Of a stretch of 59,796 bases of DNA, positions 1 through 59,796 are shown piece by piece (the first letter of the stretch is position 1; each line of letters begins with the position of its first letter). The translations under genes and the position numbers were made by a program. A model generated the notes under the pieces. The model did no database searches. It had not been told where the DNA came from and saw nothing but the letters and a program-made list of their open reading frames with translations. Origin of the DNA: a virus (taxonomy: Duplodnaviria; Caudoviricetes); the IMG/VR virus record IMGVR_UViG_3300036773_000041, positions 1 through 59,796 of that record. The stretch is one strand, 5' to 3'.

Positions 1-66
1 CGCTGTGGGGCGCCCCAAACCACCGGCCCCCCCCGACTGCCACCCATCCAACAAGGAGCACCAAGC

Positions 67-555
67 ATGAAGGCACTCGCGCGCAGCCGAAAGGCGCTCG
101 CTCTGATCGCCGTCGGCATTCTCGCGGCGATCGGCATAGCGCTCGGCGTCACGGCAGCCACGGCCAGCGTCCCCGACAGCAGCGGCATGATCCACGCCTG
201 CTACACGACCAGCAGCGGAGCGCTCCGGATCATCGACACCGATGCCGGCGGCGCCTGCTACAGCTACGAGACCGCGATCTCCTGGCCGTCGTCCACCCCG
301 ACACTGAAGTACTTCGCCGGCACGGCGACAGCCACCCTCAATGGCAGCAGCGTCCAGTTCACGGTCACCTGCACAGACGGTGGCGTCCCCGCCAACATCT
401 TCGTCAACGACGGAAACGATGGGAACTACCGCTACCCGAATTCGGTTTCCGCCGGCGGCCCATACCTCCATTTCAGTAACAGCGTCCCGGACGGATTCAC
501 GGTGCCAGAGGGAACGTCTGGCAGTTCTCATCCCTACGTCCTGATCTGCTCATAG
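67..555 (+). CDS. Secreted/membrane-anchored protein with HACY...C...W domain
   Basis: AAGGAG RBS; basic then hydrophobic N-terminal signal peptide; IHACY-x-GALRIID-x-C-x-ETAISW motif. Confidence 0.7.
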   Translation: MKALARSRKALALIAVGILAAIGIALGVTAATASVPDSSGMIHACYTTSSGALRIIDTDAGGACYSYETAISWPSSTPTLKYFAGTATATLNGSSVQFTVTCTDGGVPANIFVNDGNDGNYRYPNSVSAGGPYLHFSNSVPDGFTVPEGTSGSSHPYVLICS

Positions 556-571
556 AGGCGGAGACACCAGC

Positions 572-1030
572 ATGAAGCTCTACACCCTGACCGGCGCGGC
601 CGGCGTGTCACACGAGGACCACGGCGAGTTCGAGGTCGACGACGACGGCGGGGTCGAGCTCCCACCGGAGTTCGGCGAGTACCTGCACCGCACCCATGTC
701 GGCGGCGTCAAGTCGTGGGAGACCCAGACCGAGCGCCACGACCGCCTGATCGCCGAGGAGCTCGAGCGGCGCCGCGACCCGGCGCAGCTGTACGACCTCC
801 TCGCGCAGCAGATCGACCCGAAGCCCACCGACCCGGCCGAACTCAACGCCGAGGTGTTGCAGGCCGTCGTCGACGAAGCCGTCGCGAAGGCGGTCGACGC
901 TGAGCGGGCCCGTGTCGCTGCCGAAGCCCAGGCCAAGGCCGCAGCGGACGCTGCCGACGCCGCGACGCAGCCACCGGCCCCCGCCAAGCCCGCAGGCAAC
1001 GCGCGCGGCAAGAAGCCAGCCGGCGACTGA
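572..1030 (+). CDS. Hypothetical virion/head-associated protein
   Basis: GGAG RBS, typical high-GC3 codon use, located between capsid and head-tail genes. Confidence 0.65.
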   Translation: MKLYTLTGAAGVSHEDHGEFEVDDDGGVELPPEFGEYLHRTHVGGVKSWETQTERHDRLIAEELERRRDPAQLYDLLAQQIDPKPTDPAELNAEVLQAVVDEAVAKAVDAERARVAAEAQAKAAADAADAATQPPAPAKPAGNARGKKPAGD

Positions 1031-1033
1031 CCG

Positions 1034-1942
1034 ATGACGCTGCCGGCTGTCGCGGCCTATGTGCCGACCTACGCGACGGAAACGCCGTACCTGACGGTGC
1101 AGGAATTCCTGACCGCGCAGACCGGGGTCGACACGTCGCAGCTCGTCCCGAGCGGCACCAAGGCCGACAACGCCGCCGCCCTGGCGGAGCTGATCCTGCA
1201 GGCGTCGTCGGTCGCGAACGACTTCTGCCGGCAAGTGCTGGCCGCGACCAGCGACGTGCAGGTCGGTGAGTACCGGGTGTTCCCCGACGGCACGATCCGA
1301 GTGTGGGTCGCGTACACGCCGCTGATCATCGTCTCCGGGGTGAACGTCGGGGCGGTCGCCGGCCAGCTGGCCGCGTTGACAGACCTGTCGGGGCTGTGGG
1401 TGCGGGAGAAAGTGGTCCGCATCCCGACAGCTGGCCTCGCCCGCGCCTCGAGCTCACTGGGCGCGGCGACCGCCGGGCCGGGCTACCTGTTCGCCGAGGT
1501 CACCTACATCAACGGCTTCGCGAACACCGTCCTCGCCGCGGCGACGGCCGTAGGAGATCAGTCGGTCACGGTGAAGTCGCCGCTGGGCATCGTGCCTGGC
1601 CTCAGCCTCGGCATCTACTCCGGCGCGAACAGCGAGCAGATCACCGTCGCCCCGTCCTACACGATCGGCTCGACGACGGTGCCGCTCGCCGCCCCGCTGA
1701 CCTACGCCCACGATCCGTCCACGGTCGACGGGCAGGCGATCGCCGTGTCCGCGCTACCCGGTGCGGTCCGCCGCGCCGTCATCGCGTTGACCGCCTATCT
1801 GATCAAGACCCGCGGCGCGGAAGCGGTCGCGCTGGTGTCGCTCATGGAGCAGCCCAAGAAGACGCAGAAGATCGAGCCGGGCGGCGATGAGGACCTGATG
1901 ATCGCGACCCGGCTGCTGCTGCCGTTCCAGCGGGTCGCATGA
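1034..1942 (+). CDS. Head-to-tail adaptor-like protein
   Basis: N-terminal YLTVQEF and C-terminal LPGAVRRAVIAL...LLLPFQRV resemble gp6/gp15-like connectors; position fits. Confidence 0.6.
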   Translation: MTLPAVAAYVPTYATETPYLTVQEFLTAQTGVDTSQLVPSGTKADNAAALAELILQASSVANDFCRQVLAATSDVQVGEYRVFPDGTIRVWVAYTPLIIVSGVNVGAVAGQLAALTDLSGLWVREKVVRIPTAGLARASSSLGAATAGPGYLFAEVTYINGFANTVLAAATAVGDQSVTVKSPLGIVPGLSLGIYSGANSEQITVAPSYTIGSTTVPLAAPLTYAHDPSTVDGQAIAVSALPGAVRRAVIALTAYLIKTRGAEAVALVSLMEQPKKTQKIEPGGDEDLMIATRLLLPFQRVA

Positions 1943-2466
1943 GCTCCGCCGACGTCCGCGCCGCCGTCACCGACTTCCTGCAGTCACCGGCGCTGCCGGG
2001 CCTGTCGCAGTGGTTCAAGTCGCCGCCGTGGTTCGTCGACGGCGACACGTGGAACCTCGCCGACCAGCTCGGCTCCGGGTCGGTCGGCATGGTGCACCTC
2101 ACGGAGAAGTCCGAGTCGCGGATCACGATGCCCGCGATGCAGCCGCTGCAGCCGGGCGCCCCGATCGGGCAGAAAGCGGTCCGGTACAAGGTCGGCCTCG
2201 TCGTCCTCTACCAGTACCTGCTGCCGTCCTCGACGCTCACCCCGGTGCCGTCCGACGACTACGTCGGGCAGCTCGACGAGACCCTCGACGCGATCGAGGA
2301 CCGCCTGCGGTCGGACCCGAACCTCGGCAACGCCGACGTCGTGTTCCAGGCCGGGCAGGACCAGAACGACATCACGATCCACCGGGACCTGCCGCGACGG
2401 ACCACGGCGAAGGTCCTCGCCTGGACGGTCGTCGAATTCGCCCTCACCGAGATCATCAACGCGTAG
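1939..2466 (+). CDS. Tail completion/terminator-like protein
   Basis: ATGA overlap; LDAIEDRLRSDPNLG motif; lies upstream of the major tail gene. Confidence 0.55.
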   Translation: MSSADVRAAVTDFLQSPALPGLSQWFKSPPWFVDGDTWNLADQLGSGSVGMVHLTEKSESRITMPAMQPLQPGAPIGQKAVRYKVGLVVLYQYLLPSSTLTPVPSDDYVGQLDETLDAIEDRLRSDPNLGNADVVFQAGQDQNDITIHRDLPRRTTAKVLAWTVVEFALTEIINA

Positions 2467-2477
2467 GAGACGACACC

Positions 2478-2891
2478 ATGCCTGAGATCCGCCACTGCCG
2501 GTACACCAACGCCACCGAAGCGATCATGCAAGGCCTGTCCGTGGACGTGCATGCCACGATCGACGCCGGCCACGACCTCCCCGCGGGGTCCACAGTGGTG
2601 CTGCGCAACGGTGACGTGATCACCATGATCGACGAGGACCCCGACGCGCGGTACGAGCACGCCTGGCTCGAGGACCTCGACGACGAGCAGTGGGCCGAGG
2701 CTGTGGCCGCGCGCACGGCCGAGTTCGGCGTCGAACGCGCCGCAACCGAGGCGGATGCCGAGGAGAGCGACGAGGCGACGCCGAAGGCGAAGCGGCCACG
2801 CCGCGGCCGCCCGCAGACCGACGACACCAGCGGAGACGCCCAGCCGCCCGCAGACGCCGCGCCGAGCGGCGAGCAGCCACCCGCCGAATAG
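2478..2891 (+). CDS. Hypothetical protein (acidic, disordered C-terminus)
   Basis: AGGAG RBS before ATG 2478; 3' part of ORF 2010..2891. Confidence 0.6.
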   Translation: MPEIRHCRYTNATEAIMQGLSVDVHATIDAGHDLPAGSTVVLRNGDVITMIDEDPDARYEHAWLEDLDDEQWAEAVAARTAEFGVERAATEADAEESDEATPKAKRPRRGRPQTDDTSGDAQPPADAAPSGEQPPAE

Positions 2892-2957
2892 CCACAGCCC
2901 ACCTGCACAACCCGCCCACGGGCGGGGTCCTTGTCGCGTCTCCAGGAGGAGCCCGCC

Positions 2958-3947
2958 ATGCCCACCACGAACTACTACCCGTCGAACCTGCAGTGGGTCG
3001 GCGCGGCCAAGGAAGTCACCTACGGCACGGCGATCTCGGCTCCGACGTTCTGGATCCCGGTCGACTCGCCGAAGTGGTCGCCGAAGATCAACCCGCTGAC
3101 CGACCAGGCGACGCGTGGCCTGATGGGCATGGACTACCAGCAGGTCGCCGGGATGCGTTACGACGAACTCACGTACAAGACGTACATGTACATGGACTCG
3201 GTCTACCAGCATCTGATCGCGACGTTCGGCGGGCCCGACACCATCACCGGATCCTCGGACCCGTGGACCCACAAGACGTCGCTGTACAACGGGTCCGGCA
3301 CGAACGGGGCGCAGCCACCGTCGTACACCCTGTTCTATACCGACGCGGCCGGGAAGTCCTGGCAGATGCCCGGCTGCATGATCGTCACGAATAAGCTCGA
3401 CGTGAAGGTCGACGAGCTCGACACGATGGAGATCACGTGGAACGGGATGCCGGCCACGCCGATCACGATCCCGACGAACACGCCGACCACCGCGAAGCCG
3501 ATGCCCGCCTGGAACTCGATCATCACCATCGGCGGGGCCGCGACGTCGGCGTTCTCCGAGGTGTCGCTGGAGTACAAGCGCGACACCAAGGCCCTGAACA
3601 CGATGAACAACACCCAGTCGCCGCTGGCGATCTACTCCGGCGCGTTCTCCGTCGCCGGGTCGCTCACGGCCGTCTACCAGGGGTCGACCGACGTGAACCT
3701 CGTCGACTACCTCACCAACGTCCAGCCGCCGCTGACGGTGAAGCTGGCGCCCGTCGGTGACGCCGTGCACTCACTGACCCTGCAGCACTCCGTTGTCGCC
3801 TACGACGACGCGTCGCCGCAGGGATCCGGTGACTGGATGGAGGTGTCCGCGACGGTCAAGGCGCTGATGAACGCCACCGACGCCCTGGACTCCAAGCAGT
3901 CACCCGGGCAAGTCGTCTTCCTCAACGCCGCCGCAACAGCCTTCTAA
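2958..3947 (+). CDS. Major tail (tube) protein
   Basis: AGGAGG RBS; VGAAKEVTYGTA N-terminal motif typical of actinophage tail tube proteins; precedes chaperones and tape measure. Confidence 0.85.
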   Translation: MPTTNYYPSNLQWVGAAKEVTYGTAISAPTFWIPVDSPKWSPKINPLTDQATRGLMGMDYQQVAGMRYDELTYKTYMYMDSVYQHLIATFGGPDTITGSSDPWTHKTSLYNGSGTNGAQPPSYTLFYTDAAGKSWQMPGCMIVTNKLDVKVDELDTMEITWNGMPATPITIPTNTPTTAKPMPAWNSIITIGGAATSAFSEVSLEYKRDTKALNTMNNTQSPLAIYSGAFSVAGSLTAVYQGSTDVNLVDYLTNVQPPLTVKLAPVGDAVHSLTLQHSVVAYDDASPQGSGDWMEVSATVKALMNATDALDSKQSPGQVVFLNAAATAF

Positions 3948-3960
3948 GGAGCACATCCGT

Positions 3961-4452
3961 ATGTCGATCACCGTCGAGATCCCCGGTGGCAAAGCCACGT
4001 TCCGTTCCTCGCCGGAGGAGTTGACCGCGCGCCGCAAGCGCCCGGTCGAACTGATCGGCGCCCGCATCGGGCAGGTGTTCGGGGCGTTGCCGGCCGCTGC
4101 CCGGATCCTCGTCGACGGCGAGGTCCTCGAAGACCGCACCGAGGACCTGAAGGAAGACGGGACGCCGCTGTTCGCCGGGCCGGCCGTTGACCTGTCCGCC
4201 AAGCAGATCGAGCTGCTGTCGATGCTCAACGACGCGGTGACGTGGATGCTGCTCGAGTCGTGGACGCTCGACCTGCCGCTGCCGGAGTCGCCGGACGCGA
4301 TCCTCGACCTGCCCGGCCCGCTGTACGACGCGCTCCGCACCGAGGCGGCGAAGATCAACGCGGAGGTCGGTGACGGCGGGTTCACCGCCGACAGCGCCCT
4401 GCCGACCGACGATGACGTCGAGCCGGACTTCTCTCTCCCTTCTTTGGCCTGA
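3961..4452 (+). CDS. Tail assembly chaperone (gpG-like)
   Basis: AAGGAG RBS; LESWTLDLPLP motif; follows the major tail gene. Confidence 0.7.
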   Translation: MSITVEIPGGKATFRSSPEELTARRKRPVELIGARIGQVFGALPAAARILVDGEVLEDRTEDLKEDGTPLFAGPAVDLSAKQIELLSMLNDAVTWMLLESWTLDLPLPESPDAILDLPGPLYDALRTEAAKINAEVGDGGFTADSALPTDDDVEPDFSLPSLA

Positions 4453-4457
4453 GGAGA

Positions 4458-4703
4458 TTGCGCCGCGCTTATCAGGCCAAGCCCGGGTCACGCGAATACG
4501 TCGACCCGGCCACTGCGGCTATGGAACGGCAGTACCGGTACCGGCAGATCGTGCCGATGACCTGGGATCAGTACTTGGACGAGCCGCCCACGGTCGTGGA
4601 GTGGACGCTGCGCATCCACCAGATCCGGGAGGAGGCGCAGCATGCCCGTTCTCGGCCTCAAGGAACTGACGGCGGCCCTGCACAAGGTCAGCGCGGAAGC
4701 TGA
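4458..4703 (+). CDS. Tail assembly chaperone extension (gpT-like)
   Basis: Lies in the -1 frame of the previous gene and is open across its stop; WDQYLDEP motif. Confidence 0.55.
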   Translation: MRRAYQAKPGSREYVDPATAAMERQYRYRQIVPMTWDQYLDEPPTVVEWTLRIHQIREEAQHARSRPQGTDGGPAQGQRGS

Positions 4704-5052
4704 CCTCGCCGCCCGGGCGACGGTCCTGGACGCGGCGAAGCTGCTGGAGACGGCGGCGAAACACAACTTCGGCGGCGCCCACAAGAAGGGCGAGCCGCAC
4801 GTCCCGGCGTTCCAGAACGGGCACCCGATCCCGAACGTCGTCACCGGCACGTTGCGGCGTTCGATCCGCCATGACCCGCTGACCCGGTACGGGCTCGGCG
4901 AGTGGGGCACCCGCGTCGGCCCGTCGACCGCGTATTCGCGGCGGGTCGAGCTCGAGTACGGGTACGCGTTCTTCACCCCCGCCGCGGAGGGGATCGCGTC
5001 GAAGCTGCCGGAGATCGGCGCCGCGCACTGGCGGAAATTCCTGAAGCTCTGA
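4642..5052 (+). CDS. HK97 gp10-like tail completion protein
   Basis: VLGLKEL...PNVVTGTLRRSI...YSRRVELEYGYAFFTPA pattern. Confidence 0.75.
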   Translation: MPVLGLKELTAALHKVSAEADLAARATVLDAAKLLETAAKHNFGGAHKKGEPHVPAFQNGHPIPNVVTGTLRRSIRHDPLTRYGLGEWGTRVGPSTAYSRRVELEYGYAFFTPAAEGIASKLPEIGAAHWRKFLKL

Positions 5053-5070
5053 GCCCGGAAGGGGGCCGTC

Positions 5071-7986
5071 GTGTCGACCATGCTGCCCCCTCTGATCCAA
5101 GAGATGCGCGCCCGCTACGGATCCGTCTACGCGGAGAACGCGAAGGTCGAAGCGTCGAACGCGAAGATGGCGGCCGGCGCTGAGACGTCGACCGGCCGGG
5201 CCGGGCGGGCGTTCAACAAGACCGCTGCGGTCGGGAAGGCCGCGTTCCTCGGCATCGCCACCGGCGCGGTCGCCGTCGGGTACGAGTCGGTCAAGATGGC
5301 GTCGAAGTTCCAGTCGTCGATGACGCTGCTGCAGACCGCCGGCGGGGAGTCCGCGGCGAACATGAAGACCGTCTCCAACGGCGTGCTGTCCCTGGCGTCG
5401 GCGACGGGTACCTCGACTGATCAGCTCGCTGAGGGCATGTACACGATCGAGAAGGCCGGGATCCGTGGCGCCGACGGCCTGAAGGTGCTCCGCGCGGCGG
5501 CGGAGGGCGCGAAGGCGGAGAACGTCGACCTCGGCACCGCCACGAACGCGCTGACGTCGATCATGATGAGCTACCACATGTCGGCCACCCAGGCGACGTC
5601 GGCGGAGAACATGCTGATCGCCGGGGCTGGTATGGCGAAGACGTCGATGCAGTCCTACGCCGGGTCGCTCGCGTCGGTGCTGCCGGTTGCGTCGGCGGCC
5701 GGGATCTCGTTCGCGCAGGTCGGTGGCGCGATCGCCACCCTCACCCAGCACGGCACCTCGGCGGAGGAAGCCACGCAGGAACTCGCGAACACCATCCGCT
5801 CCCTGCAGGCCCCCAACCAGGTCGCTATGAAGGCGATGCAGCAGCTCGGCCTCAACGTCACCGACGTGTCGAAGAACCTCGGTAAGCGTGGCCTGACCGG
5901 CACGATCGACCTGGTCACCAACGCGATCAAGGCGAAGATGGGGCCGTCCGGGCTGGTCGTGGTCGACACGTTCAAGAAGTCGCAGGCCGCCGCGGCGGAC
6001 GCCCAGACCGAACTGTCGAAGATGCCTACGTCGCTGCAGCAGATCGCGAAGGGCTACCTCGACGGCACCGTCACCCAGACGAAGTGGCGCTCCGAGCTCA
6101 AGGGCATGAGCGTGGAGCAGCGGCAACTCGCGCAGCAGTTCGCCGGCACCGTCAACCAGTCCCGCGGCTTCAACGACCTCCTCAAGTCCGGGTCGCCTGC
6201 CGCGCAGACGTTCGCCGGCCAGCTGAACAAGGTCATGGGCGGCGCGACCGGCATGAACACCGCGCTCATGCTCGGCGGGGAAAACATGACCTACTTCAAG
6301 AAGGCGACCGCCGAGGTGGGTGCTGCCGGGCAGAAGACCGGCAAGGACGTGTCGTCGTGGGCGCAAACCCAGAAGAACCTGTCGGTGCAGCTCGCGCAGG
6401 CCAAGCAGGCCATCGAAGTGATCTCGATCCGCATCGGCACGTGGCTGATCCCGAAGGTGTCCGCCGCGTTGAAGATCGGCGCGTCGTGGATCACGTGGCT
6501 CGGTAAGCACAAGACGGTCGCGCTCGCCCTGGCCGGGGTGATCGGCGGGGCGCTGGTGCTGGCGATCACCGCGTGGATCGCGAAGATGGCCATCGCCGGC
6601 GCCACCTCGGTCATCAACTTCGTGAAGATGATCGCCCTCGGTCAGAAGTTCGCCGCCACCCAGGAGGCGTCGTTCTCCCGCGGCGCGGCCGCGGCGATCC
6701 GGTGGGTCGCGATCCAAACCGCATCCCTCGCGAAGGCGCTCGTGAAGGGCGCGATCTGGGCCGCCACCTCCATCGCCGAAGCCGTCAGCGTGGCGGCCGC
6801 GAACATCGCCTCAGCCGCCTCCACAGCCGCCGCGTGGGTCGCCGCGAACGCCGTGATGCTCCTCGCCGGCGGCGCGATCCTGCTGCTCCTCGCGGCGCTG
6901 GCGTTCGGCGCCTACGAACTGTTCAAGCACTGGTCCACGGTGTGGAACGGGATCAAGCGGATCGTCGGTGACGTCGTCGGGTTCGTGAAGAACCACCTGA
7001 CGCTGATCCTCACGTTCCTCCTCGGCCCCCTCGGCACCGCGATCGGTGTGATCGTCAAGCACTGGACGGGTTTCACCCAAGGCATCGCCGCCGCCACGAA
7101 GTGGGTGTGGTCGGTGATCAAACCGGTGTTCGACGCGATCGTGAAGGTCGGGCTGTGGATGCTCCGCGCCGACATCCTCGCCCTGGAAACGGTGTGGCGG
7201 GCGGTGTGGGGCGCGGTCACGGCGACCGCCCGCGGCACGTGGGCGGTGCTGCGCCCGATCTTTTCCGCGATCGTCACCGCCGGGCTGTGGCTGATCCGCA
7301 GGGAGGTCACGATCCTGCGGGACACGTGGCGCGCGATCTGGACAGCGATCGCGGTCACCACCCGCACCGCGTACAACGTCATCTCGACGATCTTCGGCTG
7401 GTTCGGTAAATATCTGTTCAAGCCGCTGCAGACCGCCGCGCAGGGCCTGTACAACTTTTTCCACACGATCTTCGGGTGGATCGCTGACGTCGTGCGGGCC
7501 TGCTGGAACGTCATCAAGCCGATCGTCGACGCGATCACCAAAGCCATCGACGCGGTCGCCAACGGCGTCGGCAAGGTCGGCGGGGTCCTCAAGAAGATCG
7601 GCGGCGCGGCAGGGAAGGTCGCCGGCTGGATGGGGTTCGAAGACGGCGGCATCGTCCCCGGCGGGAAGGGCTCGCCGATGCTCGCAATCGTCCACGGCGG
7701 CGAGTATGTGGTGTCGAACGCGATGCAAGCCGGCACCCAGCCGATCGCTAACAACGTCCTCAAGAACGTGTTCATGACCAGCGGCGGCGGCGGAGCCGGA
7801 GGAGGTCTCACCCCGGGCGGCGCCACCGCAGCCATGTCCGGCGGCGGCAGCGGCGACGTGTATGTGCAGGTCACGGTGCAGGGCAACGTCACCGCCGAGC
7901 GCGACCTGACGAAGTCGATCCAGGCGCAGCTTCTGCAGATGGGCACGTTCCGGTCGCAGACCTACCAGCCTTACCGGCGGTCATGA
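5071..7986 (+). CDS. Tape measure protein
   Basis: 971 aa, Ala-rich helical, TP901-type core, periodic Trp/Phe repeats, FEDGGIVPG...VHGGEYVV C-terminal motif. Confidence 0.93.
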   Translation: MSTMLPPLIQEMRARYGSVYAENAKVEASNAKMAAGAETSTGRAGRAFNKTAAVGKAAFLGIATGAVAVGYESVKMASKFQSSMTLLQTAGGESAANMKTVSNGVLSLASATGTSTDQLAEGMYTIEKAGIRGADGLKVLRAAAEGAKAENVDLGTATNALTSIMMSYHMSATQATSAENMLIAGAGMAKTSMQSYAGSLASVLPVASAAGISFAQVGGAIATLTQHGTSAEEATQELANTIRSLQAPNQVAMKAMQQLGLNVTDVSKNLGKRGLTGTIDLVTNAIKAKMGPSGLVVVDTFKKSQAAAADAQTELSKMPTSLQQIAKGYLDGTVTQTKWRSELKGMSVEQRQLAQQFAGTVNQSRGFNDLLKSGSPAAQTFAGQLNKVMGGATGMNTALMLGGENMTYFKKATAEVGAAGQKTGKDVSSWAQTQKNLSVQLAQAKQAIEVISIRIGTWLIPKVSAALKIGASWITWLGKHKTVALALAGVIGGALVLAITAWIAKMAIAGATSVINFVKMIALGQKFAATQEASFSRGAAAAIRWVAIQTASLAKALVKGAIWAATSIAEAVSVAAANIASAASTAAAWVAANAVMLLAGGAILLLLAALAFGAYELFKHWSTVWNGIKRIVGDVVGFVKNHLTLILTFLLGPLGTAIGVIVKHWTGFTQGIAAATKWVWSVIKPVFDAIVKVGLWMLRADILALETVWRAVWGAVTATARGTWAVLRPIFSAIVTAGLWLIRREVTILRDTWRAIWTAIAVTTRTAYNVISTIFGWFGKYLFKPLQTAAQGLYNFFHTIFGWIADVVRACWNVIKPIVDAITKAIDAVANGVGKVGGVLKKIGGAAGKVAGWMGFEDGGIVPGGKGSPMLAIVHGGEYVVSNAMQAGTQPIANNVLKNVFMTSGGGGAGGGLTPGGATAAMSGGGSGDVYVQVTVQGNVTAERDLTKSIQAQLLQMGTFRSQTYQPYRRS

Positions 7987-8945
7987 CCTACCCGTCCGGG
8001 CTGGTCGTCGTCGGCATCGCGAAAGAACCCGCCTACGGCACCGCGACCGTCCCGGTGATGTACCTGCCCGTCGCGCCGCCCGCACCGGGTGACGTCCACA
8101 CCCCGATCCCCGACACCGGGTGGCGTTCCTCCGCGGTCGACTCCTACGGCCACCAACCCGGCCCGCTCGAGGGCGCGGTCGCGTTGGCCGGCCCGGTGTT
8201 CGCCGACACCATCGGCTTCGCGCTGGCCGGGGTCCTCGGCGATGTGACCTCGGCCGGGTCGAACCCGACGACGCACACCATGGCGGCGTTGAACTCCGGC
8301 GAGCAGCAGCCGCCGTCGTACACGGTCACGACGTCGGATCCGGTGGGTGCGCTCGCCTGGGCCGGTTCGAAGTTCGCGTCGCTCACCCTGTCGGCCACCG
8401 CTGACGGTGCGCTGACGTGGGCGGGGCAGGTGCACAGCCAAGCTGCAGCCGCCGCCACCACCCCGGCCGCGGCCTACACCGCGCTGTCGCAGTTCGCGGG
8501 GTGGCGCGGCGTCGTGCAGCTCGGCGGCGCCACCGATACCAGGGTCGAATCCCTCGACGTCACCCTCGCCCGCACGGTCACGGCGAAACGCAACGTCGAC
8601 GGCGCCCGCGCGCCGTGGCTGCAACGCTCGGGGCCGCTGTCCGTCGCCGGGGCCATGACGATCGTCATGGCCAGCGACACGTACCGGCAGCAGTACGTCA
8701 ACGGCACCGTCACCTCCGTCGACATCAACTACCAGCAAGGCGCCGGTACCGGCTTGCAGCAGATCAAGCTGCACTGCTCGACCGTGACGTTCACCAACGT
8801 CGCCCGCACCTACAGCGGCTCGTGGGTCGAGCTCGCCGTCGCGTGGACTGCGGACGCCAACACCGCCGACGTCGGGGCGTCCGGCGGGTACTCGCCGGTC
8901 AAAGCCACGTTGAAGAACCTCGTCGCCGCCGGCGTCTACGCATAG
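7983..8945 (+). CDS. Second tail-tube-like protein (paralogue of the major tail protein)
   Basis: VGIAKEPAYGTA, THT, QPPSYT and SP-K motifs shared with 2958..3947. Confidence 0.75.
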   Translation: MTYPSGLVVVGIAKEPAYGTATVPVMYLPVAPPAPGDVHTPIPDTGWRSSAVDSYGHQPGPLEGAVALAGPVFADTIGFALAGVLGDVTSAGSNPTTHTMAALNSGEQQPPSYTVTTSDPVGALAWAGSKFASLTLSATADGALTWAGQVHSQAAAAATTPAAAYTALSQFAGWRGVVQLGGATDTRVESLDVTLARTVTAKRNVDGARAPWLQRSGPLSVAGAMTIVMASDTYRQQYVNGTVTSVDINYQQGAGTGLQQIKLHCSTVTFTNVARTYSGSWVELAVAWTADANTADVGASGGYSPVKATLKNLVAAGVYA

Positions 8946-8959
8946 GAAAGGGGCCCGCT

Positions 8960-11896
8960 GTGGTGCAGAACCCGCAGTGGCCTGTGATCGATGAGGCGAT
9001 CTCGTTCCCGTCCGGCCCGAACACGCCGCCGGGGCTCGCCACCGACCTGTGGTGCTCGGTGATTGGCCGCACCGAAGGCGCGACGACGTCGGATCGGGGC
9101 CGGCTCTACGAGCTCGACCAGGTCCAGACCGGCGAGTCCACAGTCATGCTGCGTAACACTGACGGCGCGTTCGACCCGGACAACGCATCCTCGCCGTTCT
9201 GGCCGCAGGTGATCCCGTACCGGGCGCACCGTCGCCGCGCCCAGTACCCGCCGACAGTGAACCTGCTGCTGCCCTCGCAGGCCACCTCCGGGCTCGCACC
9301 CGATACGCCGGGCGGGTCGCCGCTGGCTTTGGGCGCGACGCTGCCGCCGTCGGTCTACACCAACGCTGGAGGCTTCGCGACCACGGTCGCGGACACCGGC
9401 AGCTACAACGACTACCAGCTCGCCTTCCCGGCCAGCCCCGGCGTCCACGGCCGCGAGATCTTCCTCGGCGCATGGTCGGCCACGCCGGGGCAGGCGCACA
9501 CGGGGCAGGTCCGGGCCCGGTTCACCGCGGGCGTCGCGATCCAGATGCAGCTCTCGATCCAGTGGATCGGCGTCGACGGGCACACCCAGGTCGGGTTCAC
9601 CTCCGGCGCCGCGGTCACTTTGACCGGCGCCGATCAGACGTTGACGGTGACCTCGACCGCGCCAGCGAACACGGCCGGCGGCGTGCTGATCCTCTGGAAC
9701 ACCACCAGCCCCGCCTCCACGTCGACGGTCCGCGCGTCGCAGTTCCAGATCGAGCTCGGCTCGACCCCGTCGGCCTACGCGCAGCCGTCGATCTGGTTCC
9801 CGCTGATCACCGACTTCGTCCTCGAATGGCCGCAGACGTGGCTCGACAACGGCAACTACGGTGTCTCCAGCTTGCGGTGTGTCGACGCGTTCGGGTACCT
9901 GTCGCAACGCAACCTGAAGTCGCCGGCGTATATGGAGTTGCTGGCGTTGGGGCCGTCGTTTTTCTACCCGCTCGACGAAGCCACCGACACTGTCGTATTC
10001 GCTGACCTCACGGCGAACCGACCCAACGCCGGTGTTCTGCTGTCGGCTGCCGCGAACCCTGCCCAGGTCACGGCGGGCAGCAGTCTGCAGTCGACCGCGT
10101 CGCGTGCAGCGTCGGGGTTCCTGCCGCAGGGCATCGGTGGCCCGGTCGTGACCTTCTCCAACGACCCGGCGGGGCTGTCCGCGGCGACGATCAACATGGC
10201 GGCGTCGGCGCAGGCCCCGGTCGGGCCGCCGACCGGGGCCGCGTGGACGCGGCTGTTCGCGTTCCGGATGCCCGCCGCGCCGAGCACCAACGACTTCGCC
10301 CTGTGGTTCGCCTCCGATCAGCCTGGTCTCAACGCGATCGGGATCACCACGGGGTTCGCGTCCGGGGTCCTCGCGGTGACGGTCGCCAAGAACGGCTCGG
10401 TGGTCCTGTCGAACTTCATCACAGCGACCAGCATGGCCGACGGCGGCTGGCATCTGGTCGGGATCAGCATGAGCTCGGACGGCAAGTCGCTGACCACGTG
10501 GCTGGACAGCGGCCCGACGAACACGTACACCACGGCCAGCGACATGCGCCCGGTGCTCACCGGCGGCGCGGACCTCCTCGGCGGCGAAGTGCTCCTCGGC
10601 AGCGGCACCGCCTACAACGGGTTCATCGGCGACCTCGCCCTCGCCGCCGAACTGCCCTACGCCATCACCAACGCGCAGTGGACGGCGATCTACTCCGCGT
10701 TCCGGTACGGCGGGTCCGGGCGCGGTGTCGCATCGTCCGGGACCCGCTACCAGGACATCCTGCGCTGGGCGCAATGGGTCGGCCCGCAATCTGAGGACAC
10801 CTGGACGACGGGGGAGACGAACGCCTACGGCCCGGCTGTGGACCTCCTCGCGGCCGCCGCCGACCAGGGCACTGACGTCGTCACCGCCGGGCAGAACGTC
10901 GTCACCACCGAGAACGGCAACCATTTCGTCGCCAAAGACGGCACGGTCACGTTCAAAGCCCGACGGGCCCGATACAACCTGACCGTCCCGGCCGCGACGT
11001 TCGGTGAGAACACCGCCGGCGGGGAAATCCCTTACACAACCGCCAGCTTCGGCTACGACGTCACCCGCCTCGGCAACGACGCGTCGATCAACCAAACCTC
11101 CACTGGTGTCCCGACCCGCGTCATCGACCAGCCCTCGATCACCACCTACGGCGATGTGCAGCTGCAGCGTGACGTCAACACCCTCGACGGCAACGAGCTG
11201 TTCGACGCCGCGACGTTCCTCGTCGACCGGTACCGCAACCCGGCGCAGCGGCTGCAAACCATCAGCATCGACCTCGCAGCCAACCCCGCCGCGTGGCCGA
11301 CGCTGCTCGCCCTCGAGCTCGGGTCGCTGGCCCAGGTGATGCGCCGCCCACCGAACGCCCCGGCCCTGTCGTTCCTCGGGTTCGTGGAGAAAATCACCTG
11401 GAACATGACCGACCAGGTCGGCGCGGTCTGCTCCCTGGAGATCTCCTCAGCGACCGGCCTGCAATATGAGGTCGCCGGGTCGACCCGCATGACGTTGAAG
11501 AACGCGGTCACCGCGGCCGCGACGTCGATGACGTGCAACCCGCTCGCGGATGCAGCGACCAACCCGATCCAGGCCAACATTTCCGGCTCCGACGGGTACG
11601 CGACGTGGGTCATCGACTGGGGCACCGCCAACGCCGAATACGTGCAGATCAACGCCGTCACCCCCAACAGCCCGGGCTACACGTCAGCCGTGTTCGGGAT
11701 CGGGCTGTGCACCGACGTCGTCACCCTCGCCACCGGCACCGGGTTCCGGCACGCGCACGCCATCGGCGCGACGCTGCAGGACATCGGCGGTGCCGCGAAC
11801 ATCTACACCCTCGCGCAACTCACGCCGCTGCTCACCCCCGCGAACCAGCTCGACGCGCACGCGACGCTCGGCGTCTCCACCATCCTCGGCTACTGA
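8960..11896 (+). CDS. Large minor tail/baseplate protein with carbohydrate-binding-like and LamG-like domains
   Basis: GGAAAGGGG RBS before GTG 8960; RGR-x-ELD-x-QTGE...NTDGAFDPDN N-terminus; FFYPLDE and ADGGWHLVGI LamG-like motifs. Confidence 0.8.
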   Translation: MVQNPQWPVIDEAISFPSGPNTPPGLATDLWCSVIGRTEGATTSDRGRLYELDQVQTGESTVMLRNTDGAFDPDNASSPFWPQVIPYRAHRRRAQYPPTVNLLLPSQATSGLAPDTPGGSPLALGATLPPSVYTNAGGFATTVADTGSYNDYQLAFPASPGVHGREIFLGAWSATPGQAHTGQVRARFTAGVAIQMQLSIQWIGVDGHTQVGFTSGAAVTLTGADQTLTVTSTAPANTAGGVLILWNTTSPASTSTVRASQFQIELGSTPSAYAQPSIWFPLITDFVLEWPQTWLDNGNYGVSSLRCVDAFGYLSQRNLKSPAYMELLALGPSFFYPLDEATDTVVFADLTANRPNAGVLLSAAANPAQVTAGSSLQSTASRAASGFLPQGIGGPVVTFSNDPAGLSAATINMAASAQAPVGPPTGAAWTRLFAFRMPAAPSTNDFALWFASDQPGLNAIGITTGFASGVLAVTVAKNGSVVLSNFITATSMADGGWHLVGISMSSDGKSLTTWLDSGPTNTYTTASDMRPVLTGGADLLGGEVLLGSGTAYNGFIGDLALAAELPYAITNAQWTAIYSAFRYGGSGRGVASSGTRYQDILRWAQWVGPQSEDTWTTGETNAYGPAVDLLAAAADQGTDVVTAGQNVVTTENGNHFVAKDGTVTFKARRARYNLTVPAATFGENTAGGEIPYTTASFGYDVTRLGNDASINQTSTGVPTRVIDQPSITTYGDVQLQRDVNTLDGNELFDAATFLVDRYRNPAQRLQTISIDLAANPAAWPTLLALELGSLAQVMRRPPNAPALSFLGFVEKITWNMTDQVGAVCSLEISSATGLQYEVAGSTRMTLKNAVTAAATSMTCNPLADAATNPIQANISGSDGYATWVIDWGTANAEYVQINAVTPNSPGYTSAVFGIGLCTDVVTLATGTGFRHAHAIGATLQDIGGAANIYTLAQLTPLLTPANQLDAHATLGVSTILGY

Positions 11897-11941
11897 GCCG
11901 CCCCACCCGCCCCACCCGCTGCACCCCTGTGAGGAGGCTTC

Positions 11942-12481
11942 GTGCCGCTGCCCGTACCCAGCCCCAGGACGTGGTCAGTCAACGACCTCGTCTCCGCAGC
12001 GCTGCTCAACACCAATGTGCGTGATGCGGTCACCTTCCTCGCCGGCCGGCCGTTCTTCGTCGGCTACCAGTCCACGTCGCAGTCAGTCGCGTCCGGGAGC
12101 ACGTTCCACTGCTCGATCGACACCAACCTGGTCGACACCTACAACGGCCACTCGACGACCACCAACAACTACCGGTACACCGCGCAGGTCCCCGGCTGGT
12201 ACCGGCTCGAAGCCCGCGTCGGGTGGCCGAACAACGCAACCACAGCGAGCCGTTACATCCTCGGCTGGGCGCTGAACGGATCCACCACGAACGTCGGCCG
12301 TGCCGACACCCCGAACAACAACAACGGCAGCGGCGGCCTCACCGCCGACATCGACGACTACATGTTCCTCAACGCCGGTGACGGCCTCGACCTGCTGATC
12401 TTCCAAAGCTCCGCCGGGGCGTTGTCGCTCACGACCGGCTCGCGGCAAACCCAGATGGCCGTCACCTGGGTCCACAGCTAA
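11942..12481 (+). CDS. Minor tail protein (C1q/TNF-like beta-sandwich)
   Basis: GAGGAGG RBS; PRTW...LNTNVRDA N-terminus; RYTAQVPGWY...LNAGDGLDL. Confidence 0.7.
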   Translation: MPLPVPSPRTWSVNDLVSAALLNTNVRDAVTFLAGRPFFVGYQSTSQSVASGSTFHCSIDTNLVDTYNGHSTTTNNYRYTAQVPGWYRLEARVGWPNNATTASRYILGWALNGSTTNVGRADTPNNNNGSGGLTADIDDYMFLNAGDGLDLLIFQSSAGALSLTTGSRQTQMAVTWVHS

Positions 12482-12492
12482 GGACGGATCCA

Positions 12493-13665
12493 ATGCCCCG
12501 CTACGGCCACGACGCGTCCCACTACGACTGGGGCCGCGGCGCCCTGAACCTCGCCGCCGAGCACGCGGCCGGCATCGACCTGTTCACCTACAAGGCCACC
12601 GAAGGCACCAGCTACGTCGACGAGGTCCTGTCCTCGACGATGATCGAGGCCCGGCCGGTCGGGTTCCCGGTGCTCGGCACGTACCACTTCCTGTGGCCCG
12701 GCAACGCTGCCGCGCAAGCCGACTTTTGGCTCGCGGCCGTGGAGGAGTTCGCCTCGTGGTGGCGTGATCATCCGTGCTGGATTTGGCAGATCGACGCCGA
12801 AACCACGTCCGCCGGCAGCCACCCCACCGTCGCGGACATCAACGCCTGCGGCGACCGGATCGTCGCCCGCACCGGCTGCTCACCGAAACGGGTCGCGGTG
12901 TATGCGCCGCACTGGCTCTACGGCGGCAAGCCCCGCGGGCTGCGGTCCGACCTCCCCGCGCCCGCGGCAACTGGTGGCCGCGGCGCCGTCCTCGACGCCA
13001 GCTACCACGAGCCGACCGGCACGTGGCGTGTGCCCGCCGCTGAGGCTGCTCTCGCCGCGTCCGGTGGCCTCGCCGGGCTGCGTTACCAGCTGTTGTGGGC
13101 GTCGTCCTACGTCGGCGGCAGCGGCGACTTCAAGACCCTCTACCCGGGCGACGGCGCGTCGCAGTGGGGCGCCTACGACGGCATCACGCCCACGATCCTG
13201 CAATACACGTCGTCGGCGACCATCGCCGGCCAGCACACCTGCGACGCCAACGCCATCCGCGTGAACAGCGTCGCCGACCTGCAAGCACTCTTCGAAGGAG
13301 ACAACGTGACGAGTCCAAGCCAGTGGAGCGCCGCCGACTGGGCTGCGTTCGACGCCCACGCAGGCTCCGCCGCCAACCACGCAGCGCTCGCGATCGAAGC
13401 GCAGGTCGCGGGCAACCTCTCCGGCACCATCAACCGGATCGTCTCCGACCTGTCCCTCGACCAGGCCGCCGACAGCAAGCTCAACACCCTGACCGCGAAG
13501 CTCGGCGACCTCGTCGGCCAGGTCACCGCCGTGCAGACCACGGTCGGGAAGTTGCAGACCGGCCAGGTCGACGTCCAAGGCCTCGCCGACGACCTCATGG
13601 CCGGCGGCCTCCCGCTCGAGCTCGCGCAGCAGATCGCGGCGCACGTCACCCTCGCCGCCAAGTAG
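12493..13665 (+). CDS. Endolysin, GH25 muramidase with C-terminal helical domain
   Basis: DASHY, KATEGTSYVD, GTYHF, DAE, LWASSY, ILQYTS and CDAN motifs of GH25. Confidence 0.88.
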   Translation: MPRYGHDASHYDWGRGALNLAAEHAAGIDLFTYKATEGTSYVDEVLSSTMIEARPVGFPVLGTYHFLWPGNAAAQADFWLAAVEEFASWWRDHPCWIWQIDAETTSAGSHPTVADINACGDRIVARTGCSPKRVAVYAPHWLYGGKPRGLRSDLPAPAATGGRGAVLDASYHEPTGTWRVPAAEAALAASGGLAGLRYQLLWASSYVGGSGDFKTLYPGDGASQWGAYDGITPTILQYTSSATIAGQHTCDANAIRVNSVADLQALFEGDNVTSPSQWSAADWAAFDAHAGSAANHAALAIEAQVAGNLSGTINRIVSDLSLDQAADSKLNTLTAKLGDLVGQVTAVQTTVGKLQTGQVDVQGLADDLMAGGLPLELAQQIAAHVTLAAK

Positions 13666-13740
13666 GACGCGTGCGCCCCCACCAGGGGCAGGGACGGAGC
13701 CGAGGTGACGGGTGAATGAAGTGCCCAACGGGAGGCAGCC

Positions 13741-14067
13741 GTGACCGCTGCGGAATGGATCGCGCTCGTCGGCGTCCTCATCGCGTTCCTCGGCGTCGTC
13801 GTGCCGGTCGGCCTGTCGATCCGCAAGGACGCCCGTGAGCAGGCGCAGCAGCAGGCCGAGGCGACGCGGCAGGCCGTTCTGGACGCCGAAGCACCGATCG
13901 TCGCCGACCGCGACTACTGGCGGACCCGGGCCGACCAGCTCGCCGACGAACTCCGCCGAGTCGGCCGGGCCATACCCGCCCCCGCGTACCCCGCACCATC
14001 CGGCTCAACCCCAGCCGCAGCCGCAGCATCAGCCGATCCTGCAGACGGAGGCCGGCACAGTGACTGA
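13741..14067 (+). CDS. Membrane protein with coiled coil (lysis cassette)
   Basis: GGAGG RBS; one N-terminal TM helix; follows the endolysin. Confidence 0.65.
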   Translation: MTAAEWIALVGVLIAFLGVVVPVGLSIRKDAREQAQQQAEATRQAVLDAEAPIVADRDYWRTRADQLADELRRVGRAIPAPAYPAPSGSTPAAAAASADPADGGRHSD

Positions 14068-14827
14068 CCACGATCTGAACCAACTCGCCGACGACATCAC
14101 CGCCGGGCTGCCGCCGGGCTGGACGCGGCCGCAGCGCCGGGTCGTGGCTGTGCTGTTCGCGGCGTTCCTCGCGGCGTGTGTCGTAGCGGCCGCCGCGCTC
14201 ATCGTCGCGATCCACACCGGCGACACGGCGAGCAGCGCAGCGAAACGGGCGTGCCAGCCGAACGACCAGCGCGGCCCGTGCATCGCCGCGAACCAGGCCA
14301 ACGAGGAGATCAAGCATCTCGGCGGTAAGACGGTGTCGATCCCGCCGCCCGGCCCGGTCCCGACCGTCACCAAAACCGTCACGGCACCGACCCCGGCCCC
14401 GGTGATCACGAACGCGATGCTCGACGCCGCCGCGGCACGCTACTTCCGGCTGCATCCCCCGCCGGCGGGTAAGGCCGCGGTCGTCGACTATCAGGCGCTG
14501 CGCGCGTTCATCGTGCAGCAGGTCGCGCACATCACCCCCTCACCCGGGCCGTCCGGGCCGGCCGGGCAGGACCTCACGCAGGCCCAGGCCGATCAGGGCA
14601 TGGCCGACTGGTGCACGTCGCACAACGACTGCATCGGCCCCGTCGGTGCGTCCGGGTCACCCGGCGCGACCGGCCCGGCCGGCAGCGACGGCGCGACCGG
14701 CCCCACCGGCCCGGCAGGACCGACCGGCCCCGCCTGCCCGACCGGCTACACGCAGGTCACCGTCACCCCGCAACCACTCCAATCACCCGGCGAGACGTGG
14801 GTCGTGTGCGACTCGAGCGGGCAGTGA
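14060..14827 (+). CDS. Membrane-anchored collagen-like protein
   Basis: GGAGG RBS before GTG 14060; TM helix, G-X-Y repeats, CPTGY...WVVC end. Confidence 0.75.
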   Translation: MTDHDLNQLADDITAGLPPGWTRPQRRVVAVLFAAFLAACVVAAAALIVAIHTGDTASSAAKRACQPNDQRGPCIAANQANEEIKHLGGKTVSIPPPGPVPTVTKTVTAPTPAPVITNAMLDAAAARYFRLHPPPAGKAAVVDYQALRAFIVQQVAHITPSPGPSGPAGQDLTQAQADQGMADWCTSHNDCIGPVGASGSPGATGPAGSDGATGPTGPAGPTGPACPTGYTQVTVTPQPLQSPGETWVVCDSSGQ

Positions 14828-15078
14828 TGCACTGGCTCGCGCAGCTCCTCGGCCTCAACGACCCGTCGGGGCGCGCCTACGCGTGGTGGTCCGGCGCCGG
14901 CTCCGACCTCGGCGAGCTCGCCATCCTCGGCGGCATGGCCGGTATCTACCGCCGCCACCAATGCCATGTGCGCCGCTGCTGGCGTATCGCCCGGCAGCAG
15001 GTCGAGGGCACCACCTGGCACGTCTGCCACCGGCACCACCCGGCCGGCGCGCCCACCGCGGGCGACCTCACCGCATAG
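14827..15078 (+). CDS. Small Cys/His-rich membrane protein
   Basis: TGATG coupling; WSGAGSDLGE and CHVRRCWR...CHRHHP motifs. Confidence 0.65.
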   Translation: MHWLAQLLGLNDPSGRAYAWWSGAGSDLGELAILGGMAGIYRRHQCHVRRCWRIARQQVEGTTWHVCHRHHPAGAPTAGDLTA

Positions 15079-15160
15079 CAGCACCATCCCCTGCCGACCG
15101 TCCCCCGCCCCGGGGTGCCGGTCCTTCCCGCACGCCCACGTACACCCCTGGAGGGTCGGA

Positions 15161-16174
15161 GTGAAGTTGCCCAAGCTGTCCAAGCAGCAGGTCCTCAACG
15201 CCGGCAAGGCCGTCGCCGGCGTGTTCGTCGCCGCGTTCGTCGCGTCGATCATCGCGTCCGGGCTCGACCTGGCCCACATCCGCGACCTCGCCATCTACCA
15301 GAAGGCGACGCTCGCCGGCTACTCGGCGGTCCTCGCGCTGGTCGGGTCGGTCGCCCGGTCGTGGTTCGGCGGGTTCGCCGCGCTGCGCCGCCTCGTGCCG
15401 GCCCGGGTGAAGCTGCAGCTCGTCGACCGCCGCGGCCGCGGCGGCCCACTGCGGTTCGGGAAGCTCGCCCCGCGCCTCGACCCACGCACCCTCTGGTTCC
15501 ACCACTACGCAGGCGACCTCCCCGAACCGGCCGCAGCAGTGTCGTGGACGTCGAAGCTCCCCGACTGGCTCGGGTACATGCTCAACGACCGGCTCGGTGA
15601 CTGCACCTGCGCCGCTGTCGGGCACGCCATCCAGGTCCTCACCTCCCTCGCGTCGACCCTGGTCACCGTCGCCGATTCCGTGATCCTCGCCGCCTACGAA
15701 GCGGTGTCGGGATACAATCCGGTCACGGGCGCCAACGACAACGGCGCGGTCGAGCTCGACGTGTTGAACCGGTGGCGCAAGCAGGGGTTCGACGGGCATT
15801 CGATCGCCGGGTACACGAAGCTCGACGAAACCAACGTGACCCATCTCAAGCAGGCGATCAGCCTGTTCGGGTTCGCCTACATCGGCACCGCCGTCCCCGC
15901 CGCGTGGGAGCAGGCCCCCGACGTGTGGGACGTCGCCACCGGCGCGGACGGTGAGATCGTCGGCGGCCACGCGATCGTGTTCGTCGGCTACGACGACCAG
16001 TACCTGACCCTGATCTCGTGGGGCCGGCTGTACCGGATGACGTGGGCCGCCTACCACGCCTACGTCGACGAGGCCTACGCGGTGCTGTCCCCGGACTGGA
16101 TCAAAACCGACGGCACGTCGCCGTCCGGGTTCGCCACCGCCGCGCTCCTCAACGACCTGACCGCGCTGAAGTGA
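15161..16174 (+). CDS. Holin-like TM region fused to a papain-like cysteine peptidase
   Basis: GGAGG RBS; two N-terminal TM helices; GDCTCAA (Cys), GGHAIVFVGYD (His) and ISWG motifs. Confidence 0.7.
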   Translation: MKLPKLSKQQVLNAGKAVAGVFVAAFVASIIASGLDLAHIRDLAIYQKATLAGYSAVLALVGSVARSWFGGFAALRRLVPARVKLQLVDRRGRGGPLRFGKLAPRLDPRTLWFHHYAGDLPEPAAAVSWTSKLPDWLGYMLNDRLGDCTCAAVGHAIQVLTSLASTLVTVADSVILAAYEAVSGYNPVTGANDNGAVELDVLNRWRKQGFDGHSIAGYTKLDETNVTHLKQAISLFGFAYIGTAVPAAWEQAPDVWDVATGADGEIVGGHAIVFVGYDDQYLTLISWGRLYRMTWAAYHAYVDEAYAVLSPDWIKTDGTSPSGFATAALLNDLTALK

Positions 16175-16422
16175 CCTGGGGCCGGCACTACTGGCCGTTC
16201 GCGCTGCTCGCCGTCCTGCTGATCATCCTGGGCCCGGAGATTTACGCGCTGGCCACGAACTGGGAGAACAGCCTCTCCTACTGGGTGTGGACGCAGCTCC
16301 GCGTCCAAGACGGCGAGCCTCTCGGCGCCCACTCGGTGCTGTGGTTCTTCACCCTCGTCGCCTACCTCGGGCTCGTGGGCTGGCTCGGCCCGCATCTGTG
16401 GCTCAAATGGTGGCGCGGCTAA
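16171..16422 (+). CDS. Small two-TM membrane protein
   Basis: GTGA overlap; two hydrophobic segments. Confidence 0.6.
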   Translation: MTWGRHYWPFALLAVLLIILGPEIYALATNWENSLSYWVWTQLRVQDGEPLGAHSVLWFFTLVAYLGLVGWLGPHLWLKWWRG

Positions 16423-16498
16423 CCAGCCGCGCCACCCCCCGCTCCGTTACGTCAACCTGCCGCGTGAGCGGCGACCATCCTGGATAGGAGCACGTCCG

Positions 16499-16738
16499 AT
16501 GCCATCGATCCCCACGGGCTGCGAGCAATGCGGCCAGTTCGACGACCACCCGAAGGTGCATTACGGGGGGCGGACGTGGCACCACGACTGCACCCCGGCA
16601 CCGGTCAAGGCTGAGATCCTCGCTGGCGCCCACTCGGTCAGCGCCGACGTCACCGCGGCCGTGTTCGCGGCCTGCGAAGGCGGCCTACGCGGTCACGAGC
16701 TCCGCGCCCACATCCTCACCATGCACGAGGAGGGCTGA
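16499..16738 (+). CDS. Small Zn-binding hypothetical protein
   Basis: AGGAG RBS; CxxC...HPKVH...HHDC. Confidence 0.65.
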   Translation: MPSIPTGCEQCGQFDDHPKVHYGGRTWHHDCTPAPVKAEILAGAHSVSADVTAAVFAACEGGLRGHELRAHILTMHEEG

Positions 16739-17193
16739 TGTCCAAGTTCACGACCTACGCCAACGACATCCTGGACATGGAGTACGGGGGGTGGGCCGCA
16801 GCCGGCTACACCGCCGGCACGACCAGCATCGTCCGGCTCGGTGGCACGTCCTACACCTACCCGATCATGGTTGTCCTCACGTCGACGCTGTCGGTAGCGG
16901 CGACACCGGGAACGGAGTTCGTCAACGCCGGCGGCTCCACCTATGCGCGGCTGAGTCTCGCGACCGGGCCAGTGTTCGCCACAACCGGCGCATCGGCCCA
17001 GTCGAAGACAAACGCGGCTGCGGCGACGTTCACGAACTGCCCGGCAACGACCTGGGCCGACGTATACACCGCTGACTCGACGGGCACGCCGAAGCCGATG
17101 AACTTCAAGGGCACCCCGTCGCTCGCGAAGACGGTGAACCTCGGCGACACCTGCGTGATCCCGATCGACAACTTCACCGGCAACGAAATCTAA
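16738..17193 (+). CDS. Putative tail fibre-associated structural protein
   Basis: TGATG coupling; PGTE...YAR...NAAAATF...W...KTVNLGD pattern seen in phage fibre-associated proteins. Confidence 0.6.
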   Translation: MSKFTTYANDILDMEYGGWAAAGYTAGTTSIVRLGGTSYTYPIMVVLTSTLSVAATPGTEFVNAGGSTYARLSLATGPVFATTGASAQSKTNAAAATFTNCPATTWADVYTADSTGTPKPMNFKGTPSLAKTVNLGDTCVIPIDNFTGNEI

Positions 17194-17208
17194 CAAGGGA
17201 GCCTGACC

Positions 17209-17475
17209 ATGACTGTTTCCGCAACCCTCACCGCTGACAAGCCGTCCTACGTCGCCGGAGAGACGATCGTCCTGACCTACGCCCTGGCCGGTGCCGACTC
17301 GCACACCGTGTCGTTCTCTGGGACGGTCACGGTCGACGGGGTCACATTCCCCGCAGCGACCGGTTCCCTGCAGATCGACCATGTGGAATCGTTCGGGCAG
17401 CCCGCCGCAGACGGTATCGCGCCAGCGACGCAGGACTCAGGCAACCCCGCCGTGTGGCGCGCGACCGCGGCATGA
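17209..17475 (+). CDS. Small Ig-like structural protein
   Basis: AAGGGAG RBS; LTADKPSYVAGETI motif. Confidence 0.55.
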   Translation: MTVSATLTADKPSYVAGETIVLTYALAGADSHTVSFSGTVTVDGVTFPAATGSLQIDHVESFGQPAADGIAPATQDSGNPAVWRATAA

Positions 17476-18404
17476 CCGCACGCACCTTCACCGGTGCAGT
17501 CGTCGTCGACGGCCAGACGTTCCACCCCCAAGTCACCATCGATGTCGCCGCGGCCACCGGATGGCCGGACGCATCCACCACGGGGGTACGCCCCGGAGTG
17601 GCGCTCACCGCCATCACCGGGGACGTCACCGTCAGCGTCGGCGGCACGCAAGCCAGCCCTCTCGTCTATGAGGGCAAGGACATCTCCGGTGGGCTGGATG
17701 TGTCGGCGCCGTGGGTGATCGTCCGGAACTGCAAAATCCGGGGCATCGGCAGGAACGATTGGGTGCTGCGGCTACTCGACGGTGACATCGTGATCGAGGA
17801 CTGCGAGATCGGTGACCCGGCGAAGTTCTCCTACGCCGCCGGGGTGTGGTCCGGCCCTGACGACGGGCACAAGAACACGATTCAACGCACCAACATCTAC
17901 CACTTCACCCGCGCCGTCGAGCTGAACGGCAACACAGATGTGCTCGACAACTACTGGCACGACTTCCCGATGGGCGACGACGTCTGGCGCTATTCAACGA
18001 ACTCGTGGTTCTCCGGGGCGCATTCGTCGAACATGTTCATCTCGAAGGGCTGGCACATCCTCATCCGAGGTAACAGTTTCTCCCACGGCAACTCGGCGAA
18101 CGTGTTCGTGCAGGACTACGCCAACGACGCTGCCGGGGTCGGGGACATCACCTTCGACCGGAACCGGTTCCATGCCGTGTCCCGTAACGGGCAGTTGACC
18201 GCCTACGGCATCGGGTTCGAAAACAAGGACGTCAAAGGCCCCGTCGTCGTCACGAACAACGTGTTCGACAAGGCCGGCTGGAACGTCGCCCCCGCCGAAC
18301 TGCCCGGCGGTACGGCAGCGCACTTCACCACCCACACTGGGAACACCTACGACGACGGCACCCCGGCTGACCCTGACCTGCTGATGAAACCCGTCATCTA
18401 CTGA
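17472..18404 (+). CDS. Right-handed beta-helix (pectin-lyase-like) protein, possible depolymerase
   Basis: WPDASTTG start; VIVRNCKI, IVIEDCEI, ILIRGNSF, ITFDRNRF and VVTNNVF parallel beta-helix repeats. Confidence 0.75.
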   Translation: MTARTFTGAVVVDGQTFHPQVTIDVAAATGWPDASTTGVRPGVALTAITGDVTVSVGGTQASPLVYEGKDISGGLDVSAPWVIVRNCKIRGIGRNDWVLRLLDGDIVIEDCEIGDPAKFSYAAGVWSGPDDGHKNTIQRTNIYHFTRAVELNGNTDVLDNYWHDFPMGDDVWRYSTNSWFSGAHSSNMFISKGWHILIRGNSFSHGNSANVFVQDYANDAAGVGDITFDRNRFHAVSRNGQLTAYGIGFENKDVKGPVVVTNNVFDKAGWNVAPAELPGGTAAHFTTHTGNTYDDGTPADPDLLMKPVIY

Positions 18405-18423
18405 AGAGGGAAGGGCTGACCCG

Positions 18424-20127
18424 GTGGCGCCTACCCTGTCCGGTTCGTGGTTCGTATCTTCCGGTGGTGCCAACACCGCCACGCTGACCACGCCCGCGTT
18501 CACCCCGGCCACCGGGGACGTCATCATCCTCAAAGCCGGCAGCGAGGACAGCGCGGCAACACGCAGGCTGGGGGCGCCCTCGTCCACCGGCAGCACATTC
18601 TCGGCGTGGACGAAAGCCTGCGAGAACATCGTCGGCAGCAACACCTACGACGTGATCTACTACGCCACCGTCACCACTGGCGGCACCTCGTCCACGGTGT
18701 CGATCGCCGGGCCGTCCGGGGCATGCAGGCACTCCATGACCGTCGAGCAGTGGGCCGGCGCGCAACTCGCAGGCACCCCGGCGGTGTGCAACGCGGCCGG
18801 CGGGTCAGCACCATCCGGGACCGTTACGACCGTCGCCGCCAACTCTGTCGTGTCGTGGATGAACGGCGACTGGGCCGCGAACGACCCAGCAACCGCCGCC
18901 TACCGTTCCAGCGCCACCCAGGACGGTCTGGACGACCAGCACGCAGTCGGCGCGTATGTCGCCTACTACGCCTACCAAACCGCTGCATCGGCGGGCGCTC
19001 AAACCATCGGCCTGACCGCGCCGACCGGGCAAACGTCGTGGCTGCTCGGCATCGAGGTTCAGGCAGCATCGTCCGGCGGGACCGTCACAGCGACCGTCGT
19101 CCTGGCCGGCACAGGCTCTCTGAGCATCGCCGCGGTCGACACCATCCCGGGCGTCGTCACGATGGCTGGCGCCGGGACCCTCAGTGCCACATCCGCCATC
19201 ACACACTCAGCCACCGCGACCATGGCGGGCAACGGAACGCTCGCTGCCGTCTCGCCAATCGACACGATCCCCGCGGCCGTGACGATGGCCGGAGCCGGCG
19301 TGCTGGCCGCCGGTGGAACCGACACCATTCCCGCGTCGGTAAGCATGGCTGGGACGAGCACGCTCGCGGCAGCAACGGTCGACACGATCCCTGCCGGCGT
19401 GACGCTCGCCGGGGCGGGGACGCTCGCCGCGACGGCCCTGATCACGCACCCGGCCACCGTCCCGATGACCGGCGCGGGCACGCTGGCGGCCACCGGGACG
19501 GACACCATCCCAGGCACGGTCACACTCGCCGGGTCGGGCAGCCTGTCCGCAGTGATCGGTGGATCGGTCCCGGCCACCGTCACCCTGGCCGGTTCGGGTG
19601 CGCTCGCCGCCACGGCAACCGACACGACCCCTGCCCTGCTCACCATGGCCGGGGCTGGCACTCTCTCCGCAGCGATCGCCGGAACGGTCACCGCTTCGAT
19701 CGCGCTGGCCGGGGCGGGCACCCTCACCGTTACTGGCGCCGACATCATCCCTGCCGCAGTCGCGTTCACCGGCTCGAGCACCCTCTCCGTCACGCCAGGC
19801 ATCACCCACACCGCGGCCGTGACCATGACGGGCGCCGGGACGCTCGCCACCGCCGTTGCCGTCACCCGCGTGACCAGCATCGGCATGTCGGGCCTCGGCG
19901 CGCTCACCGTCATCGGCATCGACCAGATCGCGGCGCTCGCGCTCATGCAAGGCGTCGGCACCCTCACCGCGGTCGCCACCGTCGGGCCGCCCGGCCGGAA
20001 CCTGATCGCGTTCGCCGGGCCGGCAGTTACCCCCATGGCGGCCGCTGTCGCGGTCGTGCCCGCGTCCGCCGGACCCACAGCCGCACCGATGTCCGTCGGC
20101 GCAGCTGCCGCCACCATCACCGAGTAG
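18424..20127 (+). CDS. Fibre-like protein with 15 tandem 20-aa repeats
   Basis: N-terminal beta domain followed by TIPAxVTMAGAGTLAAxxxD repeats. Confidence 0.75.
   Translation: MAPTLSGSWFVSSGGANTATLTTPAFTPATGDVIILKAGSEDSAATRRLGAPSSTGSTFSAWTKACENIVGSNTYDVIYYATVTTGGTSSTVSIAGPSGACRHSMTVEQWAGAQLAGTPAVCNAAGGSAPSGTVTTVAANSVVSWMNGDWAANDPATAAYRSSATQDGLDDQHAVGAYVAYYAYQTAASAGAQTIGLTAPTGQTSWLLGIEVQAASSGGTVTATVVLAGTGSLSIAAVDTIPGVVTMAGAGTLSATSAITHSATATMAGNGTLAAVSPIDTIPAAVTMAGAGVLAAGGTDTIPASVSMAGTSTLAAATVDTIPAGVTLAGAGTLAATALITHPATVPMTGAGTLAATGTDTIPGTVTLAGSGSLSAVIGGSVPATVTLAGSGALAATATDTTPALLTMAGAGTLSAAIAGTVTASIALAGAGTLTVTGADIIPAAVAFTGSSTLSVTPGITHTAAVTMTGAGTLATAVAVTRVTSIGMSGLGALTVIGIDQIAALALMQGVGTLTAVATVGPPGRNLIAFAGPAVTPMAAAVAVVPASAGPTAAPMSVGAAAATITE
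19081..19983 (+). repeat. Degenerate 60-nt coding tandem repeat (15 copies)
   Basis: GACAC(C/G)AT(C/T)CC recurs at 19261, 19321, 19381 and 19501; 20-aa period in the translation. Confidence 0.85.
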
Positions 20128-20145
20128 AGAGCGGGTACCCACACC

Positions 20146-20487
20146 GTGTACGAGGCCCTCTCCGTGCTCACCTACGTGTTCGCGATCGACGCCGTGGAAG
20201 ACCTGTCGAGTGACCTGTTGAAGTTCGCGCTCGATAAGAATGTCCTGCCCGCAGGCGGCGGCGCCGCAGGCACCCACGTCGTGCCAGGCGCCGACCCGCT
20301 CCTCGACACATGGCTCGCCGGCCTCACCCCGAAGGCGCCGAAGAACATGACCCGCTACTGGTGGACGCTGCTCCTCGGCGCTGGCCAACCGGTGAGCCCC
20401 CAGCAGGGCACATCGCTGCTGTACGGCCGGCTCGTCGACGCCCCGAACCTGCCGATCTTCGACTGGCGGATCACGCTCCGCAACTAG
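20146..20487 (+). CDS. Hypothetical structural protein
   Basis: Last rightward gene before the terminator; LLLGAG...LYGRLVDAPNLP resembles small actinophage tail proteins. Confidence 0.5.
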   Translation: MYEALSVLTYVFAIDAVEDLSSDLLKFALDKNVLPAGGGAAGTHVVPGADPLLDTWLAGLTPKAPKNMTRYWWTLLLGAGQPVSPQQGTSLLYGRLVDAPNLPIFDWRITLRN

Positions 20488-20502
20488 CCCGCGCCGCAAC
20501 CT

Positions 20503-20554
20503 AAAGGCCGCCCCATCCGACCACACACACCTGGTCGGATGGGGCGGCTTTTTT
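20503..20554 (+). terminator. Intrinsic, probably bidirectional terminator
   Basis: 17-bp stem GCCGCCCCATCCGACCA/TGGTCGGATGGGGCGGC followed by T6, with AAA on the left; sits between convergent genes. Confidence 0.92.
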
Positions 20555-20579
20555 GCGTGCCCGGGGTCAGAACCAGTGC

Positions 20580-21353
20580 CTAGCCGACCTTGGTGAACGT
20601 GGCGTGCGTGATCACACCGAACGCCCCGCCACCGGTACCGGAGCGGTCAGGGTTGTATCCGAACGCGTCGAGTTCGGCGGTCGCCCCGGCGGCCGGGACA
20701 ACGATGGTGGCGTAGCCGGACGCGGTCTGCTCCAACCCGTTCGGGGTGCCATCGGCGGCCAGGCCGACACCCTCAGCGGCGTCCGCCGGGAACGCGCCCG
20801 TGTAGGCCGTCACCTGCTGCGCAAGGCCGTTGACCTGGATCTGCAGCACCGGCGTGGCATCGGTGTGGGCGGCCTTATAGAAGTCGCCCGTCACCGCCAC
20901 GAGGTAGGTGCCCGCGGCCAGGTCCTTGCTGCCCAGGTTCACGTGCCCCGCCGTCCAGGACCCGCCGATGGCCGGCAGGGTCGTGCCGGCGACGTCCACC
21001 GACGCCACGGTCGGGGCCGGGGCTGGGTCGCCCTGCGCTCCGGTCGGCCCGGCTGGACCCTGCGGGCCGGCAACGCCGCCGCCGTTCTGGTCCCAGGCGA
21101 ACCAGGCGTAGCCGGCCGGGCAGGTTGCGTGGCCGGACGTGTTCAGGTAGATCGCGTTGTTGTACAGGCGGCTGGAACCGTCACGCTTGACGCAGGCGTG
21201 AAAACCTAAGCCGTTCGAGTGGTAGGTCGGGTCGCTCGGCCCGGCCGACGCGGCGACACCGCCGAGGGTGACCGCGGCGATGGCTGCCGCCGCGAGTACT
21301 CCGACGATCAGCCGGCCCCGCAGAGTGCGGGACGGTGTGAGGTTGTGCTTCAA
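20580..21353 (-). CDS. Secreted collagen-motif protein (moron-like)
   Basis: GGAGAGG RBS before TTG 21353; signal peptide, FHACV...CPAG...WDQ, then GPQGPAGPTGAQGD. Confidence 0.7.
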   Translation of the reverse strand: MKHNLTPSRTLRGRLIVGVLAAAAIAAVTLGGVAASAGPSDPTYHSNGLGFHACVKRDGSSRLYNNAIYLNTSGHATCPAGYAWFAWDQNGGGVAGPQGPAGPTGAQGDPAPAPTVASVDVAGTTLPAIGGSWTAGHVNLGSKDLAAGTYLVAVTGDFYKAAHTDATPVLQIQVNGLAQQVTAYTGAFPADAAEGVGLAADGTPNGLEQTASGYATIVVPAAGATAELDAFGYNPDRSGTGGGAFGVITHATFTKVG

Positions 21354-21435
21354 CTGGGGTTCCTCTCCCTTGGTGGGGGCGCGCGGGAACATCCCGCACG
21401 CGGTTACGTCTGTGTGTCGGGTCGTGCTTGCGGGG

Positions 21436-21609
21436 TCAGCGGCGACGACCGAACCGGAACGACAGGCCGGGCAAGATCCGCACCCGGCCACCGCCACGCG
21501 AGTTGACCGTGACCCGGCCGACCCGCCGCGACACCGACGCGCCCGAGCGCGACACGTTCACCGCCGTGTTGTCGCCGACCTTGACCCGCTTACGGAAGAT
21601 CAGGCCCAT
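21436..21609 (-). CDS. DUF4236-like small basic protein
   Basis: MGLIFRKRVKVG...VNVSRSGASVS...PGLSF matches the DUF4236 pattern. Confidence 0.75.
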   Translation of the reverse strand: MGLIFRKRVKVGDNTAVNVSRSGASVSRRVGRVTVNSRGGGRVRILPGLSFRFGRRR

Positions 21610-21611
21610 GA

Positions 21612-21914
21612 TCAGCGTGCCCCGCTCGGTGTGGTGACGACGGTGACCTGTTGGATGTCGACCGGATGTTGGGTCGCGTGGACGCCGATCAGTGCGGCGA
21701 TGATGGCGACGCCGACGGCGATCTTCGCGTTGGCGCGCGCCCAGCAGAGGGTTCCGAGGAATGTGGCCGCGACCGCTGCGCCGAGACCGACGACTGTGGT
21801 GCCTGGCAGCGCGGCAAACACGACTGCGGCGAACGCGAGCGCGAGGCACAAGCTGCCGGCGGGGCGCGAGCAGATGGCCTGGTAGGTGAGCAACCATGGA
21901 GAACGCTTTGGCAT
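21612..21914 (-). CDS. Small membrane protein
   Basis: Several hydrophobic segments; start uncertain. Confidence 0.45.
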   Translation of the reverse strand: MPKRSPWLLTYQAICSRPAGSLCLALAFAAVVFAALPGTTVVGLGAAVAATFLGTLCWARANAKIAVGVAIIAALIGVHATQHPVDIQQVTVVTTPSGAR

Positions 21915-21959
21915 CTGCCCGTAGCGTAAAACCTGCGTCAAGTCTGGTGTCGGGTTTGC

Positions 21960-22168
21960 GCGGGGACTGCGGGGACACGGACGCCCGAGCAGGCCTGACA
22001 CCGCCCGACGCCACCCGAGCAACCCCCCGTATTTCCGGGGCTGCGCCGTTCCGGTCCAGCGTTCATGGGAGATTTCAGCGGGTTCGATTCCCGCCACCTC
22101 CACCGCTTTAGGTCCCATAATCCAGGGACTCTAGCACGGGCCCGGCCCTCGCGGGAACACGCGGGGAC
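21960..22168. other. attP site: core plus arm-type integrase repeats
   Basis: GCGGGGAC at 21960, 21969 and 22161, and GCGGGAAC at 22151, flank the core; adjacent to the integrase. Confidence 0.75.
22078..22104 (+). other. att core: 3' fragment of tmRNA (ssrA) or tRNA-Ala
   Basis: GCGGG-TTCGATT-CCCGC T-arm followed by CACCTCC-A-CC acceptor strand with U70 and discriminator A; no 5' half present. Confidence 0.85.
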
Positions 22169-22193
22169 TGGGCCCCGGCTATGCTGTCCCCCG

Positions 22194-23465
22194 ATGGCAA
22201 GCGTGGAGAAGCGAGAGAACAAGACGACAGGCCCGTCGTGGCGGGTGATCTGGCGTGAGAACGGGGACCGTCAGACCGAGCTGTTCCTCAGCGCGGAGGA
22301 GGCCGACCGGTTCCGTAACCTCGTCGAAGGGTCCGGCAACCAGTGGCCCCACGGATGGGTGAAAGGCCACGGGTTCACCGGCGCCGCGAAGACCGGCGCC
22401 GGGCTCACGTTCCGCGACTGGGCCGAGCAGGCGGTCACGCTCCGGACGAAGGCCACCGGCCGCACCCGGGCCGACTACCGCCGCGACCTCCGCCGCCACG
22501 TCTACCCGCACCTCGGGGCGCTACCGGTCGACGGCGTCACCGCCCGGGACGCCGTCAACTGGCTCGACAAGATGGTCGCCGCCGAGCTGGCCCCGAAGAC
22601 GATCTCCAACATCCACGGCCTCGTCTCCTCGATCATCGCCGACGGCATGTCACACCGCCCCCCGGTCTGCGACCACAACCCGTTCGCGTCCCGGCTCAAC
22701 GCACGGCCGGAGGTGCGGGTCGAGGAGATGGTGTTCCTCACCCCAGACGAGTTCGAGCTGTTCTACCGGCACATCCCGGCTTTCTACAAAGCGCTCACGC
22801 TGCTGCTGTGGGCGACCGGGCTGCGCTACGGGGAGGCGACCGCGCTGCGGGTCGGGGACCTGGTCCTCGACGGCAAGCGCCGCACCCTGACCGTGGTCCG
22901 GGCGTGGAAACGGCAAGACGGCGGCACCTACGAGATCGGTGAACCGAAGACGCGCCGCTCCAGGCGCACCCTGCCGCTGTCGCCGAAGCTCGCCGCCGCG
23001 CTGCGTCCGCTCGTGCGGGGCCGTCAGGCCGACGCCTACGTGTTCCCGGCCAAGGAGGGTGGGCAGCTGCTCAACTCGACGTTCCACGACGCGGCGTGGG
23101 TGCCTGCAGTCCGCCGTGCCCGCGTCTGCGACGAGCACCACGACGAGCAACGCAAGGCGTTCGACGAGGCCCGCGCCGCCCGGTCCGCTGCGCAGCGCGG
23201 CACTGGCCGGCGGATCCGGTTCGTGCCGGCGCCGTGCGCCTGCGAAGGGACGCTGACGAAGGAACCCCGGGTCCATGACATGCGGCATTCCCACGCGTCG
23301 CAGCTGATCGCCGAAGGGCTGCCGCTGCCGGTAATCTCCCGCCGGCTGGGCCACGCCTCGATCCAGGTGACGATCGACCGGTACGGGCACATGATGCCCG
23401 AGCTCGACGACGCGGTGAACGCCGCCGTCGACCGGGGCCTCGCCTGGCTGGACGAGGACGTTTAG
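22194..23465 (+). CDS. int: Tyrosine integrase
   Basis: TGLRYGE (R), PKT (K), HDMRH, RLGH and RY catalytic motifs; arm-binding N-terminus; TATGCT 8 nt before ATG suggests a leaderless transcript. Confidence 0.95.
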   Translation: MASVEKRENKTTGPSWRVIWRENGDRQTELFLSAEEADRFRNLVEGSGNQWPHGWVKGHGFTGAAKTGAGLTFRDWAEQAVTLRTKATGRTRADYRRDLRRHVYPHLGALPVDGVTARDAVNWLDKMVAAELAPKTISNIHGLVSSIIADGMSHRPPVCDHNPFASRLNARPEVRVEEMVFLTPDEFELFYRHIPAFYKALTLLLWATGLRYGEATALRVGDLVLDGKRRTLTVVRAWKRQDGGTYEIGEPKTRRSRRTLPLSPKLAAALRPLVRGRQADAYVFPAKEGGQLLNSTFHDAAWVPAVRRARVCDEHHDEQRKAFDEARAARSAAQRGTGRRIRFVPAPCACEGTLTKEPRVHDMRHSHASQLIAEGLPLPVISRRLGHASIQVTIDRYGHMMPELDDAVNAAVDRGLAWLDEDV

Positions 23466-23833
23466 ACGCGGCGGAACAGGTAGATGCCGCGCACGACACC
23501 CTTCGTGACCATGCCCTGCCCGGAGCCGAGCGCCCGGTTGGTGGTGGTGGCGCCCGTCTCGACGAACACGTACCCGGCGTGTTCCAGACGCCAGCCGACG
23601 TCCTCGATCTGCCCGAGCAGGTCCGGGCGCCCACCGGTGTGTTTGAGCCGGCCGGTGGAGGATCCGACGCTCGACGCGCCGGTCAGGTGGCTGATGTCGA
23701 GCTCAAGCTGGAAGAACCCGTCGCCGGATTCGTGGGCCGCCTCGGCCCGGCCGAGTGGGCTGGACGCGTAGGCGTCGGCTGCTTTCTGCTCGGCGCGCGC
23801 GGCGCGTTCCTCATCGCTTTTGAACAAGGCCAT
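23462..23833 (-). CDS. Hypothetical protein
   Basis: GGGGAAG RBS; LGQIEDVGWRLEHAGYVF...GIYLFRR. Confidence 0.65.
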   Translation of the reverse strand: MALFKSDEERAARAEQKAADAYASSPLGRAEAAHESGDGFFQLELDISHLTGASSVGSSTGRLKHTGGRPDLLGQIEDVGWRLEHAGYVFVETGATTTNRALGSGQGMVTKGVVRGIYLFRRV

Positions 23834-24045
23834 CGGTGCTTCCCCCGGGGCGGCTCGGTGCACGCGGGGCCGCGTGCGCGGGGTGAAGCATGCGCCAGTG
23901 TGTGACCGGTGTCTAGTGCCGCCGTGGAGGCACCCGGCAGGGGCGATAGGAACCGCGGGTCGATCGGGGGCGATAGACCGGAGCTCCTAGCAAATGCCCC
24001 TGCCGGGGCCGCTTCCGGGATGCAGCCGCCAGCGCCCTCCCGGGG

Positions 24046-24387
24046 TTACTGGTCGGCTGCGCCGCGTGCGATGAGCAGCAGCGTCGCCCGGGTCTTGAGG
24101 TCGATCCGGGGCCACAGGTCGACGAGCTGCTGTAGATCTTCGGGGAACCCTGATGGGCGTTTACCGCCGAGCATCCGGCGTAGTTCGCCTTTGGGCCATC
24201 TGAGTTCGGCGTCGATCGCGTCCAAGGTGGTGTCCTTGAAGTTGGCCCGCACGCCGAGCTCGAGGTTGCTGATCGTGGTGACGGAGACGCCGGCGGCTTT
24301 GGCGAAGCTGGCGATGGTGGTGTGCCCGGCGCGGCCTCGGGCGGCGCGGACTTGCCGCCCGACCCGCCTCGCCGTGGCTGTTGCCAT
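24046..24387 (-). CDS. XRE-family HTH regulator
   Basis: VRAAR...FAKAAGVSVTTISNLELG...TLDAIDAELRW. Confidence 0.85.
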   Translation of the reverse strand: MATATARRVGRQVRAARGRAGHTTIASFAKAAGVSVTTISNLELGVRANFKDTTLDAIDAELRWPKGELRRMLGGKRPSGFPEDLQQLVDLWPRIDLKTRATLLLIARGAADQ

Positions 24388-24571
24388 GCCCGGAGTTGAG
24401 CAGGGGTTACCGCGCGGCGCCCGTTAGACGCCGCTATTGGAATGATCTTGTAGCGTTTGGATGTCAAAACATGCTTTTCTTAGCGTGTCCTACACGGCAT
24501 GTCAATCGTTGGTTACGGTGGGTCGGGCGTGGCTGACCTTCTACGGGGGTTGCGCCCGACTCCGGGGGGAG

Positions 24572-24868
24572 CTACTTGCTTGCGACGGTTACTTCGTCGT
24601 CCCTGCGAGGGAGCGGGACGATAACGGGGCGCGCGATGTGACGTCCGCGCCGGTATCCGATCCGGTGTGATTCTGCGTGGCCGTGCAGAATCATCGACCG
24701 GGCGCGGCACTCGACGAATGCCGCGAGGAACAGAACAGCGCCGACGAGGCGCATGTCCGCTCCGGGTTTGCCGTTGCTCACGAGTCCTGCCGTGATGACG
24801 GCGACGCCGACCACTAGCGCGATGGGTCCTGCCCAACGGTGCTCGTAGCCAGCACGCACTAAGTGCAT
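24572..24868 (-). CDS. Small two-TM membrane protein
   Basis: AAGGGGG RBS; two hydrophobic helices; GYRRG motif. Confidence 0.6.
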   Translation of the reverse strand: MHLVRAGYEHRWAGPIALVVGVAVITAGLVSNGKPGADMRLVGAVLFLAAFVECRARSMILHGHAESHRIGYRRGRHIARPVIVPLPRRDDEVTVASK

Positions 24869-24961
24869 GACTTCCCCCCTTGCAGTTGTAGGTGGGGATA
24901 GCTAACACCCTTATAACGTGATGCGCCAGCTACTCTCCGGTGTTGATCTTTAACACGGGGC

Positions 24962-25252
24962 TTAGCTGGCGTTGCGTTGCGGCTCGTCGCCCTCTTGTGC
25001 GGCCTGCCGGGCGGTCTCCATGACGGCTCTGATGTCCAGGTCGAGGTAGCGGCAGACGGAATCCAACTCGTCGACACCCCACGGGACCGCACCGCTGAAC
25101 CGCTTCGACAGAAAGTTCTGTGCCCACCCGAAGCGGTCGGCGATGGCCTTCTGCTGGATCTGCCGACTGCCGATGACGCCTCGCAAATACGCCGCGAGGG
25201 CGGCGTTGAGGGCCGCTGCCTCCGGCGTTTGACGCTGCCGACCGCTGGTCAT
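24962..25252 (-). CDS. Immunity repressor (XRE HTH)
   Basis: QKAIADRFGWAQNFLSKRFSGAVPWGVDEL; divergent from the Cro-like gene; start is GTG 25255 or ATG 25252, 5-8 nt after TATGCT (leaderless). Confidence 0.8.
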   Translation of the reverse strand: MTSGRQRQTPEAAALNAALAAYLRGVIGSRQIQQKAIADRFGWAQNFLSKRFSGAVPWGVDELDSVCRYLDLDIRAVMETARQAAQEGDEPQRNAS

Positions 25253-25260
25253 CACTCCGA

Positions 25261-25360
25261 AGCATAGATATCCCGAACCGGGAAGGGCAAGCCCTGATAG
25301 GGAAAACTCGCCGGCTCTCCCTATTGACGAGCACATCCCTATTAAGGATAGACTCTCGCT
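25261..25360. promoter_or_regulatory. Divergent promoters with four TCCC-N5-GGGA operator-like boxes
   Basis: Rightward TTGACG(25324)-19 nt-TAGACT(25349)-6 nt-ATG; leftward TATGCT (25266-25261); boxes at 25271, 25291, 25318 and 25336. Confidence 0.75.
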
Positions 25361-25594
25361 ATGGCATCGAGGATCCCACCCAGGATCGCAACCCCCATCC
25401 GAGAGCGCCTGGCCCGACACGGTCTGCGACAGACCGACCTGGCCGAACGGCTGGGAGAGCGCCAGAACTGGGTCTCCAAGCGCCTCACCGGCGCCGTGCC
25501 GTTCCGCCTGGACGACCTCGAACGCATCGCCAAGGCCCTCGACACCAACGTCTCCGAGCTCTGCGGGGACGAGCTGGAAAGGCAGGTTGGCTGA
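25361..25594 (+). CDS. Cro-like HTH protein
   Basis: LRQTDLAERLGERQNWVSKRLTGAVPFRLDDLERIA. Confidence 0.88.
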   Translation: MASRIPPRIATPIRERLARHGLRQTDLAERLGERQNWVSKRLTGAVPFRLDDLERIAKALDTNVSELCGDELERQVG

Positions 25595-25950
25595 TGCCCC
25601 GCCACGACCGCTCCCACGGCGAGCACCACACGACCCGGCCCGGCGGCGGCAAGCTCACCCGCCGCACCCGCACCCCCGGCTCCGGCTACGACGCCGTGTA
25701 TCGCCGCGAGGACTGGCGCGTGCAGCCCACCACGGTGGCGCCAGCTCGCCGCGTGCCGGTGTTCGAGATGAGTTCACAGAGCCGCGCCGGCCTGCTCCAC
25801 GGCGCCGAGAAGGTGTCGGTGCTGGTCGAGATGAGCCGCAAGAACGGCTCCTCGACTAGGCCGCAGACGCCGAAGGCTCAACCCAAGGGCGGTTCCAAGC
25901 CCGCCGGCACGCCGCGGCCCAGGCCCACGCCGCAGCCAGCGAGCAAGTGA
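25594..25950 (+). CDS. Hypothetical protein
   Basis: TGATG coupling to the Cro-like gene; fills the operon gap. Confidence 0.45.
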   Translation: MPRHDRSHGEHHTTRPGGGKLTRRTRTPGSGYDAVYRREDWRVQPTTVAPARRVPVFEMSSQSRAGLLHGAEKVSVLVEMSRKNGSSTRPQTPKAQPKGGSKPAGTPRPRPTPQPASK

Positions 25951-26204
25951 TGACCGTGACCGAGCTCCCCACCTTCCACGGCTACGTCGAGGCTGCAGCG
26001 AAACTCACCGCCCACGGCCTGGACGTGTCCGTCTACTGGCTGCAGGACCACATCAAGGAACTGCCGCACACCCGGATCGCGGGCAAGGTGAAGTTCTCCG
26101 ACGCGCACCTCGCCGCGATCGTCGAGCAGCACACCCACACCCCGGCCGACCCGCGCGCGATCCGTCCCGCTGGCCCGTCCCGTCGACGCCGCGGCGGGGG
26201 GTGA
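25947..26204 (+). CDS. Excisionase-like winged-HTH protein
   Basis: LPHTRIAGKVKFSDAHLAAIV motif; early position after the Cro-like gene. Confidence 0.7.
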   Translation: MMTVTELPTFHGYVEAAAKLTAHGLDVSVYWLQDHIKELPHTRIAGKVKFSDAHLAAIVEQHTHTPADPRAIRPAGPSRRRRGGG

Positions 26205-26402
26205 TCCAGATGCGCAAGCTCTTGCTGCTTCTGCTGGCCCTGCTCCTCGACTGGTGGTGGTAGCCACCCCGCAGACCTCGGTGCTGGCGGGTTGACCGTC
26301 CCCGGCGGTCCCCGCCAGCACTGAGAAACAGCATCACCCGCACGTAGAGCGGGCGCCCGGAAGCCCCCGGACGCCCACCAACCACCCCCGCTAGGAGGGG
26401 CA

Positions 26403-26804
26403 ATGAGAACCGTAACCCAAACCGACGTGCGCCCGAACGAGGTGACGGCCGTGATCAACGCGTGGCCGCCCGCAGGCGTCATCAACCGAGTACTCCGTAA
26501 GCCCGGCTGGCACCGCGGCGCCGTCGCCGTCGTCGACCGGCCCGCCACGACCTACCAGCCGCGTCACTACGCGGCCGAGACCACGGGCTCCACGTTGCTG
26601 CCGCTGCTCGGCATGCTGACGCTCGGCATGCTCGCCGCCGCGCCGTCCGGGCCGTCCGGCGTCCAGAGCGCCGTGCTCGGCGCGCTGCAGAAGGCCCGCA
26701 ACCTGTACGGCGGCACGGTCTCCCCTGAGACCGTCGCACGGCGCCGCGCGAAGAACCGCACCGCTCGCCGCTCCCGCGCCATCAACCGCCGGCGGTCCTC
26801 ATGA
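26403..26804 (+). CDS. Hypothetical protein
   Basis: AGGAGG RBS; LYGGTV...RRRAKNRTARRSR. Confidence 0.6.
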   Translation: MRTVTQTDVRPNEVTAVINAWPPAGVINRVLRKPGWHRGAVAVVDRPATTYQPRHYAAETTGSTLLPLLGMLTLGMLAAAPSGPSGVQSAVLGALQKARNLYGGTVSPETVARRRAKNRTARRSRAINRRRSS

Positions 26805-27181
26805 CCGCGACCGTCACACCGATCGCGCCGGAAGGTTCCAACGCCTGGTGGATGAGCCCGCACCCGGACTCCGAGCTCGCCGCGTCGATCGAGAAGTTCA
26901 TCGCCGCCCACGGTGAGGACGCCTGGATCGAGGTCCGGTGGCTGTACCGCGCCGCCGGCAAGGACGAGACCCACGCGTTCGTCGACGACGCCGTGGACCA
27001 CATGCACCGCCGCGACACCTGGTTGCACGACCCCCGCCACGCGTCGGACCTGTACGACGACATCCCGCCGCAGCCCGGCTGCCTCTACCACTGGTCCGAG
27101 CTGCAGGCCGAAGCCGAAGAGCAGCAGCTACGCGACCTGATCCTCGGCTGGGTCCGCAGCCACGAAGCGAGCCGGCCATGA
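26801..27181 (+). CDS. Hypothetical protein
   Basis: ATGA overlaps at both ends. Confidence 0.6.
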   Translation: MTATVTPIAPEGSNAWWMSPHPDSELAASIEKFIAAHGEDAWIEVRWLYRAAGKDETHAFVDDAVDHMHRRDTWLHDPRHASDLYDDIPPQPGCLYHWSELQAEAEEQQLRDLILGWVRSHEASRP

Positions 27182-27477
27182 CCGCGCCCACGGTGGAGCG
27201 GCCGAGCGTGGACGTGCGGGCCCGGCAGGCGGTGCTGACCCAGTACCGCAAGGACCGGCGTCGCAAGCTCCCGCATGACGTGATCGTGGAGCGGCGCGAC
27301 TCGTGGGCGCTGTATGTGGCCAGCGCACTGGCCGAGGGCGGCCCCGAAGGTGTCAGCGAGTTCGCGCTCCGGTGTTTCGCGGTCGCTGACGAGTACGAGC
27401 GGCAGGTCTGGGCGAAGTGGATGGCTAAAGAGCGCCCGAACTTCTGGCGCAGCGGCAAGCTCGGCGGTGCGTCGTGA
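27178..27477 (+). CDS. Hypothetical protein
   Basis: Coupled start/stop. Confidence 0.55.
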   Translation: MTAPTVERPSVDVRARQAVLTQYRKDRRRKLPHDVIVERRDSWALYVASALAEGGPEGVSEFALRCFAVADEYERQVWAKWMAKERPNFWRSGKLGGAS

Positions 27478-27782
27478 AGTGGACGCTGATCGTGTTCCTG
27501 GCGTGGCTGGCCGCCATCGTCCTGATCATGCTGGGCTGGAACCTCTCCAAGCGCCGCGTCCACGCCCGCAGCGTTCGCCTCGCGGCCTACATGGCCCGGC
27601 CCACCCCCGAGCCAGAGCCCGAGTACGCCACCGTCGAGGACATCCTCGACCGCATCGAGCCATACAGGCAGGCTGCCGATCAGGCGATCGAGCAGGCCAA
27701 CTCGTGGCCGTCGCACACCGTGCCCCCGCGGTATGTCGCGCCGAACCCCTACCCGCCGCTCAAGCGGGGCGGTGAGCGGTGA
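27474..27782 (+). CDS. Membrane-anchored hypothetical protein
   Basis: N-terminal TM helix; coupled start. Confidence 0.55.
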   Translation: MKWTLIVFLAWLAAIVLIMLGWNLSKRRVHARSVRLAAYMARPTPEPEPEYATVEDILDRIEPYRQAADQAIEQANSWPSHTVPPRYVAPNPYPPLKRGGER

Positions 27783-28126
27783 TGGCCGAGAGCAACGAGT
27801 TCGCGCGCGAGTTCGGTGAGAACTCGAAGCTGGCGATCGTGCTGCAGGCGCTGCGCTCCGCCGACCCCGTCGGCACGCTCGGCAGCGTCTACTACTGGGT
27901 GCCGGCCGACGTGCGGCAGCGGTACGTCGACGAGGCGATCCCGTTCGACAACGTCGGCGACCTCCACAACCTGCAGGCTGCGGGGGAGCGGTTCCTCCAC
28001 GGCGCGATCGCGTCGAAGCCGGAGGTGCCGCCGCTGCCCACGTGGGACCGGGTGCGTGTCGTCGGCATGCTGTTGGCAGGGTTGATGGCGGTCGCGCTGA
28101 TCACCGCAGTGGTGATCACGCGATGA
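27779..28126 (+). CDS. Hypothetical protein with C-terminal TM helix
   Basis: Coupled start/stop. Confidence 0.55.
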   Translation: MMAESNEFAREFGENSKLAIVLQALRSADPVGTLGSVYYWVPADVRQRYVDEAIPFDNVGDLHNLQAAGERFLHGAIASKPEVPPLPTWDRVRVVGMLLAGLMAVALITAVVITR

Positions 28127-29037
28127 CCGGGCGTCTGATCCGCCACCCGCGGTACGCCCCGGGCAGCCCCGACTGGCATGCGCAGCGGGCGCTCGCGGTG
28201 GGCGGCAGCGAGATCGCCGCTGTCCTCGGCGTGTCCCCGTGGGAGTCGCGTTTCTCCCTGTGGCACAAGAAGAAAGGCCTCGTCGACCCCAACCTCACCG
28301 ACACCGAGCAGCTGTACTGGGGTCGGATGCACGAGCCGACGATCGCCGCGCGGTTCGCTGCTGACCACCCGGAGTGGAAGGTGAAACGGACCGGCACGTT
28401 CACCCCGTCGGGGCGGCCGTTCCAGATCGTGTCGCCGGACCGGGACGTGCAGATCGAGCGGGGCACGCATCGTCCGGTCGAGATCAAAACGTCCCGGGAC
28501 GACGTCGGCTGGGGCACCCCAGGCACCGACGAGGTTCCGATTTATTACCGGGTGCAGGGCATTTGGCAGGCCGACGCGCTCGGCGCGGACCGCTGCTACT
28601 TCGGGGTGCTGTTCGCCGGCTCCGAATACCAGGAGTACGTCGTGCCCTACGACCGCAGCGAGGCGACCATCCTGCTCGACGCGGCCGCCGAGTTCGTGCA
28701 GACGCTCAAGCGGGACGAGCGCCCCGACATCGACGAGCACGGCGCCACCTACCAGGTGGTGCGCGAGTTGCATCCCGAGATCGACGGCACCGACTACCAG
28801 GTCGGCGCCGACCTCGCCCGCCGTTTCTGCCTCGCGAAGGAAGCCGCCAAGGCCGCCGACGCCGAATCGCAGTACGCCACCTCGCTGATCGCTGACGCGA
28901 TGGGCAACGCCCGCCGAGCCATGTTCGGCGACGTCCGTCTCGGCACCCGCCAGTCCAAGTCCGGTGGGCTGCCCTACCTCCAGTCCGCCAAGGCCGACTC
29001 GCTGCCGGCTTTCCCGACCACGAATCGAGCCGCATGA
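28123..29037 (+). CDS. YqaJ/lambda-exonuclease-like recombination nuclease (RecE-like)
   Basis: W...VGGSEIAAVLGVSPW, WGRMHEP, SPD, VEIKT and YYRVQ motifs. Confidence 0.92.
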   Translation: MTGRLIRHPRYAPGSPDWHAQRALAVGGSEIAAVLGVSPWESRFSLWHKKKGLVDPNLTDTEQLYWGRMHEPTIAARFAADHPEWKVKRTGTFTPSGRPFQIVSPDRDVQIERGTHRPVEIKTSRDDVGWGTPGTDEVPIYYRVQGIWQADALGADRCYFGVLFAGSEYQEYVVPYDRSEATILLDAAAEFVQTLKRDERPDIDEHGATYQVVRELHPEIDGTDYQVGADLARRFCLAKEAAKAADAESQYATSLIADAMGNARRAMFGDVRLGTRQSKSGGLPYLQSAKADSLPAFPTTNRAA

Positions 29038-29321
29038 TGACCCACGCCCCCCACCGTCTCTTCTGCTGCTACCTCGACACAGCGGCCCAGGCCGAGATTG
29101 CCTCCTGGCAGCCGTTGGACGCATCCGCCTCCGACGCAGAGCATCAGCGCCGCCACGACCGTGTCCGCGAGCTCACCTGCCAGGACGTGGGCGACATCTT
29201 CGAACTGATCGATGGACCCTCCCCGGACGACTACACCCACAGTTGCCGCACCCACCTCGGCGTGATGGTCAGCGACGAGAACACCACCGCCGTAAACCTG
29301 CGCCAGGCGGCGCAGTCATGA
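29034..29321 (+). CDS. Hypothetical protein
   Basis: Overlaps both flanking genes by ATGA. Confidence 0.5.
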   Translation: MMTHAPHRLFCCYLDTAAQAEIASWQPLDASASDAEHQRRHDRVRELTCQDVGDIFELIDGPSPDDYTHSCRTHLGVMVSDENTTAVNLRQAAQS

Positions 29322-30505
29322 CCGACACCACGACCACCGACCCCGGGAAGGCTGTCGCGCGACGCGAGACTGGCCCCGAGGCGCTGATCCGGCAGTACAG
29401 CGACGACTTCGCGACCGTCCTCCCATCGCACATCAAGGCCGCCACGTGGGTGCGGGTCGCGCAGGGCGCGCTCAAGAAGGGCAAGAAGACCAAGGTCCGC
29501 AACGCCAAGGGCGACTACGTCGAGGTGTTCGAGCTCGAACTCGCGGCGCACAACAACCCGGCCGCGTTCGTGTCCGCGCTGCTGGACGCCGCCCGGCAGG
29601 GCCTCGAGCCTGGCACGGAGCAGTACTACCTCACCCCCCGCAAGGTGGGTAGCCAGCTGGAGATCCTCGGCATGCGCGGTTATCAAGGCGAAGTCGAGCT
29701 CATGTACAGGGCCGGCGCCGTGTCCTCGGTGATCGTCGAGGTCGTCCGCGACCGCGACACGTTCATCTGGACGCCGGGCAAGATCGACCACCACCAGCCG
29801 CCTCGGTGGCAGGGCCCGATGGAGCGGCCGTACCACGAGGTCGACTGGTTCGGCGAGGACCGCGGCGACCTCCGCGGCGTCTACGCCTACGCGGTGATGA
29901 AGGACGGCGCGACCTCCCGCGTCGTCATCCTCAACCGCCGCGACATCGACCGGATCAAGTCGTTCGCGCAGGGCACGAAGTCGGAGTACTCGCCGTGGAA
30001 CACGAGCGAGGAGTCGATGTGGCTCAAGTCGGGCGCGCACCAGCTCCGCAAGTGGGTGCCCACGAGCGCCGAATACATCACCACGCAGGTCCGCGCGGTC
30101 CGGGAGGGCAACACCCCGGACCCGGTGTCGGTCGCGCCGCTGCGTGTCCAGCAGGACATGCCCGACGTGAACCCCGACCTGAACGGCGACACCTTCATCG
30201 CGCCGGACACCGTCGACGCCGAGGTCGTCCCCGACGACGAACCCCCAGCCGACGACACGCCGCCGCCTGAGCCGGGCCCGGAGATGGCCAGCAAAGTGCA
30301 GGTCGCGAAGCTGAACGCCACCCTCAACGGGTACGGCATCCGCGAGCGTGAACGTCGCCTCGCCGTGATCAGCCAGGTCCTCGACCGGGCTGTCGAGTCG
30401 CAGGAAACCCTCACCAAGCAGGAAGCGTCGACGGTCATCGACACCCTGGAGCAGATCCAGGGCGGCCGCGAGGCGTTCGAGGCGATCTTCGGCGGCGGGT
30501 CATGA
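29318..30505 (+). CDS. recT: RecT-family ssDNA annealing protein
   Basis: GLEPG...YYLTP...GYQGEVELMYRAG...YAYAVMKDG...SPW...MWLKS. Confidence 0.92.
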   Translation: MTDTTTTDPGKAVARRETGPEALIRQYSDDFATVLPSHIKAATWVRVAQGALKKGKKTKVRNAKGDYVEVFELELAAHNNPAAFVSALLDAARQGLEPGTEQYYLTPRKVGSQLEILGMRGYQGEVELMYRAGAVSSVIVEVVRDRDTFIWTPGKIDHHQPPRWQGPMERPYHEVDWFGEDRGDLRGVYAYAVMKDGATSRVVILNRRDIDRIKSFAQGTKSEYSPWNTSEESMWLKSGAHQLRKWVPTSAEYITTQVRAVREGNTPDPVSVAPLRVQQDMPDVNPDLNGDTFIAPDTVDAEVVPDDEPPADDTPPPEPGPEMASKVQVAKLNATLNGYGIRERERRLAVISQVLDRAVESQETLTKQEASTVIDTLEQIQGGREAFEAIFGGGS

Positions 30506-30945
30506 CCGGCCCGGAGCACATCGGCGAGGCGGAGCGGCTGCTGAACCTCGTCGAGACGTGCGACGAGGCGTCGGTGAAGGAGTGGGGTGCGCTGAACCTG
30601 GCCGCCGCGCAGGTCCACGCGACCCTCGCCCAGGTCTCGTACCTGCGCGAGATCGGCGACCAGCTCGACACGCTGCCGCGCCCTCGGACCGTCCCGCTCA
30701 GCGCGGCACGGCGGCCGGTCACGATCGACCGATCCGCGCGCGCTGAGGCCGCCAAGCTGTTGGAGTCGATGGCGATCGGCGACGACGGTGAGGAGCGGCA
30801 GCGGACCGTCGACCGGCTCGTCGCGAACACGCACCTGAACGCACGCGACATCGCTCACGAAGCCCTCGCCATGGCCCTCATCCCCGAGAGGGTCATCGCG
30901 GTGCTGGACGCGATGAAGGTGCTCGGGCTGGACGGTGCGCTGTGA
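30502..30945 (+). CDS. Hypothetical protein
   Basis: MTGPEHIGEAERLL...AQVHATLA; shares a domain with 33844..34221. Confidence 0.65.
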   Translation: MTGPEHIGEAERLLNLVETCDEASVKEWGALNLAAAQVHATLAQVSYLREIGDQLDTLPRPRTVPLSAARRPVTIDRSARAEAAKLLESMAIGDDGEERQRTVDRLVANTHLNARDIAHEALAMALIPERVIAVLDAMKVLGLDGAL

Positions 30946-31466
30946 CCGCCCTCGTCGCGATCGACCGCGACAACACCAACCGGCCCATCTTGCCGACGAG
31001 CGCGGATGAGCAGGAACGGTTCTGGAGCCGCGTCGACAAGGCCGGCGACGGTGGCTGCTGGCTATGGACCGGGAATGCGAAGAGCCGCGATTACGGAGTA
31101 GTCCCGAGGAATCGCGGCAGCGTCCTGGCCCATCGGTATTCGTGGGCGCTGGCGAACGGCCGCGAGATACCCGCCGGCCTGGTCGTGATGCACACGTGCG
31201 ACAACCCACCATGCGTCAACCCAGCGCACCTCACGGTGGGCACTCAGGCCGACAACATCCGTGACGCAAAGGCCAAGAACCGAATCCTGAGCGAGAAGAA
31301 CCGGGCCGCCCGCAGCATGAGCAGGGCTCTAACCGATGAGCAAATCGCGGAGATCCGTGCGGCCTATTCGGCGGGTGGCGAGACGCATCGGTCACTGGCG
31401 CAGAGGTACGGCGTTAGCCACGGATTCATTCAAAAGGTGATCACGGGAAGGCGGCGGTCGGCATGA
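30942..31466 (+). CDS. HNH endonuclease with C-terminal HTH
   Basis: RFWSRV...CWLWTG...AHRYSW...HTCDNPPCVNPAHL...DN; LAQRYGVSHGFI; more A/T at third codon positions than neighbours. Confidence 0.92.
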   Translation: MTALVAIDRDNTNRPILPTSADEQERFWSRVDKAGDGGCWLWTGNAKSRDYGVVPRNRGSVLAHRYSWALANGREIPAGLVVMHTCDNPPCVNPAHLTVGTQADNIRDAKAKNRILSEKNRAARSMSRALTDEQIAEIRAAYSAGGETHRSLAQRYGVSHGFIQKVITGRRRSA

Positions 31467-31780
31467 CTGTGCTCGCGATGGATCGCGCCTACGAATCCAG
31501 GTGCATTCACGATCAACTGGAGTGGCCGACGCTCGGCAAGTCGAGTTGCAGCATCTGCCTCCGTCTGCCCTACCTGGTGTCCTCGATGCTCGCCGAGTTC
31601 GAGCCGGTGCTCGCCCCTGACGAGCCTGAGCGCGAGTTGCTGTGGCTGCCGTCCGAGTTGCGCGGCGAATGCAGCCGCTGCCAGTCGCCGATCGGCGTCG
31701 GCCAGCCCGCCGCGAACATGCCCGGCCCGGCCGCGTCCGTCCGGGTCGTCGGGTCCTGCTGCCGAGACGAGGTCGCGTGA
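31463..31780 (+). CDS. Cys-rich hypothetical protein
   Basis: CIH...CSIC...CSRC motifs; coupled. Confidence 0.55.
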   Translation: MTVLAMDRAYESRCIHDQLEWPTLGKSSCSICLRLPYLVSSMLAEFEPVLAPDEPERELLWLPSELRGECSRCQSPIGVGQPAANMPGPAASVRVVGSCCRDEVA

Positions 31781-32043
31781 TGGGGAAGGACTACGCGCCG
31801 AAGTTTTGCCGGACCCGTCGGTGCACGCTGCGGTTCGGGCACGAGGAGAACTGCAACCTCCCGCAGCGGGTCGCCGTGCCGTGGCCCGGCAAGACCCCGG
31901 TCGCGCACGGCGTCACGGTGTTCTACCGACCGCGTAAGAGCCCCCGCATGCGGCACGGTACGGACCCGACGCCGCGCCGCTCCGCCGTGCTGCGCGTGGT
32001 CAACGGCGAGCAGCGCCGCCGCGCTGCGGAGCGCCAGTCATGA
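31777..32043 (+). CDS. Hypothetical protein
   Basis: Coupled; C...CTLRFGHEENC. Confidence 0.5.
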   Translation: MMGKDYAPKFCRTRRCTLRFGHEENCNLPQRVAVPWPGKTPVAHGVTVFYRPRKSPRMRHGTDPTPRRSAVLRVVNGEQRRRAAERQS

Positions 32044-32585
32044 CCGCGCCTGAGGTCAACGTGACCGAGTGGATGAACGGTGAGGTCCGCGCTGCCGTAC
32101 CGGAGAGTGGGCCGTTCGTCCCGGCAGAGTTGGCCATCAAGATCGTTGATCGGCTGGAGCGCTCCGACCCGGAGCAGTTCGCAGCGTGGCTGCGGCAGAA
32201 CGCAGTCGTGCTGCTGACCGATCAGATCGGTCGCATGCTGCGGTCCGAACGTGCCACGGCGCGTGCATCTGCTGGCCCGAGCGCGTTCGCCGAGTGGGCC
32301 GACAAGTCCGGCGCGGATGGCTCGCTGCCGTCTCCTGCGCTGCGGCTATGGAATCAGCGGCAGTGCGTGAACGACGCGAACGAGTGGAAACGCGAGTTCG
32401 AGCTCACCAAGCCTGACGCTCTCCACATCGCCAGCAGGGAGGAGACGCGCGGCCGAGCGGCTCTTATGCAAGGGGCGTTCTACAAGGCCGTCGCCAAGAA
32501 GGTTCCCAACGGCCAGACGATCGCCGACGTGTTCACCCCCGAGACCTACCAGGCCATGCGCGACTCAATCGTCGGCGGCGCCTGA
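32040..32585 (+). CDS. Uncharacterised protein, candidate accessory of the RAMP/array module
   Basis: 181-aa helical ORF with coupled start; ends 6 nt before the array. Confidence 0.7.
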   Translation: MTAPEVNVTEWMNGEVRAAVPESGPFVPAELAIKIVDRLERSDPEQFAAWLRQNAVVLLTDQIGRMLRSERATARASAGPSAFAEWADKSGADGSLPSPALRLWNQRQCVNDANEWKREFELTKPDALHIASREETRGRAALMQGAFYKAVAKKVPNGQTIADVFTPETYQAMRDSIVGGA

Positions 32586-32591
32586 TGCACA

Positions 32592-32885
32592 CGACTTCCC
32601 CCCCCAGCCCCCGTCTGCCCGGCACCCCTCCGCCCACACCCGACCACCCAGCCCACTCCACCGCTGCACCCGTCACGCCACTCCGTCCCGACAACCCGGC
32701 CCACCCCAGAGCTACTCCCTCCCCGCCTTTCCGACCGCCCAACCCAGCCTTCCCCAGCCCGACCCTGCCCCGCTCTGGCCGACTACCCCCCGCCCGCCCC
32801 ACCCGAATCGCGCCCAGCCGCCCCAGCCCGCTCCGACAGCCCATCCCTCCCCTGACCCATCCATCCCTGCCCTTCCCCACCCGAC
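32592..32885. repeat. Array of six ~48-nt CGAC-delimited units made of 5-nt NN-(C)CC modules (candidate guide-RNA array)
   Basis: CGAC at 32592, 32641, 32689, 32732, 32780, 32834 and 32882; the fifth base is C in 47 of 48 pentamers. Confidence 0.85.
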
Positions 32886-32903
32886 TAGCCGAAGGAATGA
32901 GTC

Positions 32904-33614
32904 ATGACTGATAGCCCGTTCGCGAAGTTCACCGAGAAGGCGTGGCCCCACCGATTCGAAGGCACGCTCACCGTCCCGACCCTGGTCGGTGGCATCCCGA
33001 CTGACCCGAACGTGGCTGAGGCGTGGCTGCGGTCGAAGCTCGCCGACAGCGACGACCTCATCCGCGCGCAGGTCGCCGAGACCATGACGGAACGCGGCGT
33101 CGGCGTCGACGAAGCGACCGAGATCGTCAACGCGAACAAGCACCTCAACGGCTTCAAACGCGACCAGGCCCGTGGCGGCGAGTTGTACATCGAGGGCCGC
33201 CAGTTGAAGGCCGCGCTCAAGGAGGCCGCATCGGTCGCCGTCGCGGCCGGGAAGCTCGACGCCCGCGGCTGGGGCAAGACGAACAAGGGCCTGCTCGGCT
33301 TCCTCGCCGAGCACGTCAGCGTCACCGAAGACCGCATCTACCTCGGGGTGACCAAACCGACCGGCATCCTCCAACGGTTCGTCCACACGTTCCGCGGCTC
33401 CGGCATCCAATACGAGGAGTACGTCGAGGACGCCGAGATCACGTTCACCGTCCGCTCTGACTGGCCATTCACCGACGAGCAGTGGGCGATGATCTGGCTG
33501 ACCGGCCAGGAGCAAGGTATCGGCGCGTCCAGGTCGCAGGGCTACGGCCGCTACACCGTCACCCGCTGGGAGCAGACGACCGGCGGTAAACGTCGAGTGT
33601 CGAGGGTCGCCTGA
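32904..33614 (+). CDS. Stand-alone RAMP superfamily (Cas7/Csm3-like) protein
   Basis: GAAGGA RBS; N-terminal strand then GG; LYIEGRQLKAALKEAA (cf. RAMP P-x-IPGSSLKGALR); C-terminal G-rich loop GIGASRSQGYGRY. Confidence 0.8.
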   Translation: MTDSPFAKFTEKAWPHRFEGTLTVPTLVGGIPTDPNVAEAWLRSKLADSDDLIRAQVAETMTERGVGVDEATEIVNANKHLNGFKRDQARGGELYIEGRQLKAALKEAASVAVAAGKLDARGWGKTNKGLLGFLAEHVSVTEDRIYLGVTKPTGILQRFVHTFRGSGIQYEEYVEDAEITFTVRSDWPFTDEQWAMIWLTGQEQGIGASRSQGYGRYTVTRWEQTTGGKRRVSRVA

Positions 33615-33847
33615 TGAGCGCCCCGCAGCAGGTGCAGCAGCCGGTGCCGACCCCGGTCGACCTCGCCACCGGCACCGTGCAAACCCCGGGCGGTCCGCTC
33701 GTCAACATCGTCGTCGCGACCGTCGTCGGGCAGATCGTCGTGTGGCTGCCGCCGGACAAGGCGAAGGCGTGGGCCGCGGCGATCGAACGTGAAGCCAGCC
33801 AAGCCCAAACGGGATTGCTGCTACCGCCGGGGGTGAACGGCCGATGA
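33614..33847 (+). CDS. Hypothetical protein
   Basis: TGATG coupling. Confidence 0.55.
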   Translation: MSAPQQVQQPVPTPVDLATGTVQTPGGPLVNIVVATVVGQIVVWLPPDKAKAWAAAIEREASQAQTGLLLPPGVNGR

Positions 33848-34221
33848 CCTACCCCGCCGTGCGGTTCCCGAGCAAGCCGCCAGCCGACTACGTCCAGTGC
33901 GCCGGCACGACGCAGACCGAGCATCAGTGCCGGCGCGGCGCCCGCCTCGGCAGCCAGTACTGCCCCCAGCACGCCCCCGGAATGACCGACCGGGAAGCCG
34001 CCGAAATGTTGGAGCGGATGGCGATCGGCGGCGACGGCGCCGCCCGGGACCGCACGATCGACCGGCTCATCACCCGCTCCCACCTCCACGGCGTGGAGAT
34101 CGCTCGGGAGGCGCTGCGCGTGTCCCGGCTCCGCCACGAACGGGTCAAGACCGCGATCCAGCGCCTGGACCTCGACGCCGCGTTCCGGAGCGCGCCGGCC
34201 ACCCCGTCGGATCCGCCGTGA
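33844..34221 (+). CDS. Zn-finger protein
   Basis: CAGTT...QCRR...YCPQH plus a domain shared with 30502..30945. Confidence 0.6.
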   Translation: MTYPAVRFPSKPPADYVQCAGTTQTEHQCRRGARLGSQYCPQHAPGMTDREAAEMLERMAIGGDGAARDRTIDRLITRSHLHGVEIAREALRVSRLRHERVKTAIQRLDLDAAFRSAPATPSDPP

Positions 34222-34562
34222 CCGCGGCACCAAAGTGCCCGATCTGCAGGCTCCGGCAGCACGGCGAGCTGCTCGACCACCTCGCCGACCAGCACTCCAC
34301 CCGGGTCCTCGCCGAGGAGTTGCTCGCGTCGATGGAACGCACCACAGCGGCGCAGCGCGCTTTGAACGACGCCCGGCAGATGTGCCGTAAGCGTCCATTC
34401 CCGTCGGAGGCGGACGCGTTGCAGGCGCTACTGCAGGGCTGGCAGTCCCGGTCCCCGAAACGGAAAGAGATCCGCGCATATCGCTGCGACCAATGCCCGG
34501 ACGCGTGGCACCTGACCAGCCGACCGCTGCTCGCCGACGTCGACGACGGGGTGGCCTCGTGA
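34218..34562 (+). CDS. Zn-binding hypothetical protein
   Basis: CRKRPF...RAYRCDQC...WHLTS motif. Confidence 0.65.
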   Translation: MTAAPKCPICRLRQHGELLDHLADQHSTRVLAEELLASMERTTAAQRALNDARQMCRKRPFPSEADALQALLQGWQSRSPKRKEIRAYRCDQCPDAWHLTSRPLLADVDDGVAS

Positions 34563-34975
34563 AGGGCCGCGCTTGCACGGAATGCGGACTCCGCATCGAC
34601 CCAGCGGCCGGCACCACCCACCCGACGTGCGAGCCGGCTGACCCTGACGCGGCGCAGATCCGCAGCGACTACCGCGAATGGATCGACGCCGGCATGCCCG
34701 CTGGTGGGGCGACCCTGCCGCAGCGCGCGCTGTCGATCATTCGCACCGCGGCGTCCCGTACAGCCGAGCTGGACTCCAACCTGTGCCGGGAAGCGTTCGA
34801 CCGGGCGGCGATCCCAGGGCCGCTACGTGGGCCGGCGTGGGCCCGGGCCGTGCGCGCCGGATACGTCGAGCCGGTGGGGCATGTGGCCTCGACGGGCGAC
34901 AAGACGAACAGCCACCACGTCCAGCGGTATCGCAGCCTGATCACCCGCCCAACCGAGAGGAAACCAGCAGCATGA
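34559..34975 (+). CDS. Hypothetical protein
   Basis: CxxC...HPTC N-terminus; coupled. Confidence 0.55.
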   Translation: MKGRACTECGLRIDPAAGTTHPTCEPADPDAAQIRSDYREWIDAGMPAGGATLPQRALSIIRTAASRTAELDSNLCREAFDRAAIPGPLRGPAWARAVRAGYVEPVGHVASTGDKTNSHHVQRYRSLITRPTERKPAA

Positions 34976-35337
34976 CCGAAGCCAAACCCGAGGAGGAACG
35001 GCAGACCCGGCCGTTCGCCGACGTGCTCAACGGGCTGCGCCGCGGCCGCACCCACCGCGAAATGTCCGAGCACATGCAGGACCTCACCGCCGCCGTGATC
35101 GAGACCGGGAAGCCCGGCACGCTCACGCTGACGATCAAGGTCGTGCCGACGAAAGACCCACGCGTGGTCGAGGTCGCCGACAAGGTCACGTTGAAGGCCC
35201 CGGAGCAGCGGGCCGCGTCGCTGTTCTACGTGACCGACGACCACCAGCTGTCCCGCACCGACCCCGAGCAGGCCGAACTCGACCTCGGCCCGCGGGCCGT
35301 CCCCGCCACCCCGAACAGCCAGGAGGCTGCCCAGTGA
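34972..35337 (+). CDS. YfdP-like partner of the DUF2303 protein
   Basis: FADVL...ETGKPGTLTLTIKV...FYVTDDHQLSRTDPEQ. Confidence 0.7.
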   Translation: MTEAKPEEERQTRPFADVLNGLRRGRTHREMSEHMQDLTAAVIETGKPGTLTLTIKVVPTKDPRVVEVADKVTLKAPEQRAASLFYVTDDHQLSRTDPEQAELDLGPRAVPATPNSQEAAQ

Positions 35338-36236
35338 CCGAACTGACCGCCCTGTCCAGCCAGAGCGTCACCGCCGAGATCCTCCGCGACGCGATCGACG
35401 AGGCCCGCTCCCGGGAGCTCCTCGATCTCGACCCGGGCGGTGCGCGGCTCTACGGGCTGGTGCTCGCAGAGGGCCAGCGGCTCGAGAAGGTCGACGTCGA
35501 GGCCTACGAGGACAGCATCGCCGAGCGGCCACGCGCGAAGACCGGGCACGTCACCGTCGACGACGCCGGCTCGTTCGTGCTGTACGTCGACCGGCACAAG
35601 GACGAGTTCGGCACCACGTTGTGGGCCGACATCGACCGCGGCCTGGTCGTCGCCGTGTTCGACGACCACGAACAGACCAGCGACGTCCCCCCGGACGCGT
35701 CCGCGCCGTCCCCGTCGGGGCGGCCCGGGCATGGCCGGCACCGCGCCACCCTCACCCTCAAGCAGACCGAGGACTGGGCCCACTGGGCCAACGCCGATGG
35801 CAAGGCCATGGCGCAGGGCGTGTTCGCCGAGCACATCGAGGACGGCGCCCACAACGTCACCGACCCCGACGCGGCGACGATGCTGGAGATCGCGCAGACC
35901 CTCCACGCCAAGACCGGTATCGCGTTCAAGTCCGGCGTGCGCCTCTCGTCCGGGCAGACGCAGCTGCAGTGGGAAGAGGAGACGACCGCCAAGGCGGGCG
36001 TCGCGGGCGACCTCGAAGTGCCGACCGTGTTCACGCTGTCGCTGCAGCCGTTCGAGGGCTCGCAGGTCTACGACATCGAGGCCCGGTTCCGGTACCGCCC
36101 CACCCAGCAGGGCGCCGTGCTGAGCTACAAGCTCAAGACGCCGAACCAGGTCAAGAAGCTGGCGTTCGACGACCTCACCCACGAGATCGCCGAGCGGCTC
36201 ACGCTGCCCGTCATGGCAGGCAAGCCCCGCGCATGA
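35334..36236 (+). CDS. DUF2303 (YfdQ-like) protein
   Basis: SFVLYV...VFDDH...HRATLTL...W...QGVFAEHIED...PFEG...ARFRYR. Confidence 0.85.
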   Translation: MTELTALSSQSVTAEILRDAIDEARSRELLDLDPGGARLYGLVLAEGQRLEKVDVEAYEDSIAERPRAKTGHVTVDDAGSFVLYVDRHKDEFGTTLWADIDRGLVVAVFDDHEQTSDVPPDASAPSPSGRPGHGRHRATLTLKQTEDWAHWANADGKAMAQGVFAEHIEDGAHNVTDPDAATMLEIAQTLHAKTGIAFKSGVRLSSGQTQLQWEEETTAKAGVAGDLEVPTVFTLSLQPFEGSQVYDIEARFRYRPTQQGAVLSYKLKTPNQVKKLAFDDLTHEIAERLTLPVMAGKPRA

Positions 36237-36517
36237 CCTGGGACGCGCTCGCCGCTGCGGCCCGGGCTGAGACGGCCGCCGTCTACTCCCGGCCATGTCC
36301 GGAGTCCCGCAGCGGCGACGCGCGCCGCATCCTCTCAACCGCGAAAGCGAACGAGTTGGCCGTCCGCCGGCTCGTGAAGGACATGGAAACCCAGATCGAG
36401 CAGGGCGACCTAGCCGACGAGGTGGCTCACCTGAAAGCGATGGGCCTGCCGGTGCTGGAGATCGCTGAGCGGCTCGACGTCACGGTCGCCGAAGTCAGAA
36501 AAGCAGGAGCCGCATGA
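36233..36517 (+). CDS. Small HTH protein
   Basis: GLPVLEIAERLDVTVAEV. Confidence 0.55.
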   Translation: MTWDALAAAARAETAAVYSRPCPESRSGDARRILSTAKANELAVRRLVKDMETQIEQGDLADEVAHLKAMGLPVLEIAERLDVTVAEVRKAGAA

Positions 36518-36852
36518 GCCGCACCAAACTGACCGGCAGCGAACGCGCGGAACTCACCTTCCCCTGCGCCTACTGCGGCGCGAAACCCGAGGACTGGTGC
36601 CGCGTCCCCGCTACCGGCCGCGCCCAGAAAGAAGCCGACGGGCTGCACACGAACCGGTGGAACCAGGTCTGGCGGATCGTGGAGCTTACCGGCATGCGCC
36701 AGTCGTGGGATGACGCCCAGGACAGGTGGCGCGCCGCACGCGCAGCCCTGCGCACGGTCCGCGATGACCTGCGCCCCGTCGCCGAGCGGGGCGAGCTCGT
36801 GCACCCGCAGACGGTCATCGACCGCATCACCACCCTCCTGGAGTCGGTGTGA
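36514..36852 (+). CDS. Zn-finger protein
   Basis: CAYCGAKPEDWC...HTNR. Confidence 0.65.
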   Translation: MSRTKLTGSERAELTFPCAYCGAKPEDWCRVPATGRAQKEADGLHTNRWNQVWRIVELTGMRQSWDDAQDRWRAARAALRTVRDDLRPVAERGELVHPQTVIDRITTLLESV

Positions 36853-37015
36853 GATCCCTGCTCGACGGGCCGTCCCGCACCGCGGAGAAGTTGCTCACCG
36901 GTGCCGCGTTCGGCCTCGGCGTCGCCCTCGTCGCCGGCCTACGCGCCGCCGGCGTGGCCCTCGCAGTGGTCGCCGTACTGGCCGCCGCGCGCATCGCCAC
37001 CCGAAGGAGAAGCCG

Positions 37016-37567
37016 ATGAGGCTCACCTACGCTGTCCCGCTCGCCGCCGCGTACATCGCGACCGTCGTCCTCGCGAACGTCCTCACCGAGCACTACGGCC
37101 TCGTCCCGGTCGGGTTCGGGCTGACCGCCACCGCCGGAACGTTCGCCGCCGGCGCCACGCTGCTCGCCCGCAACCTCGCCCAGGACGTCACCGGCCGCCT
37201 ACTCGTCCTCGGCCTCATGCTGGTCGGCTGCGGGCTGTCGTGGTGGCTGGCGTCGCCGCAGCTCGCGACGGCGTCAGCGTGCGCGTTCGCGCTGTCCGAG
37301 ACCGCCGACATGGCCGTCTACTCACCCCTCCGGGATCGCGCGCGCCGGACAGGGAGCCGCACCGGCTGGTCCCGCGCAGTGCTCGCCGCGTCCATCGTCG
37401 GCGCTGTCGTCGACACCTTCGTGTTCCTGCACGTCGCCGGGTTCCCCCTGACTGCCGACTCCGTGACGGGGCAGCTCGTCGTCAAGATCGGCATCAGCGC
37501 AGTCGTAGCGGCCGCGGGGGTGGCGCGTGCGGTACTTCGCCAACCCGTCAACGCAGAGCGTGCGTGA
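37016..37567 (+). CDS. VUT/YhhQ-family (queuosine precursor) transporter
   Basis: GAAGGAG RBS; ANVLT...VPVGFG...AGTFAAG...SETADMAVY...VDTFVFL...GQLVVK. Confidence 0.85.
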   Translation: MRLTYAVPLAAAYIATVVLANVLTEHYGLVPVGFGLTATAGTFAAGATLLARNLAQDVTGRLLVLGLMLVGCGLSWWLASPQLATASACAFALSETADMAVYSPLRDRARRTGSRTGWSRAVLAASIVGAVVDTFVFLHVAGFPLTADSVTGQLVVKIGISAVVAAAGVARAVLRQPVNAERA

Positions 37568-38222
37568 CGCCATGACAGCCGGCCTCCTCGACTTCATCGA
37601 CACCCCCGCGCAGGGCAATGTCCGCATCCCCGGCGTGCCCTGGTGCGCGGACAACGGCTGTTTCAGCGATGCCTACCCCGGCGACGACGCATGGTTCGCG
37701 TGGCTCGCACGCAACGCCCCCGACGCCGACACGTGCAGGTTCGCCGTCGCGCCCGACGTCGTCGCCGACGCGCCCGGCACCCTGGCCCGGTCGCTGCCGT
37801 GGCTGCCCTGGATCCGCTGGCTCGGCTACCCAGCCGCGTTCGTAGCGCAGAACGGCCTCACCCCCGACGGCGTGCCGTGGGACGAGTTCGACGTGCTGTT
37901 CATCGGCGGTCTACCCGAATGCCTGCCGTGCGGCTACATCCGGCCGGCCCGCGAGTTCAAGCTGAAGCGCTGCCCGCACTGCGATCGCCGGCTCGCTGAG
38001 TGGAAACTCGGCGCTGCCGCGCGCCGCCTCGTCCGCGAAGCTAAGACGCGCGGCAAGTGGGTCCACATGGGCCGCGTCAACAGCCGCAAGCGATACCGGT
38101 ACGCCGCCGCGATCGGCTGCGACTCCGCCGACGGCACCACGCTCGCGCAGTTCCCAGACGCGACGCTGCCCGACGTCCTCTCCTGGGTGGGCCAGCCCGC
38201 GCTCGACGAGGTGACCGCGTGA
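37527..38222 (+). CDS. TGT-fold (DpdA-like) putative deazaguanine transglycosylase
   Basis: ADNGCFS, APDVVAD, FIGG, HMGRVNS and DSADGT motifs; overlaps the VUT gene. Confidence 0.6.
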   Translation: MRYFANPSTQSVRDAMTAGLLDFIDTPAQGNVRIPGVPWCADNGCFSDAYPGDDAWFAWLARNAPDADTCRFAVAPDVVADAPGTLARSLPWLPWIRWLGYPAAFVAQNGLTPDGVPWDEFDVLFIGGLPECLPCGYIRPAREFKLKRCPHCDRRLAEWKLGAAARRLVREAKTRGKWVHMGRVNSRKRYRYAAAIGCDSADGTTLAQFPDATLPDVLSWVGQPALDEVTA

Positions 38223-38530
38223 CCGACCTCGGTGACAGCCTCGACCTGCCCTACCAGAACGGCCCACCCGGGCAGGACATGCCGCTCGACCCAGCCACGC
38301 TCCTCGCCGCCGGCATCATCGCCATCGCCGTCACGGTGCCGCTCGAGGACACGTTCAAACCCGGGCTGCTGTTCCGGTTCGCCAACCCCGAAGGCGAGTT
38401 CTACCAGCCGATCCTGCTCGTGTTGGACGACGAGCAGGCCGTGAAAACCCCACCCATGATCCGCGCCGCCGTCGCCGCCAGTGTCGCGGCCGCGCGTGAG
38501 GCCATCATCCGGAAGGCGCGAGGCCAGTGA
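38219..38530 (+). CDS. Hypothetical protein
   Basis: GTGA coupling at both ends. Confidence 0.55.
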   Translation: MTDLGDSLDLPYQNGPPGQDMPLDPATLLAAGIIAIAVTVPLEDTFKPGLLFRFANPEGEFYQPILLVLDDEQAVKTPPMIRAAVAASVAAAREAIIRKARGQ

Positions 38531-41037
38531 CCGCACTGCCCTACGAGGAGTTCCTGGCCGCGAAGTCGCAGCTGGCCACGGCGGCCGGGTTCGACGTCCA
38601 CCCCGACGAGGTGAACCTCGCGTTGAAGCCGCACCAGGTCGACGTCGTGCGATGGGCGGTTGCCGGCGGCCGGCGCGCGATCTTCGCGTCGTTCGGACTG
38701 GGCAAGAGCATCATCCAGTTGGAGGCGGTGCGGCTGACGCTCGCGCGGACCGGGGGCCGCGGGCTGATCGTGTGCCCGCTCGGCGTGCGGCAGGAGTTCA
38801 TCCGCGACGCAACGGAGCTACTCGAGACCGACCCGCCGCGGTTCATCCGCACCGCGGCCGAGGCCGACGCTGACGGCATCTACCTGACCAACTACGAGAC
38901 GGTCCGCGACCGGAAACTCGACCCGCGCGGCTTCGACGTGGTCAGCCTCGACGAGGCCGCGATCCTGCGCGGGTTCGGCGGCACCAAGACGTTCCGCGAA
39001 TTCATGCGCCTCTACGAGGGCACCTCCAACTACCGGTTCGTGGCCACCGCGACCCCATCACCGAACGACTACATCGAGCTGCTGGCCTACGCGGCGTTCC
39101 TCGACGTCCTCGACGTCGGCCAGGCCAAGACCCGGTTCTTCAAACGCGACTCCGAACACGCCGACAAGCTGACGCTGCTGCCGCACATGGAGGACGAGTT
39201 CTGGATGTGGGTGGCGTCGTGGGCGCTGTTCATCCAGAAACCCTCCGACCTCGGCTACTCCGACGAGGGGTACGCACTGCCGCCGCTGGACATCCGCTGG
39301 CACGAGGTCCCCGCCGCCGAACGCGGCGAAGCCGTGCCGGACCGGTCCGGTCGGGTCGAGCTGTTCCGCGACGCGGCGCTCGGCGTGCAGTCCGCGGCCG
39401 CGGAGAAGCGGGCCAGCATCGACGCCCGCGTCGCGAAGACACGCGAGCTGGTCGACGCCGCGCCGGGCGAGCACTTCCTGCTGTGGCACGACCTCGAAGC
39501 CGAGCGGCACGCCATCAAGGCCGCTGTCCCGGCCGCGACCACCGTGTGGGGGTCGCAGGACCTCGACGAGCGTGAGGCCGCCATCGCCGCCTTCTCCGAC
39601 GGCAAGATCACCCACCTCGCGACGAAGCCGGTGATCGCCGGATCCGGGTGCAACTTCCAGCGGCACTGCCACCGCGCGATCTTCACCGGCATCGGGTTCA
39701 AGTTCGCCGACTTCATTCAGGCGATCCACCGCATCCACCGGTTCCTGCAGACCGAGCCGGTCCGCATCGACCTGATCTACACCGAGGCCGAGCGGGAGAT
39801 CCGCCGCCGGCTTGAGCAGAAGTGGCGCAAGCACGACGAGCTGGTCGCCCGCATGGGCGACATCATCCGCGAGCACGGCCTGTCCCACGAGGCGATCGCC
39901 GGCGGCCTGCGCCGCTCCATCGGCGTCGAACGGCAAGAAGCCAGTGGCGAGGGCTACCGCCTGGTCAACAACGACTCCGTCGTCGAGACCTCGACCATGG
40001 CTGCCGACTCCGTGGACCTGATCGTCACGTCGATCCCGTTCGCCACCCAGTACGAGTACACCCCGTCCTACAACGACTTCGGTCACACCGACGACAACGA
40101 CCATTTCTGGTCGCAGATGGACTACCTGACCCCGCAGCTGCTCCGCGTCCTCAAGCCCGGGCGGGTCGCCGCGATCCACGTCAAGGACCGGGTCGTGCCC
40201 GGCGGCATGACCGGCCTCGGATTCCAGACCGTGCACCCGTTCCACAGCGAAGCGATCGACCACTACCGCCGGCACGGGTTCGCGTTCCTCGGGATGAAGA
40301 CGATCGTCACCGACGTCGTCCGGGAAAACAACCAGACCTACCGCCTCGGCTGGACCGAGCAATGCAAGGACGGCACCCGCATGGGCGCCGGCCTCCCCGA
40401 GTACCTGCTGCTGCTCCGCAAGCCACCCACCGACGCGAGCGACGGGTACGCCGACGACCCCGTGGTGAAGGACAAGGACGCCTACACGCGCAGCCGCTGG
40501 CAGGTCGACGCGCATGGGTTCATGCGCTCCAACGGCGACCGGCATCTGCTGCCCGAGGAGTTCGCCGGCATCCCGCACGACCAGATGTTCCGCCTGTTCC
40601 GCGACCACAACCTGGCCAACGTCTACGACTACGAGGACCACGTCGCGGTCGGCGAAGCGCTCGAAGCGAAACGGTTGCTGCCGACGACGTTCATGCTGCT
40701 GCAGACCCCGTCATGGCACCCGGACGTGTGGACCGACGTCGCGCGGATGCGCACCCTGAACATGCTGCAGCAACGCAAGGGCCTCGCCCAGCATCTGTGC
40801 CCGCTGCAGTTCGACATCGTCGACCGGCTCGTCACCCAGTACTCCATGCCCGGGGAGACGGTGTTCGACCCGTTCGGCGGCATCATGACCGTCCCCTACT
40901 GCGCGGTGAAGCTCGGCCGAGTCGGTATCGCATGCGAGCTCAACCCCGACTACTGGCGAGACGGCGTCGCCCACGTCGAAGCGCAAGCCGCCGGCGCATC
41001 CACGCCCAGCCTGTTCGACCTTGAGGAGACAGCGTGA
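38527..41037 (+). CDS. SNF2-like helicase fused to N4/N6 DNA methyltransferase
   Basis: GLGKS, LDEA, TATPSPND and GCNFQ helicase motifs; TSIPF catalytic motif then HLCP and DPFGG SAM motif (beta-class order). Confidence 0.9.
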   Translation: MTALPYEEFLAAKSQLATAAGFDVHPDEVNLALKPHQVDVVRWAVAGGRRAIFASFGLGKSIIQLEAVRLTLARTGGRGLIVCPLGVRQEFIRDATELLETDPPRFIRTAAEADADGIYLTNYETVRDRKLDPRGFDVVSLDEAAILRGFGGTKTFREFMRLYEGTSNYRFVATATPSPNDYIELLAYAAFLDVLDVGQAKTRFFKRDSEHADKLTLLPHMEDEFWMWVASWALFIQKPSDLGYSDEGYALPPLDIRWHEVPAAERGEAVPDRSGRVELFRDAALGVQSAAAEKRASIDARVAKTRELVDAAPGEHFLLWHDLEAERHAIKAAVPAATTVWGSQDLDEREAAIAAFSDGKITHLATKPVIAGSGCNFQRHCHRAIFTGIGFKFADFIQAIHRIHRFLQTEPVRIDLIYTEAEREIRRRLEQKWRKHDELVARMGDIIREHGLSHEAIAGGLRRSIGVERQEASGEGYRLVNNDSVVETSTMAADSVDLIVTSIPFATQYEYTPSYNDFGHTDDNDHFWSQMDYLTPQLLRVLKPGRVAAIHVKDRVVPGGMTGLGFQTVHPFHSEAIDHYRRHGFAFLGMKTIVTDVVRENNQTYRLGWTEQCKDGTRMGAGLPEYLLLLRKPPTDASDGYADDPVVKDKDAYTRSRWQVDAHGFMRSNGDRHLLPEEFAGIPHDQMFRLFRDHNLANVYDYEDHVAVGEALEAKRLLPTTFMLLQTPSWHPDVWTDVARMRTLNMLQQRKGLAQHLCPLQFDIVDRLVTQYSMPGETVFDPFGGIMTVPYCAVKLGRVGIACELNPDYWRDGVAHVEAQAAGASTPSLFDLEETA

Positions 41038-41342
41038 GCGAGATCCGGTCGCAGGCCGACCTCGAGCTGATGCGCCGCACGGACCTGATCACCCGCTCCC
41101 TGACGCGCCGCCGCTGTGAGGCTGCGGTCCGCGCGCACCTCACCGTCCGCCCGGCGACGTCGGCCGAGATCTTCCAGGCCATGCCCGAGGACGAACCGCT
41201 GGAGATCCAGGACCTCCTCATGTGGCACCGCGGCTGCATGCAGTCCGACGTGCAGCAGGTCCTCGTCACCCTCGAACGCGCCGGGGTCACGACCCGCCTC
41301 ATCCTGCCGAGCGTCAAGGCCCACCTGTGGTGGCTGCTATGA
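41034..41342 (+). CDS. Hypothetical protein
   Basis: GAGGAG RBS; coupled. Confidence 0.5.
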   Translation: MSEIRSQADLELMRRTDLITRSLTRRRCEAAVRAHLTVRPATSAEIFQAMPEDEPLEIQDLLMWHRGCMQSDVQQVLVTLERAGVTTRLILPSVKAHLWWLL

Positions 41343-41710
41343 GCACCGGCATCTGGGCGGTCAGCCTCGAAGTGCTGTGCACCCGGCTGCCGTGCTCCGT
41401 GAAGGACGAGGCCACCGTCCGGTCGACGAACTGCGAGGACGCCCGCACCGGCGCGATGAAAGTGCTGCGCTACCGCGGCTGGCTCCTCGGTGGACGCGAC
41501 GCGACGCTGTGCCCGAAACACGCCGGCCCGATGCCGTGCTGTGTGCGCTGCGACGACCCGACACCCCGCCTGTACCTCGACACCGTGCCGTGGACCGGAC
41601 CCGAACTCGCCGACCTGGCCAAGCCGACGCTGCTGTGCCCCGGCTGCCGCAGATGGGCCCGTGAGCTGTGGCTCACCCGACTCCACACCGAACGAGAGGC
41701 CGCGCAGTGA
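41339..41710 (+). CDS. Cys-rich hypothetical protein
   Basis: GW...LCPKH, CVRC and LCPGC motifs. Confidence 0.55.
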   Translation: MSTGIWAVSLEVLCTRLPCSVKDEATVRSTNCEDARTGAMKVLRYRGWLLGGRDATLCPKHAGPMPCCVRCDDPTPRLYLDTVPWTGPELADLAKPTLLCPGCRRWARELWLTRLHTEREAAQ

Positions 41711-41976
41711 CGCGGGCACCGGTCGAGCGGTTCAAGACGTCCGTCGTGGTGATGGGAGAGCGGCAGGTCGACGAATTCCAGGCACTGTGCGCGCTGCTCG
41801 GCCGCCGCCCCCACCAACTCGCCGCGGACATGGTGCTCACCGAGATCCGCCGCTACCGCCGCCGCAAGCACGTCGCCGAGGCCGTCCGCCACCTGGTCGA
41901 CGCGCGCCGCGCGTGGCGCGAGCGCAAGGCAATCGAGCCGATCGACCTGAACGCCTACCGGAAGGCCCACCGATGA
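41707..41976 (+). CDS. Hypothetical protein
   Basis: GAGAGG RBS; coupled. Confidence 0.5.
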   Translation: MTRAPVERFKTSVVVMGERQVDEFQALCALLGRRPHQLAADMVLTEIRRYRRRKHVAEAVRHLVDARRAWRERKAIEPIDLNAYRKAHR

Positions 41977-41994
41977 AGGCCCACCGATGAAGGC
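41961..41994 (+). repeat. 14-bp tandem duplication GAAGGCCCACCGAT
   Basis: Two exact copies plus GAAGGC. Confidence 0.9.
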
Positions 41995-42472
41995 GCTAAC
42001 CGTCCAACCTCCCTGGAGTTGGGCCATCATCCACGGGGGAAAGTCGGTCGAAAACAGGACGCAAAACTGGTCGTACCGGGGGCCGCTCGCGATCCACGCC
42101 GGCGCCCGCTGGTCCGAGCGTGGCGCGGCATTCCTGCCGCTCCGCACCGCCTGGTGGAATGAGCACGACTGCTGCGCGGACGGCGAGCCAGTACCAGACG
42201 AGCCGCTACCGCGTGACCTGTTCGACCCCGAGGACTTCGGAGCGATCATCGGCGTCGTCGACCTGGTCGACGTGCACTGGGCCGACGACTGCTGGGGCCC
42301 GATCGGTGGGCATTGTTCGCCGTGGGCGGAAGGCATCGACGCGCGCGGCGGTGACAAGCCGATCGCGCATCTGGTGCTGACCAACCCGCGCGCCGTGGAC
42401 CCGATCCCATGCCCCGGCCGGCTCGGTCTGTGGACGCTGCCGCCCGACATCGAGGAGGTGCTCCGTGCCTGA
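41987..42472 (+). CDS. ASCH-domain protein
   Basis: KALTVQPPW...GKSVENR...YRGPLAIHAG...GRLGLW. Confidence 0.9.
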   Translation: MKALTVQPPWSWAIIHGGKSVENRTQNWSYRGPLAIHAGARWSERGAAFLPLRTAWWNEHDCCADGEPVPDEPLPRDLFDPEDFGAIIGVVDLVDVHWADDCWGPIGGHCSPWAEGIDARGGDKPIAHLVLTNPRAVDPIPCPGRLGLWTLPPDIEEVLRA

Positions 42473-42959
42473 CGCGAAGGAATGCAGCCAGTGCGGCAAG
42501 GTGAAGCCGCTCGACGACTTCCACCGCGACGCCGCCGCGCACGACGGCCGGTACACGGTCTGCAAGAAATGGAAGGCCACCGCCGAGCGCACGGATCCGA
42601 CCGACACCCGCGTCCGGAACTTCACCCGCGCCTGGGGGTATGGCGCCTACACCATCGTCAACCTCTTCGCATACCGCGCGACGGACCCCGACGAGCTCCC
42701 CACCGGCCCGGAAGCGATCGGCCCGGACCAGAGCGACCACGTGGATCAGGCCCTCGCTGACGCAGTCCTGACGGTCGCAGCGTGGGGCGCGTCCTCACCT
42801 GCCTGGGCGTCCACCTACACCAGGCTCGTCGGCCGGCTGCTGCGCCGCGACGGAGCGCACGTCCTCGGCCTCACCGCGTCCGGCCAGCCACGCCACCCGC
42901 TCTACATGCGCGCGGACACGAAACCCGTCCTCTGGTCGACCCTCGGAGACGCCCGATGA
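42465..42959 (+). CDS. DUF1643-like protein with a foreign Zn-ribbon N-terminus
   Basis: DPT...VNLFAYRATDP...VAAWG...GQPRHPLY; N-terminal KECSQCGKVKPLDDF. Confidence 0.7.
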   Translation: MPDAKECSQCGKVKPLDDFHRDAAAHDGRYTVCKKWKATAERTDPTDTRVRNFTRAWGYGAYTIVNLFAYRATDPDELPTGPEAIGPDQSDHVDQALADAVLTVAAWGASSPAWASTYTRLVGRLLRRDGAHVLGLTASGQPRHPLYMRADTKPVLWSTLGDAR

Positions 42960-43336
42960 CCGAGTCCATCCGCGACATCCGCGCGTTCCGCGAAGGGCTC
43001 CCGACACACGCCCGGCAAGCCCTCCACGACACCCAGATGGCGTCCGCGCTCGTCATCAAAGCCGTCGCCCACGGCTGGACCGTCCCCGAACTCATCAAAG
43101 AATGCTCCCGCGACCTCGGGGGCCTCGCGAACCCCGGCGCCGTCATCACCCACCGACTCGCCAACTGCGCCGACATCGACAAACGCCGAACGAAACCACC
43201 CGACTGGTGCGGCCAGTGCGACCGGACGACCCGGCACACGTTCGACGTCAACGGCTGGCCCAGCCCCGGAAGGTGCCCGACGTGTCACCCCCTCGCGCGA
43301 AAGGCGCCCGCAGATGACCTGGTTCCGGATCGATGA
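42956..43336 (+). CDS. Zn-finger protein resembling the C-terminus of actinophage replication proteins
   Basis: NPGAVITHRL...WCGQCDRTTR...CPTCHP. Confidence 0.55.
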   Translation: MTESIRDIRAFREGLPTHARQALHDTQMASALVIKAVAHGWTVPELIKECSRDLGGLANPGAVITHRLANCADIDKRRTKPPDWCGQCDRTTRHTFDVNGWPSPGRCPTCHPLARKAPADDLVPDR

Positions 43337-43766
43337 CGGCTTCTACGACCACCCCAAGGTCAAGTCGCTGCCCCGCGGAGCGGTCCGGAAAGGCGCCGTC
43401 GCGCTCTGGACACTCGCCGGCTCCTGGTGCTCCCGATACAACACCGACGGACTCGTCCCCGCACACCAAATCGAAGAGTTCGGATCCTCACTCAAAGACG
43501 CCGACGCGCTCGTCGCCGCGGTCCTCTGGCACGCACCAGGACACGACTGCGACACCTGCCCCGACGTCCCCCAAGGCCACTTTCTGTACCACCAGTGGCC
43601 CGAACACCAGCCACTCAAGGCCGAAGTCGAACGCAAACGCGCACTCGCCCGCGACCGCATGCGCAGACGCCGCCACCCCGACCCCGAGCCCGAAACAACC
43701 GAACAAACAGCCGAAGTACACGACATGTTCGCGCGAACACACAGCGAACGTGCACGCGAACCGTGA
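43314..43766 (+). CDS. Replication initiator-like protein (N-terminal domain; possibly frameshift-truncated)
   Basis: WFRIDDGFYDHPKV...LWTLAGSWC...TDG...LVAAVLW...HQW...RDRMRRRR. Confidence 0.7.
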   Translation: MTWFRIDDGFYDHPKVKSLPRGAVRKGAVALWTLAGSWCSRYNTDGLVPAHQIEEFGSSLKDADALVAAVLWHAPGHDCDTCPDVPQGHFLYHQWPEHQPLKAEVERKRALARDRMRRRRHPDPEPETTEQTAEVHDMFARTHSERAREP

Positions 43767-43831
43767 CCGAACTTCGCGCGCAGTGCGCGACCCCGTCCCG
43801 TCCCGTCCCGTCCCGTCCCGTCCCGACCCGA
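43700..43831 (+). repeat. CGAAC iteron-like repeats and (CCCGT)6(CCCGA)2 microsatellite; candidate origin
   Basis: CGAAC at 43700, 43734, 43745, 43757 and 43768; pentamer run 43792-43831. Confidence 0.7.
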
Positions 43832-43946
43832 CCACAAGAACTCCCTTCACTCACCATCCACACCAACGACGAGAACCAGCACACGCGAGCGACCGTCGGT
43901 GGATAGAAGCCCACCCCATGACCCACATCCGAAGGGACACCACCAC

Positions 43947-44882
43947 ATGACCCCACAGCCCGACTGGCGGAAAGCCGCCCGCTCGAACGGCTCCAGCGCC
44001 TGCGTCGAGGTCGCGTTCCCGCCCGACGGCACCGTCGCGGTGCGTGATTCGAAGGACCCGTCCGGGCCGGTGCTGACGTTCACCGCGGCGGAGTGGGATG
44101 CGTTCGCGGCTGGCATGGCCGGCGGGGAGTTCACCCGCCCGGGTGCTGCTCGCGCTGCTGTGGCGGCGGGGCGTGGGCCTCAGCCGGGGGACTTCGTCGA
44201 GTTCACGGCGTCGTGGGATGGCCTCAACCGGATCACCGCGAGGGTGGTGGAGGTGTTTCTGCGGCCGTCGGTGGTGTTGTCGCCGCCGGGGCGGTTCCTG
44301 AATGGGCAGTGGACTGGCACGTGGACGCCGGCGCCGGTCGAGCAGCACGAGCACATCTACAACGACGCCAGCCCCTACGTCTGCGGCCGCTGCTGGACGT
44401 TCGACGAGGAAGGCGCACTGGCCGAGATCGAGCGGCTACGAGCTGAGCGGCAGGCCGCGCTCGACATGTGCGACCGCTACGTCCAGTACGGCCCCGCGCC
44501 ATCCGGTCTGTTCGCGACCGAACACGAGCCGCCCAGGGGCACCATCGTCGCCTCCGCCGGCAACAGCCCATGGCACCGCACCCACCCCACCGACCGCGGC
44601 TGGCGGCTGCTGAGGTCCGGCCTCGGCGGGCAGGGTGACCTGATCCGCTGCGAGACATGGGCGAATGTCCTCGACCTCGCCGGCGGCCCGCTCGCGATCC
44701 TCCGCTGGGGATGGGGCACCGACGACGACGACCCGTTCAAGGCTGAGATTGATCGCACCGACGAGCAGATCCGTCTCGCCACCCGCCCCACGGTGCGCGT
44801 GCACGTTGACGATGATCTGACCGCCGCCGTCACCCAGGTCCTCAACGACCAGGCCAAGCGCGGGAGGCCGCATCGTGTCTGA
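43947..44882 (+). CDS. DUF397-domain protein with a long C-terminal extension
   Basis: GAAGGGA RBS; WRKAARS...CVEVA...VAVRDSKDP...LTFTAAEWDAF. Confidence 0.8.
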   Translation: MTPQPDWRKAARSNGSSACVEVAFPPDGTVAVRDSKDPSGPVLTFTAAEWDAFAAGMAGGEFTRPGAARAAVAAGRGPQPGDFVEFTASWDGLNRITARVVEVFLRPSVVLSPPGRFLNGQWTGTWTPAPVEQHEHIYNDASPYVCGRCWTFDEEGALAEIERLRAERQAALDMCDRYVQYGPAPSGLFATEHEPPRGTIVASAGNSPWHRTHPTDRGWRLLRSGLGGQGDLIRCETWANVLDLAGGPLAILRWGWGTDDDDPFKAEIDRTDEQIRLATRPTVRVHVDDDLTAAVTQVLNDQAKRGRPHRV

Positions 44883-45564
44883 CCTCATCGAAGTCTTCAT
44901 CGGCTGTGCCGAGCAGCGCCGAGTCGACATGGCCGACTGCACGCTCGACGACGGGCACGCCGGTGACCACCGGTACGTGCCGGCCGAAGCGCTCGCCGAC
45001 GAAGTCAAGCGGCTGCGGTCCGAGGTCGACGAGACCAGCCAACTGTGCGGCACCCTGGCCGGCCTCCTCACCCGCACCGCGGACGCGCTCAAGGGCGACC
45101 CCGGGCCGCTCACGCTGCACGACTGGTCCGACCTGCCGCAGGTCGCCGAGATGGCGTTGCGGATGCACCAGGTGCAGCTCGAGCGGGCGAACCGGCTCGA
45201 GGCCGAGGCCGCGACGGAACGCGCCGAGAACGCGCGGCTCCGGGGCGTCATCGCCGGGGAGCTCGTCCGCGACGGCCAAGCCATGGACGCCGACCGCCGC
45301 GAGGTCGTCGGCTACGTGCTCGTCGACCCGAACACCAACGCCATGGACTGGGACGGCCTGATCCACGACACCCGAGACGGCGCGATCAAGGAAGCCGTGT
45401 CCACGCTGAACCTCGACGACGGCGACAAGCAACGCCCCTGCTGCGGGGCGGACCTGTGGTACGAGGTCGGCGAGGTCCGCCGCCCGGCCGGCCTGAACGA
45501 GGCCGTGCTCGCTGCCGCGCAGGCTGAATGGGACCGGCACCGGACGGAGTTCCTCAATGGCTGA
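44875..45564 (+). CDS. Hypothetical coiled-coil protein
   Basis: GGAGG RBS; LLTRTADALKG...HDWSDLP. Confidence 0.6.
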   Translation: MSDLIEVFIGCAEQRRVDMADCTLDDGHAGDHRYVPAEALADEVKRLRSEVDETSQLCGTLAGLLTRTADALKGDPGPLTLHDWSDLPQVAEMALRMHQVQLERANRLEAEAATERAENARLRGVIAGELVRDGQAMDADRREVVGYVLVDPNTNAMDWDGLIHDTRDGAIKEAVSTLNLDDGDKQRPCCGADLWYEVGEVRRPAGLNEAVLAAAQAEWDRHRTEFLNG

Positions 45565-45799
45565 CGCGTCCATCACGATCAAGTTCGAGGACATCCGGGA
45601 CAAGGTCGCGGCGCTGATCGACGCCGAGATGCGGGCCGTCATCGACGAGCGGAACACGCTCCGGGCCAGCGTCGACGCCGTCACCGCCCTCCTCGACCAG
45701 CAGGACCTGATCTCCCCGAACGCGATCGTCGAAACCCGCTACGTCCGGATGGCGGTCGACACCGGGCAGGTGCCGTTCATCCTCAAGCGGCGGCAGTGA
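45557..45799 (+). CDS. Hypothetical protein
   Basis: GGAG RBS; overlap with neighbour. Confidence 0.55.
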   Translation: MADASITIKFEDIRDKVAALIDAEMRAVIDERNTLRASVDAVTALLDQQDLISPNAIVETRYVRMAVDTGQVPFILKRRQ

Positions 45800-46194
45800 T
45801 GGGGCTCGCGTCGCTGCTCCGGCACGTCGGGATCCACACCCCGAACGGCGTCACCGTCGACGGCATCCCGGTCGAGGCCGAGGAGTTCATCGAGACCGCG
45901 GCGATCCTCGCCGAGCCCTACAACGAGGAGATCACCCAGCTCCGCGACAGCCTGCAACGCGAGCTCGCACTGCGGGCGGCTGCCGTCGAGGCGCGCGCCA
46001 AGCACCACTGCCGCCACGTTGGGTGGCTCACCGGCCGCGCCGCCGCGTTGCGCCTCGACGCCGACCGCGCCGACCGCGACTCCATCGCCGCGGAGACAGC
46101 CACAGCACAGGGCGTCCTATCGGAGCGGGCCCGCGTCTACCGGCTATGCGCGCTCGAGCTGGACAACCTCGCCGCCGAACTCGGCGCCGCATGA
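45796..46194 (+). CDS. Hypothetical protein
   Basis: Coupled start/stop. Confidence 0.55.
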   Translation: MMGLASLLRHVGIHTPNGVTVDGIPVEAEEFIETAAILAEPYNEEITQLRDSLQRELALRAAAVEARAKHHCRHVGWLTGRAAALRLDADRADRDSIAAETATAQGVLSERARVYRLCALELDNLAAELGAA

Positions 46195-46379
46195 GCTGCC
46201 ACATGCCCAAGGGCGGCACAGACGAGGGCGCCTGCGACCAGCCCCCGCGGTACGCCGCCCGGCTGACCTGGTCCTGCCAGCCCGAGATCCATCTCTGCGA
46301 AGACCACGCCGCGGTCGAGCGGGCCCACGGTGACGTGATCGAGATCCGGTCGCTGCCACGCGAACAGGCGGCCCGGTGA
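46191..46379 (+). CDS. Small Cys/His protein
   Basis: Coupled; C...C...LCEDH. Confidence 0.5.
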   Translation: MSCHMPKGGTDEGACDQPPRYAARLTWSCQPEIHLCEDHAAVERAHGDVIEIRSLPREQAAR

Positions 46380-46768
46380 TCCTCCGCTGGTCCGAGGACG
46401 ACCTCCTCAACAACACCGTCGAACTCGCCATGACCTGCCGCTGGGCGGTTAACCACGGCCGCCCCGCCCGCACCGCGGACGGCCGCTGGCGCACACCGAT
46501 CATGGGCCACAAAGGCTTCCCCGACCTGGTGCTCGCCCGCGCCGGCCTGGTCCTGTTCCGCGAGCTCAAGGGCTACGACAAGCGTGGCCGCCTCGGCAAG
46601 CTGAGCGGCGAGCAACGCGACTGGGGCAAGCAACTCGACCCGCTGTGGTCACCAGACCGCGGCGCCGAGCAATGGGCGTCGGGCGGCCCCGTGTTCGACG
46701 TCTGGACCCCTGACGACTGGCCCCTGATCCAAGCCACCCTGACCGCCCGAGCACGGAGGACCGCATGA
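46376..46768 (+). CDS. VRR-NUC domain nuclease
   Basis: GFPDLVL...FRELK...LSGEQRDW...VWTPDDW. Confidence 0.85.
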   Translation: MILRWSEDDLLNNTVELAMTCRWAVNHGRPARTADGRWRTPIMGHKGFPDLVLARAGLVLFRELKGYDKRGRLGKLSGEQRDWGKQLDPLWSPDRGAEQWASGGPVFDVWTPDDWPLIQATLTARARRTA

Positions 46769-47007
46769 CCCAACCAGACGACGACGCAGCGGCCGCCGCA
46801 CGCGAGCAGCTCCTCGCCTCCATGAGCGCGACCGCCGACCTCGTCGCCACCATCTCCGGCCAACGCCAGCAGTACCTCGACGCCGGCTGGGACCTCGTGT
46901 CCGCGTCGCAGATCATCACCGCGATGTGGCAGACGGCGGCCGCCGATAAGTGGCTCGAGGTGCTGCGGTTCTACCCGGCCGCGCAGCAACCGACGCAGGG
47001 AGACTGA
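46765..47007 (+). CDS. Hypothetical protein
   Basis: GGAGG RBS; coupled. Confidence 0.55.
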   Translation: MTQPDDDAAAAAREQLLASMSATADLVATISGQRQQYLDAGWDLVSASQIITAMWQTAAADKWLEVLRFYPAAQQPTQGD

Positions 47008-47012
47008 GCCGT

Positions 47013-47288
47013 ATGAGCGACCTGACCGAGTTCCTCCTCGCCCGCATCGCCGAAGACGAACAGGGAGCGCATGCGATCCACGACCGGCGAGAGGATCGGT
47101 TCTCAGAGCCAGATATGCAGGGCATCGATTGTGCGTGCGGCGTTCCGGCTCGGGTGCTGGCCTTCTGCGTCGCGGCCCGAACGATCATCGCCGACTACGA
47201 CCCGATCGAGCACCCCACTGGGCCGCTGCACGCGCTCGCCGGCATCTGGTCAGACCATCCCGACTTCCGGCAGGAGTGGCGCCCATGA
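47013..47288 (+). CDS. DUF6221-like protein
   Basis: LTEFLLARIAEDE...PARVLA...DHPDFRQEW. Confidence 0.75.
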   Translation: MSDLTEFLLARIAEDEQGAHAIHDRREDRFSEPDMQGIDCACGVPARVLAFCVAARTIIADYDPIEHPTGPLHALAGIWSDHPDFRQEWRP

Positions 47289-47698
47289 CCAACCCCGCTG
47301 GCCCTCGGGCGCTTGAGGCGCTCCGCGACGCGACGCCGACAGCACGGCAGGCAGCGCAGGCAGCCGACAACGCGATCCGTGCAGGGTTCGCCGAAGGCCC
47401 CGAGCACGTCGTCGTCGGCTACGACCTCGTGGCCGTCAGCGTCTGCCCGGTCTGCGACGAACGGTTCCCGCACCCGAACGCCCCGCCGCAGCACTGGCTC
47501 GAACAAACGATCCGGGAACACGCCGAGGCCCACACGCCCCGCGAATACCTCGAGGCGATCGCCCGCCTCAACACCCAGATCGCCGAACTGCGAGCCCGGC
47601 TCATAGGCGGTGACCCACCACCACCGGACGTGGACACCGCGCTCGCCCAGCTCGACGCAGCCACCGAGACCTACCGCCAAGCGCTGGAGGCCGAATGA
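47285..47698 (+). CDS. Hypothetical protein
   Basis: Coupled; CPVC...H motif. Confidence 0.55.
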   Translation: MTNPAGPRALEALRDATPTARQAAQAADNAIRAGFAEGPEHVVVGYDLVAVSVCPVCDERFPHPNAPPQHWLEQTIREHAEAHTPREYLEAIARLNTQIAELRARLIGGDPPPPDVDTALAQLDAATETYRQALEAE

Positions 47699-48681
47699 CC
47701 GATCCACGCACCTGCCCCGGCCACGCCTGCACGGCCGCCGTCACCGACGAATTCTTGTGCCGGGCGTGTCAGCGCCGCGCCGAACGGATCCTGGGCGACC
47801 TCCCCGCCCTGACCCGCGAGTTGGAGACGACCGTCACCCGGCAGGACCGCATCGCGTCCGGCGGCAAGAGAGGCAAGGGCCACGACCAGCCCGCCGTCGC
47901 CAACCTCTCCGCATCCGACCGCGGCCGCCGCGAGCTGGAGTTGCTGTTCGAGTGGGCTGACGCTGTTGCCGCCTGGCGCCGCGTGAAGGGCCTACCCCTG
48001 TTCGCCCGCCAGGTGCCGCTGACGCAGCTGGTCCCGGCCGCCGTCGCGATCCTGCTGCGGTACTCGGACTGGATGCGGACCCACCCCGACGGCCCCGACC
48101 TCGCCTCCGCGATCTGGTACGTCCGGCAAGGCGTCCGCCGCATCATCGACGTCCGCGAAGAACGCCTCTACGCCGGGCCGTGCCACGAGCCGATCAGCGG
48201 CGACCCGGGCGACCTGTGCCGGCTGCCGCTGTACCGCAAGTGGGGCGCCGACGACATCGTCTGCGACGGCTACGAACCTGGCGGCCATGTGGTGGGGCTG
48301 CGCGGGTTCGAGGGCTGCGGCCACGTCCACCGAGCGGCCGACCGGCACCTGTTCCTCATCGCCTCGGTCGAGGAGTATCTGCTGCCGCTGAAGCTGGTCT
48401 GGGAATCGCTGTACGTCCTGATCCCGGGCTGCGAGATCGCGTGGAAGACGGTGCATCAGTGGACGAAGGTGCGCGAAACGCGCACGACAGTTCCGACTAA
48501 AGCGGGAGGAAAGCGCACGCGCGTCACTCGGACCCCGGCCCGTCTCAAACGCGCCAGCGAGGACGCCCTCGGTCGGCCCCTCTACCGCGGCGCCGACATC
48601 CTCCGCCTCGCCCAAGAAGACCTCGCCCCCGCACGCCCCAGACGCGGCCGTCGGCGTGTCACCCGCGCCAAAGTTGCCTGA
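47695..48681 (+). CDS. Zn-binding/HTH protein, putative late-gene regulator
   Basis: LCRAC...LGDLPAL...YAGPC...TVHQW...GRPLYRGADIL; last gene of the early operon. Confidence 0.6.
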   Translation: MTDPRTCPGHACTAAVTDEFLCRACQRRAERILGDLPALTRELETTVTRQDRIASGGKRGKGHDQPAVANLSASDRGRRELELLFEWADAVAAWRRVKGLPLFARQVPLTQLVPAAVAILLRYSDWMRTHPDGPDLASAIWYVRQGVRRIIDVREERLYAGPCHEPISGDPGDLCRLPLYRKWGADDIVCDGYEPGGHVVGLRGFEGCGHVHRAADRHLFLIASVEEYLLPLKLVWESLYVLIPGCEIAWKTVHQWTKVRETRTTVPTKAGGKRTRVTRTPARLKRASEDALGRPLYRGADILRLAQEDLAPARPRRGRRRVTRAKVA

Positions 48682-48788
48682 TGATCACCGCGTCGTGCAT
48701 GATTTGAGGACGCGAAGGCCTATTCAGCGTGCCCGCGTAACCCCTCGACTACCAATTGCGCAGCCCCGATCACGCGCCACAAGGTACG

Positions 48789-48822
48789 GAAGCCCCGGTC
48801 CAATCGGGTGGGCCGGGGCTTC
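48789..48822. terminator. GC-rich hairpin upstream of the tRNA
   Basis: GAAGCCCCGGTCCA / TGGGCCGGGGCTTC inverted repeat; lacks a U tract. Confidence 0.45.
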
Positions 48823-48832
48823 ACCATGTCTA

Positions 48833-48908
48833 CGCCCGGTAGGGGAGTTCGGCTGTCCCCGCCGCCCTCATACAGCGGAGATCGCAGGTTCGAATCCTGC
48901 CCGGGCTA
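48833..48908 (+). tRNA. tRNA with CAT anticodon (Met/fMet-like), CCA not encoded
   Basis: Cloverleaf: acceptor CGCCCGG/CCGGGCT, D stem GGGG/CCCC, anticodon arm CCGCC-CTCATAC-AGCGG, T arm GCAGG-TTCGAAT-CCTGC. Confidence 0.85.
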
Positions 48909-49070
48909 CTGTCCCCGCGCCCCGTGCGGGCATCCGCCGAGTGACCCCCATACGCGCTGTGGAAGAACGGCTGCAACGGGGCTGCGCCCATGGCGGCGGG
49001 TGAACTCCCGCAACCTGTGGAAGGTCGGGACGCGGGGACTCCAACCAACCGACGAGGGGAGGCGCACACC

Positions 49071-49517
49071 ATGACCGACACCACGCATCGACACACGCGG
49101 CAGCGGCTGTGCAGCCTGCCCGGCTGCGGCGAGCCCGCCACCCGGCAGTGGCAGCGCGCCGCGACCGACAGAGAGACCGCCGCCTACGTCGACGGGATCG
49201 CGGCCCGGGTCGCCGACCAGCACGCCCTCGCCGCCGTCAACCTCCAGGTGCGGCTCGCCGAGCTCGAGCACCGGCAGATCATCCTGCCGCCCACGGCTGA
49301 GGGTGAACACGTCGCCCGGCTGTTGGCCGACAACATCGCCGAGACGCAGCGCCAGCTCGCCGAGTTGGGCGACGCCGGCCCCGTGTCCGTCGAGCATCAC
49401 CTCCCGTGCACCGTGGCGGTGTTCGGCTGCGACGCCCACGCACCAGACCTGGACCACGCCGCCGAGCTGCACGCCGAGCGCTGCCTCACCGCCGACCCGT
49501 GCGGCTGCCCCCGATGA
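49071..49517 (+). CDS. Cys/His-rich hypothetical protein
   Basis: GGGAGG RBS; CSLPGC...QWQR...VFGCDAH...CGC. Confidence 0.65.
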   Translation: MTDTTHRHTRQRLCSLPGCGEPATRQWQRAATDRETAAYVDGIAARVADQHALAAVNLQVRLAELEHRQIILPPTAEGEHVARLLADNIAETQRQLAELGDAGPVSVEHHLPCTVAVFGCDAHAPDLDHAAELHAERCLTADPCGCPR

Positions 49518-50131
49518 CCGCCAAGACCTGCCGGAAGTGCCAGCAGGTCCACGAGCGGTGCACCGCGCACAACCGCCGCGGCGGCCCATGCGGCGGGCAT
49601 CCGTCCGCGGGGTTCCGGGTGTGCCGCCTCCACGGCGCCGAGTCACCGAACGCGAAGGCCGGCGCTGAGAAGCGGCTCGCCGAAGCCCAGGCTGTCGCGC
49701 TCGCCGCACGCTGGGCCATCCCGGTCGACGCCAATCCCGTCGAGACGATCCTCGACCAGATCAAGTGGTCGGCCGGGCACGTCGCGTTCTACCGCACCCA
49801 GGTCGACGCCCTCAACACCAAGGACATGGTGTGGGGGCAGACCAAGGAGAAGCAAGGCGGCGAGGACTGGGGCGCCACCTACGAGGCGCAGCAGTCCGCG
49901 TGGCTCGTGCTGTACAACCAGGAACGCGAGCGGCTGGTCAAGTTCTGCTCCGAAGCGATCCGCGCCGGCATCGAAGAGCGCCGCGTCCGCCTCGCCGAGC
50001 AGCAAGGCGCCCTCGTCGCCGAAGCGATCCGCGCGATCCTCGGCGAGCTGCACCTCACCGCCGAGCAGCAGGCCCTCGTCCCCGAGGTCGTGCCGAGGCA
50101 TCTGCGGCTCCTCGCCGGAGGCGCCCAGTGA
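49514..50131 (+). CDS. Terminase small subunit-like (HGGxSTG-type N-terminus)
   Basis: CTAH...PC...CRLHGAESP; LYNQERERL...AGIEERRV; directly before TerL. Confidence 0.75.
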   Translation: MTAKTCRKCQQVHERCTAHNRRGGPCGGHPSAGFRVCRLHGAESPNAKAGAEKRLAEAQAVALAARWAIPVDANPVETILDQIKWSAGHVAFYRTQVDALNTKDMVWGQTKEKQGGEDWGATYEAQQSAWLVLYNQERERLVKFCSEAIRAGIEERRVRLAEQQGALVAEAIRAILGELHLTAEQQALVPEVVPRHLRLLAGGAQ

Positions 50132-50158
50132 GCGGCTCCGACTGACCGAGGGGGCTCG

Positions 50159-51793
50159 ATGACGGCCTCCCTCGACTGGGTCGAACACGCAGCCCGATCG
50201 TTCGAACCCGGCGGCACCACCCGGATCGCGCAGTGGGACACCCCCGGTGACCTCGCCCGGGCGGTCAACCCGCACACGGTGCAGACACCGGCGTTGGACC
50301 TGATCGACCGCGAGCTCGTGCAGGCGTGGAACACCCCGGACGCGCGGCTGATCATCTCGATGCCGCCGCAGGAGGGGAAGTCCGAGCGGGTCACGAAGAC
50401 CGGGAACCTGTGGGCACTGACCCGCAACCCGGACACCCGCATCGCGATCGCCTCCTACGCCCAGTCGTTGGCGGAGGGGTTCGGCCGGGAGATCCGCAAC
50501 TGGATCACCACGAACAACGGCGACGACGACACCCTCGACCTCGGCCTGGCGATCGCCCGCGACAACGGCGCCGCCCGACGCTGGCAACTCTCCGGCCACC
50601 GCGGCGGCGTCATCTGCGTCGGCATCGGATCCGGGTTCACCGGCCGCCCCGCCGACGCGCTGGTCATCGACGACCCGTTCGCCGACGCCGAGCAAGCCGA
50701 CTCCGAGTACTACCGCGACCGCGTCTGGGAATGGTGGCAGGCCGTCTCCGGGCCGCGTCTCGCCCCCGGCGCGCCGGTCATCGTGATCCTGACCCGCTGG
50801 CATGAGGACGACCTCGCCGGCCGCCTCCAAGCCGCCGAGGACGGCCACGTGTGGCGGGTCCTGAACATCCCCGCCCAGGCCGACCACAAACCCGACGAAG
50901 GCCAGACCGACCCGCTCGGCCGTGAGCCGGGGCAGTGGCTGCAATCGGCGCGGCGGCGCAGCCGTGAGCAGTGGGAAGCGATCCGGATCCGGTCCGGGTC
51001 CCGCGTGTTCAACGCCCTCTACCAAGGCCACCCGTCACCGGACTCCGGGAACGTGTGGAAACGGCCGTGGTGGCGCCGCTACCGCACGATGCTGTGGACG
51101 CAGCACCCCAACGACCCCGCCGCGTACCTCGTCCACGACATGGACGAGGTCATCCAGTCCTGGGACATGACGTTCAAGGACACCAAAGGCAGCGACTTCG
51201 TCTCCGCCACCGTCTGGGCCCGCCGCGGCGCCGAAGTGTTCCTCCTCGACAAGATCCACAAGCGGCTCACGTTCACCGACACCCTCGCCGCGTTCCGTGC
51301 CCTGACCGCGAAATGGCCGCAGGCGACCGCGAAACTCGTCGAGGACAAAGCCAACGGCACCGCCGTGATCAACATGCTGCAGTCGGAGATCGGCGGCATC
51401 GTGCCGGTCAACCCGACCGAATCGAAATACGCCCGCGCGAACGCCGTGTCACCGTTCATCGAGGCCGGCAACGTGTACCTCCCCGACGACGAGATCGCGT
51501 TGCCGGGCGTCGACGTCGACTCACTGATCGACGAGGCCGCGGCGTTCCCGAACGCCGCCCACGACGACGAGGTCGACTCGACCTCCCAAGCGCTGGCGAG
51601 GCTGCTCTTGGACGGCACAGGCGCACAGGCCTGGATGGAGTACCTCAAGCGGCTCGCTGCCGGCGAGCCCGCACCCGGCAACCAACCCGCTGCGCCACCG
51701 GCCGTCGAGCCGGCCGCCGAACCCGATCCCGACGACGGGTTGAGCCCGCTGCAGCGGGCCCGCAACGAAGCGTTCCGCGCCAACTACCGGTAA
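50159..51793 (+). CDS. terL: Terminase large subunit
   Basis: MPPQEGKS Walker A, IDDP Walker B, TRWHEDD, SWD, EDKANG and HDDEVDS motifs. Confidence 0.96.
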   Translation: MTASLDWVEHAARSFEPGGTTRIAQWDTPGDLARAVNPHTVQTPALDLIDRELVQAWNTPDARLIISMPPQEGKSERVTKTGNLWALTRNPDTRIAIASYAQSLAEGFGREIRNWITTNNGDDDTLDLGLAIARDNGAARRWQLSGHRGGVICVGIGSGFTGRPADALVIDDPFADAEQADSEYYRDRVWEWWQAVSGPRLAPGAPVIVILTRWHEDDLAGRLQAAEDGHVWRVLNIPAQADHKPDEGQTDPLGREPGQWLQSARRRSREQWEAIRIRSGSRVFNALYQGHPSPDSGNVWKRPWWRRYRTMLWTQHPNDPAAYLVHDMDEVIQSWDMTFKDTKGSDFVSATVWARRGAEVFLLDKIHKRLTFTDTLAAFRALTAKWPQATAKLVEDKANGTAVINMLQSEIGGIVPVNPTESKYARANAVSPFIEAGNVYLPDDEIALPGVDVDSLIDEAAAFPNAAHDDEVDSTSQALARLLLDGTGAQAWMEYLKRLAAGEPAPGNQPAAPPAVEPAAEPDPDDGLSPLQRARNEAFRANYR

Positions 51794-51814
51794 AGAGAAG
51801 GGGGGCACCACTCG

Positions 51815-54160
51815 ATGGGTGTGGTCTCCCGCCTCCGGAAGGTCTTCGGACCTCCAGCCTCGGCAGCGATCCAGGCGTCTGAGCAGACGCAGGGCATGAC
51901 CCCGGACCGGGCGTTCTCCCCCGGGGAGCCGATCGGCCCCTACGACGGGTACTCGACCACCCCGCGTAGCCGTGACTTCGTCACCGGCTACAACATCGCC
52001 GCCCGTCCGCGCCGCAACGAGCGGGTGTCGTTCGAGACGCTCCGGGGCCTGGTCGACGCCTACGACGTCGCGCAGATGTGCATCTGGCACCGCATCGACT
52101 CGATCCGTTCGTTGAAGTGGTCCCTCGTCGCCGGCGACAGCGTCGAGGGTGACGTCACCGACGCCATCAAGATCGGTAAGGCGGCGCTCACGAAGCCGGA
52201 CCGGCGGATGCCGTTCAAGCCGTGGCTCGGGAAGTGGCTCTACGACATCCTCGCGTTCGACGCCGGCACCCTGTACCGGCTGCGGAACCGCGGCGGCCGG
52301 GCGATCGGGTTGAAGGTCGTCGACGGCACCAGCATCGCCCCGCTGCTGGATGCGTGGGGCGACTCACCGGAATCGCCGGCGCCGTCGTTCGTGCAGTTCG
52401 CGCAGGGCGTGCCGTGGGTGTGGCTCACCGAGGACGACCTGATCTACTCGCCGTTCCGGGCCACCAGCTCGACGCCGTATGGGAAGTCGCCGATCGAGAC
52501 GATCCTCCTCAACGCCAACACCGACCTGCGGTTCCAGTCGTACTTCCTGCAGCGGTTCACCGACGGCAACATCCCCGAGGCGTTCGCTTCCGCGCCCGAG
52601 ACGTGGACCGCCGACCAGGTGCAGCAATTCCAGCAGTACTGGGACACGTTCATGCTCGGCGACCAGGCCGCGAAGCATCAGGTGAAGTGGATCCCCGGCG
52701 GCGGCGGCATCGAATGGTCCAACGAGAAGGACTACAGCGACGCGTTCTCCCTGTTCCTGATGCGGAAGACGTGCGCCGCCTACCACGTCACCCCTGCGTC
52801 GCTCGGGTTCACCGACAACGTCAACCGCTCCAGCGGCGAGTCGCAGGCCGACGTGCAGGACACCGTCGGGGACCGGCCCCTGGCCGAGCACATCCAGGAC
52901 GTGCTGACCGCGTTCATCCATGACGACCTCGGCCTGCCGCTGAAGTTCGAGTTCGACCTCGGCGACGAGGAAGAGGACCGGCTCGCGACCGCCCAGTCCG
53001 ACGGCCACTACATCGACCGTGGCGTCGTGTCCTCGTCGGAGATCCGGCAGATGCGTTACGGCCTCCCCGAGCCGAACGGCGTGCCGGTGCCCCGCTACAT
53101 CTACACGCCGCGCGCCGGGGCGATCCCCCTGTCGGCGCTGTACGCGGTCGCCGGCCCGACCGACCCCGAGTCGGCCGCGCCCGCCCCGGGCGCTGAGCTG
53201 CCCCACAAGCCGTTCGCGCTGATCGAGGGTGTCGCCCCGCAGGAGCCGCCGAAGGCGCCCCCGCTCGCGGTCGTGCGCTACCCCGAGGACAACGCGCCGT
53301 CGGTGGCGGCTGCGGTCGCCACGCAGGACGATCCGGTTCTGAAAGAGTTGACCGCCGGCATCACGTCGGACACCGGCGTCACCTCCTACGACCTGATCGG
53401 CCGCGACGGCGAGGTCATCGACGACGGCGACCCCGACGAGGTCGCCAAGTCCGTCGAGCTGGCCGCGTACCGCCGGTTCGTGAAGGCCCGCGCGCGCGCC
53501 GGGAAGTGGCGCGACTTCACCTTCGCGTCGCTCGACCCGGTCACCGCGCACCGCCTCAACGACCAGGGCCGCGCCGCCGTGCGGAAGGACGCCGGGCAGA
53601 CCATCGCCGCCGGCCTCGCCGTGCAAGCGGTCGACACCGGCCGCGTCCTGATGCTGCAACGGGCCCTCGCCGACGGCGACCCGGCCGGCGGCTGCTGGGA
53701 GTTCCCCGGCGGCCACGTCGAGGACGGCGAGACCCCGGTCGCTGCGGCGCGCCGTGAGTGGCAGGAGGAGGTGGGCTGCCTCCTCCCCGAAGGCGACGTC
53801 ACCGGCCAGTGGGCCAGCGGCAACGGCATCTATGAGGGCTTCGTCCTCACCATCGCCGCCGAGCAGATGGTCGACATCCGCGACCGCGGGCAGGTCAACA
53901 ACCCCGACGACCCCGACGGCGACATCGTCGAGGCCATCGCATGGTGGGACCCGACCCAGCTCGTCGGCATGCCGGCGCTGCGCCCGGAGCTCGCGGGCGA
54001 CCTCGACGTGGTCCTCAACTCCGTCTCCCGCGCCATCGACGACACGGTCGCTGCCGCGCAGACGGCCGGGCTGGTCAAGGCGAGTGATGCCGACCCAAAA
54101 GCCCCAGCTGGCGTGACGGCCCCGGGCTTGTTCCGCAGCATCAATTCGACCTACCGCTGA
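51815..54160 (+). CDS. Portal protein with C-terminal NUDIX domain
   Basis: YGKSPIE...FTDGNIP portal motifs; Nudix box GGHVEDGETPVAAARREWQEEVG. Confidence 0.9.
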   Translation: MGVVSRLRKVFGPPASAAIQASEQTQGMTPDRAFSPGEPIGPYDGYSTTPRSRDFVTGYNIAARPRRNERVSFETLRGLVDAYDVAQMCIWHRIDSIRSLKWSLVAGDSVEGDVTDAIKIGKAALTKPDRRMPFKPWLGKWLYDILAFDAGTLYRLRNRGGRAIGLKVVDGTSIAPLLDAWGDSPESPAPSFVQFAQGVPWVWLTEDDLIYSPFRATSSTPYGKSPIETILLNANTDLRFQSYFLQRFTDGNIPEAFASAPETWTADQVQQFQQYWDTFMLGDQAAKHQVKWIPGGGGIEWSNEKDYSDAFSLFLMRKTCAAYHVTPASLGFTDNVNRSSGESQADVQDTVGDRPLAEHIQDVLTAFIHDDLGLPLKFEFDLGDEEEDRLATAQSDGHYIDRGVVSSSEIRQMRYGLPEPNGVPVPRYIYTPRAGAIPLSALYAVAGPTDPESAAPAPGAELPHKPFALIEGVAPQEPPKAPPLAVVRYPEDNAPSVAAAVATQDDPVLKELTAGITSDTGVTSYDLIGRDGEVIDDGDPDEVAKSVELAAYRRFVKARARAGKWRDFTFASLDPVTAHRLNDQGRAAVRKDAGQTIAAGLAVQAVDTGRVLMLQRALADGDPAGGCWEFPGGHVEDGETPVAAARREWQEEVGCLLPEGDVTGQWASGNGIYEGFVLTIAAEQMVDIRDRGQVNNPDDPDGDIVEAIAWWDPTQLVGMPALRPELAGDLDVVLNSVSRAIDDTVAAAQTAGLVKASDADPKAPAGVTAPGLFRSINSTYR

Positions 54161-55614
54161 CCGACCACTACACGCCGCTCGTCGCCGACGCCCTGAACCA
54201 GGCGTTCCCCGACCATCTCCTCGACACCGCGATCAACGCCGCCGGCGGCACCGTGGCCAAGGCCGCCAGCGGTCACGACGCAGCCCGCGACGCCGCCCGC
54301 GAGGCACTGGCCGACGGGCACCTCACCACCGGCGAGCTCGAGCAGCTCATCCGCGACCTGTGGGCCGACTCCTACTTCGCCGGGACGCACGCCGCGCTCG
54401 AGCAGACCGGCGGCAGCGTCACCGGCACCCTGGGCGGTGCGCTCGCCGGTATGGACTGGGGCACGTGGCGGCCGGGGGACATGACCGCTGCGGCGCTCGC
54501 TGCCGATGGTGGCCTCGCGTCCCTGCTGGCTGAGGCTGGTGCCGCGGTGCGGGGGATCACCGGCACCACCCTGGACATGCTCGGCAACCGCATCGCCGAC
54601 GGCCTCGCATCCGGCCTGTCCGTCGACCAGGTCGCCCGCACGCTGCGTGACCTCGTCGGCGGGGCGTCACGCGCGGAGATGATCGCCCACACTGAAACGG
54701 CCAGGGCGATGGTCGCCGCGACGATGGGCGTCTACAGCGGCAACGGCATCGGCGACTGGAACCTCATCACCACCGAGGGCGCCTGCCAGACGTGCCTCGA
54801 CGTCGAAGCCGGCAACCCGCACCCGGTCGGCGACACCACGGGCCTGCCGCCGCTGCATCCCCGCTGCCGCTGCGCGCCCGCACCAGGCGCCTCGGCGACC
54901 ACGGCTGCCACGACGGGCCTTCCGATGGGCTCCGGCCTCTCCCTGGCCGATCTGGGCCTGTCTGAGGCCGACCTCGCCGGGGCTGGCGAGACGGCCGCAC
55001 CAGGCGCCGAGGTGGGCGAGGTGGGCGAGGATCTGGCGGCGCTCTCCGATGAGGACCTATCCGGCCGGCTCGGCGACGCCGCGGCCGACCCCGAGCAACT
55101 CGACCGGGTCCTCGCCGAGCTCGACCGCCGCGACGAACAGGCACGCACCGCAGCCGCGAAGGAAGCGAAGCGGGCCGCGCGGGAGGAAGCGAAGGACGCC
55201 GAGTTCAACAAGCTCGTCGACGCCGGCCACGACCCCACCGAGGCCTACGCCCAGGTGTACGGCGTGTCGGCGGAGAAGCAAGCCCGCGAGCAGGCCATCT
55301 CCTCGCTGCGCGGCAACGGCTACCACGGCAAGGGATTCGACGAGCTCGCCCGGGCGGCGTTCAAGGACCACGCCGAACAGTCGTTCTACGACGCCGAGGA
55401 CGTCACCCGCGGCCACATGCTCAACAAGGCCGGGCAAGCCGCCGGCATCGACCCCCGGTCGCTGTTCACCGGGGCGGAGTCGAGGGCACGGAAATACGCC
55501 TCGGAGGATCTCCTCGAATACTTCGAGCGGCACGGTAGGTTGACGCTCAACGACTTCGTCGACGGACTGCTCGGCGGGGCGAAACGCTCGCAGGCAACGG
55601 GGTACTGGCGATGA
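54088..55614 (+). CDS. MuF-like minor head protein, probably expressed by frameshift from the portal gene
   Basis: RAEMIAHTETARA...ACQTC...PPLHPRCRC; frame open 55 codons upstream of GTG 54253, which lacks a clear RBS. Confidence 0.85.
   Translation, partial: CRPKSPSWRDGPGLVPQHQFDLPLTDHYTPLVADALNQAFPDHLLDTAINAAGGTVAKAASGHDAARDAAREALADGHLTTGELEQLIRDLWADSYFAGTHAALEQTGGSVTGTLGGALAGMDWGTWRPGDMTAAALAADGGLASLLAEAGAAVRGITGTTLDMLGNRIADGLASGLSVDQVARTLRDLVGGASRAEMIAHTETARAMVAATMGVYSGNGIGDWNLITTEGACQTCLDVEAGNPHPVGDTTGLPPLHPRCRCAPAPGASATTAATTGLPMGSGLSLADLGLSEADLAGAGETAAPGAEVGEVGEDLAALSDEDLSGRLGDAAADPEQLDRVLAELDRRDEQARTAAAKEAKRAAREEAKDAEFNKLVDAGHDPTEAYAQVYGVSAEKQAREQAISSLRGNGYHGKGFDELARAAFKDHAEQSFYDAEDVTRGHMLNKAGQAAGIDPRSLFTGAESRARKYASEDLLEYFERHGRLTLNDFVDGLLGGAKRSQATGYWR
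54094..54100 (+). other. Putative -1 ribosomal frameshift heptamer C-CCA-AAA
   Basis: X-XXY-YYZ in the portal frame; the -1 frame is open from 54088 into the MuF ORF. Confidence 0.75.
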
Positions 55615-55775
55615 TCAGCGCAGCTGCTCGGGCTGAGGCTTTGGGGACGCGCGCCGGGAAGGCGTTCGTCGACACCGGCGCGCCCAGCCGCAACCCGTTC
55701 CTCGACAACCCCAAGCTCGAGGACCTCGCCGCCACCTGGCGGCGCGCCTACTTCGCAGCGACCGCCCGCAGCTAG
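55611..55775 (+). CDS. Small 54-aa protein (not in the ORF track)
   Basis: ATGA overlap with MuF; MISAAARAEALGTRAG...NPF...WRRAYF. Confidence 0.55.
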   Translation: MISAAARAEALGTRAGKAFVDTGAPSRNPFLDNPKLEDLAATWRRAYFAATARS

Positions 55776-55960
55776 CGGCGGATCGCGACGCCGCGGCGTC
55801 GCATCTCCACCAGCAGCCGAGACCACACCCGCGCCGGCCGCAGATCCTCGACCCCGCACTCGGCGCAGACATGCCGGTGCTCCCGCCACGCCCAAGCGTG
55901 CGAGTCGTAGTCGGTGCCGCATGCCATCGCCGACAACCGTAACCGAAGGGGGTGCCACCT

Positions 55961-56350
55961 ATGCCCGTGCAGCCCGAGCAGCGGTACGTCCTCGGCGTCG
56001 CCTACCAAGCCGGCCCCGACCCGAAGATCAAGAAGGGCGCCGACGGACACCGCGACTACATCAGCGGCGAAGAGCTCGAGAAGGCCGCCTGGTCGTTCCT
56101 CGCGGGCGGCCAACCCGAGGTCGGCCTATTCCACGCCGAGCACACCACCGGCCACGCCCAGGTCGTCGAGTCCTACGTGTATCGCGGCCCGGACTGGGAC
56201 CTCGGCGACGGTGTGATCGTGAAGGCGGGCGACTGGCTCGTCGGCGCGGTCCTCGACGACATCGCGTGGGAGCTCTACAAGTCCGGCCACGTCACCGGCT
56301 GGTCGCCGCAGGGCAAGGCGCGGCGCCGCACACCGACGGCCACGCCGTGA
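55961..56350 (+). CDS. XkdF-like putative prohead protease
   Basis: EQRYVLGVAY...ELEKAAW...GLFH...VVESY...GDWLVG...TGWSPQG. Confidence 0.8.
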   Translation: MPVQPEQRYVLGVAYQAGPDPKIKKGADGHRDYISGEELEKAAWSFLAGGQPEVGLFHAEHTTGHAQVVESYVYRGPDWDLGDGVIVKAGDWLVGAVLDDIAWELYKSGHVTGWSPQGKARRRTPTATP

Positions 56351-56652
56351 CGCTGATCGCGCAGTTCCCGCACTGCGATCAGCGGGTGCTGCACGCCCCA
56401 GGCGAATGCGAGTACTGCGACCGGCGCCCCGAGTGGCAGGAGCTCCGCACCGCGTGGGGCATCGCGTTCACCGGGCACAAGCCGGCCGGTGACTGGGTGA
56501 CCCTGCCGTGCCCGGCTGACGTCGCCCGACCGGCCGGTTCGCCGGCTGACCACCGGCAGTGGGGCGGCAACGTCACCACCGGCTGGACGGGCACGAGCAA
56601 GCCGGCACCGCGCTGGCGGCACATCTGGCGAATCTGGTGGAGGAAGCGATGA
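56347..56652 (+). CDS. Hypothetical protein
   Basis: Coupled; FPHCDQRVLHAPGECEYCD. Confidence 0.6.
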   Translation: MTLIAQFPHCDQRVLHAPGECEYCDRRPEWQELRTAWGIAFTGHKPAGDWVTLPCPADVARPAGSPADHRQWGGNVTTGWTGTSKPAPRWRHIWRIWWRKR

Positions 56653-58199
56653 CCGCACCCGGCGACGACGAGTTCACCGAGATCCACGAGGCCGACATCC
56701 CCCGCGTCGACCTCGTCGGGAAGTCCGCGAACGGACTGTCGTTCCTCATCGCGAAGAGCGAGGACGGGCCGGCCGGCATGTTCGCGCCGGAGTTCGTGCG
56801 CTCGCTCGTCGCGAAGTCCGACAGCACCGGGCCGGACGTCGCCGAGACCGTGACCGTGACCGGCTCGCCGGGCGCGATCGCGCACATGATCCACAAGGCC
56901 GCGCAGCGCGCCACCCCCGAACCGTCCGACGTCTCCAAGGAGCACACCATGACCGCACCCGCAGACGTCGCGAAGGCAGACGGACCCGACCTTGAGGTCG
57001 GTGACATCGTGGCCGAGGCCCCGACCGGCGGCACCGGGGACTCCGTGCCCGGGTCGGCTGACTGGGAAGAGCTCGATGCCGAGACCGCGTGGGGCGCGAT
57101 CTCGGTTCTGGGTCGGGCGAAGTCCGCCGTCGAGTGGCTGGCCACCCGCGAGAACACCGAAGCCGTCAACAGCAACGACATCGACTCCGCAGCCGACTCG
57201 TCGATGGCCGCCTACGACCTCGGTGAGGTGTGCTACGCGCTGGACTACGCGATCAGCTGCCTCGGGTCGTTCGCCGCCGGGGAGAAGCTCGAAGCCGAGA
57301 TGGCCGAAGAGCTGCAGGCGGTCGGCAAGGCGTTCGCGGGGCTCGACGCTGACCTGTCGCCGCTGTCGACGATCGAGCGGTACGCACCGGTCGTGAAGGC
57401 CGGCAAGGTGCTGTCGTCGGCGAACGAGACCGCGATCCGCGGCGCTGTCGAGCAGCTGCAGAAGGTGCTCGCATCCCTCCCCGCAGCCCCCGACGCGGCC
57501 GACGGGGTCGCCAAGAGCAAGGAGACCACCGTGACCGCAACCGCTACCGCCGCCACCGCTGAGACGACCGAGGTCGAGAAGGCGAAGGGCGACCCGCAGG
57601 TCGCCGTCTACGACGCCAACGGCAACCTCGTCGGCGTCGCCGACCCATCGTCGATCACGCCGCTGTCCGACGCCAAGGCACCCGGCGCCGACGCGGCCGA
57701 CGACCTGGAGCCCGCGCCCGCGGCCGAGGTCGGCACCCCCGCTGACGCCCCCGAGGCGGCACCCGCCGCGCCTGCGCCCGTCGCAGCCGCCGCGCCCGCA
57801 GCCGACGACGAGGACGTCACCAAGACCGAAGCAACCACCACCGACACCGACCCCGCGGACCTGCTCAAGAGCATCGCGGCCGACCTGGTCAAGGCAGCCC
57901 TCGACGACTACAGCGCCAAGCAGGCGGACGTCGTCAAGGAGCTGGAGGACCGCGTCGCCAAGATGGAAGAGCTGCCCGCACCCCCGAAGGTCGGCTCCAA
58001 CGGTGTCCGCCCGCCGGTCGCTCCCGAGCACCTCCGCGGCCAGGACACCGGAGCAGCAACCGCCGACGTGACCAAGGCCGACGATCTGCGTGAGCGGCTC
58101 GCCAAGGCCCAGGACCCCGCCGAGCGCGACGCCATCTCCAACGAGATGAACGAGATGGCCTCCACCGCGCTCGCGGCGCTCCACGCCACCCGGCGGTAA
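56649..58199 (+). CDS. Capsid scaffolding/maturation protein
   Basis: GGAGG RBS; RVDLVGKSANG...FLIAKS and KAGKVLSSANE; acidic, Ala-rich; precedes the capsid gene. Confidence 0.75.
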   Translation: MTAPGDDEFTEIHEADIPRVDLVGKSANGLSFLIAKSEDGPAGMFAPEFVRSLVAKSDSTGPDVAETVTVTGSPGAIAHMIHKAAQRATPEPSDVSKEHTMTAPADVAKADGPDLEVGDIVAEAPTGGTGDSVPGSADWEELDAETAWGAISVLGRAKSAVEWLATRENTEAVNSNDIDSAADSSMAAYDLGEVCYALDYAISCLGSFAAGEKLEAEMAEELQAVGKAFAGLDADLSPLSTIERYAPVVKAGKVLSSANETAIRGAVEQLQKVLASLPAAPDAADGVAKSKETTVTATATAATAETTEVEKAKGDPQVAVYDANGNLVGVADPSSITPLSDAKAPGADAADDLEPAPAAEVGTPADAPEAAPAAPAPVAAAAPAADDEDVTKTEATTTDTDPADLLKSIAADLVKAALDDYSAKQADVVKELEDRVAKMEELPAPPKVGSNGVRPPVAPEHLRGQDTGAATADVTKADDLRERLAKAQDPAERDAISNEMNEMASTALAALHATRR

Positions 58200-58214
58200 A
58201 TCCCAGCCACTCCC

Positions 58215-58246
58215 AAGCCCCGCCGACCTGAGGGTCGCGGGGCTTT
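58215..58246 (+). terminator. Hairpin between scaffold and capsid genes
   Basis: AAGCCCCG-C-CGACC / GGTCG-CGGGGCTT followed by T. Confidence 0.55.
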
Positions 58247-58275
58247 CGCATACCCCGAGGAAGGGGTGACTCAGC

Positions 58276-59751
58276 ATGACCGCAGCACTGCAGGACATCA
58301 CCGAGCAGAGCCTCCAGGAGATCCAGAAGGCGTTCTCGGCTGGATTCTTCAACACCACCACCGGCGCGTACTCCTACGACCTGACCGGCGTCGTCCGGCT
58401 CATCCCGGTCGTCACGCCGTTCCGCGACAAGATCGGCCGCAAGGGCTCCACGGACGGTTCGCCGTTCGCGATCTGGCGCGCGTTCATGAACATCAACAAC
58501 CAGCAGCCGTCGCCGTTCCCGGGCTTCGACAAGGCAGGCAACGAGGTCAGCTTCAGCGAGCAGGACTTCCAGGCTCAGTACCGGCCCATCGCGCTCGCCG
58601 GCCTCGTCACCCAGGACTCGGTCGACCTGGCGAAGGGTCTGATGGACCCCTACGCCGAGGCGACGATGCAGGTCCTGAACCAGGTCCTCATCGGCGAGGA
58701 GAAGTCCCTCGTCGGTGCGCAGTCGTTCGCGCTGCCGCAGCCCGCGGCCATGACCGCGACCGCGGCGAACACCGGCGGCAGCCTCGCGGCCAGCTCGACG
58801 CAGGGTGTCGCTGTCGCGGCCCGCACCGCATTCGGCTACTACTACAGCGGCAACTCCCGTGGTCGGGCGTCAGGGCTGGCCCTGACCACGACCGGCACGG
58901 CCGGCTCCATCGCCGCGTCGATCCCCGCGGTGAAGGGCGCTGTCGCCTACGACTGGTTCTACACCAGCAACGGCGGCACCAACTGGTGGTACTACGGCAC
59001 CACCACCGTCTCGTCGATCCTGATCGTGAACACGATCGCCGCGAACGCCACCCCGGCCGCGTCCAACCTGCTGCCGGACTTCTCGACCTGGGCACCCACG
59101 CTGAACCAGGCCGCCGACAACGGCTCGGCGAACCCGGACGCGTTCGATGGGTTCCTGGCGTCGCTGACCGGCGACTACAACGCCGCCGGCCAGTTCGTCA
59201 CCCCGGGTACCGGCACCGCGAACGGTGCGGTGTTCATCGACGGCGGCGGCGCTGCCCTCACCCTGGCCGGCGGGCAGATCGGGCAGATCGAGCAGCTGTT
59301 CCAGGGCCTCTGGAACGGTCCGAAGGTGTCCCCGACGGCGCTGATGATGAACGGCGCCCAGGTCCAGGAGATCGCGAACCTGATCCTGGCCAACCCCTCG
59401 GCGGTCACGTACCTGAACACCGACGAGGCCGGACGCGTCGACGTCACCGCCGGTGGCCGGGTCGGGCACATCGTGAACTCCTACGCCAACACGGTCGTAC
59501 CGATCGAGGTCGAGGTGGCCGTGCCGCCCGGCACGATCGCCGCCCGCAGTGACCGGGTGCCGTTCCCGCAGGCCAACATCTCCAACGTGCTGGAGGTCCG
59601 GACCCTGCGCGACATGTCGCAGTTCGATTACGCGACCGGTCGCCAGGCCGGCGTCAACGGCGGCCCGCGCAAGGAGTTCGAGATCCGGTCGGTCGAGGCG
59701 TTCGTGAACCGAGCGCCCGTGGCCATGGGTGTTCTCACCAACATCCTCTGA
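58276..59751 (+). CDS. Major capsid protein
   Basis: 491 aa after the scaffold gene; YDL...LIPVVTPFRDKIGR...IGEEKSLVG...MGVLTNI. Confidence 0.85.
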   Translation: MTAALQDITEQSLQEIQKAFSAGFFNTTTGAYSYDLTGVVRLIPVVTPFRDKIGRKGSTDGSPFAIWRAFMNINNQQPSPFPGFDKAGNEVSFSEQDFQAQYRPIALAGLVTQDSVDLAKGLMDPYAEATMQVLNQVLIGEEKSLVGAQSFALPQPAAMTATAANTGGSLAASSTQGVAVAARTAFGYYYSGNSRGRASGLALTTTGTAGSIAASIPAVKGAVAYDWFYTSNGGTNWWYYGTTTVSSILIVNTIAANATPAASNLLPDFSTWAPTLNQAADNGSANPDAFDGFLASLTGDYNAAGQFVTPGTGTANGAVFIDGGGAALTLAGGQIGQIEQLFQGLWNGPKVSPTALMMNGAQVQEIANLILANPSAVTYLNTDEAGRVDVTAGGRVGHIVNSYANTVVPIEVEVAVPPGTIAARSDRVPFPQANISNVLEVRTLRDMSQFDYATGRQAGVNGGPRKEFEIRSVEAFVNRAPVAMGVLTNIL

Positions 59752-59759
59752 CCCTCCAG

Positions 59760-59796
59760 CAGTCGGGCGGCCCACATCAACAGGGCCGCCCGACTG
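59760..59796. terminator. 14-bp inverted repeat after the capsid gene
   Basis: CAGTCGGGCGGCCC (59760-59773) / GGGCCGCCCGACTG (59783-59796). Confidence 0.7.

Follow-up and report, generated by a model that had tools for sequence, protein, structure and literature searches.

The window analysed here is the whole 59,796-nt stretch of viral record IMGVR_UViG_3300036773_000041 (Duplodnaviria; Caudoviricetes). On its plus strand we found a compact cassette composed of a putative vap-like accessory gene of 181 aa (32040..32585 in the ORF listing; hereafter the partner), an array of pentamers, and a vipr-like gene of 236 aa (32904..33614, with ATG at 32904) which fold and homology place among stand-alone Cas7-group RAMPs. 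Both ORFs have the coordinates given in the initial annotation. The 318-nt gap between them is rich in C (182 of 318 nt, 57%), and the array occupies the whole of it, from the stop codon of the partner to the RBS of vipr.

Parsing of the array (32593-32882, plus strand) gave six guide units that follow the formula GAC + (NNxCC)8-10, with one additional C in two of them. Nine pentamers are present in unit 1 (32593..32641, with the additional C), unit 2 (32642..32689), unit 4 (32733..32780) and unit 6 (32835..32882), eight in unit 3 (32690..32732) and ten in unit 5 (32781..32834, again with an additional C). Unit lengths are 49, 48, 43, 48, 54 and 48 nt, close to the 48 nt proposed when the array was first noticed. 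The variable letters of unit 1 read TT CC AG CC TG GG CC CG AC, and those of unit 3 read AA GG AC AG TA CC CC TT. The tetramer CGAC occurs at 32592, 32641, 32689, 32732, 32760, 32780, 32834 and 32882, its C being the final letter of the preceding pentamer; the copy at 32760 is no unit boundary since it is made by a GA dinucleotide within unit 4. The array ends with the closing delimiter GACTAGCC (32883-32890) followed by the RBS GAAGGA (the two together spanning 32883..32896), which does begin 5 nt past the last CGAC, as had been pointed out.

The five-base step is visible in the distribution of C. In a local 40-nt window the period-5 power of C reached 0.73, compared with 0.24 ± 0.07 in shuffled sequences (0 of 2000 shuffles reached 0.73), and the top five of 1190 windows along the contig were all inside the array. 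The Fourier power at period 5 computed over the whole array was not significant (0.16 versus 0.24), because every 3-nt GAC resets the phase.

The initial annotation had seen neither cas1/2/3/5/6/10 nor a CRISPR repeat-spacer array, and our searches agree: none of the 56 ORFs scanned against PADLOC models was a cas gene, and TRF detected no CRISPR-like repeat. With neither a repeat nor a cas model match in these 56 ORFs, the cassette falls outside class 1 CRISPR-Cas. The Rfam scan returned tRNA only. No promoter- or terminator-like sites were detected in 31000-35000; for promoters the scan used a sigma-70-type consensus, which says little for actinobacteria. As the array fills the gap between partner and vipr, and no such site was seen in this interval, the vipr mRNA must carry the array.

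The 236-aa protein had no match in Pfam or PHROGs, a sequence search against PDB produced chance matches only (E ≥ 0.7), and the locus had no match among phage records in megablast; tblastn against these records gave one homologue, in Microcystis phage Mae-JY09. The AF2 model of the protein (pLDDT 87.5, pTM 0.80) had its best Foldseek matches in PDB among type VII and type III Cas7/Csm3 proteins (E 9e-8), and in VIA the first 32 rows were all CRISPR RAMPs (Z 11.7, rmsd 3.8, 162 aligned residues). The model thus gives the protein a Cas7/Csm3-type RAMP fold, as the lone RAMP/Cas7-like gene of the initial annotation had implied. Profile alignment with hhalign to the family of Vipr from Escherichia phage SUSP1 gave a probability of 94.5% (E 7.4e-8), the 137 aligned columns taking in helix-1 and the G-loop; the comparison with the single SUSP1 Vipr sequence gave a probability of just 14.5% (E 0.0019). 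Judged from the profile alignment, the protein is distantly homologous to the Vipr family of SUSP1. The SUSP1 RNA contacts D177, W178, R138, E71 and M72 align with A208, S209, E171, R99 and Q100, respectively, and R179 aligns with the invariant R210, so that five of the six alignable contact residues differ in what is an 18%-identity profile alignment (H17 was not aligned).

The partner protein had no match in Pfam or PHROG and no similarity to SUSP1 vap1. Its AF2 model (pLDDT 91) is mostly helical, and fold searches supported no known fold (best Foldseek E 0.56, best VIA Z 4.9); specifically, neither a DNA-binding nor a nuclease fold was found by Foldseek or VIA. With jackhmmer, members of the partner family were detected in 60 of the 84 related loci; all share the strand of vipr, and most lie immediately 5′ of the array.

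The clade to which the Vipr-like protein belongs has 1615 proteins at E ≤ 0.001, forming 555 clusters at 50% identity; its NCBI members include proteins from Streptomyces sp. NPDC004237, Actinomadura nitritigenes and Nocardiopsis tropica. In 18 of the first 19 loci (the window's own copy left out) a C-rich tract adjoins the gene. With a strict detector, a 5-nt-periodic array was found beside the gene in 53 of 79 homologous viral loci, the other 26 having none, and a relaxed detector raised the count above 53; a search of homologues for adjacent periodic arrays, proposed together with the original observation, therefore had a positive outcome. Distances from CGAC to CGAC across the relatives equal 3 mod 5 in 130 of 298 cases, and mod 3 they are flat. 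Among 475 internal pentamers of relatives, C makes up 97% of the letters at position 5, 70% at position 4 and 53% at position 3, with positions 1 and 2 near uniform. The gene strand thus reads NN(c)CC and the opposite strand GG(g>c>a>t)NN; neither of them keeps the Y of GGY. In those relatives with an upstream array that were inspected, a closing GACnnnCC stands directly 5′ of the RBS, as GACTAGCC does in the window.

VIPR systems, first described in 2026, combine one Cas7-like protein with short guides built in five-base steps (10.64898/2026.04.26.720920, 10.64898/2026.04.26.720927). A set of 2,664 Vipr proteins is reported there (10.64898/2026.04.26.720920, 10.64898/2026.04.26.720927). Only GGY-type VIPRs of Proteobacteria are known to have been tested. 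A likeness to VIPR had been pointed out when the locus was first described; such systems are indeed in print, and the protein is remotely homologous to SUSP1 Vipr. The closest studied counterpart is the type II VIPR of SUSP1 (Vipr, vap1 and vrRNAs). Shared with it are a single small Cas7-like RAMP, the two proteins belonging to one superfamily, a phage-encoded two-gene operon with a candidate accessory gene, guides built of pentamers in which three letters are fixed and two vary, one skipped base on the codon wobble position, and targets in other mobile elements.

The fixed letters GGY of SUSP1 (YNNGG repeats) lie on the gene strand, while here that strand reads NNyCC; the C-rich, CGAC-delimited character of the array, which the initial annotation took for a sign of a possible new variant, is a real distinction from YNNGG on the vipr gene strand. 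The SUSP1 vrRNA is ∼100 nt long with a structured 3′ tail, whereas the guides here are 43-54 nt, abut one another inside the operon and are separated by a bare GAC; no conserved structured 3′ tail was present in any unit, GAC or CGAC alone standing between units. Such a tail marks type II and not VIPR overall (10.64898/2026.04.26.720920, 10.64898/2026.04.26.720927). Inspected by eye rather than by a scan, the SUSP1 vrRNAs lie among promoter-like and hairpin sequences of their own. SUSP1 also differs in the five of six alignable RNA contacts that are replaced here and in having vap1, to which our partner shows no detectable relation; it targets one satellite or prophage, in contrast to terminase and capsid motifs across many phages. 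The clade under study is distinct from studied VIPRs, then, in CC instead of GG, a bare GAC, replaced contacts and a partner without a known fold.

Further VIPR types have ‘staggered’ arrays and NNNGG-type repeats, the staggered architecture not being among those confirmed by small-RNA-seq (10.64898/2026.04.26.720920, 10.64898/2026.04.26.720927). The same work describes in staggered arrays what we see here: contiguous guides with a 1-nt overlap, the end of one guide being the start of the next, and a relaxed third letter. Non-canonical arrays found with a genomic language model (10.64898/2026.10.21.760802) likewise have a 5-nt period, adjoining Vipr-like folds and non-GGY letters; that work names GAC/NN, CAC/NN, WGT/NN and TGH/NN, and a CC-type is not named in the text searched. 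The type III, IV and VII Cas7/Csm3 backbones share the RRM core, the thumb-like hairpin and the glycine-rich loop, but CRISPR Cas7/Csm3 proteins differ from the present case, which has no CRISPR array or other cas gene, a step of 5 nt and not 6 nt, and a non-contiguous guide.

The proposal that the NN pairs specify a discontinuous target, and the gapped search suggested for it, can now be judged computationally: with one skipped base, the pairs match exactly in conserved genes of other phages. Under this rule, which is the published one for VIPR, guide 1 matched 18 of 18 positions in locus L034 (11149-11174) and 17 of 18 in locus L061, and none of 600 shuffles of its NN order was perfect. It matches at least 120 IMG/VR contigs, and in 80 of 80 fetched the site is in frame as AVRGPHGLGK, in a gene for the phrog_2 terminase large subunit. 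On these matches, guide 1 spells codons of the Walker-A motif (VRGPHGLGK) in one family of terminase large subunits. No homologue of this terminase is present in the window, where the phage encodes a terminase of a different family. Guide 3 matched 16 of 16 positions in 106 IMG/VR contigs; in 79 of the 80 that were fetched, the codon frame on the opposite strand is open and reads ANGGYLVPF(T/Q)LDP. The target genes are phrog_10, and all five tested had Pfam Phage_capsid. By the same kind of computed match, guide 3 spells a motif, NGGYLVPF, that belongs to major capsid genes of the HK97 type. In both cases the skipped base is the codon wobble position and NN are codon positions 1-2, so that a single guide takes in many synonymous versions of its site.

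Two of the six guides thus have a clear target. Guide 2 had no exact IMG/VR match and 13 scattered metagenome matches without a common gene. Its best local match, 16 of 18, lies in the phage's own ORF (33719-33744; ∼2 in 200 shuffles), which we take as marginal because 24 tests were made; apart from it, matches within the window were at the null level. Guide 4 had 10 IMG/VR matches, all in a single near-identical lineage; the open frame that holds them, of 56 aa, belongs to no known family, and the apparent target is ambiguous. Guide 5 had no exact match in IMG/VR, and guide 6 had one IMG/VR match, outside any open frame.

The one-base skip was compared with other skips. When 260 guides were run against 1.36 Mb, three guides were perfect at skip 1, whereas skips 0 and 3 gave one each and skip 2 none; among guides of at least nine pentamers in the same scan, with at most one mismatch, there were two at skip 1 and 0, 0 and 0 at skips 0, 2 and 3. 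The local excess at skip 1 in this 260-guide scan is small in count. In a scan of 95 guides (at least seven pentamers) against 170,762 bases, perfect matches occurred at skip 1 only (16/16 for the L007 guide and 14/14 for the L009 guide), and none of the other three skips (0, 2 and 3) exceeded 13/14. A guide of a relative matches vipr genes of other phages at 16 of 16 positions. For the L022 guide, 0 of 600 shuffles were perfect. A 14/14 match of an L024 guide to the window at 41326-41345 is probably due to chance, given that 13 of 600 shuffles did equally well.

Considered together, the locus very probably encodes a VIPR-type RNA-guided system, whichever strand provides the guide. The fuller statement, that a temperate soil phage of actinobacteria carries here a VIPR-type system with C-rich guides from the sense strand, we hold somewhat more probable than its negation. 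In this reading the early operon encodes the partner, six guides and a lone Cas7-like Vipr homologue. By analogy with SUSP1, Vipr protomers would be arranged along a guide with one protomer to each pentamer, holding the fixed letters and presenting the two variable ones, and the presented pairs would read dsDNA with every third base skipped, binding then silencing the target gene. The C-rich operon transcript would be cut at each GAC to give 5′-GAC(NNyCC)n RNAs, whose handle is complementary in letters to the published GGY. The likely role is exclusion of competing phages, from the lysogen too.

The strand of the guide is the main point of debate, and we lean towards the C-rich sense strand. 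Counted for it were the position of 373 of 407 clustered guides on the vipr strand, the place of the array within the operon gap from partner stop to vipr RBS, the gene-strand repeats of SUSP1 and the replacement of SUSP1 RNA-contact residues in the alignment. Also counted were the exceptions in orientation: an inverted array (L069) lies 3′ of genes that run in its own direction, with a 16-bp terminator at its end, and divergent arrays in three loci (L055, L060, L063) are set ∼100-115 nt away from vipr. No second vipr was found beside the inverted arrays of L069 or L055.

A less probable, though quite possible, reading is the same VIPR-type system with the G-rich antisense strand as guide, 5′-(GGnNN)n-GUC-3′. 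Such a guide would have a canonical-like GG handle and a minimal 3′ tail, and its transcript would run opposite to the operon and be cut at GUC/G, like that of the published staggered arrays. The best-fixed letters of the pentamers (C at position 5 and position 4, see above) are indeed the complement of GG, the constant GAC would fall 3′ of the repeat tract like the tail of the SUSP1 vrRNA, and the NNNGG repeats with vrRNAs overlapping by 1 nt that the VIPR preprint lists may be the same layout. The target matches under the skip rule fit either strand equally, since dsDNA targets are identical for both. Still, antisense guides would require in most loci a promoter within or beyond vipr, and none was seen with the sigma-70-type consensus, of little weight for actinobacteria; the guide would meet the obligatory sense transcript as its perfect complement; and in L069 the G-rich reading begins right after a strong terminator, with ∼40 nt to spare. 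Moreover, on the antisense strand position 3 would be a purine in ∼68% of pentamers, while SUSP1 excludes purines there, and the aligned G-contact residues are replaced.

It is improbable that the guides act on RNA, with a C-rich sense guide complementary to the target mRNA, as in type III and VII Cas7 backbones. The nearest solved folds are those of RNA-targeting type III and VII Cas7, and the gene-strand NN of window guides 1 and 3 and of the L022 guide are antisense to the coding strand of the target. All six window guides score antisense by codon composition too, in a test that says little because the uniform model (ln 1/16) fits better than either codon model. Across the clade, however, antisense was favoured in just 203 of 386 guides, so both orientations are used, as they also are in SUSP1, where such a mixture was read as a hint that DNA is the target; and no nuclease partner was evident from Pfam, PHROG, Foldseek or VIA. 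Least probable is that the tract is a proline-rich coding gene (an ATG-started ORF of 108 aa, 32585-32911, does span the array and overlap both neighbours) or a mere C-rich leader, with the RAMP acting without an array: a stop-free sense frame in 43 of 52 related arrays, often in all three frames, is a by-product of C-richness, the other nine have stops in every frame, unit lengths equal 5n+3 and are not multiples of three, the period is 5 and not 3, and the NN strings match exact in-frame targets elsewhere.

For the actinophage Vipr clade as a whole, we give even chances to a picture in which GGY has switched to YCC, guides are cut at GAC from the sense mRNA, one transcript gives the mRNAs of partner and vipr together with up to a dozen or more guides, motifs of late genes are the targets, and prophages exclude other phages broadly. 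If true, this picture would give a prophage a broad-spectrum exclusion, proof against synonymous mutation, that acts through essential late genes, namely the terminase P-loop and the HK97 capsid motif. The five-base step is retained in the clade and so, by computation, is the reading with one skipped base; the letters, the punctuation, the contact residues and the partner are different. Should the C-rich strand be the guide, the fixed handle of the code can be re-specified, which would bear on the origin of RNA recognition by RAMPs and on engineering of orthogonal systems. The targets show the wobble skip in a use beyond escape-proofing, one guide of nine pentamers covering a conserved amino-acid motif in at least 120 diverse phage contigs.

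The locus at 32040–33614 is a genuine VIPR-type system. The resemblance to VIPR pointed out in the initial annotation was borne out, such systems having been published as preprints (10.64898/2026.04.26.720920, 10.64898/2026.04.26.720927, 10.64898/2026.10.15.759431 and 10.64898/2026.10.21.760802); its descriptions of a RAMP/Cas7-like protein and of modular units of ∼48 nt beside the gene hold as well. The searchable text of the last preprint gives GAC, CAC, WGT and TGH as non-canonical fixed letters and does not name the CC type.

The window, a contig of 59.8 kb that was binned with an actinobacterial MAG, represents a temperate tailed phage, in which Pfam and PHROGs recognized tail tube proteins, tape measure, GH25 lysin, a MuF-like protein, an integrase (22065–23465), RecT (29330–30505), an HNH endonuclease, a DUF2303 protein, a DNA methylase, the terminase large subunit (50159–51793; phrog_38) and a portal-NUDIX fusion (51815–54160), which has the NUDIX hydrolase domain at its C-terminus and also matches a PADLOC candidate-defence model. 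Between the early genes and the terminase, at 48833–48909, there is a gene for tRNA-Met (CAT). The VIPR locus is situated in the early rightward operon, with recombination genes on one side and the DUF2303 and methylase genes on the other. The partner gene (32040–32585, 181 aa) and the vipr-like gene (32904–33614, 236 aa), both on the plus strand, flank a gap of 318 nt that is 57% C.

The 236-aa protein had no match in the sequence libraries (Pfam, PHROGs and PDB sequences). Its AlphaFold2 model, built with 70 diverse homologues (pLDDT 87.5, pTM 0.80), produced 183 Foldseek matches in PDB at E ≤ 0.001, with type VII Cas7 and type III Csm3 on top (E = 9e-8). The independent structure search VIA found Csm3 (Z 11.7, rmsd 3.8, 162 residues), and its rows 1–32 were all CRISPR RAMPs; among predicted viral structures the top matches were uncharacterized phage proteins, one with a RAMP label. 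The type II VIPR locus of Escherichia phage SUSP1 was found in KT454805 as a 195-aa gene with H17, E71 and M72 where the structure preprint names them, flanked by YNNGG repeats on the gene strand. The family profile matched this single sequence weakly (probability 14.5%, E = 0.0019), while profile-profile comparison with the SUSP1 Vipr family gave 94.5% (E = 7.4e-8) over 137 columns including helix-1 and the glycine-rich loop. In the SUSP1 alignment, which is 18% identical and leaves H17 beyond its aligned part, residues contacting the fixed letters are mostly replaced (D177 by A208, W178 by S209, thumb R138 by E171, E71 by R99 and M72 by Q100), whereas R179 aligns with the invariant R210.

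Six units within 32593–32882 (49, 48, 43, 48, 54 and 48 nt) make up the array. Each consists of GAC followed by 8–10 NNxCC pentamers, NN being the two variable letters, with one extra C in two of the six; a closing GACTAGCC is followed by the ribosome-binding site GAAGGA and ATG. One of the eight CGACs, at 32760, is accidental, made by a GA dinucleotide within unit 4. Over the whole array the period-5 signal does not reach significance, since the phase is moved by every GAC of 3 nt; locally it is 0.73 against 0.24 ± 0.07 in shuffles (0 of 2000 attained it), and the top five of 1190 windows in a local scan of the contig all fall inside the array. The same pattern emerged when statistics were pooled over 20 regions from 19 related loci. 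CGAC-to-CGAC distances (n = 298) were 3 modulo 5 in 130 cases, the remaining classes holding 60, 54, 31 and 23; distances of ≥20 nt were flat modulo 3 (78, 73, 71). Across 475 internal pentamers the share of C was 97, 70 and 53% at positions 5, 4 and 3, respectively, with positions 1 and 2 nearly uniform. The first pentamer of a unit is semi-conserved (T/A, then A/T/G) and still participates in target matches. A 108-aa proline-rich ORF over the array was considered as a gene and rejected as a composition artefact: a stop-free sense frame exists in 43 of 52 related arrays, often with all three frames open, and the other nine are stopped in every frame.

A near-perfect 5-nt tandem was seen at 43789–43835 (TRF consensus CCCGT, 7.8 copies at 43792–43830), a long way from vipr and in DNA that is doubtfully coding; in array register it reads GAC..(CGTCC)x6(CGACC)x2, guide-like with all variable pairs CG.

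The vipr-like family comprised 1615 proteins at E ≤ 0.001 out of 2459 candidates (555 cluster representatives at 50% identity), with named members in Streptomyces, Actinomadura, Nocardiopsis, a Caldilineaceae MAG and Microcystis phage Mae-JY09. In 19 of the first 20 loci, the window's own copy included, a C-rich tract lies on the gene strand immediately before or after the gene. Arrays of 5-nt period adjoining homologues, a check proposed in the initial annotation, were found by a strict detector with a 1.5-kb limit in 53 of 79 IMG/VR loci with flanks of up to 10 kb: 45 only C-type, four in both orientations and four only G-type. The strict detector saw no array at the other 26, of which eight had C-power ≥0.7 in a relaxed period-5 scan; six of these (loci L030, L049, L050, L070, L078 and L096) are by inspection array-like, mainly with one fixed C per step. 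Iterative search placed the partner family at 60 of 84 loci, invariably on the strand of vipr and in most cases directly upstream of the array. The structure predicted for the partner is mostly helical, with high confidence (pLDDT 91); sequence and structure comparisons of this protein yielded no informative match. The cultured cyanophage Mae-JY09 (PP395641.1, 37713–38976) carries a homologue 37% identical, annotated as hypothetical. The partner gene precedes this homologue, and a C-rich array punctuated by GAC lies at the extreme genome end.

The guide RNA is somewhat more likely to be the sense, C-rich strand than the antisense, G-rich strand, which is a serious candidate too. The antisense reading makes the fixed CC the exact complement of canonical GG, turns GAC into a 3′ GUC on the same side as the constant tail of published vrRNAs, and lets CGAC fit the ‘staggered’ array legend (1-nt overlap, a vrRNA end marking the next start) in 10.64898/2026.04.26.720920. 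In favour of the sense strand, 373 of 407 clustered parsed guides (92%) are on the vipr strand, the SUSP1 repeats are co-oriented with vipr, and the aligned G-contact residues of SUSP1 are replaced. Moreover, the array fills the space from the partner stop codon to the vipr RBS; in 31000–35000 neither a terminator-like site nor, by a sigma-70-type consensus that says little for actinobacteria, a promoter-like site was seen, and any vipr mRNA would therefore include the array. The exceptional orientations also favour the sense strand. In L069 an inverted array of 17 guides (2119–2961) follows genes of its own direction, of which a DNA methyltransferase gene is the nearest; the 16-bp bidirectional terminator at its end (2042–2079) is shared with the convergent vipr operon. 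Divergent arrays of L055, L060 and L063 are ∼100–115 nt from vipr, not ∼20 nt, thus leaving space for divergent promoters. A third array of L069 is ∼5 kb away. Whether the handle is truly YCC depends on the guide strand.

According to 10.64898/2026.04.26.720920, VIPR reads DNA by NN pairs with one base skipped, tending to codon wobble. A double-stranded target site is the same for either array strand, so a test of the skip is independent of guide strand. DNA of related phages, 1.36 Mb with its arrays masked, was searched with 260 guides of ≥7 pentamers. With one skipped base, three guides matched perfectly (one when NN were shuffled), and hits with ≤1 mismatch numbered 13 for 8-pentamer and two for 9-pentamer guides, an excess that is numerically small, the 13 including repeats on homologous sites. 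The corresponding figures were one (shuffled 0), two and 0 with no skip, 0 (one), two and 0 with two bases skipped, and one (one), four and 0 with three.

Individual guide-target matches are strong. The gapped NN-pair search suggested earlier gave for guide 1 a match of 18/18 at L034 11149–11174 and 17/18 in L061; among 600 shuffles of its NN order none attained 18 and three attained 17. The L034 site is codon-aligned (V-R-G-P-H-G-L-G-K), with all skipped bases at third codon positions, in a 491-aa ORF unrecognized by Pfam and identified by PHROGs as terminase large subunit (phrog_2, E = 3e-39). Exact matching of guide 1 across IMG/VR gave at least 120 stretches, and each of the 80 retrieved has an open frame that encodes AVRGPHGLGK, the flanks varying; the peptide is almost dictated by the guide pattern, whereas the count, open frames and conserved flanks are not. 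Guide 3 (16 fixed bases) had 106 stretches, 79 of 80 fetched being open in the opposite-strand codon frame (ANGGYLVPF(T/Q)LDP), and its target genes matched Phage_capsid of Pfam in 5/5 tested and phrog_10 in 2/2. As rough internal controls with patterns of the same length, guides 2 and 5 had 0 hits, guide 6 one non-coding hit and guide 4 ten hits in a single lineage. The window lacks a homologue of guide 1's terminase target, its own terminase belonging to another family, and best matches of guides 1 and 3 to the window are no better than shuffles.

The last guide of L007 (2934; equal to L022 9934) matches 16/16 a codon-aligned K-V-A-E-G-W-L site ∼90 nt into vipr of six other loci (L004, L010/L027, L013/L031, L014/L032, L062 and L078), with 0 of 600 shuffles perfect. 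This looks like VIPR-against-VIPR targeting, with apparent self-escape since its own vipr is matched at only 14/16. Guide 2 matches 16/18 the window's own 33719–33744, codon-aligned (T-V-V-G-Q-I-V-V-W) in the small gene just downstream of vipr (33614–33847); ∼2 of 200 shuffles (fraction 0.01) equal this, and it may be due to chance or be the remnant of a guide against the gene's copy in rivals. Foreign guides from L024 (14/14, 41326–41345) and L048 (15/16, 39891–39913) match the window with one base skipped, where hits with ≤1 mismatch number five against 0, 1 and 2 at other skips; 13 of 600 shuffles equal the L024 match, so none of these is secure.

Action of the guides on RNA is an unlikely alternative; relative to coding strands the clade uses both orientations, the antisense one being favoured by 203 of 386 guides. 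Taken at sequence level, the evidence suggests that the one-skipped-base code holds in a divergent Vipr clade, and that two of the window's guides would aim at conserved motifs in the terminase and capsid genes of other phages.

Follow-up and report, generated by a model that had tools for sequence, protein, structure and literature searches.

Locus and genome setting

The window analyzed here is an entire viral record of 59,796 bp (∼70% GC), the genome of a temperate siphovirus-like phage of soil metagenome origin. It encodes a large terminase (50159 to 51793), portal (51815 to 54160), tape measure (5071 to 7986), and integrase (22065 to 23465), along with a helicase/methylase, an HNH endonuclease, and RecT. 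Two open reading frames (ORFs), at 32040 to 32585 and 32904 to 33614, flank a C-rich stretch of 318 nt (56 to 60% C, 15 to 17% G) that runs from the stop codon of the first to the start of the second; most of it (32592 to 32885) was described in the original prediction as a two-level array of CGAC-delimited units, each built from NN-(C)CC pentamers. A sequence-run lookup found the window sequence in one soil-metagenome DNA run only, and the region from 31900 to 33700 has no DNA similarity to any of 50,697 phage records. An Rfam scan of the window returned a tRNA at 48833 to 48908 as its sole match.

This setting matches that of VIPR systems, which were proposed in 2026 as phage-borne relatives, and possibly ancestors, of CRISPR effectors with a gapped reading of DNA. 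As set out in the text of the preprint, they combine guide RNAs termed vrRNAs with a vap accessory gene and an ancestral, phage-encoded RAMP protein of about 20 kD, Vipr (10.64898/2026.04.26.720920). The locus in the window holds the minimal pair of a Vipr-like gene plus one accessory gene, and the terminase, portal, tape measure, integrase, and RecT genes give it the phage or provirus origin of VIPR loci. The other neighbors of the array and the RAMP gene are HNH, RecT, and helicase genes or genes of no known function, and those scanned by sequence have no match to CRISPR-associated families. Class 1 CRISPR-Cas was considered and set aside: the array has only a common element of ∼9 nt, and the scanned neighbors include no other cas-like gene. 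On the reading developed below, the locus would have three parts, namely, the accessory gene (32040 to 32585), six units (32592 to 32881) with a closing boundary (32882 to 32890), and the RAMP gene (32904 to 33614). Its features are as follows.

32040 to 32585, + strand: accessory gene (vap-like), 181 aa, predicted to be all-helical; homologs lie upstream of arrays
32592 to 32640, + strand: array unit 1, 49 nt, CGAC plus nine pentamers; begins 7 nt past the stop codon of the upstream gene
32641 to 32688, + strand: array unit 2, 48 nt
32689 to 32731, + strand: array unit 3, 43 nt
32732 to 32779, + strand: array unit 4, 48 nt; an internal CGAC at 32760 belongs to an in-phase GACCC pentamer
32780 to 32833, + strand: array unit 5, 54 nt, degenerate; the pentamer phase slips within it
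32834 to 32881, + strand: array unit 6, 48 nt, the cleanest unit (NN string AG AT TC TG CA AT TG TT CA)
32882 to 32890, + strand: terminal boundary motif CGAC-TAGCC, closing the array so that n units have n+1 boundaries
32891 to 32896, + strand: Shine-Dalgarno-like GAAGGA of the RAMP gene, read from the sequence
32904 to 33614, + strand: Vipr-like RAMP gene, 236 aa, with a C-terminal glycine-rich loop (GIGASRSQGYG)

Promoter and terminator scans of the window and of two related loci (L002 and L009) yielded nothing relevant, and a scan for hairpins with a T-run beside 106 arrays found none on either strand. Before the downstream array of L009, we read by hand a TTGACT-18-TAAGGT that fails the promoter scan criteria.

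A five-base grammar in the window and its relatives

The segment from 32592 to 32885 is 60% C on the + strand (177 C, 44 G, 41 A, and 32 T of 294 nt) and contains CGAC eight times against 2.5 expected (∼3-fold enrichment), at spacings of 49, 48, 43, 28, 20, 54, and 48 nt. The original prediction had merged the spacings of 28 and 20 nt into a 48-nt unit 4, which was justified, as the in-phase CGAC at 32760 is no boundary. Over 50 complete pentamers, C occupies positions 1 to 5 in 20, 18, 34, 36, and 48 cases, reproducing the gradient of the earlier hand count (15, 17, 33, 38, and 47 of 48). The autocorrelation of C at lag 5 is 0.222 (z = 3.95), a value reached by 0 of 5,000 dinucleotide-preserving shuffles, and that at lag 3 is negative (−0.148); the comparison with shuffled controls by which the periodicity was to be judged thus returns a significant 5-nt period and no 3-nt period. 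The top three lag-5 values among 200-nt segments of the 59.8-kb genome all fall in the tract, and the grammar is absent from the other C-rich stretches of the window (at 11.8 kb and 14.7 kb). Over the tract as a whole, Fourier power shows no elevation at a period of exactly 5 (it is equaled in 1,277 of 2,000 shuffles), since the phase starts anew at each boundary and the period is therefore local, confined to the units.

We then searched IMG/VR contigs with the 236-aa protein encoded downstream and obtained 14 relatives with 46 to 72% identity, 12 of them with upstream DNA. All 12 of these viral contigs carry a C-rich, G-poor tract of 170 to 893 nt directly upstream of the homologous gene. Across the 13 tracts (12 relatives plus the window), the lag-5 z score ranges from 3.2 to 9.2, lag 2 is negative and lag 10 positive throughout (the latter with z above 2 in 11 tracts), and lag 3 is negative in 12, with a value of +0.03 in L012. 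The tract of each relative has a 3- to 5-fold excess of CGAC, and 14 related tracts together hold 157 boundaries, compared with 23.7 ± 4.7 in shuffles (∼6.6-fold enrichment). The spacings between CGAC motifs are uniform modulo 3 (62/64/54 of 180) and uneven modulo 5: 79 of the 180 have the form 5k+3, as do 66 of 143 under a stricter definition of a boundary as CGAC followed by a non-C base, with a further 37 of the 143 at 5k+4 (chi-square, 75.8; 4 degrees of freedom). When 193 CGAC sites are used as anchors, C peaks every 5 nt on both sides, and the C of CGAC itself falls at position 5 of a pentamer; GAC is therefore a 3-nt insert between in-phase pentamers, which accounts for the 5k+3 unit spacing. 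The original claim of a two-level grammar accordingly holds both here and in related phages, as does its claim that the period is not codon driven, given a period of 5 without a period of 3 in 13 of 13 tracts and the uniform spacings modulo 3.

Comparison of orthologous arrays had been put forward as a way to look for unit gain and loss and for variation restricted to NN. Across 384 pentamers from 56 in-phase units, entropy at positions 1 to 5 is 1.99, 1.96, 1.67, 1.24, and 0.39 bits, near-maximal at the first two positions, and position 5 is C in 95% of cases. As in published VIPR loci, tandem pentamers therefore stand beside a vipr-like gene, with conserved positions alternating with a hypervariable NN. 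The unit-start consensus C-CGAC-TACCC (∼9 nt) is the sole element common to units. Individual units are shared as modules between phages: one recurs at differing positions in the arrays of L001, L007, and L008 with 88 to 93% identity, and others are common to L003 and L007 and to L005 and L011. In these cases the similarity between phages begins and ends at CGAC, and the adjoining units are unrelated. On this evidence, the CGAC-bounded unit is the unit of inheritance, as expected of individual guides.

The boundary motif also marks the end of the array. In 10 of 14 related loci, a CGAC motif lies at most 40 nt before the start of the downstream gene, directly ahead of the purine-rich ribosome-binding stretch; it is absent from those last 40 nt in L006, L012, L013, and L014. 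AGGAG-like sites occupy the position equivalent to GAAGGA in related loci, each of which has a ribosome-binding site and start codon after the last unit, and in several a stop codon just upstream excludes an N-terminal extension of the RAMP gene. A wider set of 80 metagenome loci, found with the narrower of our two family alignments (A1) as the query and partly overlapping the viral contigs, includes 60 with at least 200 nt of upstream sequence. Forty-five of the 60 pass a strict test for a C-rich tract, 11 fall just below it but show the grammar, and 4 have no tract, giving 56 of 60 if the 11 just below the threshold are counted. Other arrangements in the family place arrays upstream of the accessory gene or downstream of the RAMP gene, and in phage Mae-JY09 the array lies only downstream of the RAMP gene.

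These observations bear on two simpler accounts of the tract. It could encode a proline-rich protein of 108 aa, from an ORF at 32585 to 32911 that overlaps both flanking genes; this frame is open, has a TGATG overlap with the upstream stop codon, and ends 8 nt inside the next gene. However, because a stop codon requires A, T, or G, base composition by itself leaves two of the three frames open, and C is spread flatly over the codon positions of the ORF (0.55, 0.55, and 0.58), whereas GC3 in the flanking genes is 0.82 to 0.89 (0.82 in the 181-aa gene and 0.89 in the 236-aa gene). The negative lag 3 in 12 of 13 tracts, the occurrence of boundary motifs in all three frames of relatives, the variation of tract length from 170 to 893 nt in 5-nt steps, and the recurrence of this grammar after vipr or before the accessory gene in the loci of other phages all argue against translation, and the 108-aa product has no match in Pfam, PHROG, or NCBIfam. 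We therefore consider a protein-coding role exceedingly unlikely.

Hardly more credible is a pentanucleotide microsatellite decaying without function. Slippage of C-rich pentamers does occur in this genome, as indicated by a perfect (CCCGT)6 run within 43792 to 43823, but the tract is retained next to one and the same gene in relatives with 46 to 72% protein identity, its constant positions stay constant while NN is near-random, and whole units are conserved between phages. Nor are the units identical copies of one another, as the original prediction had already noted: Tandem Repeats Finder reports nothing in the tract, a general repeat search found only one 20-nt pair at 80%, and no long direct repeats were found within 32500 to 32950.

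A third account is regulatory. Rho-dependent termination relies on rut sites, which are C-rich, G-poor, unstructured stretches of RNA of about 80 nt or more, and the tract might serve as such a Rho-loading leader, or its complement as G-quadruplex DNA, regulating the downstream gene with no guides involved. The composition (56 to 60% C, 15 to 17% G) and the scarcity of predicted RNA structure suit a rut site, and the minus strand is a dense GGG-NN run. Such a role nonetheless leaves unexplained the hypervariable NN beside a near-invariant C, the 5k+3 spacing, the CGAC-bounded units common to phages, and the strict linkage to the RAMP gene, and as a full explanation we regard it as very unlikely. 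An effect on Rho could exist alongside a guide function as a side property. We also weighed TRAP-like ring binding, iterons or a replication origin, an Ig-switch-like recombination region, and a Shine-Dalgarno-sponge RNA, none of which explains the link to a Vipr homolog.

The RAMP protein and its accessory partner

The 236-aa protein has no match in Pfam, PHROG, or NCBIfam, and a PDB sequence search with the RAMP alignment returned nothing meaningful (best E value, 0.23). It belongs to a large, unnamed family with at least 1,874 proteins at an E value of ≤0.001 in one search and 759 clusters at 50% identity in a separate one. Its C-terminal GIGASRSQGYG resembles the glycine-rich loop of RAMP proteins, and residues G205, G207, and R210 are invariant in family alignments. 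An AlphaFold2 (AF2) model of moderate confidence (pLDDT, 72.6) has a long beta-hairpin (residues 154 to 185) and a helical insertion (35 to 77). Foldseek compared this model with the PDB and returned 39 matches at an E value of ≤0.001 (best, 1.7e-5); all those listed are chains of type III-A Csm, type VII, type IV-A, or Cas7-11/gRAMP complexes. TM-scores of the model to Cas7 chains are 0.33 to 0.46, and a match among the viral models of BFVD is named “Cas system-associated RAMP superfamily protein.” Together, the model and its structural matches indicate a predicted Cas7-type RAMP fold for the 236-aa protein.

We next compared this family with the experimentally characterized Vipr of Escherichia phage SUSP1 (KT454805), whose system belongs to VIPR type II. 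SUSP1 encodes a 195-aa protein on the minus strand (28474 to 29061) with residues C173, D177, W178, R179, and R138, and we take this protein to be Vipr because these residues match the numbering of the structure preprint. A profile comparison with hhalign between a diverse alignment of the window's family (A4) and an alignment of 20 SUSP1-family members (A3) gave a probability of 94% and an E value of 1.4e-7 over 130 columns, extending from helix 1 to the G-loop. The narrower alignment A1 gave 67% and 5.1e-5, and comparison with the single SUSP1 Vipr sequence was not significant (E value, 0.15). At the profile level, the window's RAMP protein is thus homologous to SUSP1 Vipr.

The same alignment speaks to how the two proteins might hold RNA. 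The guanine contacts of SUSP1 Vipr are reported, in the text of the structure preprint, as D177, W178, and R138 (10.64898/2026.04.26.720927). In our alignment, whose confidence is moderate and whose G-loop region is interrupted by a gap of one residue, these residues line up with A208, S209, and E171 of the window's protein, respectively, so that D, W, and R in SUSP1 are replaced here by A, S, and E. A208 is conserved in at least 90% of the family, and R179 of SUSP1 is retained as the invariant R210.

In 9 of the 12 related viral loci, the gene immediately before the array encodes a homolog (28 to 39% identity) of the 181-aa accessory protein. This protein belongs to no Pfam, PHROG, or NCBIfam family. 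Its AF2 model (pLDDT, 79) is helical, with no match to PDB folds at an E value of ≤0.001 and no RAMP- or cas-like fold. An hhalign comparison of the accessory proteins of the window and SUSP1 detected no similarity, a difference between two loci whose RAMP proteins align.

Comparison with VIPR systems, proposed guide strand, and target searches

According to the text of the preprint, guides of VIPR type II consist of 9 to 16 YNNGG pentamers in which the constant GGY is sequestered by Vipr, and the hypervariable NN pairs with DNA while every third target base is skipped (10.64898/2026.04.26.720920). One Vipr protomer binds per repeat (10.64898/2026.04.26.720927). The window shares with the SUSP1 type II system a small phage RAMP protein with a G-loop, a single accessory gene, and pentamers combining a constant part with two hypervariable bases. 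By homology and grammar, we infer that the tract is very probably the guide RNA array of a phage VIPR-type system, best understood as six guide units packed closely together. Each unit would consist of 8 to 10 pentamers of the form N-N-y-C-C, in which CC (often yCC) would be the constant part, gripped by RAMP protomers at one pentamer each, and the two hypervariable bases would be programmable letters pairing with target DNA at gapped positions. The GAC insert would mark unit boundaries and is likely a signal for processing or for the end of the protein filament. The system would probably be aimed at a competing phage, and its effect would probably be repression; the natural targets named in the preprint text are competing phages and satellites (10.64898/2026.04.26.720920). 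The results above establish the grammar, its linkage to one gene family, the fold of the RAMP protein and its relationship to SUSP1 Vipr, and the modularity of units; by analogy with the published type II system, transcription, processing, binding of one protomer per pentamer, gapped recognition of DNA, and an anti-phage role would be added to these.

Systems of this kind have been known since the 2026 preprints, which recognize seven types, with variant repeats NNNGG, YNNNG, and NNNNG (10.64898/2026.04.26.720920); we found no description of VIPR in the literature beyond the two preprints (10.64898/2026.04.26.720920 and 10.64898/2026.04.26.720927), and the literature we searched yielded nothing relevant on C-rich repeats of five nucleotides in phages or on Cas7-like proteins encoded by phages. 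Neither GGY nor NNNGG, YNNNG, or NNNNG describes the gene strand of the window, where the motif is yCC or CC, and we therefore file the locus as a VIPR variant. The opposite strand reads GG followed mostly by G, which suits none of these except the loosest variant, NNNGG, provided that the guides are antisense. The clade looks like a variant in several respects at once: a CC motif, GAC punctuation, short units, and an array embedded in the operon. On its gene strand the window has CC(y) as constant bases where SUSP1 has GGY, and units hold 8 to 10 pentamers in the window and 5 to 10 across the family, compared with 9 to 16 in published type II guides. In SUSP1, both genes lie on the minus strand, as do the YNNGG runs, one of which is upstream of the genes while several are downstream, and each guide has a structured 3′ tail of ∼40 nt and its own promoter, whereas the units of the window are parted by GAC alone and lie between the accessory gene and vipr. 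Long intergenic regions are a described feature of VIPR loci (10.64898/2026.04.26.720920).

The closest published parallel to this compact layout is the “staggered” array, where the last part of each guide doubles as the first part of the following one (10.64898/2026.04.26.720920, legend to Fig. S18). Like the window, staggered arrays, as the legend presents them, have head-to-tail pentamer runs with tiny out-of-phase punctuation. We found a G-type counterpart in five loci from Competibacteraceae and Dokdonella (L070 to L074), where runs of 7 to 13 CNNGG are punctuated by a 4-nt CAGG; their spacing is thus 5k+4, in contrast to the GAC insert and 5k+3 spacing of the C-type array in the window. 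On the gene strand, a hairpin followed by a T-run closes the L072 array.

More distant comparisons help to place the window's array. With the Cas7 of class 1 CRISPR systems (types I, III, IV, and VII) it shares the protein fold and, in the proposed mechanism, the binding of one protomer per fixed number of guide nucleotides, which in Cas7 is described as involving thumb-flipped bases. It lacks the repeats of at least 20 nt alternating with spacers that characterize those systems, and its guide information is noncontiguous. The period of Cas7 on crRNA is 6 nt, compared with 5 nt in the window. A 5-nt RNA period read by a protein oligomer is also known from TRAP, which recognizes (G/U)AG triplets with 2-nt spacers in the Bacillus trp leader; TRAP is not a RAMP protein and its spacers carry no information, and the likeness to the system proposed here is an analogy only.

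Which strand carries the guides determines whether the constant RNA motif is CC or GG. Our analysis points to the + strand: the array is probably transcribed with the operon, giving RNA with CC. Because the array fills the gap between the stop codon and the ribosome-binding site, C-rich + strand RNA is made whenever vipr is expressed, and this RNA is predicted to be nearly unstructured (−38.2 kcal/mol for 318 nt; z = +1.86). In a set of 47 SUSP1-type loci that includes actinobacteria of 67 to 70% GC (38 loci with runs and 9 without), all 132 runs of at least five YNNGG lie on the vipr strand, with none on the opposite strand. Across 16 sources in the window's own family, arrays are C-rich on the gene strand at all three locus positions, with no G-type tracts.

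The opposite view retains a VIPR-type system but draws its guides from the minus strand, as (GGNNN)n with a short 3′ tail, GGGUAGUCG, of the NNNGG type. It would bring the window into line with the published repeats, since the types named in the preprint text (GGY/NN, NNNGG, YNNNG, and NNNNG) are all G based and published guides have a constant element at the 3′ end, after the repeat tract (10.64898/2026.04.26.720920); an element of this kind is matched by (GGNNN)n followed by GGGTAGTCG. In one further locus (L127), a mirror-image G-rich tract with GTCG punctuation lies on the vipr strand at a contig edge. The 132-to-0 co-orientation with vipr in SUSP1-type loci and the uniform gene-strand orientation at three positions in the family count against minus-strand guides, as does the lack of room for a minus-strand promoter outside coding sequence. 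Such guides would also be perfectly complementary to an obligatory sense leader, and their third base would be mostly G, whereas the protein pocket at that base is described in the structure preprint as excluding purines (10.64898/2026.04.26.720927). The guanine-contacting residues of SUSP1 Vipr are not conserved in the window's family, and RNA of the form G3N2 would be prone to quadruplexes. On balance, we consider minus-strand guides rather unlikely and favor transcription of the array with the operon.

It is quite possible, and we suggest tentatively, that this large family of Vipr-like proteins in soil phages uses a second alphabet of the noncontiguous guide code. CC(y) would stand in place of GGY and be read by a G-loop and thumb whose guanine contacts have been replaced, and GAC-punctuated operon units of 5 to 10 pentamers would be exchanged singly between phages. 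The text of neither VIPR preprint mentions a CC(y) alphabet. Guides of this type would provide a natural comparison for how RAMP proteins recognize the constant part of a guide, a natural specificity switch in the RAMP grip on that guide, and a wider design space for programmable DNA binders. They would also show that high-GC soil phages commonly carry compact arrays, minimally punctuated and set within an operon. Gene callers will label such arrays proline-rich hypothetical proteins, as with the 108-aa ORF here, and so hide them; a lag-5 period, the absence of a lag-3 period, and 5k+3 boundary spacing together offer a simple test for recovering them.

We finally searched for targets of the candidate guides. 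The NN composition fits codon positions 1 and 2 best, yet it is nearly uniform. Nine strictly defined guides were compared with the window, the related loci L001 to L014, and the Mae-JY09 stretch (L018), allowing skips of 0 to 3 nt, and the match counts equaled those of shuffled guides. Searched exactly with a 1-nt skip in IMG/VR, the pattern of unit 4 has 10 near-identical matches in one lineage of 44 to 46% GC and that of unit 6 has one match, in a contig of 32% GC. On a rough guess at the size of the collection, we judged one independent match per unit to be about what chance would give. In the unit 6 match, six of the eight “skip” bases agree with pentamer position 3, a curiosity noted post hoc.

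A probable chance match to unit 6

The skip pattern of unit 6 (array unit 32834-32881), in which NN pairs are separated by one unconstrained target base according to the published VIPR rule, has a sole match in IMG/VR, at positions 6961-6986 of locus L019. Six of the eight unconstrained bases there also agree with pentamer position 3, extending the agreement to 24 of 26 contiguous bases, and what looks like a start codon on the other strand overlaps the match. Because the L019 contig has a GC content of 32%, we regard this as a chance match. Were position 3 to pair as well in the clade of the window, the decoding rule would depart from the published one.

Arrays and predicted guide tails in other loci

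The record PP395641, labelled as Microcystis phage Mae-JY09, has 73% GC in the stretch 3381-5183. There the accessory gene adjoins the RAMP gene, and a C-type array lies 3′ of the latter, followed by a GC-rich hairpin. A mirror-image tract, G-rich with GTCG punctuation and on the vipr strand, occupies positions 1-175 of locus L127, at the contig edge and 5′ of the accessory gene. In L127, vipr seems to be divided between two frames (1010-1300 and 1334-1705).

Loci L070 to L074 carry very long, compact G-type arrays with 7 to 13 CNNGG pentamers per run and a 4-nt CAGG between runs. These arrays, exemplified by L072 (3563-4253), have a hairpin with a T-run at the end and a degenerate G-rich stretch inside (3769-3875 in L072). 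In the actinobacterial SUSP1-type loci L054 (3148-3640) and L058 (2120-2450), hairpins of the form GGTTCGA(N)TCC occur in the tails 3′ of the YNNGG runs. Their resemblance to the tRNA T-arm suggests tRNA-like 3′ elements on the predicted guide RNAs of these two loci.

Further features of the window

Within the intergenic region 43767-43898, upstream of the gene at 43899-44882, positions 43788-43835 hold CGAC, followed by a perfect (CCCGT)6 and then two CCCGA-type pentamers. This looks like either a solitary low-complexity unit of the array grammar or a raw pentamer microsatellite able to give rise to such units. The two small proteins flanking the locus (30502-30945 and 33844-34221) are paralogues, with a common motif (MAIGDDGEERQRTVDRL... 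and MAIGGDGAARDRTIDRL..., respectively). The portal protein (51815-54160) has a NUDIX/MutT-like domain at its C-terminus (residues ~586-716), and the phage genome also carries a tRNA gene:

48833-48909, tRNA-Met (CAT) gene
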